From the sequence record SRR20825006_1852: a stretch of DNA of 59,852 bases; one strand, written 5' to 3'. Made by a program: the position numbers and the translations under genes. Position 1 is the first letter of the stretch; every line of letters begins with the position of its first letter. The notes beneath the pieces are model-generated. The model worked only from the letters and a program-made list of their open reading frames with translations, made no database searches and was not told the origin of the DNA. Positions 1 to 59,852 of this stretch are shown piece by piece.

Positions 1-177
1 CATGCCGCCGCCCATTCCTCCCATGCCGCCACCCATGCCTCCCATGCCGCCGCCCATGCCGCCACCCATTCCTCCGCCGCCGCCCATGGCTTGACCGCCA
101 CCGCCGCCGCCCATGCCACCCATGCCGCCGCCCATTCCTCCCATGCCACCGCCCATGCCTCCCATGCCGCCGCCCAT
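1..177 (-). repeat. Coding tandem repeat encoding GGM/GGGM units
   Basis: Repeated catgccgcc/catgcctcc/cattcctcc units; bases 1-57 and 121-177 are near-identical 57-bp copies with 2 mismatches. Confidence 0.85.
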
Positions 178-492
178 CATTCCTTGAGCAAGGACGGGAA
201 CGCCAGCGAAGGCCGCGGGAACGTGGATGTGAAGTGGTTTGTCAGTCAAGTTTTTGACCAACAGGTTGGCTTTTGCCGACGACTGGGGAATGAACTTGGC
301 TTCGACGGTTCCGGCTTCCATGGCCTCGAACAAGCCGTTGACGACGGCTTCCTCGCCACCAGCGCTAGCGGTGGAAGGCGATGCAAAACTCGCGACGGCG
401 AAACCGAGAGCGGCAACGCACATCAGGGAGCTCATTCCGAAGAACGAAGATTGGGTGCAACGAGAGAAGGTGTGGCGATTCACGGTCAACAT
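1..492 (-). CDS. Putative exported protein with Gly/Met-rich low-complexity tract (partial, runs off the window start)
   Basis: Translated by hand; absent from the ORF track because it is truncated. ATG at 492, then MLTVNRH...MCVAALGFAVASFASPSTASA (signal-peptide-like) GGEEAVVNGLFEAMEAGTVEAKFIPQ...VPAAFAGVPVLAQ followed by GMMGGGMGGMGGGM repeats, with no stop down to base 1. Confidence 0.8.
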   Translation of the reverse strand, partial: MLTVNRHTFSRCTQSSFFGMSSLMCVAALGFAVASFASPSTASAGGEEAVVNGLFEAMEAGTVEAKFIPQSSAKANLLVKNLTDKPLHIHVPAAFAGVPVLAQGMMGGGMGGMGGGMGGMGGGMGGMGGGGGGQAMGGGGGMGGGMGGGMGGMGGGMGGMGGGM

Positions 493-796
493 CCTGAGAA
501 TCAGTGTGCAGGGAGAAGTAATGGTCGGGAGCTGAAAGATGGATGGTTGTTGGACGGCAAAATCCACCATCGATTCGGCACCCTGCGTGATCGATCTCCC
601 TGCCGCGACAACCAACGTTGCTGAATGCGGGCGGCAAATCAGCAATCGAAAAGGCTAGACCGGGAGCGATCAAGGTCGGTTCAGTATACTTGGTCCCAGC
701 CCCAGCACCAAATTTTCTTACCGCGCTGGCGACGCAATTCCCGCGGAATTCGGCGGAGTCGACCGGTGAATTCCGCATCGCTTTCGCCGTTTTGGC

Positions 797-1966
797 TCAG
801 CTTTCCTGGCCTCGGACGCTTTGCCGGTACTGGCCGGGTGTCATTCCGAGATCACGTTTGAACACATAATGCATGTATTCCGGATGATCGAACCCCGCTC
901 GGTAAGCGATCTGCTCAGCAGCCATTTCGGTGGTGACCAGCAATTCTCGGACACGTTTGAGCTGAACGTTGCGGATCTCCTGCTGCGGTGTCCGCCCCAA
1001 ATACCGCCGAAGTTGTCGTTCAAGTGTGCTTCGGCTGACGGCCACGTTTTGCAGCACTTCATCAACGGTCAGGCCTTCGCAAGCGTGTTGACGAATGTAC
1101 GCCAAAGCGGAGGCAACCTCGGGGTGATCGATGGCAACAACATCGGTCGAAAGTCGGGTGGCGACTCCGGTCGGCGCGACGACTTGCTGAGTCTCGTGAT
1201 GCGATTCGCCCTTCATCCAGCGGGACAGGCGTTCAGCGGCGAGGAACCCGACAGCTTCCGCGTTTGGAATCACGCTGGACAGCGGTGGCTGGCAGAATTG
1301 GCAAAGCAATTCATCGTTGTCGACACCGATGACGGCGACTTCTTCTGGGACGGTCAATTCCAACGTCGAGCAAACTGCGAGGACGTGTTGGCCTCGCAAA
1401 TCGTTGCAGGTGAAGATCCCGCAGGGTTTGGGTAGCGATTGCAACCATTCCGAGATCGCTTGTTGATCTTCTTCCCAAGGTCGCGCCAGGTTCATCCAAG
1501 GCGAGTTGAATGCGTCGCATTGGCCGCCTTCTTGTTGGATCGTTTTGATGAACGCTTCTTGGCGTCGTTGTGACCACGCTTCGAAGTCAAACCCGCAGAA
1601 GGCAAAGTGTTGAAAACCGCGTTCCATCAAGTGTCGAGCTGCCATCTCACCGATCTTGGCGTCGTCGCTGCGGACGTGTGCTTTGTCGACTTCGCTGCGG
1701 TCGTTCAGTTCCACAACCGGAATGTTCCGCCGGACCGCCGCGTCGATCATTTCGTCGGTGGATCCACGCGAAATGATTCCGTCGCCCTGCCAGTCGTTCA
1801 GCCACGAGGGCGGCGACGTCAACAGGTCTCGTTGTTCTAGGAAGACCGACCAATCTTCTTGCGTTCGCATGAAACGCATGATTCCAGACAGAACTTCACG
1901 TCCGTAGACGGTCGCGGTCTCGACCATCAAGGCGACGTGAGGTTTGGAGCGAGCAGGCTTGTTCAA
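797..1966 (-). CDS. xylR: XylR-type transcriptional regulator (periplasmic-binding-protein-like sensor domain plus C-terminal AraC HTH)
   Basis: 389 aa with VPEEVAVIGVDND, PPLSSV and RLSTD motifs and a C-terminal AraC helix-turn-helix (VSRSTLERQ...GFDHPEYMHYVFKRDLGMTPGQYR); same architecture as E. coli XylR. The inducer is unknown. Confidence 0.85.
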   Translation of the reverse strand: MNKPARSKPHVALMVETATVYGREVLSGIMRFMRTQEDWSVFLEQRDLLTSPPSWLNDWQGDGIISRGSTDEMIDAAVRRNIPVVELNDRSEVDKAHVRSDDAKIGEMAARHLMERGFQHFAFCGFDFEAWSQRRQEAFIKTIQQEGGQCDAFNSPWMNLARPWEEDQQAISEWLQSLPKPCGIFTCNDLRGQHVLAVCSTLELTVPEEVAVIGVDNDELLCQFCQPPLSSVIPNAEAVGFLAAERLSRWMKGESHHETQQVVAPTGVATRLSTDVVAIDHPEVASALAYIRQHACEGLTVDEVLQNVAVSRSTLERQLRRYLGRTPQQEIRNVQLKRVRELLVTTEMAAEQIAYRAGFDHPEYMHYVFKRDLGMTPGQYRQSVRGQES

Positions 1967-2038
1967 CGCGCGTCCTTCGACAGAAAAGTCAGCTGATTAG
2001 ATAAGGCGATGAGTATCGCATAGAAAAGTGTGATCGCT

Positions 2039-2791
2039 TCAGACGCCATTCGCAAACTCCGGCGATGCGTCTCCTTCGTTGGTCGCAGTCTCAGAGGAAT
2101 CCGATTCGCGTTTCTTCCGGCCGCTGATCGGCACCGCCAAAGGGCCACCGAACGCGTCGTAAACCACCAGGAAATTCAGCAAACCGGCAATCATCGTGTA
2201 CCAAGTTCCCATTTCGTATCCCGATCCGCGCCGGGCGTACCAGGCGGCGACCTCATCGGCCTCGGATTCAACGACTGGGCGATGCGGAGGTGCCATGAAG
2301 CCATTCCACAAAGGCTCGTAGTCCGAACGGGTCCGGCCGCGGCTGTCCGTCGCCAGTCGCATCCGGTTGCCTTGAACCAAGGCTGGAAGTGCTGCGGAGC
2401 CGACTCCGGCCTGCAGGACATAGTGCCAGCGTTTGTCGCCTGGATACCAGGAAGCATAGACGACGTGAAATCCGCCAAGGGCAAAACCCAGCATCCAAAT
2501 CGAGAGAATGCTGATTACGAACAAGGTCCCTTTTGTGTGTCGACCTTGGTAGAAATGGCCAGCGCCGGGGACCAGCCAAGCAAGAAAGGCGGCCAAATAG
2601 CGATTTCGCAGGTCGACATGGATCCCGTCCACTTCGATCTGAGAGTCGCCGTTGAAGACCTTGGGATTGATTTTGATGGACTCCGGTTTTGGCTTGGAGT
2701 CCTTTGCAGAATCCTGTTTGGAATCAGAGTCGGTGGAATTCTCGCCAGGGTTGGTCTCAGCGTCTCGGGTCTTGCGTGAACGTTGGGCCAT
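2039..2791 (-). CDS. Membrane protein, DUF6677-like
   Basis: LAAFLAWLVPGAGHFYQGR..KG motif and hydrophobic segments, ending in TMIAGLLNFLVVYDA. Start placed at ATG 2791 (alternative 2863); the track start at 3163 overlaps the divergent gene. Confidence 0.65.
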   Translation of the reverse strand: MAQRSRKTRDAETNPGENSTDSDSKQDSAKDSKPKPESIKINPKVFNGDSQIEVDGIHVDLRNRYLAAFLAWLVPGAGHFYQGRHTKGTLFVISILSIWMLGFALGGFHVVYASWYPGDKRWHYVLQAGVGSAALPALVQGNRMRLATDSRGRTRSDYEPLWNGFMAPPHRPVVESEADEVAAWYARRGSGYEMGTWYTMIAGLLNFLVVYDAFGGPLAVPISGRKKRESDSSETATNEGDASPEFANGV

Positions 2792-3175
2792 GAGTGTGGA
2801 GCAAACGAAAATTCGGAAAGCGGGCGGATGCCCAGACGGTGGGGCAATGGAGGAACGCGTCATTTTGCGAAATTCAGTCCGTCGGCGATAGACAGTCGCA
2901 TCGATTCCGGCCGGCGGAACGCTAATTCGCTGGTGAAGACCAATGGTCACGAAAGTCGATTGGAAGGCAATATGTCTTAGTTTTGGTCGCGGGTTGATTG
3001 TGGTGAGGTCATGCGTGATTGGTGAGGCAGAGCGTGTTGAAGGGAAGATCGTGACCATCTGTGAGGGTTGAAAGGAAGAAAAATCTGCCTGGCGGCTGTG
3101 AGTGAGCAGGTGACGCTGTATGGTATGTAGTCTAGCCGTGAACCCATTTGCATGATGCAACACCCGAGGATGTCC

Positions 3176-4831
3176 ATGAACACCACCACGCTGATTTCCT
3201 TTCTATTCTTCACCGGCATGGTGGCGTTTTTGACTTGGTGGAAAACGCGTGGCAGCGATGTGGACACCGACGAGGGCTATTTCTTGGCCGGTCGGTCTTT
3301 GACAGGAGTCTTCATCGCCGGTTCGTTGTTGCTGACGAATCTGTCGACCGAACAGTTGGTCGGACTCAATGCGGATTCTTTTCGCGATGGCTTGTCAGTG
3401 ATGTGCTGGGAAGTCGTTGCTGGGATTTCGCTTGTGATTCTCGCTTTGGTTTTCCTGCCCCGGTATCTGAAGTCCGGAATCGCGACGATTCCACAGTTTT
3501 TGGAAGAACGCTACGGTCGCAGCGTCCGTGCATTGACCGCGGGAATTTTTATCGTGGCATACATGCTGATTCTGTTGCCGTTCGTGCTGTTCTTGGGGGC
3601 AAACGGACTGAACAGTATGCTTTCGTTGAACGTGAAATTTGGTGTCACCGATTACCAAATGATTTGGATGCTGCTCGTCTTCATTGCGACATTGGGCGGT
3701 GCCTACGCCATTTTCGGTGGCTTGCGGGCGATCGCGGTGTCCGACACTTTCAATGGTGCGGGGCTGCTCGTCGGCGGTTTGATGATCACCTACTTTTCAT
3801 TGCAGGTCGTCGCTGGCGATGACGGTGGAATCAGCGGGGCTCTTCAGAAAATCGACGCAGCCGACCCGGATGCCTTTCGGTCGCTTGGGGCCGATAATGA
3901 GTCCACCCACTGGCCAACGTTGTTCACGGGAGTGTTGTTGCTGAATTTTTTCTACTGGACCACCAACCAGCAGATCATTCAGCGAACGTTTGGTGCCAAG
4001 AATTTGGCCGAAGGTCAAAAGGGCGTCTTGCTTGCGGCGTTCTTCAAAATCTTGGCGCCGTTGATTTTGGTGCTGCCAGGAATTGCAGCGGCCTATTTAG
4101 TCGTCACCGCGAACGATCAACAAATGATCGATGCGGTCGGAACCAATTCCGATGGCGATTGGAATTCTAGTCAGGCCTACGGTGCTTTGGTCGCTCGAGT
4201 GTTGCCTGAGTGGCTGCTGGGTTTCTTCGCAGCGGTCGTCATTGGCTCCATCCTTTCAACCTTCAACTCCGTGCTGAACTCTGCGGCAACTTTGTTTTCG
4301 CTGGACGTTTACAAGCAATACATTCGACCGGATGCGACCACCAAACAGGTTCGCTTCTCGGGTCAGGTTTGCAGCTTTGTTGTCGCCATCTTTGCCGTGA
4401 TTGCGGCACCGTTGGTGTTTTATGGACGCGACGGAGTGTTCAGCTTTTTCCAAGGATTGAACGGTGTGTACTTCATCCCGCTAGCTTCCGTCATTCTGTT
4501 GGGGTTGTTCCATAAAACCGCAGACGGACGATCCGCGATGGCTGCGTTGATCGTTGGCTTGGTCCTGATGGTGATCGGTACGTTCTTTGGCGGTGGCGAA
4601 GATGGATGGTTGGAAGCCACGTTCGTCAATGGTTTCCACTACATGGGAGCCGTGTTTGCATTTTTGATCGTGATGCAATTGGTCATGGTGGCGATGGGAA
4701 TTCGCCGTGATTCGCCGTACGAGCAACGAGATGCCAAGCTTGTTGACTTAACGCCGTGGAAACCAGCACCGTACGTCGGAGGCGTTTTGGTTCTGTTGTG
4801 CCTTGGCGTCTACGCTTTCTTTGCGATCTAG
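3176..4831 (+). CDS. Sodium:solute symporter (SSS family, YidK/SGLT-like sugar transporter)
   Basis: YFLAGRSL, SLLLTNLSTEQLVG, TIPQFLEERY, YAIFGGLRA and YWTTNQQIIQR motifs, many hydrophobic segments; GAGGA precedes ATG 3176. Confidence 0.92.
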   Translation: MNTTTLISFLFFTGMVAFLTWWKTRGSDVDTDEGYFLAGRSLTGVFIAGSLLLTNLSTEQLVGLNADSFRDGLSVMCWEVVAGISLVILALVFLPRYLKSGIATIPQFLEERYGRSVRALTAGIFIVAYMLILLPFVLFLGANGLNSMLSLNVKFGVTDYQMIWMLLVFIATLGGAYAIFGGLRAIAVSDTFNGAGLLVGGLMITYFSLQVVAGDDGGISGALQKIDAADPDAFRSLGADNESTHWPTLFTGVLLLNFFYWTTNQQIIQRTFGAKNLAEGQKGVLLAAFFKILAPLILVLPGIAAAYLVVTANDQQMIDAVGTNSDGDWNSSQAYGALVARVLPEWLLGFFAAVVIGSILSTFNSVLNSAATLFSLDVYKQYIRPDATTKQVRFSGQVCSFVVAIFAVIAAPLVFYGRDGVFSFFQGLNGVYFIPLASVILLGLFHKTADGRSAMAALIVGLVLMVIGTFFGGGEDGWLEATFVNGFHYMGAVFAFLIVMQLVMVAMGIRRDSPYEQRDAKLVDLTPWKPAPYVGGVLVLLCLGVYAFFAI

Positions 4832-4897
4832 ATCCGTTGTTACCTTCGGCTAACTTTCAAATTCAAAATCATGTTTGTCGCTTCTTGGAGAGATGGA

Positions 4898-6025
4898 ATG
4901 AACCGATTCAATGCAAAATGGTTCGCCGGTTTGTTGATGCTTGGTTGCCTCGCCAATCCGGCCACCGCGCAAGATCAAATGCAAGTCGAAGACTTTGATT
5001 CGATCGAGCTGTACACGCTCGAGAACCAATCGGGTGCGAAGGTACAAATCACGAACTTCGGCGCGATCGTGACATCGATCGTGGTACCCGATCGCGATGG
5101 GAAACTGGGGGATGTCGCATTAGGGTACGACTCTGTTGAGAGTTACATCAATGCGGTCGACAAGCCTTACTTCGGTGCCATCGTTGGACGCTACGGCAAC
5201 CGTATCGCCAATGGTGAGTTCTCGTTGAATGGTGAGACGTATTCGTTGGCAACCAACAACGGACCCAACCATCTGCATGGCGGCGTGATCGGTTTTGACA
5301 AAGTTGTTTGGGACGCCGAACCGACCGCGGTGAATGGCAAACCAGCACTGAAATTGACTTATTTGGCCAAAGACGGTGAAGAAGGTTATCCAGGCAATCT
5401 GCAAGTTGCGGTGACCTACCAGTGGACGGACGAGAACAAATTGATCGTCCGCTACGAAGCGACAACAGATAAGGCCACCCCGGTCAATTTGACCCAGCAC
5501 ACGTATTTCAATTTGGCCGGTGAAGGCAACGGTACGATTCTCGATCATGAGCTGATGTTGAATGCGTCGAAGTTCACTCCGGTTGATTCGACATTGATTC
5601 CCACAGGAGAACTTCGCAATGTCGAGGGGACGCCGTTCGACTTTCGAAAAGCGAAAGCGATTGGACGAGATGTGGGCATGGAAAACGAACAGCTCGAATT
5701 CGGTTTGGGGTATGACCACAACTTCGTGTTGGATTCATCCGACAAAGAGGGCGACCTGACGTTGGCGGCGCGAGTTTTCGAGCCGACAACAGGACGAACA
5801 ATGGAGATTCACACCAGTGAACCGGGGATTCAGTTTTACTGTGGAAACTTTCTGGACGGTCGCTTGGTAGGGAAGTCAGGCAAGTCCTACGTTCATCGCG
5901 GTGGATTCTGCTTGGAGACTCAGCACTACCCGGACAGCCCTAATCAATCAACGTTTCCCTCCGCAATTTTGAAACCGGGCGACAAGTACGAAACGACAAC
6001 CGTGTTTCATTTCTCAACGAAGTAG
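4898..6025 (+). CDS. galM: Aldose 1-epimerase (mutarotase) with N-terminal signal peptide
   Basis: GRYGNRI, NHLHGG, GEEGYPG, NLTQHTYFNL, GYDHNF and FCLETQHYPDSPN motifs; N-terminus MNRFNAKWFAGLLMLGCLANPATA resembles a Sec signal. Confidence 0.92.
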   Translation: MNRFNAKWFAGLLMLGCLANPATAQDQMQVEDFDSIELYTLENQSGAKVQITNFGAIVTSIVVPDRDGKLGDVALGYDSVESYINAVDKPYFGAIVGRYGNRIANGEFSLNGETYSLATNNGPNHLHGGVIGFDKVVWDAEPTAVNGKPALKLTYLAKDGEEGYPGNLQVAVTYQWTDENKLIVRYEATTDKATPVNLTQHTYFNLAGEGNGTILDHELMLNASKFTPVDSTLIPTGELRNVEGTPFDFRKAKAIGRDVGMENEQLEFGLGYDHNFVLDSSDKEGDLTLAARVFEPTTGRTMEIHTSEPGIQFYCGNFLDGRLVGKSGKSYVHRGGFCLETQHYPDSPNQSTFPSAILKPGDKYETTTVFHFSTK

Positions 6026-6168
6026 TCGGCGCTGTTCATTTGTCATCCCCACGAAGTTGGTCGCGGTCGAAGTTGGCTGTGCTTGTCGCTGTCACGAACC
6101 CATGGCCGATACACGACGGCCGGTCGCTGTATCGCGAATTTCGACTCAATCAACTGACGGCATGCGGT

Positions 6169-6208
6169 CGCGAATCGCTTCGAGGGAATTCCTGGAAGCG
6201 ATTTCGCG
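6169..6208. other. Long intergenic hairpin, possible terminator or processing stem downstream of galM
   Basis: CGCGAATCGCTTC (6169-6181) pairs with GAAGCGATTTCGCG (6195-6208) with one bulge, and inner AGG/CCT extends the stem; no clear U-tract follows. Confidence 0.45.
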
Positions 6209-6265
6209 TTCTCGAAGACATCGGCTGCCTCACCAATTGTGTCTTTTTCTGAAAGCTGCGATCAT

Positions 6266-6288
6266 TTGGGACAGGTAACCTGTCTCAA
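6266..6288. promoter_or_regulatory. Near-perfect 23-bp palindrome, candidate operator
   Basis: TTGGGACAGGT-A-ACCTGTCTCAA, 10 of 11 arm positions matched, 21 bp upstream of the 6310 start codon. Confidence 0.45.
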
Positions 6289-6309
6289 GTCCACGCCTCA
6301 GGAACGACA

Positions 6310-6648
6310 TTGGCTGCAAATCAATTTCAGCGAAACGACAGGGTGATCTACCGGAAACAAAAGAGCAGTGTTTCTCCGGGGCCACGAGCATCCGACGTTC
6401 ATGCCGCAGGAAAAGGCAACACCTACCGGTACGTCGTAGAGAAGTACTGGGTGGTGGAAGAGGTCCTGGATGACAACCGGTTGAAAATTTGCACGCGTCG
6501 CGGCAAACGACACTGGGTGAGTGCCGACGATCTTTCTTTGCGAAAGGCCCGATGGTGGGAACGTCTGCTGTATCGCAGTCGATTTGAGGCCATCGATCTG
6601 AATTCGCCGGTCAGTCTCGAAGACGAGATCGGAAGTCCGACCAGTTGA
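6310..6648 (+). CDS. Small basic hypothetical protein
   Basis: 112 aa; AGGA precedes the TTG start; Arg/Lys/Trp-rich with beta-strand-like segments (DRVIYRKQK, YRYVVEKYWVV); fills the gap between neighbouring genes. Confidence 0.65.
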   Translation: MAANQFQRNDRVIYRKQKSSVSPGPRASDVHAAGKGNTYRYVVEKYWVVEEVLDDNRLKICTRRGKRHWVSADDLSLRKARWWERLLYRSRFEAIDLNSPVSLEDEIGSPTS

Positions 6649-6685
6649 TCGCTTGCCCACGCGAATGAACGATCCCGCTCACCGC

Positions 6686-8986
6686 TTAGCAGCTCGCCAT
6701 CGTCAATTCGCTCGCACGGTCTCGAGCGCCCTTGAGGTCCAATTTGCCGGTTCCAAGCAATGGAATCTCATCAACTTCATAGAAACTGTCGGCCGACGGG
6801 ATGAACAGATTGGCCAATCCTGCGGCCTTCAAGCCTTCTCGCAGCGAATCCGGTGTCTGGGAGGTTGGAAGATGCAAGACGATGATGCGTTCCCCTTTGC
6901 GTTCGCACGGAACCGCGGTTACACAGACTCGCACTTGGTCGTCGTCATCGCCATCGGCTAGCAGTTTGCCGAGCTCTTCTTCAATGCGAACGTGCGGCAC
7001 CATCTCGCCAGCGATCTTCGAGAAACGGCTCAGACGACCGGTGATGTGCAGGAATCCATCGCCGTCGATGTGGGCGATATCGCCGGTTGTGTACCAGCCA
7101 TCGACGACGGCAGTTTGCGTTAGGTCATCGCGGTTCGCGTAACCTCGCATCACATTTGGGCCGGTTACCAGCAGCATTCCATCTTCACCCGCGTCCAGTT
7201 CGGTTCCATCGTCGGGTGAAACGATTCGTGCTGAGATGCCGGGCAATGGACGTCCGACACTGCCTTCAACGCGGTCGGGTTGGAATTTCGCAGCCGATCG
7301 TGAGGGCGGAATGTTGACGCTGACCAATGGGCTCATTTCGGTCGTGCCGTATCCTTCGACGGGGCGAACGCCAAAGCGTTTTTCAAATGCGTCAAACAGA
7401 TCCGCGGGCATTTTTTCTGCACCAACGACCGCGACGTTCAGCGTTTTGAATTGTTCCGGTGTGATGCGACGGAGGTATCCACGCATGAAGGTAGGCGTGC
7501 CAAGCAAGACGGTGGCTTTGTACTTCTCAGCGAGTTTGCCGATTTGTTTGGAATCCAACGGGTTGAAGTGATAAACGCCCGCGGGGCCGAGCGTTTGTGC
7601 GGCCCAAAGCGTGACCGCGTAGCCAAACGAATGGAAGAACGGCAGGACGCCGATGACGACGTCCTCGGTGTTGAGCCGAATGGCGCGATTGACCGCATCG
7701 ACATTGTGGCTGACGTTCGCGTTGGATAGCAGAACGCCCTTTGGCATTCCGGTGGAACCGCTGGTGAAGATCACGGTTAGCAGGTCGTCGCTTTGAACTT
7801 TATTGAGCCCCAAAATTCGGTCGAGCAACCAGCTGGGCACGATCGTCGCTTGCAGAGCAGCGATGACTTTGTCGGCCAAGCTGACTTTCTCTTTGAGCTT
7901 GTCCAACGAAACGATCTCGGCATCCAGTTCCACGTCGATCTTTTCCAAGAACCGGTCGCTTGTCAGCACATGCTTGATTCCCACGTCACGGATGCAGTGG
8001 TTCATCACTTCGCTGCTGACCGTGTAGTTTAGGTTCGCACTGACACGACGATCGGCGGCAAGAGCAACATTGACTGCGACGGCACCAACACTTGGAGGAA
8101 GTAGTATGCCGACGAATTGCTCATCTTTGGCGAACACTTCGCGATGAAGACATCGACGAAGAGCGAGCGTGTTGATCAACAGCTTTCGGCCACCAACTTC
8201 GGTGCCCAAGGTGTCGGCGGCTTGCAAACGTTTGCCTCGGCGTCGCCAAACCCGAAGGACTTGTCGTGCCAAAACAGGAAATTCGCGACGGTGATCGATT
8301 TGGGCCTTTGAACCCAATGCCTGAACCTTGCCACGAACGGCAGAAATGGGGGCATCGGCAGGGAGAGGTTCGCCGACGTAAACAGTGATGGTGCGACGGA
8401 ATTTGTCGGGCCATTTCCAAAAGTATTTGCCGCCGGAGAAACTGAAAATGCTGCCCCACATTCCTTCCAAATGAACCGGAACGATCTTCGCGTCGGTGTT
8501 CTTCAGAATCTTGCTCATTCCCGGACGGAATGCCTGCAATTGCCCGGTTCGCGTGATGGTTCCTTCAGGAAAAATGCCCACCACGTCGCCATTGTTCAGG
8601 CCTTCGCGAGCGTCACGAATCGCTCGCCCAATCGACTTGGGGCCGCCCATCATGAAAATCGTGTCGAAGGCTCGGCCGAGGTAGTCGCCAATTTTCGAAG
8701 TGAAATTGCTGCCGTCGACGACAAAGCGAACATTTCGCGGCAGGGCCCAAAGGATCAAAATGCCGTCGATCCACGAGGTGTGATTGCTGACCAGGAGACA
8801 ACCGCCTTCGGTCGGGAAGTTCTCCAAACCGACAACTCGTTTCCGGTAGAAAATTTCTAACACCGGACGGAACAAGCAGCGAACAAACAATCGCGGCTTC
8901 CAGACGGCCATTGCGATCGCGATGGCCAACAGGGCGACTAGAACAATCAGGATGATCAGATACGTGTCCACCGTCAGCGGCTCCAC
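6686..8986 (-). CDS. aas: Aas-like bifunctional lysophospholipid acyltransferase / acyl-ACP synthetase
   Basis: N-terminal TM helix; PlsC-type motifs NHTSWID and IFPEG; C-terminal AMP-binding motifs IFTSGSTGMPKG, EGYGTTE, WYTTGD, GRLSRFSKIAGE and GTGKLD. Confidence 0.85.
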   Translation of the reverse strand: MEPLTVDTYLIILIVLVALLAIAIAMAVWKPRLFVRCLFRPVLEIFYRKRVVGLENFPTEGGCLLVSNHTSWIDGILILWALPRNVRFVVDGSNFTSKIGDYLGRAFDTIFMMGGPKSIGRAIRDAREGLNNGDVVGIFPEGTITRTGQLQAFRPGMSKILKNTDAKIVPVHLEGMWGSIFSFSGGKYFWKWPDKFRRTITVYVGEPLPADAPISAVRGKVQALGSKAQIDHRREFPVLARQVLRVWRRRGKRLQAADTLGTEVGGRKLLINTLALRRCLHREVFAKDEQFVGILLPPSVGAVAVNVALAADRRVSANLNYTVSSEVMNHCIRDVGIKHVLTSDRFLEKIDVELDAEIVSLDKLKEKVSLADKVIAALQATIVPSWLLDRILGLNKVQSDDLLTVIFTSGSTGMPKGVLLSNANVSHNVDAVNRAIRLNTEDVVIGVLPFFHSFGYAVTLWAAQTLGPAGVYHFNPLDSKQIGKLAEKYKATVLLGTPTFMRGYLRRITPEQFKTLNVAVVGAEKMPADLFDAFEKRFGVRPVEGYGTTEMSPLVSVNIPPSRSAAKFQPDRVEGSVGRPLPGISARIVSPDDGTELDAGEDGMLLVTGPNVMRGYANRDDLTQTAVVDGWYTTGDIAHIDGDGFLHITGRLSRFSKIAGEMVPHVRIEEELGKLLADGDDDDQVRVCVTAVPCERKGERIIVLHLPTSQTPDSLREGLKAAGLANLFIPSADSFYEVDEIPLLGTGKLDLKGARDRASELTMASC

Positions 8987-9240
8987 CTACACAAGTCGAA
9001 AAGTTTGTGGCTGCATCCTCGTGAGCAGCCCAACGCATGATGATACGGTCTGGAGCCCCGCTTCGAGAGTGCGACTCGCGGAAATCCTCGGTTGCTGCCA
9101 AGAAGACTCGAAAAAGTTACCATGGCTGGTTCGTTTTGAGTTCAAAAGGATTGACGCGAGATTCGTTGGAACCTTTCGGTTTCTTGTCGCATGTGCGATC
9201 CCGATCGACACACCACGGTTTGCATCCAGTAGGAAATGGA

Positions 9241-9954
9241 ATGAACGAAGAAAACGCCGCTGAAAATGAATCCAGCCAACCCAAGCCGCTGTCCGCTACC
9301 GCGAGGCGATGTTTGGGCGTGTTGGTCGAGAAGGCCAAGACGACGCCTGATGGCTATCCATTGTCATTGGCTGGTTTGATCACGGGTTGCAATCAAAAAT
9401 CAAATCGTTCACCTCAGATGCAGGTGGATGAGTCCGATGCCCTGTTGGCTCTAGACGAACTTCGAGCAGCCGGTGCCGCACGGGAGATTCAAGGCAGCGG
9501 ACGAGTAACGAAGTATCGCCACGCAGCCTACGAATGGTTGGGAGTGGATAGTCCCGGAGCCGCGATCGTCACCGAGTTGATGCTGCGTGGGCCGCAAACG
9601 GCTGGTGAACTGCGCACGCGTGCTTCGCGGATGCACAAGTTTCCCGATCTGGATTCACTCAAAACGGAATTGGATTCGTTGATCGAAAAGGGCTTGGTCG
9701 AATCATTGACGCCACCCGGTCGCGGCCAAACGTTTGCACATTGCTTGTACACGCCGCAAGAACGCTTGTATCTGGTTGATAAAATCAAAAAGCAGGATGC
9801 ATCCAGTGCGGCGCCCTCGCAAACGGATTCCGGATCGGCCTCCCCGGCAAAAGCGGCCAATGATGACCGCATCGACAAGATTCAAGATCGACTGGACAGC
9901 GTGACCGCGAAATTGGAGGCACTCGAGAAGCGGTTGGAATTTCTCGAGTCCTGA
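9241..9954 (+). CDS. DUF480 / YceH family protein
   Basis: RCLGVLVEKAKTTPDGYPLSL...CNQKSNRSP, RVTKYRH and LMLRGPQTAGELRTRASRM motifs plus a C-terminal coiled coil; start at ATG 9241. Confidence 0.85.
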   Translation: MNEENAAENESSQPKPLSATARRCLGVLVEKAKTTPDGYPLSLAGLITGCNQKSNRSPQMQVDESDALLALDELRAAGAAREIQGSGRVTKYRHAAYEWLGVDSPGAAIVTELMLRGPQTAGELRTRASRMHKFPDLDSLKTELDSLIEKGLVESLTPPGRGQTFAHCLYTPQERLYLVDKIKKQDASSAAPSQTDSGSASPAKAANDDRIDKIQDRLDSVTAKLEALEKRLEFLES

Positions 9955-9976
9955 CGCCTGTCTTTGCAGCTCGTCG

Positions 9977-10321
9977 CTAAGCAGCTCGACGCATTGGCTC
10001 GGTTTGAGCTGTGTCGGTCTGCGGTTGGGCGGCGGCAAACTGAGCTTCCATCTCGGCTGATGTGAGCGTGGCCACGCAGGCTCCGTCGGCGTCGTGAATC
10101 TTCAATTCGTGCTCTTCGGTGAACCAAATTGCCGATGCCGAGTCGGTTCGAAACCGTCGGCCCCGATAGAATCCGTCGCAGATAAAGACGGATTCGCTCC
10201 ATTCGACCTTAGTTTCGTCTGGTCGAATCTGGATGGTTTCCGGCGAATCTTCTTCAGGCTGAGCTTTCAGCCAAGCCTGGAAGCAGTGACGAGCTCGAGC
10301 CAATTTTTGCGATGGCGTCAT
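9977..10321 (-). CDS. Hypothetical protein
   Basis: MTPSQKLARARH...ESVFICDGFYRGRRF...AIWFTEEHELKI...PMRRAA; start placed at ATG 10321. Confidence 0.6.
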   Translation of the reverse strand: MTPSQKLARARHCFQAWLKAQPEEDSPETIQIRPDETKVEWSESVFICDGFYRGRRFRTDSASAIWFTEEHELKIHDADGACVATLTSAEMEAQFAAAQPQTDTAQTEPMRRAA

Positions 10322-10556
10322 GCGTCTGTTCGATCCACGATTGATAGGGCAAAATGGGTGGCCGACGAAGGTGACCCAATCCTTATCAATCGGATCGAAG
10401 CCCGTCCCGGCATCGAACATCCCAGTTCCCTCATCAGGGGTGACTCGATCGGGAAATTTGCTGCCAAGTCGCCGGTTTGCCCAATCGGAATCATTTAACA
10501 CCCGGCATGTCGCCCGTTCTTATCTTCACCGAATCTCGATTTCATTTTGATCCGCC

Positions 10557-11090
10557 ATGCGAACGCTGATTGACGAATCCCAGCTCGATGACGGCGTTTC
10601 CAAATTGGCGAAGGAGATCGATGCCACCTACGGCGATCGCCCAATCACGGTGGTCGCGGTGATGACGGGATCATTGGTGCTGTTTGCGGATTTGATTCGC
10701 CGGTTGTCGATGCCTCAGCGTGTTGGCGTGATTCATGCATCGAGTTATCGCGGTGGAACTCAAGCGGGCAAATTGGAAATTGATTCCAAGATGCTGATCG
10801 ATGTGCAAAACCGTGACGTGTTGTTGGTTGACGACATTTATGACACCGGCGCCACCCTCACCAAGCTCAGCGGAGCGATCGCGGACATGGGGGCATCAAG
10901 CGTGTCGACGGCGGTGTTGTTGCGGAAGTTGCGTCCGGAGCAGATTGGTCCGAAGCCAGACTTCGTTGCGTTTGAGATTCCGGACGAGTTTGTCGTTGGC
11001 TACGGACTGGACTACCTCGACATGTATCGCAACTTGCCATTCATCGGGGTGTTGGAACCCGATGAGATTGAAGCGACGGCTCGCCAGTGA
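10557..11090 (+). CDS. hpt: Hypoxanthine(-guanine) phosphoribosyltransferase
   Basis: ASSY loop, PRPP-binding VLLVDDIYDTGATL and FVVGYGLDY...YRNLPFI motifs. Confidence 0.92.
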   Translation: MRTLIDESQLDDGVSKLAKEIDATYGDRPITVVAVMTGSLVLFADLIRRLSMPQRVGVIHASSYRGGTQAGKLEIDSKMLIDVQNRDVLLVDDIYDTGATLTKLSGAIADMGASSVSTAVLLRKLRPEQIGPKPDFVAFEIPDEFVVGYGLDYLDMYRNLPFIGVLEPDEIEATARQ

Positions 11091-12340
11091 GTGCGTCTCG
11101 GGTGATGTTCGTCGCTCGGCATTTTTGGCCGCATTGTTCGGGGCGACACGAATCTGCCGCGGCAACGTTTGAATTGACCCAGCGATTAGCGAACTGGGGC
11201 ATGCGGGTGGAAGTCGTGACACCTCGGCATGGCAACACATGGCCGACCGAAATCATGCTGGGCGATGTAAAAGTCCATCGCGTTGCGTCGGCTCCGCGTG
11301 GTGATTGGTCGACGCAACGTTACGTTCGACATCTGAGCCATTGGTTGGTCGAACGAATGCCAACTTTGGATGCGATCGTTTGCGACCAACTGCGAGAAGA
11401 ATCGCGAGCTGTGTCGATGGCGATTGAATCAGGGGCCGCCGATACCCACGGTGATCACCAAACGGTAGGCGTTGCCATGTGTGGTGGTTGGGGAGACGAT
11501 TCTGATCAAACGTGGTGCCAAAACACACGAAGCGGTAAACGCATTCTGCAGTCGTGCGGCGGACTGGATTCCGTGATTACCGAGAACGCCAAAACGGATC
11601 GATATTTGGTGTCGCACGGGGTTCTCGCAGAGAAACTTCGCCGGCGACCGATCGGGTTTCCTCGTCCCGCTGTGGTGACGGAACAACAGCGAAACGATGC
11701 GCGACTCAGTTTGCGTGGTATCAATCTCGATCTGACGACTGACCTGGAATCTCGCGTGCTGTTGTGGTGTGGCCCGATGTCAGGCCCGGCATCCTCCGAA
11801 AGCGGCGTGGGTGCGTTGGTTCAAAGTGCACGGTTCCTCGCCGCTCGAGATCAGGATTTGCGAATTTGGATCCTCGGTGATGGAAAAATTCGCGACTGGG
11901 TGCACACCGAGCTGAAAGCCGAAGGTGTTCGCGGTGTCGTCGCCATTCCTGGTTCGTTTTCGGATATGACCGAAGTTTGGCATTCGGTCGATGCGGTCGT
12001 CCAGAACGAAGACTCGCAGTTGCGATCCACCTTTCCGTCTGCTCTGGCTGCGGGGATTCCGATCATCATCGCGGATCGTCCGGCGGCGCGAGACTATTTG
12101 CAAACACACTTTGATCCGTCCATTTTGGATTCGTTGGCTTGGTATGACCCCGCCAAGCCGAGTACGCTTCGCAAAGCCTTTCGTTCCGTTTGGGGCGATT
12201 TAGAAATGGCCAAGCAACATGCATTCGAATTGGCACGAGATCTTTCGCGTCGTCATCCCTTGGAGCAAGAACTGGCTTTTTGGCAATCCATTTTGCGTCC
12301 CAGTCCCAACCAAAACCTGCCCAGCCCGAAAGCCTCATGA
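11087..12340 (+). CDS. GT-B fold glycosyltransferase family 4-like protein (divergent)
   Basis: GT4-like N-terminus (RVMFVARHFWP, VEVVT), WILGDG and ALAAGIPII motifs; overlaps hpt and the next gene by 4 bp each. Confidence 0.7.
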   Translation: MSASRVMFVARHFWPHCSGRHESAAATFELTQRLANWGMRVEVVTPRHGNTWPTEIMLGDVKVHRVASAPRGDWSTQRYVRHLSHWLVERMPTLDAIVCDQLREESRAVSMAIESGAADTHGDHQTVGVAMCGGWGDDSDQTWCQNTRSGKRILQSCGGLDSVITENAKTDRYLVSHGVLAEKLRRRPIGFPRPAVVTEQQRNDARLSLRGINLDLTTDLESRVLLWCGPMSGPASSESGVGALVQSARFLAARDQDLRIWILGDGKIRDWVHTELKAEGVRGVVAIPGSFSDMTEVWHSVDAVVQNEDSQLRSTFPSALAAGIPIIIADRPAARDYLQTHFDPSILDSLAWYDPAKPSTLRKAFRSVWGDLEMAKQHAFELARDLSRRHPLEQELAFWQSILRPSPNQNLPSPKAS

Positions 12341-13461
12341 AGATTGCTTTGGTCATTCCCACCATGGATCGTGGTGGTGCTGAAAAACAGGTGGTGTTGC
12401 TCGCCAAAGGTTTGCACGAGTTGGGGCATGATGTCCGTGTGTTCTTGCTGACGCGAGATGGGCATCGAAGTGAGGAGTTGCGTGCCGCGGGCGTTCCTGT
12501 GGTTTTAATTGGCAAACGTTTCAAAATGGATCCGACGGCACTGTTTCGTTTGAAGAAGCAGCTCGTCGATTTCGCACCGGATATCGTGCACACGTGGTTG
12601 TTCGCTGCGAACAGCTTTGGCCGAGTGGCAGCGAAATGGGCGGGTGTTCCCGTCATTATCGCCAGCGAACGATGCGTTGATCCTTGGAAAACCGGTTGGC
12701 ATTTTCTGATCGATCGGCGTCTTCAAAAGATCTCACAAGCGATCACAACGAACAGCTCCGGAGTCCAGGACTTCTACGCGGCCAATGGTTTGGATCCGGC
12801 ACAGTTTGTGGTCATTCCAAACGGCGTTGAATCAATTGATTCAACGAAAACTCAAGCGATTGACCGTGAAGAAGCCTTCCGTCGGCTGGAGGTCCCATCC
12901 GAGCGGCGATTGATTGTTGCTGTTGGTCGGTTGTGGCCTCAAAAACGTGTCCGCGATTTGATCTGGGCCGGCGAATTGCTCGCGACTGCTCGCGGCGACA
13001 CGACGTTGGTTGTCATCGGTGATGGGCCGCAGCGAGACGAGTTGCTTCGCCATCGTGATTCGGTCTCAGCGCCCCTGCACGTTCGATTTGCAGGACAACG
13101 AGAAGACGTTGGCGAGTTGCTTCCTCATGCGGATCAATTTTGGATCGCCAGTGAATATGAAGGGCAAAGCAACGCGGTGATCGAAGCGATGTTGGCGGGT
13201 GTGCCCGTGATCGCCTCCAACATTCCGGGCAATCGAGATCTGGTGATCGACAAAGAAACCGGTTGGTTGTTCGACGTCGGTGACGAAGCCGATTTGGTTC
13301 GTTTGAGTCTGGCAGCATTCAACGATCCCGACGGTTCGCAGCGTATCGCGGAACAAGCACGGCAACATATCGTTGACGAGTTCTCTCTGGACGCAATGAT
13401 CCGGCGACACGTCTTGCTCTACGAGAAACTCTTGGTTGAACACGATCAGACGAGAAGCTAA
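12337..13461 (+). CDS. Glycosyltransferase family 4
   Basis: MKIALVIPTMDRGGAEKQ, PDIVHTW, VIPNGV, VGRLWPQKR and SEYEGQSNAVIEAMLAGVPVIAS (EX7E) motifs; ATGA overlap with the upstream stop. Confidence 0.92.
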   Translation: MKIALVIPTMDRGGAEKQVVLLAKGLHELGHDVRVFLLTRDGHRSEELRAAGVPVVLIGKRFKMDPTALFRLKKQLVDFAPDIVHTWLFAANSFGRVAAKWAGVPVIIASERCVDPWKTGWHFLIDRRLQKISQAITTNSSGVQDFYAANGLDPAQFVVIPNGVESIDSTKTQAIDREEAFRRLEVPSERRLIVAVGRLWPQKRVRDLIWAGELLATARGDTTLVVIGDGPQRDELLRHRDSVSAPLHVRFAGQREDVGELLPHADQFWIASEYEGQSNAVIEAMLAGVPVIASNIPGNRDLVIDKETGWLFDVGDEADLVRLSLAAFNDPDGSQRIAEQARQHIVDEFSLDAMIRRHVLLYEKLLVEHDQTRS

Positions 13462-13501
13462 ATACGGACGACCTTTCATTGATGCTCGCGACGATCTTCG
13501 G

Positions 13502-15136
13502 CTACTCCGCCAGTTCATCCTCGTTGATTGCTTTGCCACTTGGATCATTGAAAATTTCTGCTGTCCCAGAAGCAACGTTTGCGATTGGTTTCCAACGCCG
13601 CGACGTCGACGGTTGCACGTCGCTGTCGAAGTAAGGTTCGCCTCGACTGGCATGGCGGTAGTGAGATCGAATCTCCGCAGGTGTCAACGCAAAGTCATAG
13701 AAAGCGACTTCATCCAAGATTCCGTCGAAGCCTTCGGAAGCCTGCCATTTGCTGTTGCCGATGCTTGCCGGTTCCGATCCTCCGCTGAGAATCAAGGTTC
13801 CGACTGGGAACTGAGTTTCAAAGCACAAGCGACCGTCGATGTAGAGACGTTTTCGCCCTGAAAAGCTGTCATAAGTTGCTACCACGTGATGGGCGTTGCC
13901 ATCGGTGATCGTCGACAGATGAGGCCGATTGTTCCTGCCGTCCAGCGGAACATCAAGCTCGCTGTAGCCGAATCCTGCCAGGTGCAATCCAAACGACAGG
14001 CAGGGTCCGGCGGCAACGGTTGGAACCGCATATTTGCCGACGTTGTTGTCGTTCTGAAAGCTCAGCAGGAATCGGTAATCGCCGTCTTCTTTGCGCATCA
14101 ATTCGTCGTAATCAAATGCATCACCGCTCCAGCGTGAGATGAATATCAGCTCTATGGACATCCCAGTGCTGCAGGCCATTTCGCCGGTTCCCACGGCATC
14201 GCCCATGCCTTCATCAAAGGTAATGATCGCGTTGTCGGAGTTGTCGAAGTTGACGGCACCTTCACCTACAATTCCGCGTGTCGGGGTTGCCGCCGAACCA
14301 TACACCACGGCGGTCGACCTGTCGGATTTGTCTGGGCTGTCAAAATTCAAGTAGTACAAAGGGGACCGAATGCGAGCTTCGACGGCGACGGGGGCCTGAT
14401 CCGCTCGCACGGCGATGTTTTCTTTGTCCAGGACGCGGACTTTGTAACCTGTTCCAAGCACCCTTAAGTTCGATGTCGCAACTGAGATTGGCGAACTCTC
14501 ATCAGTTGATTTCGCGAGAACGGAACCCATGTAAAGCACACCGCCGTTTGCCGAATTAATTCCAAAGATCGAGTTTTGGAAAACCTGCAGGTTGGTTCCG
14601 TTAGGTGATTGAAACTCGATCGTTTCATCGGCCACATTGAGTGTGTGCGGGCCGATTGCGTTGCGATCCGTTCCAATGGTTCCGATCGATTCGATTGGTG
14701 GTTTGCGTTGGTCATAGCGATAGGCAACCTGACGGGTTTGCCATTGCGGTGAGCTCGCTGGTATGTCTGCAGTCTTCGGTTTTGATTCGTGCCGGGAGTA
14801 GAACGCGATGACCGCAATGATCGATGCTGCCATTGCCGTTACAGCGATCTTTCGCCAAGTGAAAGATCGGGACGCTGGAACATTCGGACGAACATCGTTT
14901 GCGGACATTTGGTCCGGTTGCAACACGGGCGAGTCGGTGGGGATCGCAGGGTTGGTTGAGGCAAGTTGTCCATGAACCAACATGTACCGAAGGTAGGTTC
15001 GTTGCGCATCCGAGTTTTGAATCAGGATCGATTCCAATTCCGCCATTTCGGCCTCATTTGCCGTGCAATCGATCTGCTTGTCAGCGAGGTCAAGAATTCG
15101 CTGGCGATTCGGAGGTGATGAGTTTGTGGATGACAT
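13502..15136 (-). CDS. Putative anti-sigma factor: N-terminal cytoplasmic domain, TM helix, FecR-like region and LamG-like jellyroll domain
   Basis: N-terminal ELESIL...AQRTYLRYMLVHGQL; TM segment IAVTAMAASIIAVIAF; LamG motifs HHVVATYD, RLYIDG and FDGILDEVAFYDFALTPAEI; lies directly downstream of the ECF sigma gene. Confidence 0.75.
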   Translation of the reverse strand: MSSTNSSPPNRQRILDLADKQIDCTANEAEMAELESILIQNSDAQRTYLRYMLVHGQLASTNPAIPTDSPVLQPDQMSANDVRPNVPASRSFTWRKIAVTAMAASIIAVIAFYSRHESKPKTADIPASSPQWQTRQVAYRYDQRKPPIESIGTIGTDRNAIGPHTLNVADETIEFQSPNGTNLQVFQNSIFGINSANGGVLYMGSVLAKSTDESSPISVATSNLRVLGTGYKVRVLDKENIAVRADQAPVAVEARIRSPLYYLNFDSPDKSDRSTAVVYGSAATPTRGIVGEGAVNFDNSDNAIITFDEGMGDAVGTGEMACSTGMSIELIFISRWSGDAFDYDELMRKEDGDYRFLLSFQNDNNVGKYAVPTVAAGPCLSFGLHLAGFGYSELDVPLDGRNNRPHLSTITDGNAHHVVATYDSFSGRKRLYIDGRLCFETQFPVGTLILSGGSEPASIGNSKWQASEGFDGILDEVAFYDFALTPAEIRSHYRHASRGEPYFDSDVQPSTSRRWKPIANVASGTAEIFNDPSGKAINEDELAE

Positions 15137-15163
15137 GGTGAAAAGACTTCAGTTTGGATGCGC

Positions 15164-15700
15164 TCAGGCGGTTTCATTGCCGAGTTTGGATTCGACGCAC
15201 TCGAAGAGCGTTCGTCGCATGACCTTCAGTGCTTTGTAAATCGCGTGCACAGAACGATTCCAATGTTCCGCGATGATCGCCGCCGACTGCTTCTTTCCGT
15301 AGAACAGATGGATCAATTCTCGTTGGCGAATGGCCAGCTTTTTGACGCACTCATTCATTGCCTCTTGTCGGTCGCTCATCTCTCCGCCCATCTCAAGGGC
15401 GGTGGCTGTGATTTCATGCAGCAACGCGTCGCTGAAAACCAACCGGTCGCGATCGCGAGTTCGCCAGTGTTTGAGGATTTGGTTTCGTGTGACGCCCAGT
15501 GCCCAAGCAACAAATTCGCCGTCCCTTTGAAAGGTAGAAAAGCTTCGCCAAAGTTCCAGGCAGGTTTCTTGATACACATCATCGACCGCATGAGGCTGGA
15601 CGACGATCGACCGGATGTAAGACAGAATCCGAAACTGGTCGCGCGTAAAGAGCCGCAAGAACGTCTCGTAATCGTCGGAGGTTGTTGTGGGTTCGCTCAT
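15164..15700 (-). CDS. ECF-type RNA polymerase sigma-70 factor (planctomycete/verrucomicrobial type)
   Basis: Region 2 (VDDVYQETCLELW, FVAWALGVTRN) and region 4 (CVKKLAIRQRELIHLFY...AIYKALKVMRRTLFECV); start placed at ATG 15700. Confidence 0.9.
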   Translation of the reverse strand: MSEPTTTSDDYETFLRLFTRDQFRILSYIRSIVVQPHAVDDVYQETCLELWRSFSTFQRDGEFVAWALGVTRNQILKHWRTRDRDRLVFSDALLHEITATALEMGGEMSDRQEAMNECVKKLAIRQRELIHLFYGKKQSAAIIAEHWNRSVHAIYKALKVMRRTLFECVESKLGNETA

Positions 15701-15831
15701 TCTGGTTTGGAATGCTTCGATTGCCTTACAGAGATTGCGAATGACGCTACGAAAGCCGACTCGCGTATTGGGAAGTTGCAAAGCGGATTCTAATGGGCTG
15801 CTATGATTCAGGTGGCGCGCTGCGAAACGAT

Positions 15832-15872
15832 TTAGTACCGCTCATCAAATTGTTTTTGAGTTTCGGTACTAA
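15832..15872. promoter_or_regulatory. Inverted repeat in the divergent ECF sigma / DUF1553 promoter region
   Basis: TTAGTACCG (15832-15840) and CGGTACTAA (15864-15872) form a perfect 9-bp inverted repeat, with an inner CTCA/TGAG pair. Confidence 0.45.
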
Positions 15873-15914
15873 TTTCAGTGTCACCGGGACACCTGTTCGA
15901 TAGCAGAGGGACGT

Positions 15915-18900
15915 GTGCGAAGGTTTGATCTTCAATGTGTGAGGTTCGGGTCGGTGGATTCAATGATCAAAGAATGGGTTGCCGCTTTGACAGCGTCGCT
16001 GGCATGCGTTTCTGCATGTGCTGGTGATGAAGCGTTGAACGCGGAGTCGCATTTTCGCGATCGCGTCGCCACCATTTTTTCTCAGCGTTGCCTGTCTTGT
16101 CACGGAAGCGAGGCGCCCGAAGGTGATTTTTCATTGCATGATGCCTCGTCCTTTTTCGCGGGAGGGCATGTTGAATCCGGTGATGCGGACTCCAGTCATT
16201 TGATGGATTTGATCACACCGAAGGATGGCCAAGCTGAAATGCCGCAGGATGCAGATCCGCTCAGCCCAGCGGATTTGAATGTGATACGGCAATGGATCGA
16301 TGAAGGAGCAATTTGGCCTGCGGACGTTGTCCTGCAAGAGGCATCGGTCAACGACTTTGGTTGGTGGTCGTACCAGCCGATGGTTCAGCCTGAAGTGCCA
16401 ATCGTTTCGGATCCATGGGCAACTTCGCCGATCGATCGATTCATTTTAAGGAAATTGAATGAGGAAGGATTGAAACCCAATCCGCCGACGGATCGTCGTG
16501 AGTTAATCCGTCGCCTGACGTTCGACTTGATTGGTTTGCCACCGACGCCGGAAGAGGTCGCCGACTTTGTCTCGGACCAAGATCCGTTGGCTTACGAAAA
16601 ATTGGTCGATCGTCTTCTGGATTCGAAACACTACGGCGAACGATGGGCTCGGCATTGGCTCGACGTTGTCAAGTACGCTGACTCCAATGGCTACGACAAA
16701 GACAAACTGCGGCCGAATGCGTGGCCCTATCGAGACTATGTCATTCGGTCGCTCAACCAGGACAAGCCCTACGCTCGGTTCGTACGCGAGCAGATCGCTG
16801 GTGACGTCTTGTATCCGGGGGATCCGGACGGGATCGCCGCATTGGGGTTCATCGCTGCAGGTCCGTGGGACTTTATCGGACACGTCGAAGTCTCGGAGTC
16901 GAAGCAGGATGGCAAGGTGGCACGCAACCTGGACCGAGACGACATGGTGTCGGGAGCACTGAACACCTTCTGCAGCGTTACCGTTCAGTGTGCCCGTTGC
17001 CACAACCATAAGTTCGATCCCATCACGCAGGAGCAATACTATGGTTTGCAGGCTGTGTTTTCCGCTCTCGATCGCGCAGATCGTTCCTTCGACATTCAGC
17101 CCGAGACCGCAGAGCAAAGAGAAATCCTGAACGCGCGTCTCGGGCAACTGATTACGCAGCGAAATGAGTTGGAGCAACGCATCCAATCAGCTGGTGGGGC
17201 TGAATTGACCGACCTGATGGAGCAGATCGAAAGTCTTCGCTCAAAGTCCGAGGCCGTTTCGTATCCGGAATACGGGTATCACAGCGAGCTTGCATTGACA
17301 CCGGATTCTGAAAAATGGGTGGAAGTCCAACTCGATGCGGAGGTGTCCGCGTCGCGAATCATTTTGCGGACTTGCAATGACAACTACAACAACATCGGGG
17401 CTGGGTTTGGATTTCCACTGCGGTTCAAAATTGAATCCGCTGACGACGCGGGAGTCTGGACGACGATCGCGGACAAAACGGGTGCCGACTTTCCTAATCC
17501 GCAGCATGACGCGGTGGAATTTGCCTTGTCCGGTCAACGCGTCCGTCGGGTTCGAGTCACCGCGACACGATTGGCCGAACGCAAAGCGGACTACATATTC
17601 GCGTTGGCTGAATTGCAAATCATGGTTGGCGACGATCATGTTGGCGTCGGAGCCAAAGTGATTGCCAAAGATTCGATCGAAGCTCCGGTGCGCTGGCAGC
17701 GACAGAACTTGACGGACAACAAGTGGCCTGAAGAGAACGAAGCCGAAACGTTGCAATCATTGGCGGAGGCAGAGCAACGTCGCAAGGAGATTCTGTGCGC
17801 GGTGACCACGCCAGAAATTTCGCGGCAGTTGAAAGACATCAGCACAGAAGAAACGGTTGTTCGGCAGAAGCTGGATGGGCTGCCACCACAGCAGGTTGTG
17901 TACGCGGCGGCGACCGATTTTACGCCCCAGGGAAACTTCAAACCGACCGGCGGCATCCCCCGGGAAGTGTTCGTTCTGCATCGGGGGGAAGTTTCGCTGC
18001 CTGGCGAGAAAGCCGTTCCAGGCGTGATTCCACTAGCGAATTCGGATCGATGGCAATTCGATTCTGAACTGGATGAATCGCAGCGACGAGTCCAGCTTGC
18101 CGAGTGGCTGACCGATCGGCAGCATCCACTTGTTTGGCGTTCAATTGTCAATCGAATCTGGCAATATCATTTTGGCGAGGGAATCGTCGCGACGCCCAAC
18201 GACTTTGGCCGTATGGGAGCCGAACCAACGCATCCAAAGCTTCTCGATTGGTTGGCCGTCGAATTTCGCGATGGGGGACAATCGTGGAAACGTCTTCATC
18301 GCTTGATAGTGACCAGCAATACCTACAAGCAATCTTCCGCGACGCATCAGAAGCATTCTGCCATCGATGGAGGCAATCGGTTTTTGTGGCGTGCGAATCG
18401 TCGCCGGCTATCTGCCGAAGAAATTCGCGATTCCGTTTTGGCCGTTAGCGGCGTGTTGGATCATCGGATGGGAGGTCCGGGTTATTATCTCTTTGAATTG
18501 GAGAAAACAGCCCATTCGCCTCATTTTCAATATCACAAGTTCGATCCGGCCAAGAAGGAATCGCATCGCCGGAGTGTCTATCGCTTCATCGCTCGGTCTC
18601 AGCCCAATCCATTCTTAACGACACTTGATTGCGCTGACTCGTCTCAGAGCACGCCTCGTCGCAACGAGACGTTGACATCGTTGCAGGCCCTGTCGCTGAT
18701 GAACAATAAGTTCAGCCTTGCAATGGCGAAGGAGTTCGCGAAGCGATTGATTTCCGAGCGGCCAGACTTGCCGGCCCAGGTTGAGTTGGCCTTTGAGTTG
18801 CTGGTGCAAAGAAAACCATCCGATGCCGAGGCAAGCGAGTTGATGGCTTATGCCCAAGATTACGGGCTTGAGAACATGTGTCGCATCTTATTCAACCTCA

Positions 18901-18923
18901 GTGAATTCGTATTTGTGGACTAA
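15915..18923 (+). CDS. Planctomycete cytochrome c domain / DUF1549 / DUF1553 protein
   Basis: CLSCH and CARCH heme-binding-type motifs; LIRRLTFDLIGLPPT, YGERWARHWLDV, NAWPYRDYV, VNRIWQYHFGEGIV..PNDFG and QALSLMN motifs; internal discoidin-like insert. Confidence 0.92.
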   Translation: MRRFDLQCVRFGSVDSMIKEWVAALTASLACVSACAGDEALNAESHFRDRVATIFSQRCLSCHGSEAPEGDFSLHDASSFFAGGHVESGDADSSHLMDLITPKDGQAEMPQDADPLSPADLNVIRQWIDEGAIWPADVVLQEASVNDFGWWSYQPMVQPEVPIVSDPWATSPIDRFILRKLNEEGLKPNPPTDRRELIRRLTFDLIGLPPTPEEVADFVSDQDPLAYEKLVDRLLDSKHYGERWARHWLDVVKYADSNGYDKDKLRPNAWPYRDYVIRSLNQDKPYARFVREQIAGDVLYPGDPDGIAALGFIAAGPWDFIGHVEVSESKQDGKVARNLDRDDMVSGALNTFCSVTVQCARCHNHKFDPITQEQYYGLQAVFSALDRADRSFDIQPETAEQREILNARLGQLITQRNELEQRIQSAGGAELTDLMEQIESLRSKSEAVSYPEYGYHSELALTPDSEKWVEVQLDAEVSASRIILRTCNDNYNNIGAGFGFPLRFKIESADDAGVWTTIADKTGADFPNPQHDAVEFALSGQRVRRVRVTATRLAERKADYIFALAELQIMVGDDHVGVGAKVIAKDSIEAPVRWQRQNLTDNKWPEENEAETLQSLAEAEQRRKEILCAVTTPEISRQLKDISTEETVVRQKLDGLPPQQVVYAAATDFTPQGNFKPTGGIPREVFVLHRGEVSLPGEKAVPGVIPLANSDRWQFDSELDESQRRVQLAEWLTDRQHPLVWRSIVNRIWQYHFGEGIVATPNDFGRMGAEPTHPKLLDWLAVEFRDGGQSWKRLHRLIVTSNTYKQSSATHQKHSAIDGGNRFLWRANRRRLSAEEIRDSVLAVSGVLDHRMGGPGYYLFELEKTAHSPHFQYHKFDPAKKESHRRSVYRFIARSQPNPFLTTLDCADSSQSTPRRNETLTSLQALSLMNNKFSLAMAKEFAKRLISERPDLPAQVELAFELLVQRKPSDAEASELMAYAQDYGLENMCRILFNLSEFVFVD

Positions 18924-18928
18924 ACCCG

Positions 18929-20371
18929 ATGCCAAGTCGAAGAGAGTTTGTCCAACAGGCGAGCACCAACTTTGGGGCCCTCGCGATGGCGGTCCTGTTG
19001 CAAAACGAATCGGAGGCGGCTGGTGGTGGCGCGGTGAAAGTGCTGCACCATCCGCCCAAGGCGAAACGTGTGGTGCAACTGTTCATGGCGGGAGCAGCCA
19101 GCCACATTGATTTGTGGGATCACAAACCATTGCTCGAGAAGCTGCACGGGCAGCAATCTGATTTCGGCGAACCGGTTGAGACTTTCCAAGACGGTCTTGG
19201 GCCATGGATGAAATCGCCATTCCGTTTCTCGCCCTATGGTGAATCGAGCAAGATGCTCAGTGAGGTGGTGGCCCCGCTGGGTGACTGTGTTGACGACATT
19301 GCATTCGTTCACAACATGGTCGGAAAGACTGGCGTGCATTCTCAGGCCACTTATCTACAAGCGACCGGATTCCAGCGGCCAGGGTTCCCCGGAATGGGGT
19401 CATGGGTCAGCTATGGTCTTGGCGCGATCAACGAGAACCTACCCACATTTGTCGTGCTTCCCGATCACCGAGGTTTCGCCAGCAATGGACCGAAGAATTG
19501 GGGAGCAGCTTTTTTGCCCGCATCGGCGCAAGGGACCACGATTTTTCCACAGCGTGCAAACCCGATCGATGATCTCACCGCGCGAGCTGACTTCATTTCG
19601 GCACGAGGTGATCGAGAAGGATTGGCGATGTTAAATCGAATGAATGATCGCTACCTGCAAGAACGCCCGGGTGATTCACGGCTGGAAGCTCGCATTCGAT
19701 CGTATGAGTTGGCGGCCGCGATGCAGTTGCATGCACCCGAAGCATTGGACATTTCAGGCGAGACCGCCGAGACGATGCAGATGTACGGGCTGGATCGGAT
19801 GGGCGCAACCTATCCGGACAAAATCAATCCCGCCGAAGAGGCTGAGTACTTTGGAAGAAAGTGTTTGATCGCGCGTCGTTTGCTTGAGCGTGGCGTCCGG
19901 TTCGTTCAGATCTGGTCTGGAAACGACAACGGCTTTCCCAGACGCAACTGGGATTCGCACGAAGACATTCAGCGTGACCACGGTCCACTGGCCCACGGCA
20001 TGGCGGTTGGCACCGCCGCATTGATCAAAGACTTAAAGCGAACCGGATTGCTGGACGACACGATCGTATTGTGGACAACTGAATTCGGCCGCATGCCGAG
20101 CACGCAAGGTCAGAAAGGACGCGATCACAATCCTTACGTGTTCACGAATTGGATGTGCGGCGGCGGAATTCGCGGCGGTGTCACATCAGGCGAATCTGAC
20201 CCTTGGGGTTACAAGCCGCTTGACCGAGCCCATACGACTCAGGTTTACGACATTCATGCGACCATCTTGCATCAGTTGGGAATTGATCACACCCAACTGA
20301 CGGTTCGACACGACGGTGTTGACCGTCGATTGACTGATGTGCATGGTCACGTTCTCACCGACCTCATTTAG
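18929..20371 (+). CDS. DUF1501 domain protein (sulfatase-like fold) with twin-arginine signal
   Basis: SRREFV N-terminus; AKRVVQLFMAG, GSWVSYGLG, ARRLLERGVRFVQ, WDSH, EFGRMP, GRDHNP and DIHATILHQLG motifs; starts 5 bp after the DUF1553 gene. Confidence 0.92.
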   Translation: MPSRREFVQQASTNFGALAMAVLLQNESEAAGGGAVKVLHHPPKAKRVVQLFMAGAASHIDLWDHKPLLEKLHGQQSDFGEPVETFQDGLGPWMKSPFRFSPYGESSKMLSEVVAPLGDCVDDIAFVHNMVGKTGVHSQATYLQATGFQRPGFPGMGSWVSYGLGAINENLPTFVVLPDHRGFASNGPKNWGAAFLPASAQGTTIFPQRANPIDDLTARADFISARGDREGLAMLNRMNDRYLQERPGDSRLEARIRSYELAAAMQLHAPEALDISGETAETMQMYGLDRMGATYPDKINPAEEAEYFGRKCLIARRLLERGVRFVQIWSGNDNGFPRRNWDSHEDIQRDHGPLAHGMAVGTAALIKDLKRTGLLDDTIVLWTTEFGRMPSTQGQKGRDHNPYVFTNWMCGGGIRGGVTSGESDPWGYKPLDRAHTTQVYDIHATILHQLGIDHTQLTVRHDGVDRRLTDVHGHVLTDLI

Positions 20372-20390
20372 CGAGGGCGGTCGGTCGCAC

Positions 20391-21509
20391 TCACTGTTTT
20401 TGGTCGTGAGTGCAGTCGGGATCTCGATCGACCGGCGTTCCGACTTGATCAACCGGATGAGTGAATAGGTATCGCCAGACCGCCTCGTGTTTGTATTCGC
20501 CTGTTTGAGGATCTTTGGCGGCGGAGCGACCTGGTTGAACACTGCTGTGGGCCCGCTTGGCGTCTCCGTTGACATCGAAGTCGGTGATCAAGCGACGCGT
20601 GTGGCCGTAGGGTGTCGACTGTTCGTCTACATTGACGATTGGGCCAAACGCGTTGAGTCCGAGCATTTCCCAGCTGCGGCAATAGTGGTCATCGACCCAG
20701 CCACCATCCAACACATGCGAGAACGCGAAATAGCGATTGGGCGGCGTCGCGGATGGAAGGGCTTGCCAATTTTGATACTGATCACGAGGTCCACACAAAG
20801 CGACCACGCGAGCGACGCGTTGGTGTTTCGCGAATCGCGAGGCGGTCGTCGAACCGTGGGAGCTGCCAGCGACAATGACTTTGTCCCAGTTCAGGTCCGT
20901 TCGGTCTTCGTTGAGGAATTGCTCCCAGTTTCCCGGTGAGTTTCGCTCGGCCAGCCAGCGAACGAATTGGAAAGCTCGTTCGGACATCCCATCAGGTTTG
21001 GACAAGTCAACTTCGTCGGTGTAGTCTTCGCCGGTGGCCGCTTCCAGCCGCATGTTTCCGCGACAGGTCGGCGGAACTGGATTTTCTTGGCAGCAGATGC
21101 TGAACCACTTGTTTGCGTAGTGGACTCGAATCGCATGCAGGCCATAGTCGCCCAACTTTTCGAATAATTGAGAGTTGTGACCCATCAACCAAATCACCAA
21201 TTGGCCGCGAGAATTGACGTTGGGGTTGAACATCGCCTGCTGCTGATCGGCAGGTTTTCCCTTCGCGTCTTCGATCAGGTAGTTGATTTCTGGGTATGCC
21301 TTCACACGCGGATCGATCTCGGATGCCCGTGCGGTAATCTGAAAACGATCTTGTTTGGCGGCGTTTTCGGCTGGCCCACGGGTTTGGGCTGTGACGATGG
21401 AAGGGAAGAGAAGGGCCCATCCGGCCAGAGCGGCGGAGACGGCCGACAGGGCGTGGGTTTTCAGGCGAGATTCTCGCAATGAAGGGAACGAGGGTGTGAA
21501 ACTCGGCAT
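20391..21509 (-). CDS. Secreted alpha/beta-hydrolase-like protein (BPSS1187-like)
   Basis: Hydrophobic signal-like N-terminus, nucleophile-elbow motif VAGSSHG, candidate Asp (FSHVLDG) and His (AHSSV) residues. Confidence 0.6.
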   Translation of the reverse strand: MPSFTPSFPSLRESRLKTHALSAVSAALAGWALLFPSIVTAQTRGPAENAAKQDRFQITARASEIDPRVKAYPEINYLIEDAKGKPADQQQAMFNPNVNSRGQLVIWLMGHNSQLFEKLGDYGLHAIRVHYANKWFSICCQENPVPPTCRGNMRLEAATGEDYTDEVDLSKPDGMSERAFQFVRWLAERNSPGNWEQFLNEDRTDLNWDKVIVAGSSHGSTTASRFAKHQRVARVVALCGPRDQYQNWQALPSATPPNRYFAFSHVLDGGWVDDHYCRSWEMLGLNAFGPIVNVDEQSTPYGHTRRLITDFDVNGDAKRAHSSVQPGRSAAKDPQTGEYKHEAVWRYLFTHPVDQVGTPVDRDPDCTHDQKQ

Positions 21510-21817
21510 GGGGTCACTTGCGGGGGAGAGGGGATTTGGGGAGGGGACGATTGAACGTCGTCACTACGATAGCCAAAATTCAGAGGGTTTTCGTGATCCA
21601 ACGATGGGTGGTACCTTTAAACCACTGATTTTGAGCCGATTTGTCGTCTGATCGATCTGCGGTGGAACGTGAACAAGGCCCTGATTCACGGTGTGTTTCG
21701 CACCACGCTGTTTTCCTATGTCGTTCCGTTTCCTACGTCGTTTCCCAGCGGAAGTGCTCTGACTCTGTCATCGAATTGTTTGTCCAGATGTTTCGTTTTT
21801 GATTTCCAGGTGATCCG

Positions 21818-22957
21818 TTGACCTACTTTGGTTTCGTGCTCAAAGGCCTGTGGCGGCGACCGCTGCGAACGGGGCTGACGCTGATGGCATTGGCCACGGC
21901 GATCGGTTCGGTGATGGCTTTGTCGGGAGTGGCCGAAGGGTTCACGGAGTCTTTTCGAGGCGTGTACGAATCGCACCGTGTCGACGTCGTTGTCTCACGA
22001 CAGGGATCGGCGGATCGATTGAGCAGTTCACTGGAAGAGTCTTATGTCGCGGATGTTGCCCAGGTAGAAGGCGTCTCCGATGCGGCAGGGGTCTTGCTAG
22101 AAACTTTGTCGGCGGAAGACCAGCAGGTTTATGGGATTCCGGCGATGGGCATGCGGACGGATTCGTGGTTGTTCACCGATTATGAAATGCGTGCTGCCAA
22201 TGCAGGGATGGCTGAAGGCGTCCCGACGATCGGGCAGGTTTACTTGGGTGAGAATTTGGCAGGCCGGTTGGATTGCGAGCCCGGCGCGGTCTTGAATTTG
22301 TTCGACGAACCATTCTTGGTCGCGGGTGTTTTTCAAAGCGGAAGCGTTTGGGAAAACGGTTCCATGATTGTGCCGTTGAACCAACTTCAGGAGTTGGCCG
22401 GAAGGGACGGGCAAATCACATACATCAACGTGGTGTTGGATAATTCAATTGAAGCAACGCAGGTCGATTCTGTCGTGAAGCGGATCACTGCGGTGGACGC
22501 AAAGTTGTTGCCACTAGCAACGGATGAATTTGTGCGGTCCGACACGCGAATGCAACTGGCCGGCGCGATGGCTTGGATGACATCGACGATCGCGTTGTTG
22601 GTTGGTGCAATCGGAACGCTCAACACGATGATGACCAGCGTTTTGGAGCGGACCGGTGAAATTGGAATTCTGCGAGCGATCGGCTGGCCGGCCAAGCGAA
22701 TCGCCGGCGTGATTTTGTGTGAATCGGTGATGCTCGCTTTGTTGGCATCTGTCTTCGGCGGGATTGGTGCCAGTTTGTTGCTCAATGTATTAGCAAACAG
22801 TGAGGCAACCGGTGGATTGCTGCAACCGACCATCGCGACCAGCGTGTGGGCTCGAGGAATGGTGGTTGGTTTAGGGATAGGGATTTTGGGGGCATCGTTG
22901 CCCATTTGGCGTGCGTCGCAAATGCGACCGACCGATGCTCTTCGCCACCAGGGATGA
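21818..22957 (+). CDS. ABC transporter permease, MacB/FtsX family
   Basis: LWRRPLRTGLT N-terminal TM, large periplasmic domain and NTMMTSVLERTGEIGILRAIGW signature; ends in PTDALR. Confidence 0.9.
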   Translation: MTYFGFVLKGLWRRPLRTGLTLMALATAIGSVMALSGVAEGFTESFRGVYESHRVDVVVSRQGSADRLSSSLEESYVADVAQVEGVSDAAGVLLETLSAEDQQVYGIPAMGMRTDSWLFTDYEMRAANAGMAEGVPTIGQVYLGENLAGRLDCEPGAVLNLFDEPFLVAGVFQSGSVWENGSMIVPLNQLQELAGRDGQITYINVVLDNSIEATQVDSVVKRITAVDAKLLPLATDEFVRSDTRMQLAGAMAWMTSTIALLVGAIGTLNTMMTSVLERTGEIGILRAIGWPAKRIAGVILCESVMLALLASVFGGIGASLLLNVLANSEATGGLLQPTIATSVWARGMVVGLGIGILGASLPIWRASQMRPTDALRHQG

Positions 22958-22960
22958 CCG

Positions 22961-25900
22961 GTGAGCGATCGACCTAGGACACAAACGAACTTTTCGAAGA
23001 TAGGGATTGGCGTGAGGAACGAACCACTTGCCGTTGTGGGCATCGGTTGTCGCTTCCCCGGGGATGCGAATGATCCATCCGCGTTTTGGGACCTGCTGGC
23101 ATCGGGAACAGATGCCATCTCCAAAACCCCCGAGGACCGATGGAACCTGAAGAAGTTCTATCGGCCCGATGAGCCAATGCTTGGCAAAACCCAGAGCCAA
23201 TGGGGTGGCTACGTTCGCGGTATCGACCAATTCGACCCGACGTTGTTTGGTATCTCGCCACGCGAAGCCGCGGCAATGGATCCTCAGCAACGGATGTTGT
23301 TGGAAGTCGCCTATCGGGCAATGGAGGACGGCGGTGCGCCACTGGGTTCGCTGGCCGGTCGACCGGTCGCCGTGTTCACTGGGATCAGCAGCATCGATTA
23401 CGCGGTTGCCAGCTTGAGTTTTGAAGATCGCGGTGAGTTGGGACCCTACACGAACACCGGATCATCCAGCAGCATTGCCGCCAATCGCATCTCGTATTGC
23501 TTTGATTTGCGTGGTCCCAGCGTCGCCGTTGACACAGCATGCTCTTCGTCTTTGGTTGCGTTGCACATGGCCTGCCAAGCGATCTGGAACGGCGAAGCCG
23601 AGACGGCACTTGCCGGCGGTGTCAATGCGCTGATCATGCCCGATTTTTACGTAGCTTTCAGCCAGCTTGGCGTGTTGTCACCCGACGGACGTTGCAAGAC
23701 ATTTGATTCGCGCGCCAATGGCTATGCCCGTAGCGAAGGCGCGGGAATGGTGATGCTGAAGCCGCTTCGTGAAGCGCAGAAAAATGGCGACCGAATCTAT
23801 TGCACGATTCGAGCAACAGCACTGAACCAAGACGGCAGAACACCTGGGTTGACCGTCCCCAGTGGTGAGCAACAAGAACGATTGGTCAAACGCACGTGCG
23901 AGTTGGCCGAGGTCGATCCGGCAGACGTCCAGTACTTTGAAGCTCATGGAACCGGGACCGCTGTTGGTGATCCGATCGAAGCGGGGGCGCTCGGGCGAGT
24001 CATTGCATCGAGCAGTCAGAAACGCGAAGCACCTTGCCGCATCGGCTCGGTGAAAACCAACATTGGTCACCTGGAGGCCGGTGCGGGAATCGCAAGTTTG
24101 ATCAAGGTCGCGCTGTCGATGCACCACCAGGCCATTCCGCCTCACCTGCATCTGCAGACGCCGAATCCCGAAATCGATCTGAGCGGGTGGAACCTTCACA
24201 TACCAACCCACTTGGAATCCTGGGACGCAGATGGTCCGGCACGAATCGCTGGCATCAATGGTTTCGGTTACGGTGGCGCCAATGGACATGTGATTGTCGA
24301 AGAAGCACCGCGGCGTTCAAAATCGAAAGCTTCCGTTGTGCTTGATTCAGGCCGTGCGGCGGAAAGTTCGAATCGGAACACCAGTGCGTTAGTCTTGCCC
24401 GTTTCGGCAACGGACCGGAAGTCTCTCGCGAATGTCGCAAGTCACTGGAACGAATGGCTGTCGGAAAATACCGATGTCGGTAAAGATTCTCTCGGTATGG
24501 TCGCTGTTGCTGGAACCGCGGCTCACTACCGAACGCACCACGATGTCCGCACATTGGTTGTCGGCGAAGACTTCGAGTCGCTACGAGATGAGCTGACTCA
24601 TTTGTCAGAGTCGTTACGGTCGAATGACAATGCGAACGAGGCCGCCGTTGTTCCATCACGATTGACCAGTGAAGAACGCAGTCGGGGCATCGTGTTTTTG
24701 TGTTGCGGACAAGGACCACAATGGTGGGCGATGGGACGTGGGCTCTATCGAGACAACATGGTGTTTCGGAAGACCATTGAACGGATTGATGCCGAGTTTC
24801 GAAAACATGCGTCGGAATGGTCGTTGATCGAAGAGCTTCATCGCGATTCGGAAACGACTCGGATGAATCGCACATCAATTGCACAGCCTGCGTTGTTTGC
24901 GATCCAAGTTGCACAAGCGGAGATGTGGACGTCGGTTGGTATTCGGCCGAGTTTGATCATTGGGCACAGTGTCGGCGAAATCGCTGCGGCTCATCTCTCA
25001 GGTGGATTGGATTTTGCGGATGCCTGTCGAGTGGCAATCCATCGCGGCCGAACAATGGATCTGGCAACCAGTCGCGGCGCCATGATCGCCGTGGGACTGA
25101 CCGAGCAAGAAGCTACGAAGCGAATTGCGGGTCTCGCAAAAATCGATCCGAAAATGCCCGAGTCCGTTGCAATCGCGGCGGTCAATGGCCCGGCATCGAT
25201 CACTTTGTCGGGCGACAGCGAAGCGATTGAACGATTGGCGACTTCGATCGAAGAAGACGGCATTTTTTGTCGACGGTTGGCAGTCGAGTACGCGTTCCAC
25301 AGTCCGCAAATGGATCCCGTTCGCGAAGAATTGTTGCGGTCACTTGATGGGATTCAGACTCGGCCTCTGCACACGCCGATGATCTCGACCGTGACGGGGC
25401 GTGCCATCGACGAATCAGATTCCTTGGCCGGTGATTATTGGTGGACGAACGTACGAAAGGGTGTTCGATTTGCCGATGCGGTCATGACGGCGGCAAGGTC
25501 CGGCTATGGCGTCGGAGTTGAACTCGGGCCGCACCCGGTGCTGGCTTTCGCGACGACGGAGTGTTACGGCCACACGTCACAGAACATCCAGTTGATCGCA
25601 ACGGCACGCCGCCCAAAGCCCGATCCAACTGCTGGCGATTTGGAATTGTTTGACCATGACGAGAGTCAGTGGCTGGACGGAGTCAGTGACTTGTTCTCGT
25701 TTGGGTTTGACCTGGATTGGTCGGGATTGATTTCGCGGCCAAGTGAGAGGGCGGAACTTCCGCTCTATCCAATGCAGCGTCAAAGTTTGTGGACGGAATC
25801 GGAGCAATCACGGCGTAGCCGACTGATGATATCGGTTCATCCGCTACTGGGTGACCCAGACCCTTCGGCCGATCCAGTATTCCGCGGCCGAATTGACGGG

Positions 25901-28900
25901 GACAATCAAGCTTATCTGTTCGATCACCGAGTCCGCAGTGCGGCGATGTTCCCTGCCGCTGCAGGGCTCGAAATGTCACTGGCAGGAACGCTTTCGGTGC
26001 TTTCACGAGCGAGCGAATTGGCTGGTGATCCTGCACCGAATCGAATTCGCTTGCAGCGTTTGCAATTGCTCAATGCACTGATTCTGGATGAGTCGCAACC
26101 ACATCGATTGGAAACCTCGTTGGCGGGTGATCGGCGTTCGATTGAGATTCGATACCGTGAGATTCCCGGCGAGGCTTGGACGTCACTTCTTGCTGCAACT
26201 CATGGGACTCCGTCGCCGATTGATGCCGATACCAAGCGTGCGGAATTAATTGCCGGTCGAGAGCGATGTTTGCAATCGTTCAATGACAAAGATTGCTATG
26301 ACTATTGCCAGTCGATTGGGTTGAACTACGGACCTGCGTTCCAAGGGATCCGGCAAGGCGTCCGGCGTGACGGCGAGTCGATTGCGACGGTGCGGCTAGA
26401 TGAATCTGTTCGCACGCCGGCGTTTGATGCGGAGGCATCGCTTTACCTCGTTCATCCCGCGGTGCTGGATAGTTGCTTCCACGCGATGGTCGTTTGCGAT
26501 CCTCTGTTTGGACGTTCGCCCGGCGGTTTGTATCTGCCGCACGAAATGGAAGACGTCCAAATCGATTTGGAGCAAATTCAGTCGGCTGGTTTGGATCGCG
26601 ATCTGACCGTCCATGCGAAAATTCGACTGAAGACAGAGCATCGCCTATTGGCGGACTTGGATTTGTTCTTGGACGACGGAACGCATGTCGGGTCAATCGT
26701 TGGATTTGAAAGCCGCCGCGTGGGCGCCGAGAGCGAACAGTCGACCAAGGACTTGATGTATCGCTATCGCTGGCAAGTTGATGATTCGGAGGAAATCCCC
26801 GTCACGGAGAATGAAAAGTTCGTCGTGTTCTCTCCAGCGGATTTGGCGGATGAGCTCGTTCGTGGTTGGGGTAAATCTCGCGAGGAATTCATCTGGGTGC
26901 ATCCCATCCAAGACCCGTCGCAGCAACCGACACAATTTGTCGGTGACAAATCGGTCGAGCAAGAATGTTATTGGGTTGATGCCGATGATGCGCAATCGTT
27001 TTCGCGATTGTGGGATGAGCTTGGAGTGTCTGCATCAACCGACAATTGGCACTTGGTTTATCTGTGGGCCATCGATGCGGTGGATCCGCTGTCGTTGGAG
27101 GCGATGTCTTCAAAGCAAGCCAGTGACGCTTTGCGAGACAGCACGCTCGTAACCACACGGGCTCCATTGAATCTGGTCCAAAGCTGGGAGGCGATCGCTG
27201 ATCGGCCGCAGACACGATTGACCATGGTGACGCTCGGGGCTCAGTCAGGCGATGAGCTAGACCAGCCTGTTTCCGCGATCCAAATGCCTTTGGTTGGGAT
27301 CGGCCGAGTCATCGTGAGCGAAATCGGATCGCTGCGAACACGTTTGGTCGATTGTGACCCCAACGCGAATTTCCCTTTGCAGGGTTTGGCCGCTGAATGG
27401 TTGCGGGACGATGCGGAAGACGAAGTCATGTTGCGGGAAGGCGTGCGTTACGTGCATCGTTTTGTGCCCGACATGCACCGAGAACTTCAGTCGTCGCTTT
27501 TGGGATCGGATGAACGTCCCGCATGCCGTCTGACCAAAGGTGCCGCTTCGGGAGTCGACGAACTGAAGCATCAGGCGTTCGGCCGGAGTGAACCGGGGAC
27601 CGGTGAAGTCGAAATCCAAGTTGCTGGTGCCGGGTTGAACTTCAGCGATGTGATGAAGGTGTTGGACTTGTATCCCGGATTGCCACCGGGACCGGTGGCA
27701 CTGGGGGCTGAAGTCAGCGGTGTTGTCACAGCGGTCGGTGAAGACGTCGATGGATTTGTGATCGGCGACGATGTCATCGCAGTCGCACCCGGCGGTTTTG
27801 CGACACATGTCATGGTCAACGCCGCATTGGTTGCGAAGGCTCCTGCTTCAATCGATTTGGTCGATGCATCAGCTATCCCAGTCGCGTGGCTGACCGCGGA
27901 TCACGCCATGAACACGTGTGCTCGGTTGCGAGATGATGAATCGATTTTGATTCATGCGGCCAGTGGTGGTGTCGGGTTGGCGGCGATTGAAGTGGCTCAA
28001 GAATTGGGCGTGGAAGTCTTCGCAACCGCGGGAAGCGATCTCAAACGCGATCATGTTCGATCGATGGGCGTCGAGCACGTTCACGATTCGCGATCGTTGA
28101 ACTTCGTTTCCGAAATTGCGAATTTGACTGAGGCTCGAGGGGAACCAGGGATCGATGCGATTCTTAATTCGCTGCCTGGCGAAGCGATTCCGGCGGGGAT
28201 GAGTTTGCTTCGTGTTGGTGGTCGATTCTTGGAAATCGGTAAGCGAGATATTTACGCCGATCAGTCTTTGGGGATGTACCCGCTACGTAACAATCTCGCA
28301 TTCTTTGCGATCGATTTGGATCAGCTGTTTCAGCAGCAAGCCATCCGAATGGGCAAGCGATTGCGAGAGGTGGTCCAGAAGTTCAATTCGAAAATTTATC
28401 GTGGGCATGAACCCAAGCGGTTTGAGGCGACAGAGGCGGCTTCCGCTTTTCGGTTCATGCAGCAAGCCAAACATATCGGAAAGGTGATTGTCGACTACAC
28501 CTCGCCACCCGCCAAAGTGCGAGCTCGCGATGATGGCGAATTTCAGTTCCGAGCCGATGGGACTTACTGGTTGGCTGGCGGATTGGGTGGATTCGGATTG
28601 CGGGTTGCGGATTGGATGTCAGAATCCGGTGCCGGGACATTGGTGCTGAGCGGCCGGAGCAAAACGGTTCGCGATCAAGCCGTTCCAGTCATCGAGCGTA
28701 TGCGTTCTCGAGGCACGCAGGTTGTCGTGCTGCCTTGCGATATCACTGATCCCGATGACATTCAGCGGACTCTCGACCAAATTGATGAAGAGTTGCCGCC
28801 ATTGCGAGGCGTATTACACACGGCAATGGTGCTGGAAGACAAGATGATTGTCGACCTCGATCGCGAGACGCTCGATCGAGTGTTGTGGCCGAAGGTTTTG

Positions 28901-31900
28901 GGCGGATGGAATCTCCACCAAGCGACTCGCAATCGAGTCTTGGACCAATTCATTTTGTTCTCGTCGCTATCGAGTGTGTTTGGTCATGCTGGACAAGCCA
29001 ACTACTCCGCCGCAAATGCATTGTTGGATGGGTTGGCTCATCACCGACGTGTATCCGGTCTTCCCGCGACGGTGATCAATTGGGGGCACCTTGGCGAAGT
29101 CGGATACCTGGCGGAACGCGAAGAGTTGAGTGAACGTCTTCGACGGCAGGGTGTGTTGGATTTCTCGTCGACCGAAGCGACGGAATGTTTGGCTCGTGCA
29201 TTGCACCGAGGATCCACACAGTGCAGTGTGCTGCGAATGGATTGGTCGCGTTGGCGAGGATTGGGACTGACTAAAGATGTCTCGCCGAGGTTTGCGCACT
29301 TGATTCGCGGAGGCAACGATGCCGAACAAACAATCAACGGTGAATCACTGCGCCAGATCGCAGCGTCAGATCGTGAGCGATGTCTGCACGAAGTTGTTTC
29401 GGTGAAGCTGGCTTCATTGCTGGGTGGCAACGTCGCTGAGTTGGATGCCGACCGGCCGATGTTGGAGATGGGATTGGATTCCTTGATGGCCGTCGAGCTT
29501 CGCAACTGGATCGAAGGTCAGTTGCAGTTGAAACTCCAAATCGGTGCGTTGATGCGAGGATCCAGCCTCCGATCGTTGGTCGCAACGCTCAGTGATTCAT
29601 TGGCAATGGAAACCGGCGATGCATCAGGTTCGTCGACGCGCGTGGGAACCGGAGTCCAAGAAGACATCGCTGATGATCCAGCGATGCAGGATCGCCAACG
29701 CTATCCGATGTCGGATCAGCAAACCGGGCTGTGGTACGCGTTTCGTCGCAACCGAAACGGCACGGCGTTCAACGTTTTCCTGCCGACACGATTGCGTGCC
29801 CCTTTGGACGTCGACGCTTTGCGGAAATCGATCGAGGGTGTGGTGCAGCGGCATGCCGCATTGCGAACCACGTTCACGGATTCGTCAGGCGAATTGCAGC
29901 AGATTGTTCACGACGAATTGAAACCTGAGTTTGTCGTCGAGGATTGGTCGACGTCGAATGGTCGCATGCATACGGAAGATGAACTGCTTCAATCCGTAGT
30001 CGCGGAAACTCAACGGCCATTTGATTTGCAGAATGGACCCATGATGCGAATCCGATTGTTTCGTTTGGCCGACGATGACTGGGTGGTGGTCGCGACAACG
30101 CATCATATCGTCGTCGACTTCTGGTCGCTGATCTTGATTCTTGGCGAAATCAAACAGTTCTACCCACAGTATTTGGTGGGGGATTCGCCGGCCATTGTTC
30201 CGCCGGAAAAGGACTACTTTGAGTTGGTGTTGCGGCAGCGTCATTTGCTGAATTTGCCGCGAGGTCAGTCGTTGAAGGAATACTGGACGACCACGCTTGC
30301 CGACGTGCCCAAAGTGTTGGAGATTCCCACAGATCGTATTCGCCCAACGACATTCACCCAATCGGCGAAAGTTGTTGGGATCGAATGCGCCGAAGAGGTG
30401 GGGGTAGCGATCAACCGGGTCGCCAGACAGGCTCAGGTGACATCGTCTTCAGTGGTGATGGCAGCACTTCAGGTGATGTTGAAGCGAGCGAGCGGCCAAG
30501 ACAAGTTTGTTATCGGCAGTCCGTTTGCGGGGCGAACCTATTCGGATCTAGAAGACACGGTTGGGTTCTTCGTGAACATGTTGCCATTGGTCGCGGATGT
30601 TTCCGGAAACCCAACGTTTGTTGATTTGGTTCGTCGTGCCGGCGATCGTCTGGTCGATTCGATGCAACATGAGGAGTATCCGTTTGCACAAATCGTTCGA
30701 GATGTGGATCCGCCTCGCGACACGGGACGCAGTCCGCTGATTCAGGTTTCTTGCACCTTCGAAAAAGCTCACGTTCGGGAGGAGGAGGGACGCGCCGGCT
30801 ACTTGTTCCCGTCCGCGACGGAGGTCAAGGAAATTGGAGGGTTGAAGCAGGAAAGCTTTCCGGTACCGCACCAAACTTGTCACTACGATTTGGAATTCAT
30901 CTTCGAGATGACAGGCGACCATCTCGGCGGGATGATTGTTTTTTGCCAGGATCTGTACGAAGCCGACACGATGCGGGCGATGGCAGATCAATTCGTTGCA
31001 TTGCTTGGGAAATTGGTTGCAGAACCCGATGCGCCGATCGATACGATTCAGACAATCGAAGTTGCCTCGCGTCCAAGTGGCAATTCGAATGCGTCGCGAA
31101 ATGGTGCGGCAAAGAACGAGCATCAGACATTGAACGCATTGATCGCTGATGCCGCCAATCGGACCGATCAGTCGATGGAATCGGAGTCTCATGCGAGATC
31201 GATAGCGGGTAGCAATGGACGTCGATCGTTCAATCGATTGTTCCGTTCTCCGAAATTGAAACCAGCTAGTCCTTCGCTTTCCTACTCCGCCGAATCGATC
31301 GCCCCAGGATCAATTGCGACGCGAGAGTTGATCGCACGTCGTTTGCGATCGCATCATGTGGAACTTGGCGATTTTGTTCCTGTGCTCGCCAAGCCAGGCA
31401 AGCGAGCGGTTGATTTGATTTTGTCGTTGCAGCAAATCGGTGCGGTTCCGGTGCCACTGGATGCGACTCGTCCGTCGGTGTTGCTCGACTTAGTGCTCAA
31501 GCAAACAAACGCCAAGACAATTGTGGTGGATGATCCCGGTGACATAGAAATTTCAGGTGTGCGCAAGCTGACTTGGGATCAGCTCACTGGAACACAAAAT
31601 GGTGCGTCCAATGGAAACGGCAAGTCCTCGGCCAACGGGAATGCGAAATCGACTGTCGTTTCAAGCAGCGACGCCGCCTATGTAATTTACACGTCGGGGA
31701 CGACTGGCGTGCCGAAGGGAGTGATCGTTTCGCATGGTGCGATTGCGAATACTCTGCGATGGCGCGGTCGGATCACGCCGCTGAACTCCGCTGACAAGAT
31801 GCTGATGCCGTTGTCGCATCAGTTCGATGCAGGGTTGGGGATGACATTGTTTGCCTACTCGCAAGGTGCCGAAGTGATATGGCCCAGTGCGGAGAACGTG

Positions 31901-33958
31901 GCAGATATCGATTCCATCGTGGAGCAGATCATTCGCGATGAGGTGACGGTTTTGGTTGGCGTTCCCTCTTGGATCGATCTGATCGCATCGCATCGCAAAT
32001 TTGCTCACTGCCATTCGCTGCGTCATGTGTGGATTGGTGGTGAGTCGATGCCTGAGAGTTTGCCACGTCTGATTCGTCGAAGCAGTGAAGCACAGATTTG
32101 GAATTGTTACGGTCCAACCGAAGCCGCGGTGGAAGCAACCGCGTATCGCATCAACGATGTGCATTCCGATCGTCGCATCCCGGTTGGATTGCCTGCTGAT
32201 CACACCGATGTGGTTGTGGTGGATTCCAATCATTTGGAAGTTCCACCGACTTTTGCCGGTGAAATTGCACTGGTTGGTGCCGGGTTGGCCGATGGCTACC
32301 TGGGCGATGAATCTTTAACCGAACAAAGGTTCGTGAACCTTCCCGATGGACGACGAGCTTATTTGACTGGAGATCAAGGACGCCGACGGGTGGACGGATT
32401 GGTCGAAGTGCTGGGACGCATGGATCGGCAAATCAAGGTTGGTGGTTATCGCATCGAGCCGACCGAAATCGAAACTGTTCTGCGGGACCATCCTGCGGTC
32501 GCACAGGTCGCCGTGGTGCCTCGTCATGTCGGCGATTCCGCCGCGACCAAATTGATCGCGTTCATCCAAATGGATTCGGTCGATGCCATTGCGAGCTCTA
32601 GTACCAACGGGACGGTTGAGCATCAGGCCAGTTGGAACGATGTGGTGCTGTTGTTGCAGCATCATGTGGCTGAACACTTGCCGCCTTACAAACGGCCAGC
32701 ACACATGCAACAAGTCGAGTCGTTCGAGACGACGGCGAGCGGCAAAGTCGATTTGAACGCGTTGCCCGAATTCGCGCCGGATGCATCTGATCTGTCGGTT
32801 CATCAGCCTCCTCGAACCGATTTGGAGCAACACCTCGCGGATCGTTGGACGGACGTTTTGGGAGTGCATTCGATTGGGATCAATCAGAGCTTCTTTGAGT
32901 TCGGTGGCAGTTCGCTTCAGGCTGCGATGCTGACGAACCGTTTGAGCGAAGACTTAGGTGTCGACGTTCCTTCTTCGTTGCTGTTTGATCTCGCCGATAT
33001 TTCCGCCATGGCGGGGCGATTGGCATCTCTGTATCCAAGCGAATTGTCGCGACGATTTGGGCAGGCATCGGTGGACTTCTATGCGGACGAATCCCACCTG
33101 CGAAACAACGGACTGAACGAATTGCTGGCTCCGCTGAAAGTGACCGGCGACCGGACTCCGTTGTTCATGGTCCACCCACCCGGCGGTATCGTTGTTTGCT
33201 ACCGAGAACTGGCGGCTCATTTGCCAGACGACCAGCCGATGTACGCGATCCGCGCACGAGGATTGCACGGAAAAGAAGAATTGCCATCGACGATGCAGGC
33301 GATGGCAGCAGAATATGTCGAGGCGATTCGCTCGGTTCGACCGGAAGGTCCGTACGTGATTGGCGGATGGTCGGTCGGCGGAGTCATTGCCATGGAAGTT
33401 GCTCAGCAGCTGATCGCCGATAGGAATGAAGTCGAGGGGCTGATTCTGTTGGATTCGTCGATTCCAAGCGGTGCCAGCGATTTGGTTCCCGCCGAGGACC
33501 AAACTAACGTGGGATTGGAATACGGCATCGATTTGTCGTTGGATGAATTGCTGCAACTACCGAGCGAAGAGCAATTGCCTTTCCTTTGGCAACACGCGGA
33601 AAAACTGGGAGTGCTTGACCAAAACACGCCCGCCGACGTGGCTGCTCGGGCGATTGACGATTTGAAGACCCTCTTCCACCACCATCTGAAATTGACCACC
33701 CAGTACAAGATGCAACCCATCGAGACACGGATCGTGCTGTTCCGGCCAACCGACGTACCGTTTGAAACCGAAGGCAGTGCCGATCGAGGGTGGTCACACT
33801 TGGCCGAAGGGGTCGATGTCATCTCGACGCCCGGTCATCACCACAGCATGGTGCAGGATCCTCACGTCAAGCAATTGGCACAGTCAATTTGCGAAACGTT
33901 GGGTGCAAACAGTCTCGCGAGCGAAGCGAATTCCAACGTAAGCCACGCCGGTGGCTGA
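22961..33958 (+). CDS. Hybrid type I PKS-NRPS megasynthase (KS-AT-DH-ER-KR-ACP-C-A-PCP-TE)
   Basis: KS: DTACSSS, HGTGT, NIGHLE. AT: GQGPQW, GHSVG, YAFHS. DH: HRVRSAAMFP, HPAVLDSCFH. ER: LNFSD, HAASGGVG. KR: GGLGGFG, VLEDK, YSAAN. ACP: GLDSL. C: HHIVVD. A: YTSGTTGVPKG, YGPTE, YLTGD, SGKVD. PCP: GGSSL. TE: GWSVG. Confidence 0.95.
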   Translation: MSDRPRTQTNFSKIGIGVRNEPLAVVGIGCRFPGDANDPSAFWDLLASGTDAISKTPEDRWNLKKFYRPDEPMLGKTQSQWGGYVRGIDQFDPTLFGISPREAAAMDPQQRMLLEVAYRAMEDGGAPLGSLAGRPVAVFTGISSIDYAVASLSFEDRGELGPYTNTGSSSSIAANRISYCFDLRGPSVAVDTACSSSLVALHMACQAIWNGEAETALAGGVNALIMPDFYVAFSQLGVLSPDGRCKTFDSRANGYARSEGAGMVMLKPLREAQKNGDRIYCTIRATALNQDGRTPGLTVPSGEQQERLVKRTCELAEVDPADVQYFEAHGTGTAVGDPIEAGALGRVIASSSQKREAPCRIGSVKTNIGHLEAGAGIASLIKVALSMHHQAIPPHLHLQTPNPEIDLSGWNLHIPTHLESWDADGPARIAGINGFGYGGANGHVIVEEAPRRSKSKASVVLDSGRAAESSNRNTSALVLPVSATDRKSLANVASHWNEWLSENTDVGKDSLGMVAVAGTAAHYRTHHDVRTLVVGEDFESLRDELTHLSESLRSNDNANEAAVVPSRLTSEERSRGIVFLCCGQGPQWWAMGRGLYRDNMVFRKTIERIDAEFRKHASEWSLIEELHRDSETTRMNRTSIAQPALFAIQVAQAEMWTSVGIRPSLIIGHSVGEIAAAHLSGGLDFADACRVAIHRGRTMDLATSRGAMIAVGLTEQEATKRIAGLAKIDPKMPESVAIAAVNGPASITLSGDSEAIERLATSIEEDGIFCRRLAVEYAFHSPQMDPVREELLRSLDGIQTRPLHTPMISTVTGRAIDESDSLAGDYWWTNVRKGVRFADAVMTAARSGYGVGVELGPHPVLAFATTECYGHTSQNIQLIATARRPKPDPTAGDLELFDHDESQWLDGVSDLFSFGFDLDWSGLISRPSERAELPLYPMQRQSLWTESEQSRRSRLMISVHPLLGDPDPSADPVFRGRIDGDNQAYLFDHRVRSAAMFPAAAGLEMSLAGTLSVLSRASELAGDPAPNRIRLQRLQLLNALILDESQPHRLETSLAGDRRSIEIRYREIPGEAWTSLLAATHGTPSPIDADTKRAELIAGRERCLQSFNDKDCYDYCQSIGLNYGPAFQGIRQGVRRDGESIATVRLDESVRTPAFDAEASLYLVHPAVLDSCFHAMVVCDPLFGRSPGGLYLPHEMEDVQIDLEQIQSAGLDRDLTVHAKIRLKTEHRLLADLDLFLDDGTHVGSIVGFESRRVGAESEQSTKDLMYRYRWQVDDSEEIPVTENEKFVVFSPADLADELVRGWGKSREEFIWVHPIQDPSQQPTQFVGDKSVEQECYWVDADDAQSFSRLWDELGVSASTDNWHLVYLWAIDAVDPLSLEAMSSKQASDALRDSTLVTTRAPLNLVQSWEAIADRPQTRLTMVTLGAQSGDELDQPVSAIQMPLVGIGRVIVSEIGSLRTRLVDCDPNANFPLQGLAAEWLRDDAEDEVMLREGVRYVHRFVPDMHRELQSSLLGSDERPACRLTKGAASGVDELKHQAFGRSEPGTGEVEIQVAGAGLNFSDVMKVLDLYPGLPPGPVALGAEVSGVVTAVGEDVDGFVIGDDVIAVAPGGFATHVMVNAALVAKAPASIDLVDASAIPVAWLTADHAMNTCARLRDDESILIHAASGGVGLAAIEVAQELGVEVFATAGSDLKRDHVRSMGVEHVHDSRSLNFVSEIANLTEARGEPGIDAILNSLPGEAIPAGMSLLRVGGRFLEIGKRDIYADQSLGMYPLRNNLAFFAIDLDQLFQQQAIRMGKRLREVVQKFNSKIYRGHEPKRFEATEAASAFRFMQQAKHIGKVIVDYTSPPAKVRARDDGEFQFRADGTYWLAGGLGGFGLRVADWMSESGAGTLVLSGRSKTVRDQAVPVIERMRSRGTQVVVLPCDITDPDDIQRTLDQIDEELPPLRGVLHTAMVLEDKMIVDLDRETLDRVLWPKVLGGWNLHQATRNRVLDQFILFSSLSSVFGHAGQANYSAANALLDGLAHHRRVSGLPATVINWGHLGEVGYLAEREELSERLRRQGVLDFSSTEATECLARALHRGSTQCSVLRMDWSRWRGLGLTKDVSPRFAHLIRGGNDAEQTINGESLRQIAASDRERCLHEVVSVKLASLLGGNVAELDADRPMLEMGLDSLMAVELRNWIEGQLQLKLQIGALMRGSSLRSLVATLSDSLAMETGDASGSSTRVGTGVQEDIADDPAMQDRQRYPMSDQQTGLWYAFRRNRNGTAFNVFLPTRLRAPLDVDALRKSIEGVVQRHAALRTTFTDSSGELQQIVHDELKPEFVVEDWSTSNGRMHTEDELLQSVVAETQRPFDLQNGPMMRIRLFRLADDDWVVVATTHHIVVDFWSLILILGEIKQFYPQYLVGDSPAIVPPEKDYFELVLRQRHLLNLPRGQSLKEYWTTTLADVPKVLEIPTDRIRPTTFTQSAKVVGIECAEEVGVAINRVARQAQVTSSSVVMAALQVMLKRASGQDKFVIGSPFAGRTYSDLEDTVGFFVNMLPLVADVSGNPTFVDLVRRAGDRLVDSMQHEEYPFAQIVRDVDPPRDTGRSPLIQVSCTFEKAHVREEEGRAGYLFPSATEVKEIGGLKQESFPVPHQTCHYDLEFIFEMTGDHLGGMIVFCQDLYEADTMRAMADQFVALLGKLVAEPDAPIDTIQTIEVASRPSGNSNASRNGAAKNEHQTLNALIADAANRTDQSMESESHARSIAGSNGRRSFNRLFRSPKLKPASPSLSYSAESIAPGSIATRELIARRLRSHHVELGDFVPVLAKPGKRAVDLILSLQQIGAVPVPLDATRPSVLLDLVLKQTNAKTIVVDDPGDIEISGVRKLTWDQLTGTQNGASNGNGKSSANGNAKSTVVSSSDAAYVIYTSGTTGVPKGVIVSHGAIANTLRWRGRITPLNSADKMLMPLSHQFDAGLGMTLFAYSQGAEVIWPSAENVADIDSIVEQIIRDEVTVLVGVPSWIDLIASHRKFAHCHSLRHVWIGGESMPESLPRLIRRSSEAQIWNCYGPTEAAVEATAYRINDVHSDRRIPVGLPADHTDVVVVDSNHLEVPPTFAGEIALVGAGLADGYLGDESLTEQRFVNLPDGRRAYLTGDQGRRRVDGLVEVLGRMDRQIKVGGYRIEPTEIETVLRDHPAVAQVAVVPRHVGDSAATKLIAFIQMDSVDAIASSSTNGTVEHQASWNDVVLLLQHHVAEHLPPYKRPAHMQQVESFETTASGKVDLNALPEFAPDASDLSVHQPPRTDLEQHLADRWTDVLGVHSIGINQSFFEFGGSSLQAAMLTNRLSEDLGVDVPSSLLFDLADISAMAGRLASLYPSELSRRFGQASVDFYADESHLRNNGLNELLAPLKVTGDRTPLFMVHPPGGIVVCYRELAAHLPDDQPMYAIRARGLHGKEELPSTMQAMAAEYVEAIRSVRPEGPYVIGGWSVGGVIAMEVAQQLIADRNEVEGLILLDSSIPSGASDLVPAEDQTNVGLEYGIDLSLDELLQLPSEEQLPFLWQHAEKLGVLDQNTPADVAARAIDDLKTLFHHHLKLTTQYKMQPIETRIVLFRPTDVPFETEGSADRGWSHLAEGVDVISTPGHHHSMVQDPHVKQLAQSICETLGANSLASEANSNVSHAGG

Positions 33959-34895
33959 ACCAACGAAGCATTCGCATGGCGGTGAGTTGAAGATAGGATT
34001 GGTGTGCGCCTTGTTGGCTCACACGATGTGGGGGCTGTTTCCGATCTACTGGCGACAAATTGGCAATGCCGATTCGACGGAATTGGTTTGCCACCGGATC
34101 GTATGGTCGTTCGTGACGCTAGGGTTAGTGCTGCCCGTGATGCTGTGGCGGGGACGCTGGGGTGGTTTTCGAGTCGTCTACCAGCAGCTACGCAGTCGAA
34201 AAGTATGGGCGGTTTACTCCATCGCCGCCGTGATGATCGCGATCAATTGGTTGGCGTTTATTTGGGCGGTCAACAACAACCGCGTTTTGGAAGCATCGTT
34301 GGGATACTACATCAACCCACTGCTCAACGTGGTTTTGGGAGTTGTAGTCTTGGGCGAACGCCTGCGGTGGCCGCAATGGATGGCGGTTGGATTCGCGGCG
34401 GTTGGTGTGTCTGTGATGGCGATTGGCAATGGAGGTTTGCCGTGGGTATCGATGGCGATGGCAACTTCGTTTGCGATCTACGGGCTGGTCAAAAAGAAAG
34501 CCTCGCTGCCAGTGCTGCTTGGGCTGATGTTGGAAGTCACCTTGCTGGTGGTTCCGGCAGCGATCTATTTGGGAATGCGTTTGGCGGACGGTGTGTCCAC
34601 CATGCAGACCGGCACCACGATCGAATTTGGAATGCTGCTTGGTGCAGGGCTGATCACCATCGCACCGCTGGCGTTTTTCGCGGCGGCGGTACAGCGAGTG
34701 GATTTGTCGCTGATGGGGATCCTGCAATACATCGGTCCAACGTTGCAGTTTTTGGTTGGCTATGTCTTGTTTGGGGAGACGCTCGATTTGCCGCGCAAGA
34801 TTGGTTTCGTATTTGTATGGACCGGGCTGCTGATTTTTTTGCTGGCGTCCCAGTTCAAGCGAAGAAGGCCAGCGCTGGTTGCAGAGGCCAGCTAG
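33951..34895 (+). CDS. rarD: EamA-family transporter RarD
   Basis: WGLFPIYW, HRIVWS, NWLAFIWAV, EASLGYYINPL, GERL and GILQYIGPTLQF motifs; overlaps the PKS-NRPS end by 8 bp. Confidence 0.9.
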   Translation: MAEPTKHSHGGELKIGLVCALLAHTMWGLFPIYWRQIGNADSTELVCHRIVWSFVTLGLVLPVMLWRGRWGGFRVVYQQLRSRKVWAVYSIAAVMIAINWLAFIWAVNNNRVLEASLGYYINPLLNVVLGVVVLGERLRWPQWMAVGFAAVGVSVMAIGNGGLPWVSMAMATSFAIYGLVKKKASLPVLLGLMLEVTLLVVPAAIYLGMRLADGVSTMQTGTTIEFGMLLGAGLITIAPLAFFAAAVQRVDLSLMGILQYIGPTLQFLVGYVLFGETLDLPRKIGFVFVWTGLLIFLLASQFKRRRPALVAEAS

Positions 34896-34956
34896 AGAAG
34901 GGTGGCCAGCTGATCTGACACTTGAATCGGCAACATCATTTTGCCGAAGGCATCGT

Positions 34957-35643
34957 TCAGTAGATTTGGATCTCGATTGGCGTTTCGCCATTGGCGGGGC
35001 GATCGATCACAGCGTCGTCAAATGCGGGTGGTCCGAACTTGCCGCGTGCATCGTTGCTGAATCCGTATCGTTCAGCGGGAATGCCAAACTGATTTCGCGA
35101 CAAAGCACCGTCGTTGTCAGTGTCATGAAATGCGGCGATCGCGAATCGTGTCGGAAGTTGATCGATGGGGATCGTGCAGGCTGCCACACCGTTGGGCTGC
35201 ACGGGAACCTGTGCGGCAACCAACGCATTTTCAGGATTGTTGAAAGATGTCTCCGCGTTGTAGATCGCCAGCCAAACCAATGCGTCCCCCGGGATCGCAC
35301 CGATCACACGGATCATGATTTGGTCGGTCGAACCGTTGGCTGCCTGGAGGGCGACTTCGCCACTGGCAAGATCCAGAGCGGTCAACTGTTCGTTGTTTGG
35401 TGGGTCGATGCTGGACGCGTCAGGAAAAGCGGGGGGGCGGAATTGATTTTGTCGGTAGGTAAGGACGCCGATCCCAGTCAGAAAAACGAGTGTCGCGAAA
35501 ACCATCAGCAGCGACCCGTGGTTCTGCTGCCATCGCTCCGGGAGTGATTGCCAAGCGTTCCAGCTTGGTTCCAACTCGACCTCTTCGATGGGGTCGGAGG
35601 TGACTTCTGTTTGGGATTCGAACCCGTTTTCCATCTGTTTCAT
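34957..35643 (-). CDS. DUF2141 domain membrane-anchored protein
   Basis: Single TM segment followed by FAIAAFHDTDNDGAL..NQFGIPAERYGFSNDA..FGPPAFDDA; start codon uncertain (35643 or 35652). Confidence 0.8.
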   Translation of the reverse strand: MKQMENGFESQTEVTSDPIEEVELEPSWNAWQSLPERWQQNHGSLLMVFATLVFLTGIGVLTYRQNQFRPPAFPDASSIDPPNNEQLTALDLASGEVALQAANGSTDQIMIRVIGAIPGDALVWLAIYNAETSFNNPENALVAAQVPVQPNGVAACTIPIDQLPTRFAIAAFHDTDNDGALSRNQFGIPAERYGFSNDARGKFGPPAFDDAVIDRPANGETPIEIQIY

Positions 35644-35895
35644 TCCCGACAAGATTCACCCGAGTGGGCTCTTATTTCGCTCCAGCGACAGCATTTCGCG
35701 AGATCCAGGGACGAATCGATTGCAGAAGAGGCTGGTCCAGAGCATCGCCGATTGCGGACACCGCGTCGTTCAGGGTAACCGAAAATTGCGATCGATGCGA
35801 TGAAGCGAATCACGCAGCAACTTCCTCAAACTGAGTTCGGGAAGGGTTTCGCAAATCCGATGCTTGTCTTACACTGGACGCTGCGATCTGCCCGA

Positions 35896-35989
35896 TGGTG
35901 GCGACCCTTGCGACTGTGAGTCGTGAACCTGGTCAGGCCTTAACTGGAGCAGCCATAAGCGGTGTAACTTTGTGTGAGGGTTGCCGCCA
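35896..35989 (+). ncRNA. ffs: Signal recognition particle RNA (4.5S, small bacterial type)
   Basis: Closing stem TGGTGGCGACCCT / AGGGTTGCCGCCA; helix-8 core GGTCAGG-CCT-TAAC-TGG-AGCAGCC; located upstream of dnaX-ybaB-recR, a common synteny. Ends are approximate. Confidence 0.85.
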
Positions 35990-36048
35990 CCGAGCAGACG
36001 CAATTGCCAGCCGTTTTCCTGCCCGTTTCTACGACTTCACGTGAATCT

Positions 36049-38004
36049 GTGAGCGACGATCAATCTGCGGACAACGGTTCTTACGTCGTTGTCGCAAGAC
36101 GATATCGGCCACGGGACTTCACGCAACTTGTTGGCCAGGATCACGTTGCCCGAGCTTTGCAGGGCGCGATCGAGACTTCTCGAGTGGGGCATGCCTACCT
36201 GTTCACGGGGGCTCGCGGGGTCGGCAAGACCAGCACGGCTCGGATCTTCGCCAAGGCTTTGAATCACCCCGATGGTCCGACCGCGAATCCGGACAATGAA
36301 AGCGACGTCGCTCAGGCGATCGATTCCGGAGAAGACGTTGATGTGATCGAAATCGACGGTGCCAGCAATCGCGGTATCGATGAGATTCGATCGTTGCGAG
36401 CCAACGTTGGTGTTCGCCCCAGTCGATCGCGATACAAAATCTACATCATCGACGAGGTTCATATGCTGACGGGGGCCGCGTTCAACGCGCTCCTGAAGAC
36501 GCTCGAAGAACCGCCCGAGCACGTCAAGTTTATCTTTTGCACGACGGACCCTGAAAAGATTCCGATCACGGTGCTCAGTCGTTGTCAGCGATTCGATTTC
36601 GCTCCGGTTGAGAGCGACAAGATCGTGCAGCGTCTGCGCGAGATCGTCGAAGCCGAAGACAACACCGTTGAAGACGAAGCGTTGGAATTGTTGGCGCGTC
36701 GCGCTGCTGGCTCGATGCGAGACAGCCAATCCTTGCTCGAGCAAGTTCTGAGTTTTAGTGACGGTCACCTGACTGCGGACCATGTCCACACGATGTTAGG
36801 GACAGCCGACGATCAGCGACTGCATCGATTGGCAGAAGCCATGGCCGATCGAGATGCATCGGCTGCTCTATCGCAAATTGACGAAGCGATCGCAGCGGGT
36901 GTCGACGCGGGACGTTTGGCGGAACAAATGCTTGGGTACTTCCGCGACTTGATGGCGGTCGCCGTGGGGTGCGAAGCATCGCTGATGCGATATGCGGCTG
37001 CATCGATGCACGGTTCGCTCGGTGAGCTGGCCAGACGTTGGGGGCTACAAACGGTGCTCGCGATCGTTGGCTTGGTCGACGAAACGTTGGTTCGAATTCG
37101 ACATAGCGTTCATGCCCGCGTCTTGCTCGAAGCGACCGTGATTCAAATTTGCCATCTGCCTGATTTGCAAGCGATCTCGGATTTGACCGCGGCAGCGTCT
37201 GGCGCAGGTGGCGGCAAATCGGCGGGCGAAAAAAAAAAGCGAGCCGCGGTAGCTAGTTCGCCACCGAGTTCGGCAGCAGCACCACCATCCGCGGTCCCTT
37301 CCAGTTCAACGTCGCCCGCGGCCGGCTCGGACGCGAAGGTTCGAGTGGATTCTCCGGCCGCACCGTCTGGAGATCATCGAGCCACGACAAGTGCGACTGC
37401 TTCCGTCGCTGCAGGCGTTCCTTCTGGCACGCCGCCCGTCGATTCGGGGCAAACTGCAGCGACATCTTCGCAGCCTGCACCTCAGTCTCAGGCAGTTCCA
37501 TCTGGTGGTGTTGCCACCGCCGTCGCCACACTGCCGCAGAGCGAGGGTGCCGAGAATTCGGCCACCGCAAACGAATCAACGACATCCACGGACGGATATC
37601 CGCTGATTTCGGGTGACGAAGCAACGTCAAGTTGGTCGCAGGTTCTGCAGGAGATGGATCCGATGACGGCGACGTTGGCAAAGGCAGCTGAGCGAGTTGA
37701 TTCACCGGAGCCTGGTGTCCTTCGGATGATCTTTCCTGGTAATTCTGGGTTGGCGTTCAGTCGTTGCCAGATGCCCGAGCACAAAGAGGAAATCCTCCGT
37801 ACGCTTTCACGGGTCACTGGCCGGCGTGCTACCTTGCAGTTTGAGGCGACCGCTGTCAAAAAAATCGAACCGGTCGCTGCGGCGAAACCGAAGAACAAAA
37901 ATCGAATGCAACGAATGCGTGAGATACAAGCCAACCCGTTGGTTCAGTCTTGCGTCGAATTGCTGGGGGCAGAAATCGTTCGAGTCGACACTCCTCGCGG
38001 TTGA
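36049..38004 (+). CDS. dnaX: DNA polymerase III subunit gamma/tau
   Basis: ARRYRP, HAYLFTGARGVGKTS, EIDGASNRG, IIDEVHML, FNALLKTLEEPP, SRCQRF and GSMRD motifs; start placed at GTG 36049 because the track start overlaps ffs. Confidence 0.95.
   Translation: MSDDQSADNGSYVVVARRYRPRDFTQLVGQDHVARALQGAIETSRVGHAYLFTGARGVGKTSTARIFAKALNHPDGPTANPDNESDVAQAIDSGEDVDVIEIDGASNRGIDEIRSLRANVGVRPSRSRYKIYIIDEVHMLTGAAFNALLKTLEEPPEHVKFIFCTTDPEKIPITVLSRCQRFDFAPVESDKIVQRLREIVEAEDNTVEDEALELLARRAAGSMRDSQSLLEQVLSFSDGHLTADHVHTMLGTADDQRLHRLAEAMADRDASAALSQIDEAIAAGVDAGRLAEQMLGYFRDLMAVAVGCEASLMRYAAASMHGSLGELARRWGLQTVLAIVGLVDETLVRIRHSVHARVLLEATVIQICHLPDLQAISDLTAAASGAGGGKSAGEKKKRAAVASSPPSSAAAPPSAVPSSSTSPAAGSDAKVRVDSPAAPSGDHRATTSATASVAAGVPSGTPPVDSGQTAATSSQPAPQSQAVPSGGVATAVATLPQSEGAENSATANESTTSTDGYPLISGDEATSSWSQVLQEMDPMTATLAKAAERVDSPEPGVLRMIFPGNSGLAFSRCQMPEHKEEILRTLSRVTGRRATLQFEATAVKKIEPVAAAKPKNKNRMQRMREIQANPLVQSCVELLGAEIVRVDTPRG
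37228..37256 (+). other. Slippery A10G run in dnaX followed by stop codons in both alternative frames
   Basis: G-AAAAAAAAAA-GCGAGCCGCGGTAGCTAG; TAG at 37250-37252 (+1 frame) and TAG at 37254-37256 (-1 frame). Confidence 0.75.
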
Positions 38005-38082
38005 GGCTGGTCGATGCGTCTGTCTCTCGGCACATAATCTTTCATTTGTCATCCCTGACTCTCGTTCCACTGGATTGGACCC

Positions 38083-38469
38083 ATGTTCAAAGGCCTCGGC
38101 AATCTCGGCAACATCGCATCGATGGTTGGCAAGCTGCAAGAAATTCCGCAGAAGATGCAGGAGCTCAACGAGCAAATGAGGAGTGAGCGTGTCTCGGCCA
38201 GTTCGTCATGCAATCACGTTGAAGTGGTGATGAATGGGATCGGTGAGGTTCAGTCGGTCGAAATTGCGCCAGAAATTTTGGGCGTCGGTGGCGGCGAAGT
38301 GGTTGCCCCCGAAGACCTTCAGCATGCCATTCGTGACGCAACCAACGCGGCGGGAGCGGCTGCAAAGCAGCTGTACGCCAGTGCGATCAGCCAGCTTGCA
38401 TCCGACATGGATTTGAACATGCCCGGTGTCGATGGGTTGCTGTCGAGTTTGACAGGCGGCAATGGATGA
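38083..38469 (+). CDS. ybaB: YbaB/EbfC family nucleoid-associated protein
   Basis: Located between dnaX and recR; KMQELNEQM, VEVVMNG and LQHAIRDATN pattern. Confidence 0.85.
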   Translation: MFKGLGNLGNIASMVGKLQEIPQKMQELNEQMRSERVSASSSCNHVEVVMNGIGEVQSVEIAPEILGVGGGEVVAPEDLQHAIRDATNAAGAAAKQLYASAISQLASDMDLNMPGVDGLLSSLTGGNG

Positions 38470-39065
38470 GCGGACATGCCGGTGCGGTCTCTGATCTAGT
38501 CGATCAACTCAGCAAGCTTCCCGGGATCGGTCGCAAAAGCGCTGAGCGGTTGGCGTTTCACTTGTTGCGAGTCCATGAGGATGAGGCATTGGCGTTGGCG
38601 TCGGCCATTCGCCGGGTTCGCACCGACGTGAGATATTGTTCGGTTTGCTACAACTTGTCCGAGACGGAGTTGTGCAGGATTTGCTCCGATCCCAAACGCG
38701 ACACGACCCGGTTGTGTGTCGTCGAACAGCCCCGCGATCTGCTCAGCCTCGATGCGTCCGGGGTCTATTCCGGTCTGTACCACGTCTTGCTCGGTCGAAT
38801 TGCACCCCTCGACGGGATTACACCCGACCAACTGACCATCGATTCACTGGTGGAACGGGTGCGAACCGGAAATTTTTCTGAGATCATCATGGCGACCAAT
38901 CCAACGGTCGAAGGCGATGGGACTTCTCTGTATTTATCGAACTTAATGCAGGAATTTCCGGTGGAAATCACACGATTGGCTCGTGGGATCACGTCGGGCA
39001 GTGTCCTGGAATATGCCAATCGTGAAATAATTGCCGATGCGTTGACGGGTAGGCAGCGGTTATAA
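38466..39065 (+). CDS. recR: Recombination mediator RecR
   Basis: LPGIGRKSAERLAFH, C4 zinc finger CSVC...CRIC, YHVLLG, ATNPTVEGDGT and TRLARG motifs. Confidence 0.96.
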   Translation: MSGHAGAVSDLVDQLSKLPGIGRKSAERLAFHLLRVHEDEALALASAIRRVRTDVRYCSVCYNLSETELCRICSDPKRDTTRLCVVEQPRDLLSLDASGVYSGLYHVLLGRIAPLDGITPDQLTIDSLVERVRTGNFSEIIMATNPTVEGDGTSLYLSNLMQEFPVEITRLARGITSGSVLEYANREIIADALTGRQRL

Positions 39066-39084
39066 TCCTCAGGCCAGTGATGAA

Positions 39085-39101
39085 TTGGCACCGAATTCGC
39101 T
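39085..39101 (+). promoter_or_regulatory. Sigma-54 (-24/-12) promoter-like site upstream of rpoN
   Basis: TTGGCACCGAATTCGCT has TGGCAC and the exact GG-N10-GC spacing; it ends about 68 bp upstream of the rpoN ATG. Confidence 0.6.
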
Positions 39102-39168
39102 CACTCGGTTCTCGCTGAGGTGGCGACCTTCCCTTCGATTCACGTCACGCATTTCAGAAAAGACTCTC

Positions 39169-40665
39169 ATGCGGATGTCAGTGGGGCTTCAGGCCCGGCA
39201 AAGCCAAGTACAGAAACTCGCTCCACGGATGATCCAGTCGATGGAAATCCTGCAGATGCCCACGTTGGCATTGCAGGAACGCATCGAGCAGGAGATGAAC
39301 GAGAATCCTTTGCTGGAGCAACAAACCGGGGATCCATTGAACCCGGACGATGGCGATGACGAGATCCCTGACAAGGACACTCGCAGCGAAAGCGAAAAAG
39401 AACTTGTTGTTGACAACGATCACGACAACAAGGATGACTTCGAGCGTTTGCTGAACATGGACTCGGATTTGCCAAGCACATTTGATGATTCATTCCGTCA
39501 AAGTGCGAACCGCATGTCAGAAGACGCTGACCGTCGCCACGACATGATGGCCAACGCTCAGTCGCGTCCCGAATCGCTGAACGACTATTTGCTGCATCAG
39601 CTCGCGGAGATGGACATCGATGACGAGGTGGAGCAAATTGCCGAACGCATCATCAGTACGCTGAATGCTTCCGATGGCGGGTATCTGCGGATGCCGTTGG
39701 CTGATCTTTTGCCATCTGGCCATTCGAAGGAAGACTTTGAAAAAGCCGAAGAAGCATTGGCAGTGGTTCAATCATTGGAACCAAGCGGAATCGCAGCTCG
39801 CGATTTGAGCGAATGCTTGATCTCGCAATTGGATCCCTCGGTCGCGCACTTCGATGAGCTGTCGACATTGATTCGATCGCATCTCAATGATCTGGCGGAG
39901 AACCGACTCCCGCAAATCAGCAAGAAAACCGGTTTCTCAATCGAGTTGATTCAAGAGCTTCGCGAAGAACTGCATCTCTTGAATCCGAAGCCAGGCGCAG
40001 CGTTCTTGGAGACCTACGTTCCGAACGTGACACCAGACATCATTTTGGAGCAAGATGAAGCGGGCGAGTATCGAGTTCGCCTGGACGATGATCGAGTGCC
40101 GACTTTGTTCATCAGCGAATACTACCGCCGTCGATTGCAAGCTTCGGATTGCTCTGATGCGGAGCGGGAATTCATCAAACAAAAGATCAACGGCGCGCAG
40201 TGGCTGATTGATTCGATCGAACAACGTCGCAGTACTTTGACTCGGGTATCCGAAGCCATTGTCGAGCATCAAAAACGGTTCTTGGATGAAGGTCCAGAAG
40301 CGATTGAGCCTCTCAAGATGCAGCAAATAGCGGACAAGGTCGGTGTCCACGTGACAACGGTGAGTCGCGCGGTGGACGACAAATGGATTCAAACTCCCCG
40401 CGGAATTCTTCCGCTACGTCGGTTTTTCGTTGGTGGGACCCAGACCGAAGACGGCGACGATGTAGCTTGGGACACGATCCGCTTGAAACTCCAAGAGCTG
40501 ATCGACAAGGAAGACAAGAGCAAACCTTACAGCGACGAAAATCTTGTCGATGAGTTGAAGAAAGCTGGTATGACCGTCGCCCGCCGAACCGTCACCAAAT
40601 ACCGAAAGAAGATGGGGATTCCTAGCAGTCGTCAACGTCGCGATTGGAGTCTCACCGCGTCGTGA
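39169..40665 (+). CDS. rpoN: RNA polymerase sigma-54 factor
   Basis: Region I QKLAPRMIQSMEILQ, ENPLLE, EPSGIAARDLSECL, HTH GVHVTTVSRAV and RpoN box ARRTVTKYR; start at ATG 39169. Confidence 0.96.
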   Translation: MRMSVGLQARQSQVQKLAPRMIQSMEILQMPTLALQERIEQEMNENPLLEQQTGDPLNPDDGDDEIPDKDTRSESEKELVVDNDHDNKDDFERLLNMDSDLPSTFDDSFRQSANRMSEDADRRHDMMANAQSRPESLNDYLLHQLAEMDIDDEVEQIAERIISTLNASDGGYLRMPLADLLPSGHSKEDFEKAEEALAVVQSLEPSGIAARDLSECLISQLDPSVAHFDELSTLIRSHLNDLAENRLPQISKKTGFSIELIQELREELHLLNPKPGAAFLETYVPNVTPDIILEQDEAGEYRVRLDDDRVPTLFISEYYRRRLQASDCSDAEREFIKQKINGAQWLIDSIEQRRSTLTRVSEAIVEHQKRFLDEGPEAIEPLKMQQIADKVGVHVTTVSRAVDDKWIQTPRGILPLRRFFVGGTQTEDGDDVAWDTIRLKLQELIDKEDKSKPYSDENLVDELKKAGMTVARRTVTKYRKKMGIPSSRQRRDWSLTAS

Positions 40666-41843
40666 TGTCGGCCTCGAAACGATCCACCATCGTTGTCTTG
40701 GCAGTCATGAATCTGAGCTTGATGCTCACGGTGGCTGGCCTTTTGTTCTGGCATCCGAGTCCTGTGCGGACGGCGCCGCCTGCGATCGAAACTCAGCGGT
40801 CGATGGTTGCTTCGGAGGCCAGCGAAGAAGCTGCACCGAAGGTTCCGGTACATACTCCCACTGCAGGCAATTTGGCTGATTCAGAGTCGCGAACGATCGA
40901 ATTGTTTCGCGTCACATCTCCTTCTGTCGTTCACATCACGACGTCCAAGGTGGCACGTGACTATTTCAGCATGAACGTGCAGGAGATTCCGCAAGGCAGC
41001 GGGACCGGGTTTGTTTGGGACAAAGCCGGGCACATCGTGACTAACAACCACGTCATTCAAAATGCCGATGTTGCGATGGTTGCGTTTGATGATCAAACCA
41101 GCTTTCCCGCGAAGCTCGTTGGTGTCGCCCCTGACAAAGACTTGGCAGTTCTTCTGATCGATGCACCGCCAGAGCGTTTGCGTCCGATTCCACGAGGTGT
41201 GTCGGCGGATTTAGAAGTTGGCCGGACCGCACTTGCCATCGGCAATCCATTCGGTCTCGATCAAACACTTACGACCGGTGTCATCAGCGCGCTCGGTCGC
41301 GAAATCAAATCAGATTCTGGTGTGCCTATCAAAGATGTGATCCAGACCGATGCTGCGATCAATCCCGGCAACAGCGGCGGTCCTTTGTTGGATCGGTCGG
41401 GACAACTGATCGGCGTGAACACGGCAATCTACAGCCCATCGGGCGCCTACGCGGGAATAGGTTTCGCCATCCCCGTCGATACGGTTCGGTGGGTTGTTCC
41501 TGAACTGATCGAATATGGTCGTATCATTCGTCCCGGAATCGCGATCACAGTTGCTAGCGATTCGATGAGCAAGCGTTTCAAGCTTCCGCCTGGGGTCTTG
41601 ATTCTGGATATGCCCGAACGCGGGAACGCTGAGCGAGCGGGATTGCGACCGACCCGTCGGACTCGCTTCGGAGACATCGTTCTTGGTGATATCATTGTCG
41701 CGGTCGACGAGATGCCTGTCGCATCAACAGCGGACCTGACGCTGATTTTTGAGAACTACGAAAGCGGTGACGTTGTCGACTTGACCGTGATTCGTCAGGG
41801 GACCGAGTTGGTCCTGCCCGTTGAACTCGAAACATTGGATTGA
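40665..41843 (+). CDS. S1C (HtrA/DegP-like) serine protease with PDZ domain
   Basis: N-terminal TM, GSGTGF, VTNNHV, DLAVL and IQTDAAINPGNSGGPL motifs, one PDZ domain; TGATG overlap with rpoN. Confidence 0.92.
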   Translation: MSASKRSTIVVLAVMNLSLMLTVAGLLFWHPSPVRTAPPAIETQRSMVASEASEEAAPKVPVHTPTAGNLADSESRTIELFRVTSPSVVHITTSKVARDYFSMNVQEIPQGSGTGFVWDKAGHIVTNNHVIQNADVAMVAFDDQTSFPAKLVGVAPDKDLAVLLIDAPPERLRPIPRGVSADLEVGRTALAIGNPFGLDQTLTTGVISALGREIKSDSGVPIKDVIQTDAAINPGNSGGPLLDRSGQLIGVNTAIYSPSGAYAGIGFAIPVDTVRWVVPELIEYGRIIRPGIAITVASDSMSKRFKLPPGVLILDMPERGNAERAGLRPTRRTRFGDIVLGDIIVAVDEMPVASTADLTLIFENYESGDVVDLTVIRQGTELVLPVELETLD

Positions 41844-42996
41844 TCGAATTCGCACTTCAACCTCAACCGTATCGAATCCCTGGTACGAAGTGAGCAATGT
41901 TGACCAGGTTTATTCACCTGGGTTATTGGTTTACGCCGACCGAGTCCAAGCCAATTTGGACCGCATGATCGAGATGGCGGGCGGAGCTTACAAGCTGAGG
42001 CCACACGTCAAAACTCACAAGATGCCTGCCATTGTTGAGTTAAGCATCGCGTCCGGAATCACTCGTTTTAAATCTGCGACGATCGCGGAGGCCGAGATGA
42101 CCGCGGAGGCTGGTGCGGTGGATGTCCTTTTGGCGGTTCAGCCGGTTGGGCCAAACATCGGACGGTTCGTGAGGTTGATTCAGCGGTATCCAGGATGTGT
42201 GTTTTCATGTCTCGTTGACGATCTATCCGTTTTGGCGAGCTTGGAAGCTGCGTTTGAATTAGCAGGTCTTCGGGGAAGTGTTTGGATTGACATTGATGTC
42301 GGGATGCATCGGACGGGGATCGCACCAAACGATTCCGCAACCGAATTGGTTCGCTCGATTCAAACCAGCGATCATGTTCGGTTGGCTGGGATTCATGTTT
42401 ACGATGGTCACCTGCACGATACCGACTCGGAAAAATTGAGGCGTCAATTTGACGAAGCCGTGAAACCATTCTGGATTTGGTTTGAGGGCATCCAGCGAGC
42501 GATTGGCGGGCAATTGAATCTGGTTGCTGGTGGAACGCCCACCTCCGCTTTTTGGCAGGCCGACGCACAAGCTCGGCAAGTGAAGGTTGAAACAGGTGCG
42601 GGGACAACCGTTTTGTGGGACGCGGGTCAGCCTACTTTTTCGCCCTCCATGCCGTTTGAAGCCGCCGCGGCAGTTTTGACTCGCGTGATCAGTCGGCCGA
42701 CCGAGTTCGATGTTTGTCTAGATCTTGGACACAAGGCGATTGCGTCAGAAATGCCGCTGCCTCGTGTGAGTTGGCTGAACTTCGACGACGATCACGAAGT
42801 TGTTGGGCACAACGAAGAACACATGGTTCTACGAACGAAGCAACCTTGCCAACTTCGTTGCGGCGACGTGTTGTATGGGGTTCCCGTTCACATTTGTCCG
42901 ACGGTCGCGTTGCATCGACACGCGGAATGCGTGCGTGATCATCGGGCGATTGAAAAGTGGCCCGTCGTGGCCCGGAATCGAATGCTGTCAATTTGA
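41821..42996 (+). CDS. PLP-dependent D-threonine aldolase / D-serine dehydratase family enzyme (fold type III)
   Basis: LRPHVKTHK (PLP lysine), DVGMHRTG, YDGH, GGTPT, DLGHKA, NEEH and PVHICPTV motifs; TTG start uncertain. Confidence 0.85.
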   Translation: MNSKHWIDRIRTSTSTVSNPWYEVSNVDQVYSPGLLVYADRVQANLDRMIEMAGGAYKLRPHVKTHKMPAIVELSIASGITRFKSATIAEAEMTAEAGAVDVLLAVQPVGPNIGRFVRLIQRYPGCVFSCLVDDLSVLASLEAAFELAGLRGSVWIDIDVGMHRTGIAPNDSATELVRSIQTSDHVRLAGIHVYDGHLHDTDSEKLRRQFDEAVKPFWIWFEGIQRAIGGQLNLVAGGTPTSAFWQADAQARQVKVETGAGTTVLWDAGQPTFSPSMPFEAAAAVLTRVISRPTEFDVCLDLGHKAIASEMPLPRVSWLNFDDDHEVVGHNEEHMVLRTKQPCQLRCGDVLYGVPVHICPTVALHRHAECVRDHRAIEKWPVVARNRMLSI

Positions 42997-43039
42997 GGGT
43001 GGAAGCTCAGTTGAGCATTCTGGCGAAGTCGTTTACGTC

Positions 43040-44530
43040 TTAGTTCAAACGAACTGGGTTGGTTGCCTCTTTGATTTTCTTTCGCATCAACTCGATCGAC
43101 GCCTCTTGCCCGGTGAACAGCTTGAACTGGTACGCGGCTTGTCGAACAAACATGTCGACTCCCGTGATCACGCGAGATTGTTTCTGCGTCGCTTGTTTGA
43201 TCAGAAGAGTGTTTTCAGGGTTGTAGACTGTGTCGAATACAACCATGAATTGGTTGAGGGCCGACTGATTGAAGGGAGTGTTGTCGACGTCGGGGTGCAT
43301 CCCAATGGGCGTTCCGTTGATCAGAAGCTGGACCTTTGCCTCGTGCCGTTCTTCCCAGTCGATCACACGACAACCGATGTCAGCAGCCAACATCTCGGCT
43401 CGTTCACGTGTTCGCGAACTGATGGTGACGTCGCATTTGCGTTGACGTAGTCCCCACGCGATGGCACGTGACACGCCGCCGGCACCGAGGACCAGAGCTG
43501 TTTTTCCTTGCAGCGAATTCTCGGTTCCCCGTTCGATCTTGAAAGATTCTTCGATGCAATCCATTGCGGCGCGATAGTCGGTGTTGTAACCGAGGCGATC
43601 ATCGCCGTTGAAGATCATCGTGTTGATCGCGCCGATACCGGTGCAACTGGATTCTGCCTGCGTGCAGTATTGAAGCGCCGACTCCTTGTGGGGAATCGTG
43701 ATACTGATTCCTTGAATACCCAGTTCCTTGCAAGTCCGCATGAAGGATGGAAGGTCATCTTTCGGCACACGCAGCGGAAGGTACCGTGCGTTCAGTCCCG
43801 CGTCGACGAAAGCAGCGTTGTGGATCAACGGGCTGTGGCTATGAGCGACCGGATCCGCGATCACGCCGAATAAAGCGGTGTCTTCCTTGATGGTCTCGTA
43901 ATGATAAACGCTGTTCATCTCTTTCCAGTTGAGCTGGCCAGGAGCAAGCTTCTTGTCGGAGCTGAATGTTGCGTAGGTGAACGGTGATCCGACACGGTTG
44001 GCCAGGATTCGCGTTAGCATGCCGATCTCGCCCATGCAGATCCCGATCGTCGGAATTTTCGCGTTCTTGCAGAGGTTGATCATTCGGATGTTGTCCGAGA
44101 ATGAATTCGCCATGCAAGCGATTTTGACGATGTCTGCGTCTTCCGCCGCCATGGCCTCGTGCAGTTCGTCCAAATTCTCCGGAGTGCCACTGAAGTCGTG
44201 GTAGCTGATGATTCGTTTGGTGTTGCCGTAACGCGGAATCTGTGCCGCGACGTCGGCTTCGATGTCGACGTACTCGGCACCCGCAGCGATAACGCTCCGC
44301 AGGAGCATCAAGCGATCTTGCTCGGATCTTTCCCACCGACCGCCGTCTTCTTTCCTGCGAACCGTGGCGACCACGGGACCCGGACGGTCATTGAGTAATC
44401 GTTTCAGGTCAACGGCGCGAGAAATGTAATCGAGACGCAATTCTACGAGCTGAGCACCTTGTTCGACCAAAAACTGGTGCTCGGCGATCATGCGTTTGTG
44501 GCGGGCGCGGCCGAGACTGACACAAATCAT
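43040..44530 (-). CDS. aroDE: Bifunctional type I 3-dehydroquinate dehydratase / shikimate dehydrogenase
   Basis: N-terminal ELRLD, ISYHDF, DIVKIA and APGQ motifs; C-terminal HSHSPLIHN, TIPHK, AINT, NTDY, LGAGG, NGTPIGM, DTVYNP and MFVRQA motifs. Confidence 0.92.
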   Translation of the reverse strand: MICVSLGRARHKRMIAEHQFLVEQGAQLVELRLDYISRAVDLKRLLNDRPGPVVATVRRKEDGGRWERSEQDRLMLLRSVIAAGAEYVDIEADVAAQIPRYGNTKRIISYHDFSGTPENLDELHEAMAAEDADIVKIACMANSFSDNIRMINLCKNAKIPTIGICMGEIGMLTRILANRVGSPFTYATFSSDKKLAPGQLNWKEMNSVYHYETIKEDTALFGVIADPVAHSHSPLIHNAAFVDAGLNARYLPLRVPKDDLPSFMRTCKELGIQGISITIPHKESALQYCTQAESSCTGIGAINTMIFNGDDRLGYNTDYRAAMDCIEESFKIERGTENSLQGKTALVLGAGGVSRAIAWGLRQRKCDVTISSRTRERAEMLAADIGCRVIDWEERHEAKVQLLINGTPIGMHPDVDNTPFNQSALNQFMVVFDTVYNPENTLLIKQATQKQSRVITGVDMFVRQAAYQFKLFTGQEASIELMRKKIKEATNPVRLN

Positions 44531-44727
44531 AAATGTTCGGTGGTCGGGATAGAGGATGGATGCGGCGAGACTTCGCCACGAGGTTATAATAGTCGGCAGC
44601 GTTCCGAAGGGCAGTACGGGAGGCCGATCTCAACGTCACAAATTGTGCTGAATTGACCATGTTTTACCGCCGCAATGACACGTTTCAACGCTTCCAAGAC
44701 ATCTCGTCGGCTAGAAAGGTTCCCGCC

Positions 44728-46020
44728 ATGCTTCGCTTCGGTTGCTGCTTTGCCTTGCTGTGGGGCGGATTTGTTTTGCCATCGGTGACCGCAGAGGATC
44801 TCAGCTCTCAGATTTGGCCCACATCGAGAGGTGATTTTGCCGCGACGGGTTCTCGCCCGAAGGGGCTTGCCGACGGTTTGGTTTTGCAATGGGAAACGAA
44901 AACCGCCGAAGCAATCGAGTCAGCCCCAGTCAGCGACGGCAAACATGTTTTCGTCGTTGATGTGATGGGTGGAATCGAAGCTCTCAAGCTCGCAACGGGA
45001 GAGTCGCTTTGGCGCCATGAACTGGACACAGGGTTCGTTGCTTCACCTTCGTTGTATGTTCCGCAAAACATCAGCCAAACGATTGGTGCAGTGAATGTTT
45101 TTGATGCCGGTGATCTGCCCGAAGACACCTCTCCAATGACGGCGGAACAGATCAATGCTTGGGCGACGACTCAGACCACTGTGTTGGTGTCAGGAGATGT
45201 TGAAGGGAATGTGGTAGCTTGGGATCCAGCTTCGGGTGAGCAGCTTTGGAAAGGTCTGACCGACGGCGAGATCAGTGCTTCGCCATCGTTCTATGTGCTG
45301 CGTCATCTTGGAGCATCCGGCGAAATCGAACTGCAACCGAGAGCTTTGGTCACTAGCCAGGACGGCAGCTTGTATTGCTTCGCGATGAAGTCCGGAGAGC
45401 TGATCTGGAAATACGAAACCGGCGATCAAATTCGGTGTGGTGCTTCGGTCGGCGACGGGAAGACCTATTTAGGCGGTTGCGACGGCGGCCTGCACGTGGT
45501 GGATTTGACCACCGGAAAGGCTTCGCGGGATGCAATTCCACTTGGCGGACCAACTGGAAGCACGCCAGCGATCCGCGACGGCAAATTGTTTGTGCCGATC
45601 ATGGATGGAGTTTTGTACGCTTTCGCTCCGCAGAACGATTCCGAAGAGGACGTCATGCCGACGTGGGAGTACAGCGATCCCGATCGAGCGCAAGAGTATC
45701 GCGGCAGTGTTGCCGTGAATGATGATGTGGTGATCGTTACGAGCCGAAACAAAACAGTCGATGCAATTGAGCGTTCATCAGGCAAACTGCGTTGGAGAGT
45801 GACACTGAAGCGACGTGCTGACGCCTCTCCCGTAATTGCCGGCGACGATGTTTGGGTCGCTTCCACCGACGGTCGCCTTCTTCGTTTGTCGATCGAGAAC
45901 GGTGATGAAAAATGGAATTTCGAGATTCGGGGTGCCTTCATTGGCGAACCCGCCATCGTAGGGGAACGCTTGGTCATCGCGGATGACGAAGGTGTGGTTC
46001 GAAGTTTTGGGCCGAAGTAG
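44728..46020 (+). CDS. Secreted PQQ-like / BamB-type beta-propeller repeat protein
   Basis: Signal-like N-terminus, WPTSRG and repeated ..D..TGE.LW / G.L.W blade motifs; AGAAAGGT precedes ATG 44728. Confidence 0.85.
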   Translation: MLRFGCCFALLWGGFVLPSVTAEDLSSQIWPTSRGDFAATGSRPKGLADGLVLQWETKTAEAIESAPVSDGKHVFVVDVMGGIEALKLATGESLWRHELDTGFVASPSLYVPQNISQTIGAVNVFDAGDLPEDTSPMTAEQINAWATTQTTVLVSGDVEGNVVAWDPASGEQLWKGLTDGEISASPSFYVLRHLGASGEIELQPRALVTSQDGSLYCFAMKSGELIWKYETGDQIRCGASVGDGKTYLGGCDGGLHVVDLTTGKASRDAIPLGGPTGSTPAIRDGKLFVPIMDGVLYAFAPQNDSEEDVMPTWEYSDPDRAQEYRGSVAVNDDVVIVTSRNKTVDAIERSSGKLRWRVTLKRRADASPVIAGDDVWVASTDGRLLRLSIENGDEKWNFEIRGAFIGEPAIVGERLVIADDEGVVRSFGPK

Positions 46021-46128
46021 ACATTTTTAAGAAATGCGTTTCTGAACTCGATTCGAAGCTCACCGGTTCGGTGTTTGCAGCCAATCGACTATTCTGAAGT
46101 AGACCATTCGCACGCAAACGGGAAACCT

Positions 46129-47475
46129 ATGACGACTGCATCGACCCAAGACGAGTCTCGCGAAAAACAGCCCGAAGGCAGCAAGACTGAAGTCGGTAGT
46201 TACTTCATCAGCAATTATCCGCCCTACAGTCAGTGGAAGGCGGATTCGCTCGACGAGGTGAAGCAGCGGATGGCTTCGGCGCCGACCAGTGAAAATCCAC
46301 TGGGTTTGTATTTGCACATTCCGTTTTGCCGGAAACGCTGCAAGTTTTGCTATTTCAAGGTTTTCACTGACGTCAAAGCACAAGAAGTCCAACGCTATGT
46401 CGATGCGTTGTGCAACGAGATTTCGATGGTCAGCCAGTTGCCTGTGATGGGTGATCGGCCGTTCCGCTTTGTCTATTTTGGCGGAGGCACACCCAGTTTT
46501 CTATCACCGAAGCAATTGACCAAGCTTGCCGATCGATTGCGAGAACACATCACTTGGGACGGTGCCGAGGAGGTCACGTTCGAGTGTGAACCAGGCACAC
46601 TGAGTGAGACCAAGGTCAAAACGCTGCGAGAGCAGTTGGGTGTGACCCGATTGAGTCTCGGGATCGAGAACTTTTCTGATAAGTTGCTGGAAGAGAACGG
46701 GCGAGCGCACCTTTCCAAACAAGTTTTCTCGGCCTGGGAATGGATTGAAGCGGCTCAGTTTCCCAACGTGAACATCGATCTGATCTCGGGGATGGTCGGA
46801 GAGACGTGGGAGAATTGGAAAGATAACATTCGACGAACAATTGATATGTCACCCGAGAGTGTGACGATCTACCAAATGGAACTGCCGTTCAACACGGTTT
46901 ATAGCGCGGACATCTTAGGGAACAAAATCCAAAGTCCTGTCGCGGATTGGCAAACCAAACGTGATTGGGTCAGCTATGCCTTCGATGAAATGACATCGGC
47001 GGGCTACAAAGTCAGCAGTGCCTACACATTGGTCAAAGATACGGGCAAAGTTAACTTTTCGTACCGCGACAACTTGTGGCGAGGTGCCGATTTGTTAGCG
47101 ACTGGCATCGCGAGTTTTGGGCACGCCGCAGGTGCTCATTACCAGAACTTGCCGCACATGGAGCAGTATCTCGGTGCGATCGAAGGTGGAGAGCTGCCAC
47201 TGGGACGCGGGTTTGTGCCGACCGAACACCAAGCATTGATCCGCGAAATGATCTTGTTGCTAAAGCGTGGGTTCCTTGAGCGTGAATATTTCCAATCGAA
47301 GTTTGACGTTGATATCGTTGAGAATTGGAAACCGGTCTGGGATGGATATGTGGAAGAAGGGTTGGCGGAGATCCATGCCGATGAAGTGAAATTGACTCGC
47401 GAAGGATTATTGCGAGTGGATTCGATGCTTCCTGCGTTCTTCGAACCTGAACATCAGAACGTTCGCTACACATGA
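46129..47475 (+). CDS. HemN/HemW-like radical SAM protein
   Basis: LYLHIPFCRKRCKFCYF (CxxxCxxC), VYFGGGTPS, RLSLGI and NIDLISG motifs; start placed at ATG 46129. Confidence 0.88.
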   Translation: MTTASTQDESREKQPEGSKTEVGSYFISNYPPYSQWKADSLDEVKQRMASAPTSENPLGLYLHIPFCRKRCKFCYFKVFTDVKAQEVQRYVDALCNEISMVSQLPVMGDRPFRFVYFGGGTPSFLSPKQLTKLADRLREHITWDGAEEVTFECEPGTLSETKVKTLREQLGVTRLSLGIENFSDKLLEENGRAHLSKQVFSAWEWIEAAQFPNVNIDLISGMVGETWENWKDNIRRTIDMSPESVTIYQMELPFNTVYSADILGNKIQSPVADWQTKRDWVSYAFDEMTSAGYKVSSAYTLVKDTGKVNFSYRDNLWRGADLLATGIASFGHAAGAHYQNLPHMEQYLGAIEGGELPLGRGFVPTEHQALIREMILLLKRGFLEREYFQSKFDVDIVENWKPVWDGYVEEGLAEIHADEVKLTREGLLRVDSMLPAFFEPEHQNVRYT

Positions 47476-48392
47476 TGCAGCGTGCTGTTTGGCGGACATC
47501 TCGGCGTGCTTTAGAAATCGGCCGACGTCCGCTAGTGATGGGGATTCTAAACGTCACCCCGGATAGCTTCTCGGATGGAGGTCGGTTTGTCGCTCCCGGT
47601 CAGCAGTTGACCAGCTCGCAGACGTTGGAGTTGGCAGTCGATGCTGCGTTGAAGATGCAGGCCAATGGAGCCGACTTGATCGACATCGGCGGTGAAAGTA
47701 CGCGGCCATATAGCGATCCGGTGGATGCCGATATTGAGATCGAACGAGTGGTTCCGGTAATCGAACGGTTGGCCGATCGCTTGGCCATTCCGATTAGCGT
47801 CGACACCAGTAAAGCAACCGTCGCGAATGCTGCCATCCAGGCGGGTGCGGAGATCGTCAATGATGTGAGTGGCTTGGAGGGCGATCCAGAAATGCCAGCG
47901 GTTGTTGTCGAGTCACTCGCTGGAGTCTGCGTCATGCACATGCAAGGCAATCCGCAGACGATGCAGGATGATCCCAGCTACGGCGACGTCGTTGAAGAAA
48001 TCGAGCGGTACTTGTTGGCTAGACGGCAGGCGTGTTTAGACCTTGGAATTGAGCCAGAGCGAATCTGCCTCGATCCGGGCATCGGTTTTGGGAAGACACA
48101 CGACCACAATTTGACCTTGCTGCGAGCGACCAGTCGTTTTGCTTCACTTGGATCGCCCATTTTGATCGGCCATTCTCGAAAGGGATTTATTCGCAAAGTC
48201 CTGGATCGAAACGAACGCTGTTCGAAAGACGATTACAACCCAATGGCCGGCACGTTGGCCGTTTCAATGGCGGTAGCAGCGGCGGGTGCCCATGTCATTC
48301 GAGTGCACGATGTGGCAGAAACGGTGCAAGCGTTGGACTTGTTTGAAGCATCCGGTGGGCTGGAAGTTTCATTCAACGATCGTACTATCTAA
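47472..48392 (+). CDS. folP: Dihydropteroate synthase
   Basis: MGILNVTPDSFSDGG, IDIGGESTRP, ISVDT, DPGIGFGK, GHSRK and IRVHDV motifs. Confidence 0.96.
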   Translation: MMQRAVWRTSRRALEIGRRPLVMGILNVTPDSFSDGGRFVAPGQQLTSSQTLELAVDAALKMQANGADLIDIGGESTRPYSDPVDADIEIERVVPVIERLADRLAIPISVDTSKATVANAAIQAGAEIVNDVSGLEGDPEMPAVVVESLAGVCVMHMQGNPQTMQDDPSYGDVVEEIERYLLARRQACLDLGIEPERICLDPGIGFGKTHDHNLTLLRATSRFASLGSPILIGHSRKGFIRKVLDRNERCSKDDYNPMAGTLAVSMAVAAAGAHVIRVHDVAETVQALDLFEASGGLEVSFNDRTI

Positions 48393-49862
48393 AAAGTATC
48401 GATTGAGGAATGCTTGTCGTTCTTCTGCGGGAGTAGCTGCAAACTGCACCATCGCATACAGACGTTTTTGATCCCGTTGTCTTTTTTCCGCCAGCCATTC
48501 GTTGTCGCGGAACTTTTCCGGTAAGTCACCGATCAGCTGGAAGCATTCCGGTTCCCTTGGGCCTGCGACAACACCATGTCGGTCGAGCATCGCAATGGCT
48601 GTGTCGACTCGGTGGTCGTGAGGACTGACCCGTTGCAATTCTTTGCGAAGCCAGTCCAAGCCGTAGGCTGCACATCGATCCGCATGATGTTCCAAAGCGA
48701 ACATTAAACGGTCGTAGAAATCTGCATCGGGATTGGCCCACTCGATGAACTGCATCTGTGTCATCAAGTCGTCTTGATCGTAAAGCCAAAGGCAGCGACT
48801 CGGTTTGTCGTCCCGACCCGCTCGACCAATCTCTTGGTAATAGGATTCGATCGATCCAGGTGTTTCAGCATGGATCACCAACCGAATGTTTTCTTTGTCA
48901 ACTCCCATTCCGAATGCGGGAGTGGCCAAGACGAGGTCTCGTTCGCCGGACATGAATTGGTTTTGTATCCGACGGCGATCTTTTCGTGATTGGTCACCGT
49001 GGTAACAGACATGATCGATGGATTGCGACAGCAACAGGTCGCTGAAACGTATCAGCGTTTTGATCAGCGAGAAGTAGATGATTGCTCCACCAACAGGACT
49101 ATCGTCGGTTGGGAGAAATGGTGGGGCCGAGAGTGCCTCGAGGATCATCTCGAACTTCTCGCTCTCACCCATCACCGATTGGACGTCGATTCGCAAGTTG
49201 GGGCGATCGATTCCTTCATGGAACAGCCGCATTTCGCCTTTACCAAGACCAATTTGATCCACGATGTCAGCTCGGCATTCCGCCGTCGCTGTTGCGGTCA
49301 GGGCGATTGTTGTCGGAGAGCCCAGTTGTTTCCGGATGTCGGCGATCCTGCTGTAATCGGGGCGAAAGTCGTGGCCCCATTGGCTGACACAGTGTGCTTC
49401 GTCAATCGCGAGCAGCTGAATGTTTCGTCCCGAAATAGCGTCTAGGAACTCAGGTTTGCGAAATCGTTCAGGCGTCACATACAGCAGGCGATATTGATTC
49501 TCACGTAAATTCTTCTGCCGTTTCTCGCGTTCACTTCGATCCAACGAAGAATTAATGAGAGTCGCGTCGATGCCTTTCGCCACCAATCCATCGACTTGGT
49601 CCTGCATCAAAGCGATCAACGGCGAAAGCACCAGTGTCAGATCCGTGTCGGTCCCCAGTAGCGCAGGAATTTGGAAACACATCGACTTGCCACGCCCCGT
49701 GGGCATGATCACCATGGCGTGCTCGCCAGCGAGAACATGTTGAATGACGGCGGCCTGGCTGGGGCGAAATGAGTGATGGCCGAATACGTCTTGCAGGATT
49801 TTCTGGGCTTGCTCCAGCGAACGCTTGCCCGACTCCAAATTCGCGTTGGCTGATTCACCCAT
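48369..49862 (-). CDS. recQ: RecQ-family ATP-dependent DNA helicase (compact)
   Basis: MPTGRGKS, SPLIALMQDQV, DEAHCVSQWGHDFRPDY, ALTATA, AFGMGVDK and YYQEIGRAGRD motifs; start placed at ATG 49862. Confidence 0.9.
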   Translation of the reverse strand: MGESANANLESGKRSLEQAQKILQDVFGHHSFRPSQAAVIQHVLAGEHAMVIMPTGRGKSMCFQIPALLGTDTDLTLVLSPLIALMQDQVDGLVAKGIDATLINSSLDRSEREKRQKNLRENQYRLLYVTPERFRKPEFLDAISGRNIQLLAIDEAHCVSQWGHDFRPDYSRIADIRKQLGSPTTIALTATATAECRADIVDQIGLGKGEMRLFHEGIDRPNLRIDVQSVMGESEKFEMILEALSAPPFLPTDDSPVGGAIIYFSLIKTLIRFSDLLLSQSIDHVCYHGDQSRKDRRRIQNQFMSGERDLVLATPAFGMGVDKENIRLVIHAETPGSIESYYQEIGRAGRDDKPSRCLWLYDQDDLMTQMQFIEWANPDADFYDRLMFALEHHADRCAAYGLDWLRKELQRVSPHDHRVDTAIAMLDRHGVVAGPREPECFQLIGDLPEKFRDNEWLAEKRQRDQKRLYAMVQFAATPAEERQAFLNRYFLDSTIVE

Positions 49863-49899
49863 CGGTGGCGAAACTTTCTTTATTAGGGATTCGAGAAAC

Positions 49900-50595
49900 A
49901 TGAGCGAAGTCGACGTCATCTACGAAGACAATCATCTGCTCGTGGTAAACAAACCGACCAAGTTAGCGACGATGGGTGCTGCTGGGCAGCCGACTTTGCA
50001 TTCGCTCGGATGCGACTACATCCGTCGAACCTGCAACAAGCCCAACAAGGTGTATTTGGGCATTGTGAGTCGACTGGATTCGATGACATCGGGTGTCATC
50101 GTCATGGCACGCACCAGCAAAGCGGCCAGTAGGCTCACGCCTCAGTTTGCCAATCATTCGGGCGATGGAGCGAAGAAGACATACCTTGCGGTAGTCTCAG
50201 GCCGAGTCGAGCAGCAACAGGGCACGTTGGTCGATGATGTGTACAAGGACGATGCAGCCCACCGTATGCGGGTGGCTCATCATTCCAGATCAGATGCCAA
50301 AGAAGCACGTCTGGAGTACGAAGTTTCAGGCTACGACCGCGAATTGACGCTTCTGAAGGTCAAACCGCTTACCGGCCGCAAGCATCAAATCCGCTTGCAG
50401 TGGGCCGAGGCAGGATTTCCCATCTTAGGCGATACCAAATACGGGAGCGAACGATCTTGGCCGACTGGTATCGCGCTTCATAGCTGGCGGCTCTCTATCA
50501 TGCATCCCACAAAGAAAGAACGCATGACGTTTGAGGCACCTATTCCAGATGCTTGGGCGAGCCGGTTGGGGACGAACTTGCTTGCGAAGCCATGA
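49900..50595 (+). CDS. RluA-family RNA pseudouridine synthase
   Basis: IYEDNHLLVVNKP, SRLDSMTSG (catalytic Asp), KTYLAVV, TGRKHQIR and PILGDTKYG motifs; start at ATG 49900. Confidence 0.92.
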   Translation: MSEVDVIYEDNHLLVVNKPTKLATMGAAGQPTLHSLGCDYIRRTCNKPNKVYLGIVSRLDSMTSGVIVMARTSKAASRLTPQFANHSGDGAKKTYLAVVSGRVEQQQGTLVDDVYKDDAAHRMRVAHHSRSDAKEARLEYEVSGYDRELTLLKVKPLTGRKHQIRLQWAEAGFPILGDTKYGSERSWPTGIALHSWRLSIMHPTKKERMTFEAPIPDAWASRLGTNLLAKP

Positions 50596-50616
50596 GGCCA
50601 GTCGCAAACTGCTTGA

Positions 50617-50666
50617 TCAACGAAAAAACGTCGCCCCTGAATAGAGGCGACGTTTCGTTTCGTTGA
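50617..50666. terminator. Probable bidirectional intrinsic terminator
   Basis: AAACGTCGCC (50626-50635) / GGCGACGTTT (50646-50655) stem with flanking A- and T-rich tails, between convergent genes. Confidence 0.75.
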
Positions 50667-50685
50667 CTCGATGGTTGATCGAGGA

Positions 50686-52038
50686 TTAGTTTCGCAGTAG
50701 TTCTTGGATACCGTAGGTGAAGAATGTACCGAGGCTGAAGTTCAGCACCTCTTCTTCACATTTGTATTGAAGAATCAGTGTATCTCCAGGCTGAACCAGT
50801 GGTCGACTTCTAGGGTCGTTGACGGCCCGGGCAAGGTCAACCTCGATCGCAACTTGTCCGTTGCACGGTGTCTGACGAAGCACATAAAGCATTCCCGGTG
50901 GGACTCCGCCAACCGAACGTGCACCTCCAAATCCTCCTCCGCCGCCAGTTGTTTGTCCGATGCCACCACCGGCGATCGCCATTGCACCGAGTACGTCGAG
51001 GTCATAGTCACGAGGGAGTGGGAATTCGCCACCGGGCAACAAGCCACCGGTGTAGAAGACTTCTGTCTCGCGGTTTTCGATGTACACGATGTCGCCGTCT
51101 TGCAGTTCCACATCCTCCGGTGTGATGTTTGGAATCACTCCAGGTGGCAGTCGCAATGGAATGCGAAGGATCGATGGGTCTGGTGGCAGCTCAGGTGGGC
51201 AGACACATGGGTCGAGCATGGCGTTGCGTTGAGAGGCGTAGAAGTCTCGTACAAACTGCGCTCGTTTGCGTTTGTCAGCTTCACTGGCTCGCAAAACACG
51301 AACTTCGTTCTTTGCGTTCAAACCAGGCAAACCACCAGTTTCAACCAGGGCGTGCAGAATGTCGTTCTTGTACGCAGGAAGTTTGACCAAGCCGCCGCTG
51401 GCAGATCGGTCACGGCCGCGAATGAACTCGCTGGACTGAGCTTGAAGCGATCGTTGGTTGTTCTCGCCCAGGCCATCTTCCCGAACCACGATCACATCGT
51501 AGGTTCGTTCTTTGATAAGCGTGACAATCGGACGAGCTTTTTCTTCTCGCAGAATGTCGTTGTCGATGTACGCCTCACGAATCTTTTCGCGGACTTGATC
51601 GAGCGTCAGCCCTTCAACCTCGAGAGGCTCAATCAGTGGCAACGAAAGAGTTCCATCATCCTGAACGGCAATCGGGTATCCGATCGACGGCGGCAGGGTG
51701 CTGTCCTGTTCCGGGAAATTGACCGGAGGTGGTTCAGGCGGGGTGTTCGGTGGATTGAAAGGCAAAACGCCTTCAATGTAAACACCAAGGATGTCATCCG
51801 GTCCGAGCTGATAATCGCGTGGTGGCTCAAGCGACAGCAACGCGATATCAACCGGAACCAAGTTGTTCTTGGGGGCCGGAAAGAATTCGGGCGGCAATCG
51901 GTGGGCAGGGACACCGTCGATTGGCTGGGTCAGTGACGAGCAGCCGGTCAGCGACGCGACCAGCGAGGCGGCCACGCCAAGTCCAACCGTGGTGCGAATG
52001 TGTTTCCACACTCGAGTTTGAAAGAGGTTGATGTTCAT
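50686..52038 (-). CDS. Polysaccharide biosynthesis/export (Wza-like) lipoprotein
   Basis: Lipobox LTGC; YQLGPDDILGV, VQDDGTLSLPLI..VEGLTL (Poly_export-like) and SLBB-like segments (ALVETGG, LQDGDIVYI, VQPGDTL); start placed at ATG 52038. Confidence 0.82.
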   Translation of the reverse strand: MNINLFQTRVWKHIRTTVGLGVAASLVASLTGCSSLTQPIDGVPAHRLPPEFFPAPKNNLVPVDIALLSLEPPRDYQLGPDDILGVYIEGVLPFNPPNTPPEPPPVNFPEQDSTLPPSIGYPIAVQDDGTLSLPLIEPLEVEGLTLDQVREKIREAYIDNDILREEKARPIVTLIKERTYDVIVVREDGLGENNQRSLQAQSSEFIRGRDRSASGGLVKLPAYKNDILHALVETGGLPGLNAKNEVRVLRASEADKRKRAQFVRDFYASQRNAMLDPCVCPPELPPDPSILRIPLRLPPGVIPNITPEDVELQDGDIVYIENRETEVFYTGGLLPGGEFPLPRDYDLDVLGAMAIAGGGIGQTTGGGGGFGGARSVGGVPPGMLYVLRQTPCNGQVAIEVDLARAVNDPRSRPLVQPGDTLILQYKCEEEVLNFSLGTFFTYGIQELLRN

Positions 52039-52111
52039 CCTTGAACTCTCTGAAAGTGCAATCGGGTGCAAAGCCGCCCGGACTGGTCTGTGGTTGAGGA
52101 ACGGTCAGAAA

Positions 52112-53221
52112 TCAATCGAACAAGAACTGCATCGATTGATTATTTGCAGGCGATTCGACTGCTTCACTTGGTTGGGCCTGACGATCTGGCCGTCCGAAAA
52201 TCTCTTCGATTACCGAATCGATTTCGTCTTGAGTCGGTTCAGCCACGTTGGTGCTGACCGGAGTTTGCTGCGGCCGCGGAACGAGGTCTGATGCATTTGT
52301 GTCTTGAGGTGACGAAACGCTATCGACATCCGGGAACAGCTGCTGGATGTTGGTCGAACCACCAAACTGATTACCACTTGTTTGTGGAATATCGCTCAAC
52401 ATGGCTCCCGCACCGCCCGCAACGATGTTTTCGTGATTTTGCGACGGAGCAACTTGTGAAAACGGATCGTCGGTGACATCTGATTTCGGTGTGACCGACT
52501 TGATCGCTGGCGGTGTAGGTGGTGCGTGTTGTTTCACGCGATCCAAATCCACGTTGGTGCCAGTCAATTCATTTGCTTCTTCAAATGTGACTCGGCCAGG
52601 CACCAAAGTTTCGCCTTCGCCCAACTGGATGCCAGGCGGCAAAACGTTGGCGGTCGGAATGGGTGGCACAGGAGCGACGGGCGTCGGAGCCATCGATCCT
52701 GTCATCGCTGTAGATGCTGGCCGCATAGGGGTTTGGATGCGAATTTGATTGTAGTAACCAATTCCGTCCTGTTCGGCGGCCTTGACCCCGAGTGGGAAGC
52801 CTTCGAACCAAGCGTTAACGGCACTTTGCCCATCGCCGGATTGATGTTTCCACCCCCAATAGTCGGGAGAGACAACCGCTGGGGTGCACCCAGATCCGCC
52901 GGTCGCGACTTCCATGTAGCCATCGATGAACCCCTTTCGGAGGTCTTTCGAATGGCGATGTTTTTTGTGGCAGTGAGCATTTCGCAACCAGGCTTTTTCT
53001 GCCATGACTTTGTTGCGATGCGAGACCATGAAGTCGTCGATGCACTCACTTCGAGTCAGCTTGGATTGCAGGCCACCCATGATGGTGCAGCCGGTCATCC
53101 CCGTTGTCAAAATACCCGCCGCAAGACTCGCCAAGAAGGCTCGTTGAGCTCGTTGGCGAATGATGTTTCGCCTCGATAGCTTCGGGCGGACGGACGCGTC
53201 ATGTCGATTAAGCTGGGTCAT
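52112..53221 (-). CDS. Hypothetical lipoprotein with Pro/Ser/Thr-rich C-terminal tail
   Basis: Basic N-region, hydrophobic stretch and MTGC lipobox; core GFIDGY..VATGG.GC.P...YW...AWFEGF..G; probably cotranscribed with the Wza-like gene. Confidence 0.7.
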   Translation of the reverse strand: MTQLNRHDASVRPKLSRRNIIRQRAQRAFLASLAAGILTTGMTGCTIMGGLQSKLTRSECIDDFMVSHRNKVMAEKAWLRNAHCHKKHRHSKDLRKGFIDGYMEVATGGSGCTPAVVSPDYWGWKHQSGDGQSAVNAWFEGFPLGVKAAEQDGIGYYNQIRIQTPMRPASTAMTGSMAPTPVAPVPPIPTANVLPPGIQLGEGETLVPGRVTFEEANELTGTNVDLDRVKQHAPPTPPAIKSVTPKSDVTDDPFSQVAPSQNHENIVAGGAGAMLSDIPQTSGNQFGGSTNIQQLFPDVDSVSSPQDTNASDLVPRPQQTPVSTNVAEPTQDEIDSVIEEIFGRPDRQAQPSEAVESPANNQSMQFLFD

Positions 53222-53793
53222 AATGCCGGCTCCCCTAGCGGCGGATCTATCTGGATCACACGACTCGTGCGTGCAACATTTCCAGCTACCATCTTGACCT
53301 TCGAATTGGCTGCGACGGCGTTTGGAATCGGGGTCGCACCGTTTGCAGCGATTCTGCTAGCAGGCGAAGTCCCCGCACTCTTTATCGCCCCTTCTGCGGT
53401 GCCGGTTTAGCCAAATGTGCATGAAATGGGGGTGCTAGCAGTCCGTCTGGTTAGTGAGACTGTTCCGGGGGGCACCAGAACCACAGGTGTCCGCCCGTAC
53501 GTTTCCCCGTGTTTTCAGTATTTGGGAGGGGCGATAGACCCTTCTTGGGACGCCTGATTCGGGGAGATTTAAGGTTTGGAACGATTGACCAATACGATTT
53601 CCGTCGAGTTCCGTTAACTTTTCCTACGTGCGGGGGATGGTTTTCGGGCGGACGCGTAAGATGATGCATCACGGGGGCGTTGTACTAGAATAAAGAGCTA
53701 TTCTTGTCACACAGGGTTTACCGGCTGCCATCAGCTGACATCGTTCCTGTGATGACGTTCTTTGCCTTCACCGTGTCAAACTGCCCTTTCTGA

Positions 53794-55392
53794 TTGAATC
53801 AACTCGCAATGACACCATTCATCCTCGTTACTCTTGCTGCTGCTTTCATCGCGATGCTGGTACTGGTGCCGGTGGTGCGTGCATTCGCAATTCGAGTTGG
53901 GTTGGTTGATAACCCCGATGCCGAACGAAAACTTCATGACCGACCAATCGCTTTGGCGGGTGGGTTAGCCGTTTTTATCGCGACCGGAATCGCGTTTTTG
54001 GTTGGCATCGCTTACGAAAGTGGTTGGGCGGAATTCGGCAAGATGACAGAGCTGTCATCTCGTTGGTTTGTATTGTTAGGGGCCTCGTCGGCAATCTTGA
54101 TCGTCGGTTTGATTGACGACAAATGGGCACTCCGCGGCCGACAAAAACTACTCGCTCAATGCGTCATCGCGATGATCGTCGTGGGAAGTGGGACGGTCAT
54201 GCGATCAGTCTCTCTCTTTGGCTTCGAGATTCCTTTGGGCATTTTTGCCATTCCCGTCAGCGTGTTGTGGTTGCTGCTTGCGATCAACGCTCTCAATTTG
54301 CTAGACGGTGCTGACGGCATGGCGACCACGGTCGGCGCGTTCGTGTGCGGCGGACTGGCCTTGCTAAGTGCATCGAGTGGACACTCTGCGTCTACCGTCA
54401 TCGCTGCAACCGCTCTGTGTGGTGCCTTGCTCGGCTTCTTGGTCTTCAATCGCCCGCCGGCAACCATCTTCTTGGGAGACGCGGGAAGCATGATGATCGG
54501 GCTGATGGTTGGCGTCTTGGCGATGTGGTGCTCGTTAAAAGAGTCCGCTGTCGTCGTCGCGGCACCCGTCGCGATTTTAGTTCTGCCGTTGTTCGACTCT
54601 ACTGCAGCAATCATCCGTCGATGGATGACCGGTCGCAGTATGTATGCAACGGACCGAGGGCATTTGCATCACCTCTTGAACGAAAAGTTCGGTCCCAACG
54701 GAATGTTATTGGTGGTTGCTGGCCTTTGCACGCTTAGTTCCACCATCGCGGTGCTTTCCGTTCGGTTCAATCAGGACTGGTTGATTCTTCTGGGGGCAGT
54801 AGCCGTTCTTGGCTTTTTGGTTCTGACGCGAACGTTCGGTCATTCGGAGTGCCGTCTTCTTCTCGGACGCTTGTACCACTTTGCCCATTCGTTTGCGGTA
54901 CGGCCGAAAGATTGCGAAACATCGAAGCATTTACGCAGTGTCCAAATCCAAGGCGATGGTTGCTGGGAACCAGTTTGGGAACCATTGGTTGAATTTGCGA
55001 AACGCCATGATCTTGCCAAAGTGCAAATCGACGCGAATATGGCGTGGTTGCACGAAGGCTATCATGCGACTTGGCAGAGTGTCCGATTGCCGGAAAAATC
55101 GGTGCAAAGCGTTGTCCGAATCCCGCTTTTTGCAACACGACCTGGGGAAGATGAATCGGTACCAATTGGCAAGGTGGAAGTCATCGCCAATTCGTCTCAC
55201 GAATCATTGGCTCAACTCAGCTATTTCCTCGAGCATGCGGAAGAGTTGCAGGCCCAGGTCAGTTACTTGGTTGACAACCTCGGAAAGAAAAACGCCGCGT
55301 CTCGCAAAAAGGCGACGACGGTGGAAACTGCTGCAAAGAGCAACGAGCTCGTTGTCGGAAGCGAAGAAGTCGAAGCGGTTCACACCAGCTAG
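53794..55392 (+). CDS. wecA: MraY/WecA-family polyprenyl-phosphate HexNAc-1-phosphate transferase with C-terminal extension
   Basis: GLVDNP..RKLH, GGLAV, GLIDD, NALNLLDGADG, FNRPPATIFLGDAGS, PLFDS and DRGHLHH motifs; start at 53794 (TTG) or 53809 (ATG). Confidence 0.88.
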   Translation: MNQLAMTPFILVTLAAAFIAMLVLVPVVRAFAIRVGLVDNPDAERKLHDRPIALAGGLAVFIATGIAFLVGIAYESGWAEFGKMTELSSRWFVLLGASSAILIVGLIDDKWALRGRQKLLAQCVIAMIVVGSGTVMRSVSLFGFEIPLGIFAIPVSVLWLLLAINALNLLDGADGMATTVGAFVCGGLALLSASSGHSASTVIAATALCGALLGFLVFNRPPATIFLGDAGSMMIGLMVGVLAMWCSLKESAVVVAAPVAILVLPLFDSTAAIIRRWMTGRSMYATDRGHLHHLLNEKFGPNGMLLVVAGLCTLSSTIAVLSVRFNQDWLILLGAVAVLGFLVLTRTFGHSECRLLLGRLYHFAHSFAVRPKDCETSKHLRSVQIQGDGCWEPVWEPLVEFAKRHDLAKVQIDANMAWLHEGYHATWQSVRLPEKSVQSVVRIPLFATRPGEDESVPIGKVEVIANSSHESLAQLSYFLEHAEELQAQVSYLVDNLGKKNAASRKKATTVETAAKSNELVVGSEEVEAVHTS

Positions 55393-57494
55393 CTCTGGGG
55401 TGAGTCTTGCTCAGTCCGGCTTTGGGTCGACCAAGCGACAATCGCGATGCCGATCATGACCATGAGTGCGGCAGCAACAAGCCAACTGGCAGGCAGGTGC
55501 TTCGAACCGTCTGCGTCGCTGAGCCCGAGGAAATCGAGCTTGTCATGATAACGTGCGGCTAATTCCAGCATTCCATTGTGGAAGAAGTGCAGGACCACTC
55601 CCGGCCACACGCTACCGGTTCGGTAGGCGACCCAACCCAGCAGCAACCCGAGCAACATTGTTGGTAGAAAGCGTTCGACCAACAAGGTGCTGCCGACAAA
55701 GACATGGAAAAGGCCGAAGAGCAATGCGGTAGTGCAGATTGTCTGCCACGGGCGAAGGACAGCCGAGAATGCTGAGAACAAATAACCTCGAAAGCAGAGC
55801 TCTTCGATGAGAGCCGGGGTCGCCGCCATCGTCAGCAGAAGCAGCCATGGAGGCACGGTTTTCCATTTGTCTAGCAAGGACCGTGTACGTTCGATTTGGT
55901 CGTCCGACAGCAGGGCAATTCCGAACTGGTCGGCCAATGCCAAGGCTTCGTGAGCAAACGCCCAAGCTCCGCCCGCGAGGACGATGGCACCGAAAATGGA
56001 CGCAAACGGTGGCAATGAGAATCGGTAAGTCGACTGGATACGATGTCTTCCGATGACGGTTGCGCAAAGCGGAATCAATCCGAAAACGAGGATTAGGCTC
56101 AGAGCGTTTAGCAACAGCTGTGAGCTGACCGAGACTGAATTGGAAACGATTCTCAGCCATTGCATCAAGCCGTTCGAGATCAGGAATGAAGCCGGCAACA
56201 GTAGAGCGACAACCAACCCCGCTTGGCTCATGCTGGGATGTCGAGTAACGGTGTCGGGGCGTTGGAGAAGCGAGCCGAATGACTTTTGGCTGGTTCGTTC
56301 GACCGCGTCACTACCGAACAGTCTTGCGGCAACGCCCAACGTCGCCGCCGCATAGAAAAGGGTGCTAGTGACTGCGACAACCGCACCCGCGGTGGTGGCG
56401 GTTCCAGACAATATGTCGCGAGCTAATAAGACAATGTTCAGTAGCGGCGCGACAGCCAGTGGACCCTCCAGTGTCACGCCTGGCATCAAAGAAAGCATCG
56501 CCGGGCCAAGCGAAAGCAACATCACGGGAATGAGATAGGCCTGCGCTTCTTTGAACGACTTTGCAAAGCTGGTTAGCGAAAGCAACAGCGCTGAGAAGAA
56601 ACAGCTGAATAACAGTAGGAGACCGAGGATCTGCATGATCTGCAGCATCCCAACGGTTGAATCACCAGCGAGCATGCTGACCAGTCCCGTCACTTTCATG
56701 GTCACAAACATGGCAAGCAAGTTTGCCATCGCGGTGAGGAAAGCGACAAAAACAACAGCCAGATACTTAGCAAGCAACACCCACCAACGCGGTACGGGAG
56801 AAGCCATTAGCGCCTCCATTGTGCCCCGCTCTCTCTCACCAGCCGTCAGGTCAATCGCTGGATAAACAGCGCCGGTGATGGTCATCAAAACCAGTACCAA
56901 TGGAATCACGGTGCCAAGAATAGATCCCGATGCTTTCTCTCCGATCGATCGAATTCTCAAATCGATAGGTTGGTAATTAGGATCGATTTGCTGAGCGATT
57001 CGCAGACTTTCAGACAACTGAAGCCACTGCAAGCGTTCGGTTAGAATTCGTTGAGCTGTACTGCTGCCCTGATCATTGTTGTAGGAAACAATCTCCATCC
57101 ATCGAATTGAGTTTGGGCCATCTTGAAACTGCACCGCTATGTCCAGCAAGTTCTGCGACAACGCTTCTTCCGGTGAAATCTCTTCTGGCACAACCACTTC
57201 AAACCGAGCCAACTGCCCGCCGTTGACTTTCAAGATCGGCTCAGGAGGTGCACTGCGAGGATCTTCGATCAGAGTCTGCAAGAAGTCACGCTCATCAGGC
57301 GATGAGACGCCGACCATGAACGCTTGCTCTGCCGGCATACCGGAAGAAAGCAAGAAACGATTCAACGCCATGCTGAGCAATGGATAAACCAACAATGGCA
57401 TCATGACCAAAGTCAGCATCGTCCGTCGGTCGCGCAAGGTTTCTCGAAGTTCTTTTTGAGTGAGCCGGCCGAGCCGGGACCAGGAAAGTTTCAC
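55389..57494 (-). CDS. NatB-like ABC permease fused to a CPBP (CAAX protease/Abi) intramembrane metalloprotease
   Basis: KELRETLRDRRT, AIDLTAGERERGTMEALM and AKSFKEAQ permease motifs; C-terminal EELCFRG, FGLFH and HFFHN CPBP motifs. Confidence 0.88.
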   Translation of the reverse strand: MKLSWSRLGRLTQKELRETLRDRRTMLTLVMMPLLVYPLLSMALNRFLLSSGMPAEQAFMVGVSSPDERDFLQTLIEDPRSAPPEPILKVNGGQLARFEVVVPEEISPEEALSQNLLDIAVQFQDGPNSIRWMEIVSYNNDQGSSTAQRILTERLQWLQLSESLRIAQQIDPNYQPIDLRIRSIGEKASGSILGTVIPLVLVLMTITGAVYPAIDLTAGERERGTMEALMASPVPRWWVLLAKYLAVVFVAFLTAMANLLAMFVTMKVTGLVSMLAGDSTVGMLQIMQILGLLLLFSCFFSALLLSLTSFAKSFKEAQAYLIPVMLLSLGPAMLSLMPGVTLEGPLAVAPLLNIVLLARDILSGTATTAGAVVAVTSTLFYAAATLGVAARLFGSDAVERTSQKSFGSLLQRPDTVTRHPSMSQAGLVVALLLPASFLISNGLMQWLRIVSNSVSVSSQLLLNALSLILVFGLIPLCATVIGRHRIQSTYRFSLPPFASIFGAIVLAGGAWAFAHEALALADQFGIALLSDDQIERTRSLLDKWKTVPPWLLLLTMAATPALIEELCFRGYLFSAFSAVLRPWQTICTTALLFGLFHVFVGSTLLVERFLPTMLLGLLLGWVAYRTGSVWPGVVLHFFHNGMLELAARYHDKLDFLGLSDADGSKHLPASWLVAAALMVMIGIAIVAWSTQSRTEQDSPQS

Positions 57495-58249
57495 GCGTGG
57501 TCCTCGGTCAACGCCGGGTCAGTGGAATTCATCAGATCGACAAACATCTCAACAAGATGTTCTCGTCCGGTTTCTTCTCGAAGGTCATTCAATGTGCCTC
57601 GATAACGAATGCGGCCGCGATGAAGTAGCCCAAATTGGTCGCACAGACGTTCGGCTTCATCCAGTCGGTGGGTACAGACCACAACTGCCTTCCCAGCAGC
57701 ACGCAAATGTTCGATGTACTCGAAGATCGTCTGCACACCAACGACGTCGAGTCCACGTGTTGGTTCATCCAGAAGCATCACGGGAGGATCGTGGATCAAG
57801 CCACGCACCAAGGTCACTCGTTGCCGTTGGCCCGTGCTCAGCGAACCGGCGCGACGATCGAGGAGTGCCTCAATCTGCATCACGCTAGCAAGCTCTTTCA
57901 GTCTCGCGGTCGCTTGTTGGGGTGCAACGCCGTACAAATCCGCAAAGTACAGCAGCATCTCACGAACCGACAGCCACGGGTAGACTCCGTCACTGGCAGA
58001 GACAAATCCGAGTTTCGCTTTCGCCGCGAATGGGTCCTTGGACGTGCGGATGCCAGCAACTTCTGCAAAGCCATCGTCCGGTTCCAGTAGTCCGAGCACC
58101 ATACGCAAGGTAGTGGTTTTACCAGCCCCGTTTGGACCAAGTAGTCCGAAAACCTCTCCTGGTGCTACCCGCATCGAAAGCCCATCGACAGCGTGGACTG
58201 TCCCGCTCTCGATCGAGAATCGTTTGGTGAGCGAATCGATCAGAAGCAT
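57491..58249 (-). CDS. ABC transporter ATP-binding protein (NatA-like)
   Basis: Walker A GPNGAGKTT, signature LSTGQRQR, Walker B LLDEPT and H-loop CTH; 4-bp overlap with the permease gene. Confidence 0.93.
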   Translation of the reverse strand: MLLIDSLTKRFSIESGTVHAVDGLSMRVAPGEVFGLLGPNGAGKTTTLRMVLGLLEPDDGFAEVAGIRTSKDPFAAKAKLGFVSASDGVYPWLSVREMLLYFADLYGVAPQQATARLKELASVMQIEALLDRRAGSLSTGQRQRVTLVRGLIHDPPVMLLDEPTRGLDVVGVQTIFEYIEHLRAAGKAVVVCTHRLDEAERLCDQFGLLHRGRIRYRGTLNDLREETGREHLVEMFVDLMNSTDPALTEDHA

Positions 58250-58385
58250 GTTGAAGGCAGTGTGATTCGAAGAGCAATGCGATGCGAAGAAACGGGCAAC
58301 GGAACAACTATGCCATTGCGATGGACTGCTACGTCTACGTCGCCGGTATCACCTCGGGTCTGCCCTCACCAAGGAAAAGCGAAGT

Positions 58386-59144
58386 TTAAGAAAGCATCGC
58401 TTGATGACCTGTGATGAGTCTCGGTGGCAAGTGCGTGACACTGTTGAGGGATGTCAACTTCCAGCCCGTCACTGACCATTGTAGGGAAGTGATCGAGGTG
58501 TTGGGGATCGGTCCAATGGCATCCATCGCCACGCGTCCCGCCAACATTTGCGAAAGCATCTCGCGCAAGAAATCGGCGTGAGCGATCAGTACCACGACTG
58601 GATTCTCTTGTTCACCAAGTGGCTCCACGCCGGGCTGTTGCGAGAATGTTTGTTCAAAACGTTTGATCACCGCCTGAGAGCGTGCTTGCATCTCTTCGGG
58701 AAGCTCGCGATTCTTTCCGCCCCACCAGCCCGATTCGTCAATCTCCGGATCCAGTGTCAGAGGAGGCGGTTCACGGTCAGGGAACTGAGCAGCAATCTCT
58801 TGGAAGAACGACTCGATTGCAGACGCGCTGAGTCCAGAGGCGCCGGCGAAGTTCTTTTCATGATGGCCATGATAACAGCCGCCATTTTCGAAAACATCAT
58901 GCCAGACTGAGACCGGATATCGGCGTGGCGGAGCGTGAGCGTGTTGAAGAATGGACCGAGTTGTTTCGAGGGTGCGGAGGAATGGACTGGTGATCAACTG
59001 ATTGATCGCCAGTCCAGACATCCATTTGCCCAAACAATCAGCTTGCAAGCGACCTCGGGCTGTGATGCTCGGATCGCAAACGCGATTTTGAACCGGTTTC
59101 GCGTTGTTCTCGCTTTCCGCGTGTCGAACTAGAAGCAACTGCAT
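58386..59144 (-). CDS. Histidine phosphatase (phosphoglycerate mutase-like) family protein
   Basis: LLVRHAES, TSPFLRTLET, LIAHAD and PNTSIT motifs. Confidence 0.88.
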   Translation of the reverse strand: MQLLLVRHAESENNAKPVQNRVCDPSITARGRLQADCLGKWMSGLAINQLITSPFLRTLETTRSILQHAHAPPRRYPVSVWHDVFENGGCYHGHHEKNFAGASGLSASAIESFFQEIAAQFPDREPPPLTLDPEIDESGWWGGKNRELPEEMQARSQAVIKRFEQTFSQQPGVEPLGEQENPVVVLIAHADFLREMLSQMLAGRVAMDAIGPIPNTSITSLQWSVTGWKLTSLNSVTHLPPRLITGHQAMLS

Positions 59145-59153
59145 CGATCAGGA

Positions 59154-59852
59154 TCAGCCGTTTCGGCCTTGCCGACGACGATCCGATTCCTTCAGCAAAA
59201 TCTTGCGCAAGCGAATCGATTCCGGAGTTACCTCAACCAGTTCGTCGTCCTCGATGTACTCAAGGGCAGCTTCCAGCGACATGTCACGTGGTGGCTTCAG
59301 GATGACGTTTTCATCACTGCCGCTAGCACGCATATTGGTCAGCTTCTTTTCGCGACAGGGGTTCACTGTCATGTCGTTTTCGCGAGCGTTTTCGCCAACG
59401 ATCATTCCTTCGTAAACCTCGGTGCTCGGCGGAACGAACAGCTCAGCCCGATCCTGCAAAGCGAACAGGGCGAATGGCATGGTTTTACCGCCAACCATCG
59501 AAATCAAAACACCGTTGGCTCGACGAGGCACATCGCCTTCGACCATACGATAGCTTTCAAAACGGTGGTGGATGATGGCGGTTCCGCGAGTTGCGTTGAG
59601 CAATCGGGTACGCAAGCCAATCAGACCGCGTGATGGGACGATGAATCGCAAAAGGCTGTATTCGCCACGTTGCTTCATCTCTTCTAGTTGGCCGCGACGC
59701 AAACCGACGAGTTCCATGACCGGCCCCATTACCTCGGTCGGAACTTCCACGCGAAGGGTTTCGAATGGTTCGTGCTTTTTGCCGTCGATCTCTTTGAAGA
59801 CCACGCGAGGTTTTCCGACGCTCAGTTCGTAACCTTCGCGACGCATGGTTTC
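59154..59852 (-). CDS. typA: Translational GTPase TypA/BipA (C-terminal part; 5' end lies outside the window)
   Basis: ETMRREGYELSVGKP, PSRGLIG, YEGMIVGEN, KKLTNMRASGSDE and DDELVEVTPESIRLRK motifs. Confidence 0.96.
   Translation of the reverse strand, partial: ETMRREGYELSVGKPRVVFKEIDGKKHEPFETLRVEVPTEVMGPVMELVGLRRGQLEEMKQRGEYSLLRFIVPSRGLIGLRTRLLNATRGTAIIHHRFESYRMVEGDVPRRANGVLISMVGGKTMPFALFALQDRAELFVPPSTEVYEGMIVGENARENDMTVNPCREKKLTNMRASGSDENVILKPPRDMSLEAALEYIEDDELVEVTPESIRLRKILLKESDRRRQGRNG

Follow-up and report, generated by a model that had tools for sequence, protein, structure and literature searches.

A fully reducing PKS-NRPS family linked to a type VII ABC permease in planctomycetes: a candidate source of N-acyl amino-acid lipids

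The Locus

The window, meaning the whole stretch of 59,852 nucleotides analysed here (record SRR20825006_1852), comes from a marine planctomycete and carries a permease gene, a PKS-NRPS gene and rarD in close succession on one strand (Table 1). The gene boundaries given in an earlier sequence-only reading were exact on re-reading, with three bases separating the permease and synthase genes and an overlap of eight bases between the synthase gene and rarD. That reading had also reported an open reading frame of 3665 aa with a complete set of ten domains, and Pfam indeed found each of them, their catalytic residues being both present and conserved. Because the nearest genome (G001) has an uninterrupted frame for the PKS-NRPS as well, at 98-99% identity, the fusion is not an assembly artefact. 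A horizontal island was ruled out, as the GC content of the cluster is that of its flanks (0.54-0.57) with no shift. Promoter-like sites numbered 3 (6.6 in shuffles) and terminator-like sites 13 (16.3 in shuffles), and it is solely the spacing of the genes that suggests their cotranscription.

Table 1. Features of the cluster and one rejected neighbour, in window coordinates.
Feature	Position	Strand	Protein	Description
Acyltransferase/acyl-ACP synthetase gene	6686-8986			Pfam
Permease	21818..22957	+	379 aa	Pfam MacB_PCD and FtsX
PKS-NRPS	22961..33958	+	3665 aa	KS-AT-DH-ER-KR-ACP-C-A-PCP-TE
KS	23021..24310	+	aa 21-398	First domain, without loading domain; own planctomycete clade
AT	24692..25612	+	aa 578-884	Pfam
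DH	25838..26740	+	aa 960-1260	Pfam
ER	27551..28495	+	aa about 1547-1844	Pfam
KR and ACP	28559..29617	+	KR aa 1867-2044; ACP aa 2143-2219	Pfam
C	29693..31060	+	aa 2245-2700	Pfam
A	31331..32746	+	aa 2791-3262	Pfam
PCP and TE	32834..33889	+	PCP aa 3292-3354; TE aa 3400-3643	NRPS-type thioesterase PF00975
rarD	33951..34895	+	314 aa	EamA/DMT transporter; TIGR00688 score above cut-off

Loading, tailoring and PPTase genes were absent from the 39 window ORFs scanned with Pfam, as had been claimed. The accompanying picture of a self-contained orphan cluster, however, had to be given up, since the probable ATPase, the periplasmic partners and a PPTase of 280 aa sit elsewhere in G001, the genome in which, rather than in the window's own assembly, these partners were located. 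Three sets of neighbours were rejected as cluster parts because they lie beside the cluster in close genomes only: the acyltransferase/acyl-ACP synthetase gene (adjoining it only in the window and in the close genomes G007 and G010), the upstream glycosyltransferases and a divergent BPSS1187-family gene.

Domains and Active Sites

Residues whose catalytic roles we take to be those of the respective families were found by alignment in every domain of the synthase: Cys194/His329/His370 in the KS, Ser670 in the AT, His989/Asp1170 (conserved) in the DH, a glycine-rich loop at 1665-1673 in the ER, Lys1978/Ser2002/Tyr2015 in the KR, Ser2174 in the ACP, His2382/Asp2386 in the C domain, Asp2956/Lys3262 in the A domain, Ser3318 in the PCP and the complete triad Ser3471/Asp3498/His3627 in the TE. 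The ER nucleotide-binding loop is intact in all 49 family members read, and the catalytic His/Asp of the C domain is kept in all 34. Across all 22 domain comparisons dN/dS was 0.017-0.12 (about 0.05 for the ER, 0.048-0.050), and every domain tested, the ER included, is under purifying selection. The earlier description of one fully reducing PKS module and one NRPS module, both intact, is thereby borne out, as is that of an intact ER combined with release through a TE. No methyltransferase domain was matched by Pfam in the 3665-aa protein, and the same scan detects one in a sister type (G015, L278). The AT motif comprises an atypical Tyr777 with Phe779/His780, invariant across the aligned family rows; under the motif rules that we assume to separate malonyl from methylmalonyl specificity, the AT probably loads malonyl-CoA.

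The pocket of the A domain, assigned via alignment to LgrA and given in what we take to be PheA numbering, consists of D235, A236, G239, V278, W299, G301, C322, V330, E331 and K517, a combination that is unusual and yet conserved in the family. Among family A domains, position 239 is Gly, Ala, Pro or Cys, position 278 is without an acid, position 331 is an acid or amide in 32 of 33 (27 Glu, 5 Gln) and Trp299 is invariant.

The Synthase Family

The one-gene PKS-NRPS is a minority form and a lineage feature: 43 family members comprise 11 fused forms, 23 split forms and 9 PKSs for which the locus holds no C domain. PKS and NRPS bear docking-like helical ends when they are encoded separately, and in G350 each half is on a contig of its own, that of the PKS also carrying the permease. 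In seven loci the PKS behind the permease is followed by unrelated genes, which allows for a PKS-only product. Apart from the A domain of the NRPS itself, no AMP-binding gene was found in 80 permease loci. The family occurs in the cultured genera Rhodopirellula, Stieleria, Crateriforma and Novipirellula, and its distribution is patchy (9 of 19 same-genus genomes); genome scoring returned it in at least 9 of 401 genomes, a lower bound because two candidates were scored per genome.

The KS scores 458 bits against bacterial CurL, whose modular KS is the best single-KS match in the PDB, and 343-363 bits against PsoA/LovB. The best whole-protein PDB match of the PKS-NRPS is Mas (963 bits). A quick tree of 62 chosen rows, with SH-aLRT support only and without fungal or PoTeM references, places the KS in a planctomycete clade of its own, and the sister clade bears a methyltransferase and adjoins the transport module described below in L278 and L294. 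Fungal PKS-NRPSs, offered earlier as the nearest comparison, give way here, since the KS scores best against bacterial KSs and bacterial monomodular PKS/NRPSs that release through a TE are known, IkaA being an example (PMC4979870, PMC11933527). By these scores the KS is bacterial, and the iterative PKS/NRPS IkaA would be a closer precedent than the fungal hybrids.

The Permease and rarD

The permease is of the MacB/LolC type (type VII ABC), with a MacB periplasmic core and an FtsX membrane domain in Pfam, and its operon holds no ATPase of its own. A putative cognate ATPase lies inside the cluster in five other genomes (G274, G304, G328, G340, G100); G001 has only an unlinked best match, at 55%. 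Adaptor/TolC genes are not among the recurring neighbours of permease loci. A KS lies directly 3' of the permease in 56 of the 75 permease loci with room and is absent there in the other 19, and G002 and G008 keep the permease while the synthase orthologue is absent.

The linkage of permease and synthase is real, and this part of the three-gene operon proposed earlier stands: the conserved unit is permease plus synthase, with the permease as its first gene. The place of rarD in the system does not. It follows the synthase in all five close genomes and in those only, the whole triplet being kept in four (G001, G007, G010, G012) and the synthase-rarD pair in G018. Behind the TE, rarD is absent from all 10 distant loci with at least 1.5 kb of downstream sequence; it was not found in three of the four distant synthase-bearing genomes searched (G019, G006, G350), is present but unlinked to the synthase in G330, and is present without a synthase in G002. 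At most, rarD is a local accessory.

A Wider Module in the Pirellulales

The permease belongs to a module whose parts are a MacB/LolC-type ABC transporter, an SppA-like lipoprotein, a secreted START-fold protein (Y) and a secreted orphan protein (X); no description of a module of ABC, SppA-like and START-fold proteins was found in print. The SppA-like protein is an SppA homologue (E 1e-33 to B. subtilis SppA structures; Pfam S49), and all 76 examples are without the three catalytic residues, with Gly, Ile/Val/Met and Gly in place of Ser, Lys and second Ser, which we take to be residues 147, 199 and 169 of the B. subtilis protein. Judged by these replacements, the lipoprotein is catalytically dead. 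Its gene is divergent from the permease gene in 33 of 64 loci with room. The permease family is present in 83 of 87 genomes with the SppA-like gene, against 22.6 expected under independence, kin genomes not being independent of one another; both marker genes thus occur in 83 of 401 genomes sampled from the order, in searches whose top scores carry some circularity, several of the same genomes having supplied sequences for the alignments.

The model of Y (pLDDT 82) has a helix-grip fold (START/SRPBCC), with a ceramide-transfer START domain as its best Foldseek match (E 1.5e-5) and 179 residues aligned to STARD5 in VIA (Z 12.7, rmsd 3.4). Y is accordingly described here as a predicted lipid carrier, the shared START fold by itself not showing lipid binding. 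X, although modelled with confidence (pLDDT 90), has no clear fold match (best Foldseek E 0.057, best VIA Z 4.0, best Atlas score 0.77). The SppA-like gene, Y and X are each present once in G001, where the module parts are scattered. In G100, the module surrounds a FAAL-ACP-C-A-PCP-TE gene, that is, one for joining a fatty acid to a single amino acid; in other families, too, the module is adjoined by FAAL-primed NRPS/PKS genes. No synthase lies within about 10 kb in 27 of 40 module stretches from other families or in 23 of 37 long metagenome loci, so that the module has further cargo, and linkage is no proof that the product of the PKS-NRPS is handled by it.

Discussion

No characterised product of this cluster was found in print, as the earlier reading had also stated. 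An N-acyl amino acid is the likely product and, while iteration is not readable from sequence and the match of the KS to modular CurL speaks against it, an iterative mode of working is likely. The fuller proposal, to which we give an even chance of being right, is that an iterative PKS-NRPS builds a largely saturated acyl chain and amide-links it to one amino acid, and that the resulting N-acyl amino-acid lipid is moved through the periplasm by the type VII ABC permease together with partners encoded elsewhere in the genome. Both carriers would be primed in trans by an Sfp-type PPTase. The KS would prime itself or accept a short primer and then cycle with malonyl-CoA and NADPH, after which the C domain would couple the chain to the PCP-bound amino acid and the TE would release the lipid by hydrolysis, since full reduction leaves the chain without the beta-keto group that tetramate closure requires. 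As substrates do not pass the inner membrane through type VII ABC proteins (PMC5985334), the product would first have to cross by another route; RarD is a local candidate for this step, though the scheme does not depend on it. Once in the outer leaflet, the product would be extracted by the ABC transporter and handed to Y, with the dead SppA lipoprotein as a scaffold or holding cage. Considerably more tentative, and in our view doubtful, is the broader proposal that planctomycetes make an amino-acid lipid with a fully reducing iterative PKS/NRPS and move it with a new kind of envelope machine, formed by this extractor, the periplasmic START-fold carrier and the dead SppA cage, which numerous synthases of lipids and lipopeptides throughout the order would share.

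The origin of the acyl chain may be otherwise. Mas, which extends a long acyl primer, shares with Pks2 and the planctomycete PKS the single KS-AT-DH-ER-KR-ACP module, and a KS that was supplied with a long acyl chain, either by FAS II acyl-ACP or by an acyl-AMP ligase encoded at another locus, and extended it once or a few times before the C domain added the amino acid, would give the same product class. Consistent with this are the whole-protein matches to Mas and to the Pks2 model (1172.8 bits, below the NCBIfam cut-off of 2400), the FAAL-ACP start of other synthetases beside the module, and the acyltransferase/acyl-ACP synthetase gene in the window. We nevertheless consider primer extension unlikely: a FAAL or other ligase is linked in 0 of 80 loci, the acyltransferase gene lies near the cluster only in the window and in close genomes, and a single fully reductive two-carbon extension would presumably duplicate FAS II. 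The mycobacterial Mas and Pks2 make envelope lipids; unlike them, the planctomycete PKS continues into an NRPS module, and its AT is without what we take to be the methylmalonyl motif.

A skipped reduction in the last round would instead leave a beta-keto amide that the TE could cyclise to a tetramic acid; the product would then be a 3-acyl tetramate antibiotic for secretion and not a membrane lipid. Against such an outcome, which we judge improbable, ER, KR and DH are all intact and under selection, whereas IkaA presumably has no ER domain. What recommends it is that the PoTeM synthases (IkaA, HSAF synthase) are likewise bacterial single PKS modules fused to C-A-PCP-TE, joining an acyl chain to an amino acid with release by the TE (PMC4979870, PMC11933527), and that R. 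baltica cultures yield adsorber-resin extracts active against Gram-positive bacteria, the compounds not being assigned in the part available (PMC4990742). IkaA, however, makes polyene chains, binds ornithine via two acids and forms a tetramate with a need for IkaB and IkaC (PMC11933527). Here the pocket offers Gly239 and one acid only, the residues at 239, 278 and 331 across the family giving no two-acid ornithine pocket; no linked flavin oxidoreductase cyclase, nor any other oxidoreductase or cyclase gene, lies near the gene in the window or recurs among its neighbours; and in most relatives PKS and NRPS are encoded separately.

Less probable still is a phosphorus-free envelope lipid with two saturated tails, made by a C domain that attaches an acyl chain to each of the two amines of a diamino acid, the reaction that IkaA performs on ornithine. 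The acid or amide at 331, the invariant Trp299 and the resemblance of Y to a ceramide-transfer domain would suit such a lipid, but the pocket floor (239/278) holds no acidic residue, we know of no diamino-acid code that the pocket matches, and the patchiness of the family is unlike a core membrane lipid. A dedicated, self-sufficient export operon of permease, synthase and rarD, for all its tight spacing, its retention in close genomes and the need for an inner-membrane exporter, is very improbable given the absence of rarD behind the TE in distant loci and an operon without an ATPase for its permease.

Fungal hybrids (PsoA, LovB-like) likewise consist of a single highly reducing module with a single NRPS module after it, and their cis-ER, usually inactive, is complemented in trans; the planctomycete synthase has an intact cis-ER, no C-methyltransferase between DH and ER, and a TE in place of R/DKC. 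The stieleriacines of Stieleria, from the same family of organisms, are likewise N-acyl amino acids, and the genes of that one pathway are scattered in the genome; they are made mainly by NasY1, as a knockout shows, and were rejected as the product (PMC12479983). The NasY route is not a PKS-NRPS, and since Stieleria genomes carry the PKS-NRPS cluster as well, the two are separate pathways. An antibacterial C26H51NO6 peak was likewise rejected, its source being Planctopirus limnophila (PMC4990742). Compared with LolCDE-LolA, YbbAP-TesA and DevBCA, the type VII system described here is distinguished by its partners, namely Y with its START fold, the catalytically dead SppA-like lipoprotein and the secreted orphan X, and its permease does not reach the NCBIfam cut-offs for LolC/E, MacB and DevC.

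Few planctomycete natural products have been tied to genes, and according to a 2025 review a predicted planctomycete cluster has been the object of targeted study in one case only, that of the type III PKS cluster (PMC12078418). The present family is compact, conserved across four cultured genera and directly testable. If iterative, the synthase would be a bacterial, fully reducing equivalent of the PoTeM synthases and would provide N-acyl amino-acid lipids with a megasynthase route. The module of ABC transporter, START-fold protein and pseudo-SppA would give type VII ABC transporters a new function and, its two marker genes occurring together in 83 of 401 genomes, is a marker for lipid-type clusters in the order.

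The synthase gene and its adenylation pocket

The PKS-NRPS gene encodes, by Pfam, the domains KS-AT-DH-ER-KR-ACP-C-A-PCP-TE with no methyltransferase domain, begins 3 bases after the MacB/LolC-type permease gene and overlaps rarD by 8 bases (see table), just as the sequence-only reading had placed it. The intact-looking catalytic motifs noted there were likewise recovered: the residue set, on the residue roles usual in these enzyme families, is complete from KS to TE and conserved across the orthologues aligned. Values of dN/dS lay between 0.017 and 0.12 in 22/22 domain comparisons with close orthologues (0.048-0.050 for the ER), and the nearest genome, G001, carries the corresponding open frame at 98-99% identity. 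Because the named protein matches (73-86%) all come from Rhodopirellula species, the window most likely belongs to that genus. The A-domain pocket reads D235, A236, G239, V278, W299, G301, C322, V330, E331 and K517, for which we know of no matching code; D235, A236, W299 and G301 are kept in 33/33 family A domains, and position 331 is Glu or Gln in 32/33.

Coordinates of the synthase, its neighbours and loci compared with it
Feature	Sequence	Coordinates	Strand	Basis
LamG / ECF sigma / PSD1-cytochrome / DUF1501 block	window	13502-20371		
Secreted BPSS1187-family protein	window	20391-21509	-	above NCBIfam cut-off
Permease	window	21818-22957	+	ORF coordinates
PKS-NRPS, 3665 aa	window	22961-33958	+	ORF coordinates, Pfam domains
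rarD	window	33951-34895	+	ORF coordinates
Permease orthologue in two frames	G006:C5, L171	7426-8533		
FAAL-ACP-C-A-PCP, flavin oxidoreductase, C-A-MT-PCP-TE	G008, L205 and L206	L205:11762-17107, L206:3111-10177		
KS-ACP-C-A-PCP-TE	G325, L055	2417-9418		

Distribution and fusion of the synthase family

Orthologues of the NRPS half occur in 9/19 same-genus genomes (≥50% identity) and in at least 9 of 401 genomes (≥43%), an even sample of the order with two candidates scored per genome, where another two matches, at 33-34%, belong to different synthetases. Among the best 120 of 4808 matches to the ER, named family members are all planctomycete or unassigned. In a quick tree the family KS domains, fused and split together, form a single clade (21 rows, SH-aLRT 100), whose sister is a planctomycete type with a methyltransferase.

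A permease-only query against species genomes gave 428 loci, of which the best 80 were used. The synthase is fused in 11; 23 have two genes, PKS then NRPS, with docking-like ends; nine have a PKS without a C domain within the stretch read (two stop at a contig edge, seven have unrelated genes next); and 37 are without a whole PKS module, truly absent or in a short or broken stretch. In G350 the PKS and permease share one contig and the NRPS lies on another. Fusion into a single gene is therefore lineage-specific: the one-gene form proposed earlier is real in the window and G001, and among these 80 loci is found in 11.

The sister type (KS-AT-DH-MT-ER-KR-ACP-C-A-PCP-TE), with its C-methyltransferase, is 3992 aa long in G015, where it follows an MMPL gene (L023/L024). 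The 10 same-genus genomes without an orthologue gave matches to NRPS genes in pairs, each about 1500-2000 aa, as in G008 and, similarly, G002, G014 and G017, none adjacent to the permease; this complementarity perhaps reflects clade structure alone. An unrelated gene in G325 precedes two ABC transporters and a glycosyltransferase, and its A pocket resembles ornithine codes.

The permease and a wider, putative transport module

Of the best 80 of 428 loci, 75 have 600 bases or more of downstream room, and in 56 of these a KS starts within 1.5 kb 3' of the permease; the count includes two copies from one contig, and related genomes are not independent. The conserved unit is permease plus synthase, and the proposed permease link holds. 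The G006 permease orthologue runs over two frames, through decay or a sequencing error, and is unlinked from the intact synthase, which sits among flagellar genes.

Clustering of neighbouring genes revealed recurring partners. A gene for an SppA/S49-like lipoprotein is divergent from the permease in 33 of the 64 loci that extend 1.2 kb or more upstream (38/64 anywhere in the locus). Its product matches B. subtilis SppA at E 1e-33, and in 76/76 sequences the nucleophile Ser is Gly, the general-base Lys is Ile, Val or Met and the second Ser is Gly, on the B. subtilis numbering; the SppA PDB chains carry a mutated Lys. Three genomes (G274, G304, G328) share the order permease, synthase, ABC ATPase, X, SppA-like gene, Y. 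The orphan protein X gave no clear fold match. Y has a signal-peptide-like N-terminus and no matching Pfam family, and its AlphaFold model (pLDDT 82) matches the START lipid-transfer fold (Foldseek, E 1.5e-5 to CERT; VIA, Z 12.7 to STARD5, rmsd 3.4 over 179 residues). Across the 401 genomes, 104 have the permease family and 87 the SppA-like family; the two co-occur in 83, where independence would predict 22.6.

G100 carries a single block of ATPase, two permeases, FAAL-ACP-C-A-PCP-TE, X, Y and SppA-like gene. Among 40 stretches hand-picked around permease or SppA-like matches in 30 genomes, a PKS, NRPS or FAAL gene is present in 13 (10 genomes) and absent from 27; in 37 metagenome loci of at least 8 kb around the SppA-like gene, such genes number 14, Y 16, the permease 11 and rarD none. 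G001 has the SppA-like gene, Y, X, its best ATPase match (55%) and a 280-aa PPTase scattered, each at a great distance from the cluster and from the others, in keeping with a remark that planctomycete pathways are often unclustered (PMC12479983). Since G002 lacks this synthase yet retains every transport part, the module has other cargo.

On two metagenome contigs (L278, L294) the sister type lies next to the module of SppA-like gene, permease and Y. Across the order, Y and the dead SppA-like lipoprotein commonly accompany permease-ATPase-permease blocks that have no synthase nearby (L212-L250, L056, L049, L054), 4-6 stretches adjoining a cyclopropane-synthase-like methyltransferase, FAD enzyme and YceI protein. 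In 10 synthase-less loci (L061-L072) the permease is preceded by a conserved MFS transporter gene that could provide the inner-membrane step for other cargo. The BPSS1187-family gene, seen only in close genomes and divergent from the permease, takes the SppA-like gene's place; the adjacent LamG-to-DUF1501 block in the window, gained or lost by lineage, is absent from this position in G007 and G010, where glycosyltransferases directly adjoin that gene.

Proposed mechanism

Starting from the architecture, intact sites and linkage established here, we propose an iterative synthase. Since neither an upstream module nor a linked acyl-AMP ligase occurs in the 80 permease loci (best of 428), the PKS module most likely cycles to give a mostly saturated chain, which the C domain would join to one amino acid; the TE would release the N-acyl amino acid by hydrolysis, as no beta-keto group should remain. 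MacB-type transporters are described as acting in the periplasm without carrying substrate across the inner membrane (PMC5985334), and LolCDE and YbbAP as pulling hydrophobic molecules out for a periplasmic partner (PMC12646458). The permease may act like the latter two, lifting the product off the outer leaflet and passing it to Y. As a whole we consider this reading evenly poised between right and wrong.

Extension of a ready-made acyl primer, which the same lack of a linked ligase disfavours, is the foremost alternative, though unlikely. Tetramate release is doubtful where no beta-keto group is expected. Double acylation of a diamino acid, in place of a single acyl chain on one amino acid, is more doubtful still.

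A dedicated permease-synthase-rarD triplet, the earlier proposal, keeps its permease-synthase half (56/75) and is otherwise very improbable: rarD directly follows the synthase in G001, G007, G010, G012 and G018, but lies behind the TE in 0/10 distant loci having 1.5 kb or more of downstream sequence (G019, G005, G006, G274, G328, G304, G330, G366, G346, G350). A genome-wide search did not find it in G019, G006 and G350 (95-97% complete); in G330 it lies apart from the synthase, and G002 has it despite lacking the synthase. RarD is a candidate for inner-membrane crossing locally.

Relation to known synthases

Closest in predicted mode is IkaA, a bacterial PoTeM synthase described as coupling an iterative PKS to C-domain acylation of an amino acid and TE release (PMC4979870, PMC11933527); the synthase differs from PoTeM members in ER, A pocket and cyclases. 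The fungal precedent invoked earlier holds for one reducing PKS module plus one NRPS module and fails on methyltransferase, ER and release domain. The KS scores higher against CurL (458 bits), PikA (429), Pks13 (403) and Mas (373) than against LovB (363) or PsoA (343); one still higher total adds up two KS stretches. NasY1 is described as the main producer of stieleriacines (PMC12479983). Genome mining in 2007 noted an R. baltica bimodular NRPS-PKS whose product was unknown (as cited in PMC4982196), so such a gene has probably come to notice already. Our literature search, which covered few subscription journals, returned no paper on the synthase product, in agreement with the sequence-only reading, and none on an ABC, START and dead-SppA module; supplementary cluster tables of planctomycete genome papers may list the cluster. 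The synthase family is real, under selection and uncharacterised, a variant form of bacterial monomodular PKS/NRPS, and is tied to a putative envelope-trafficking module that is apparently undescribed.
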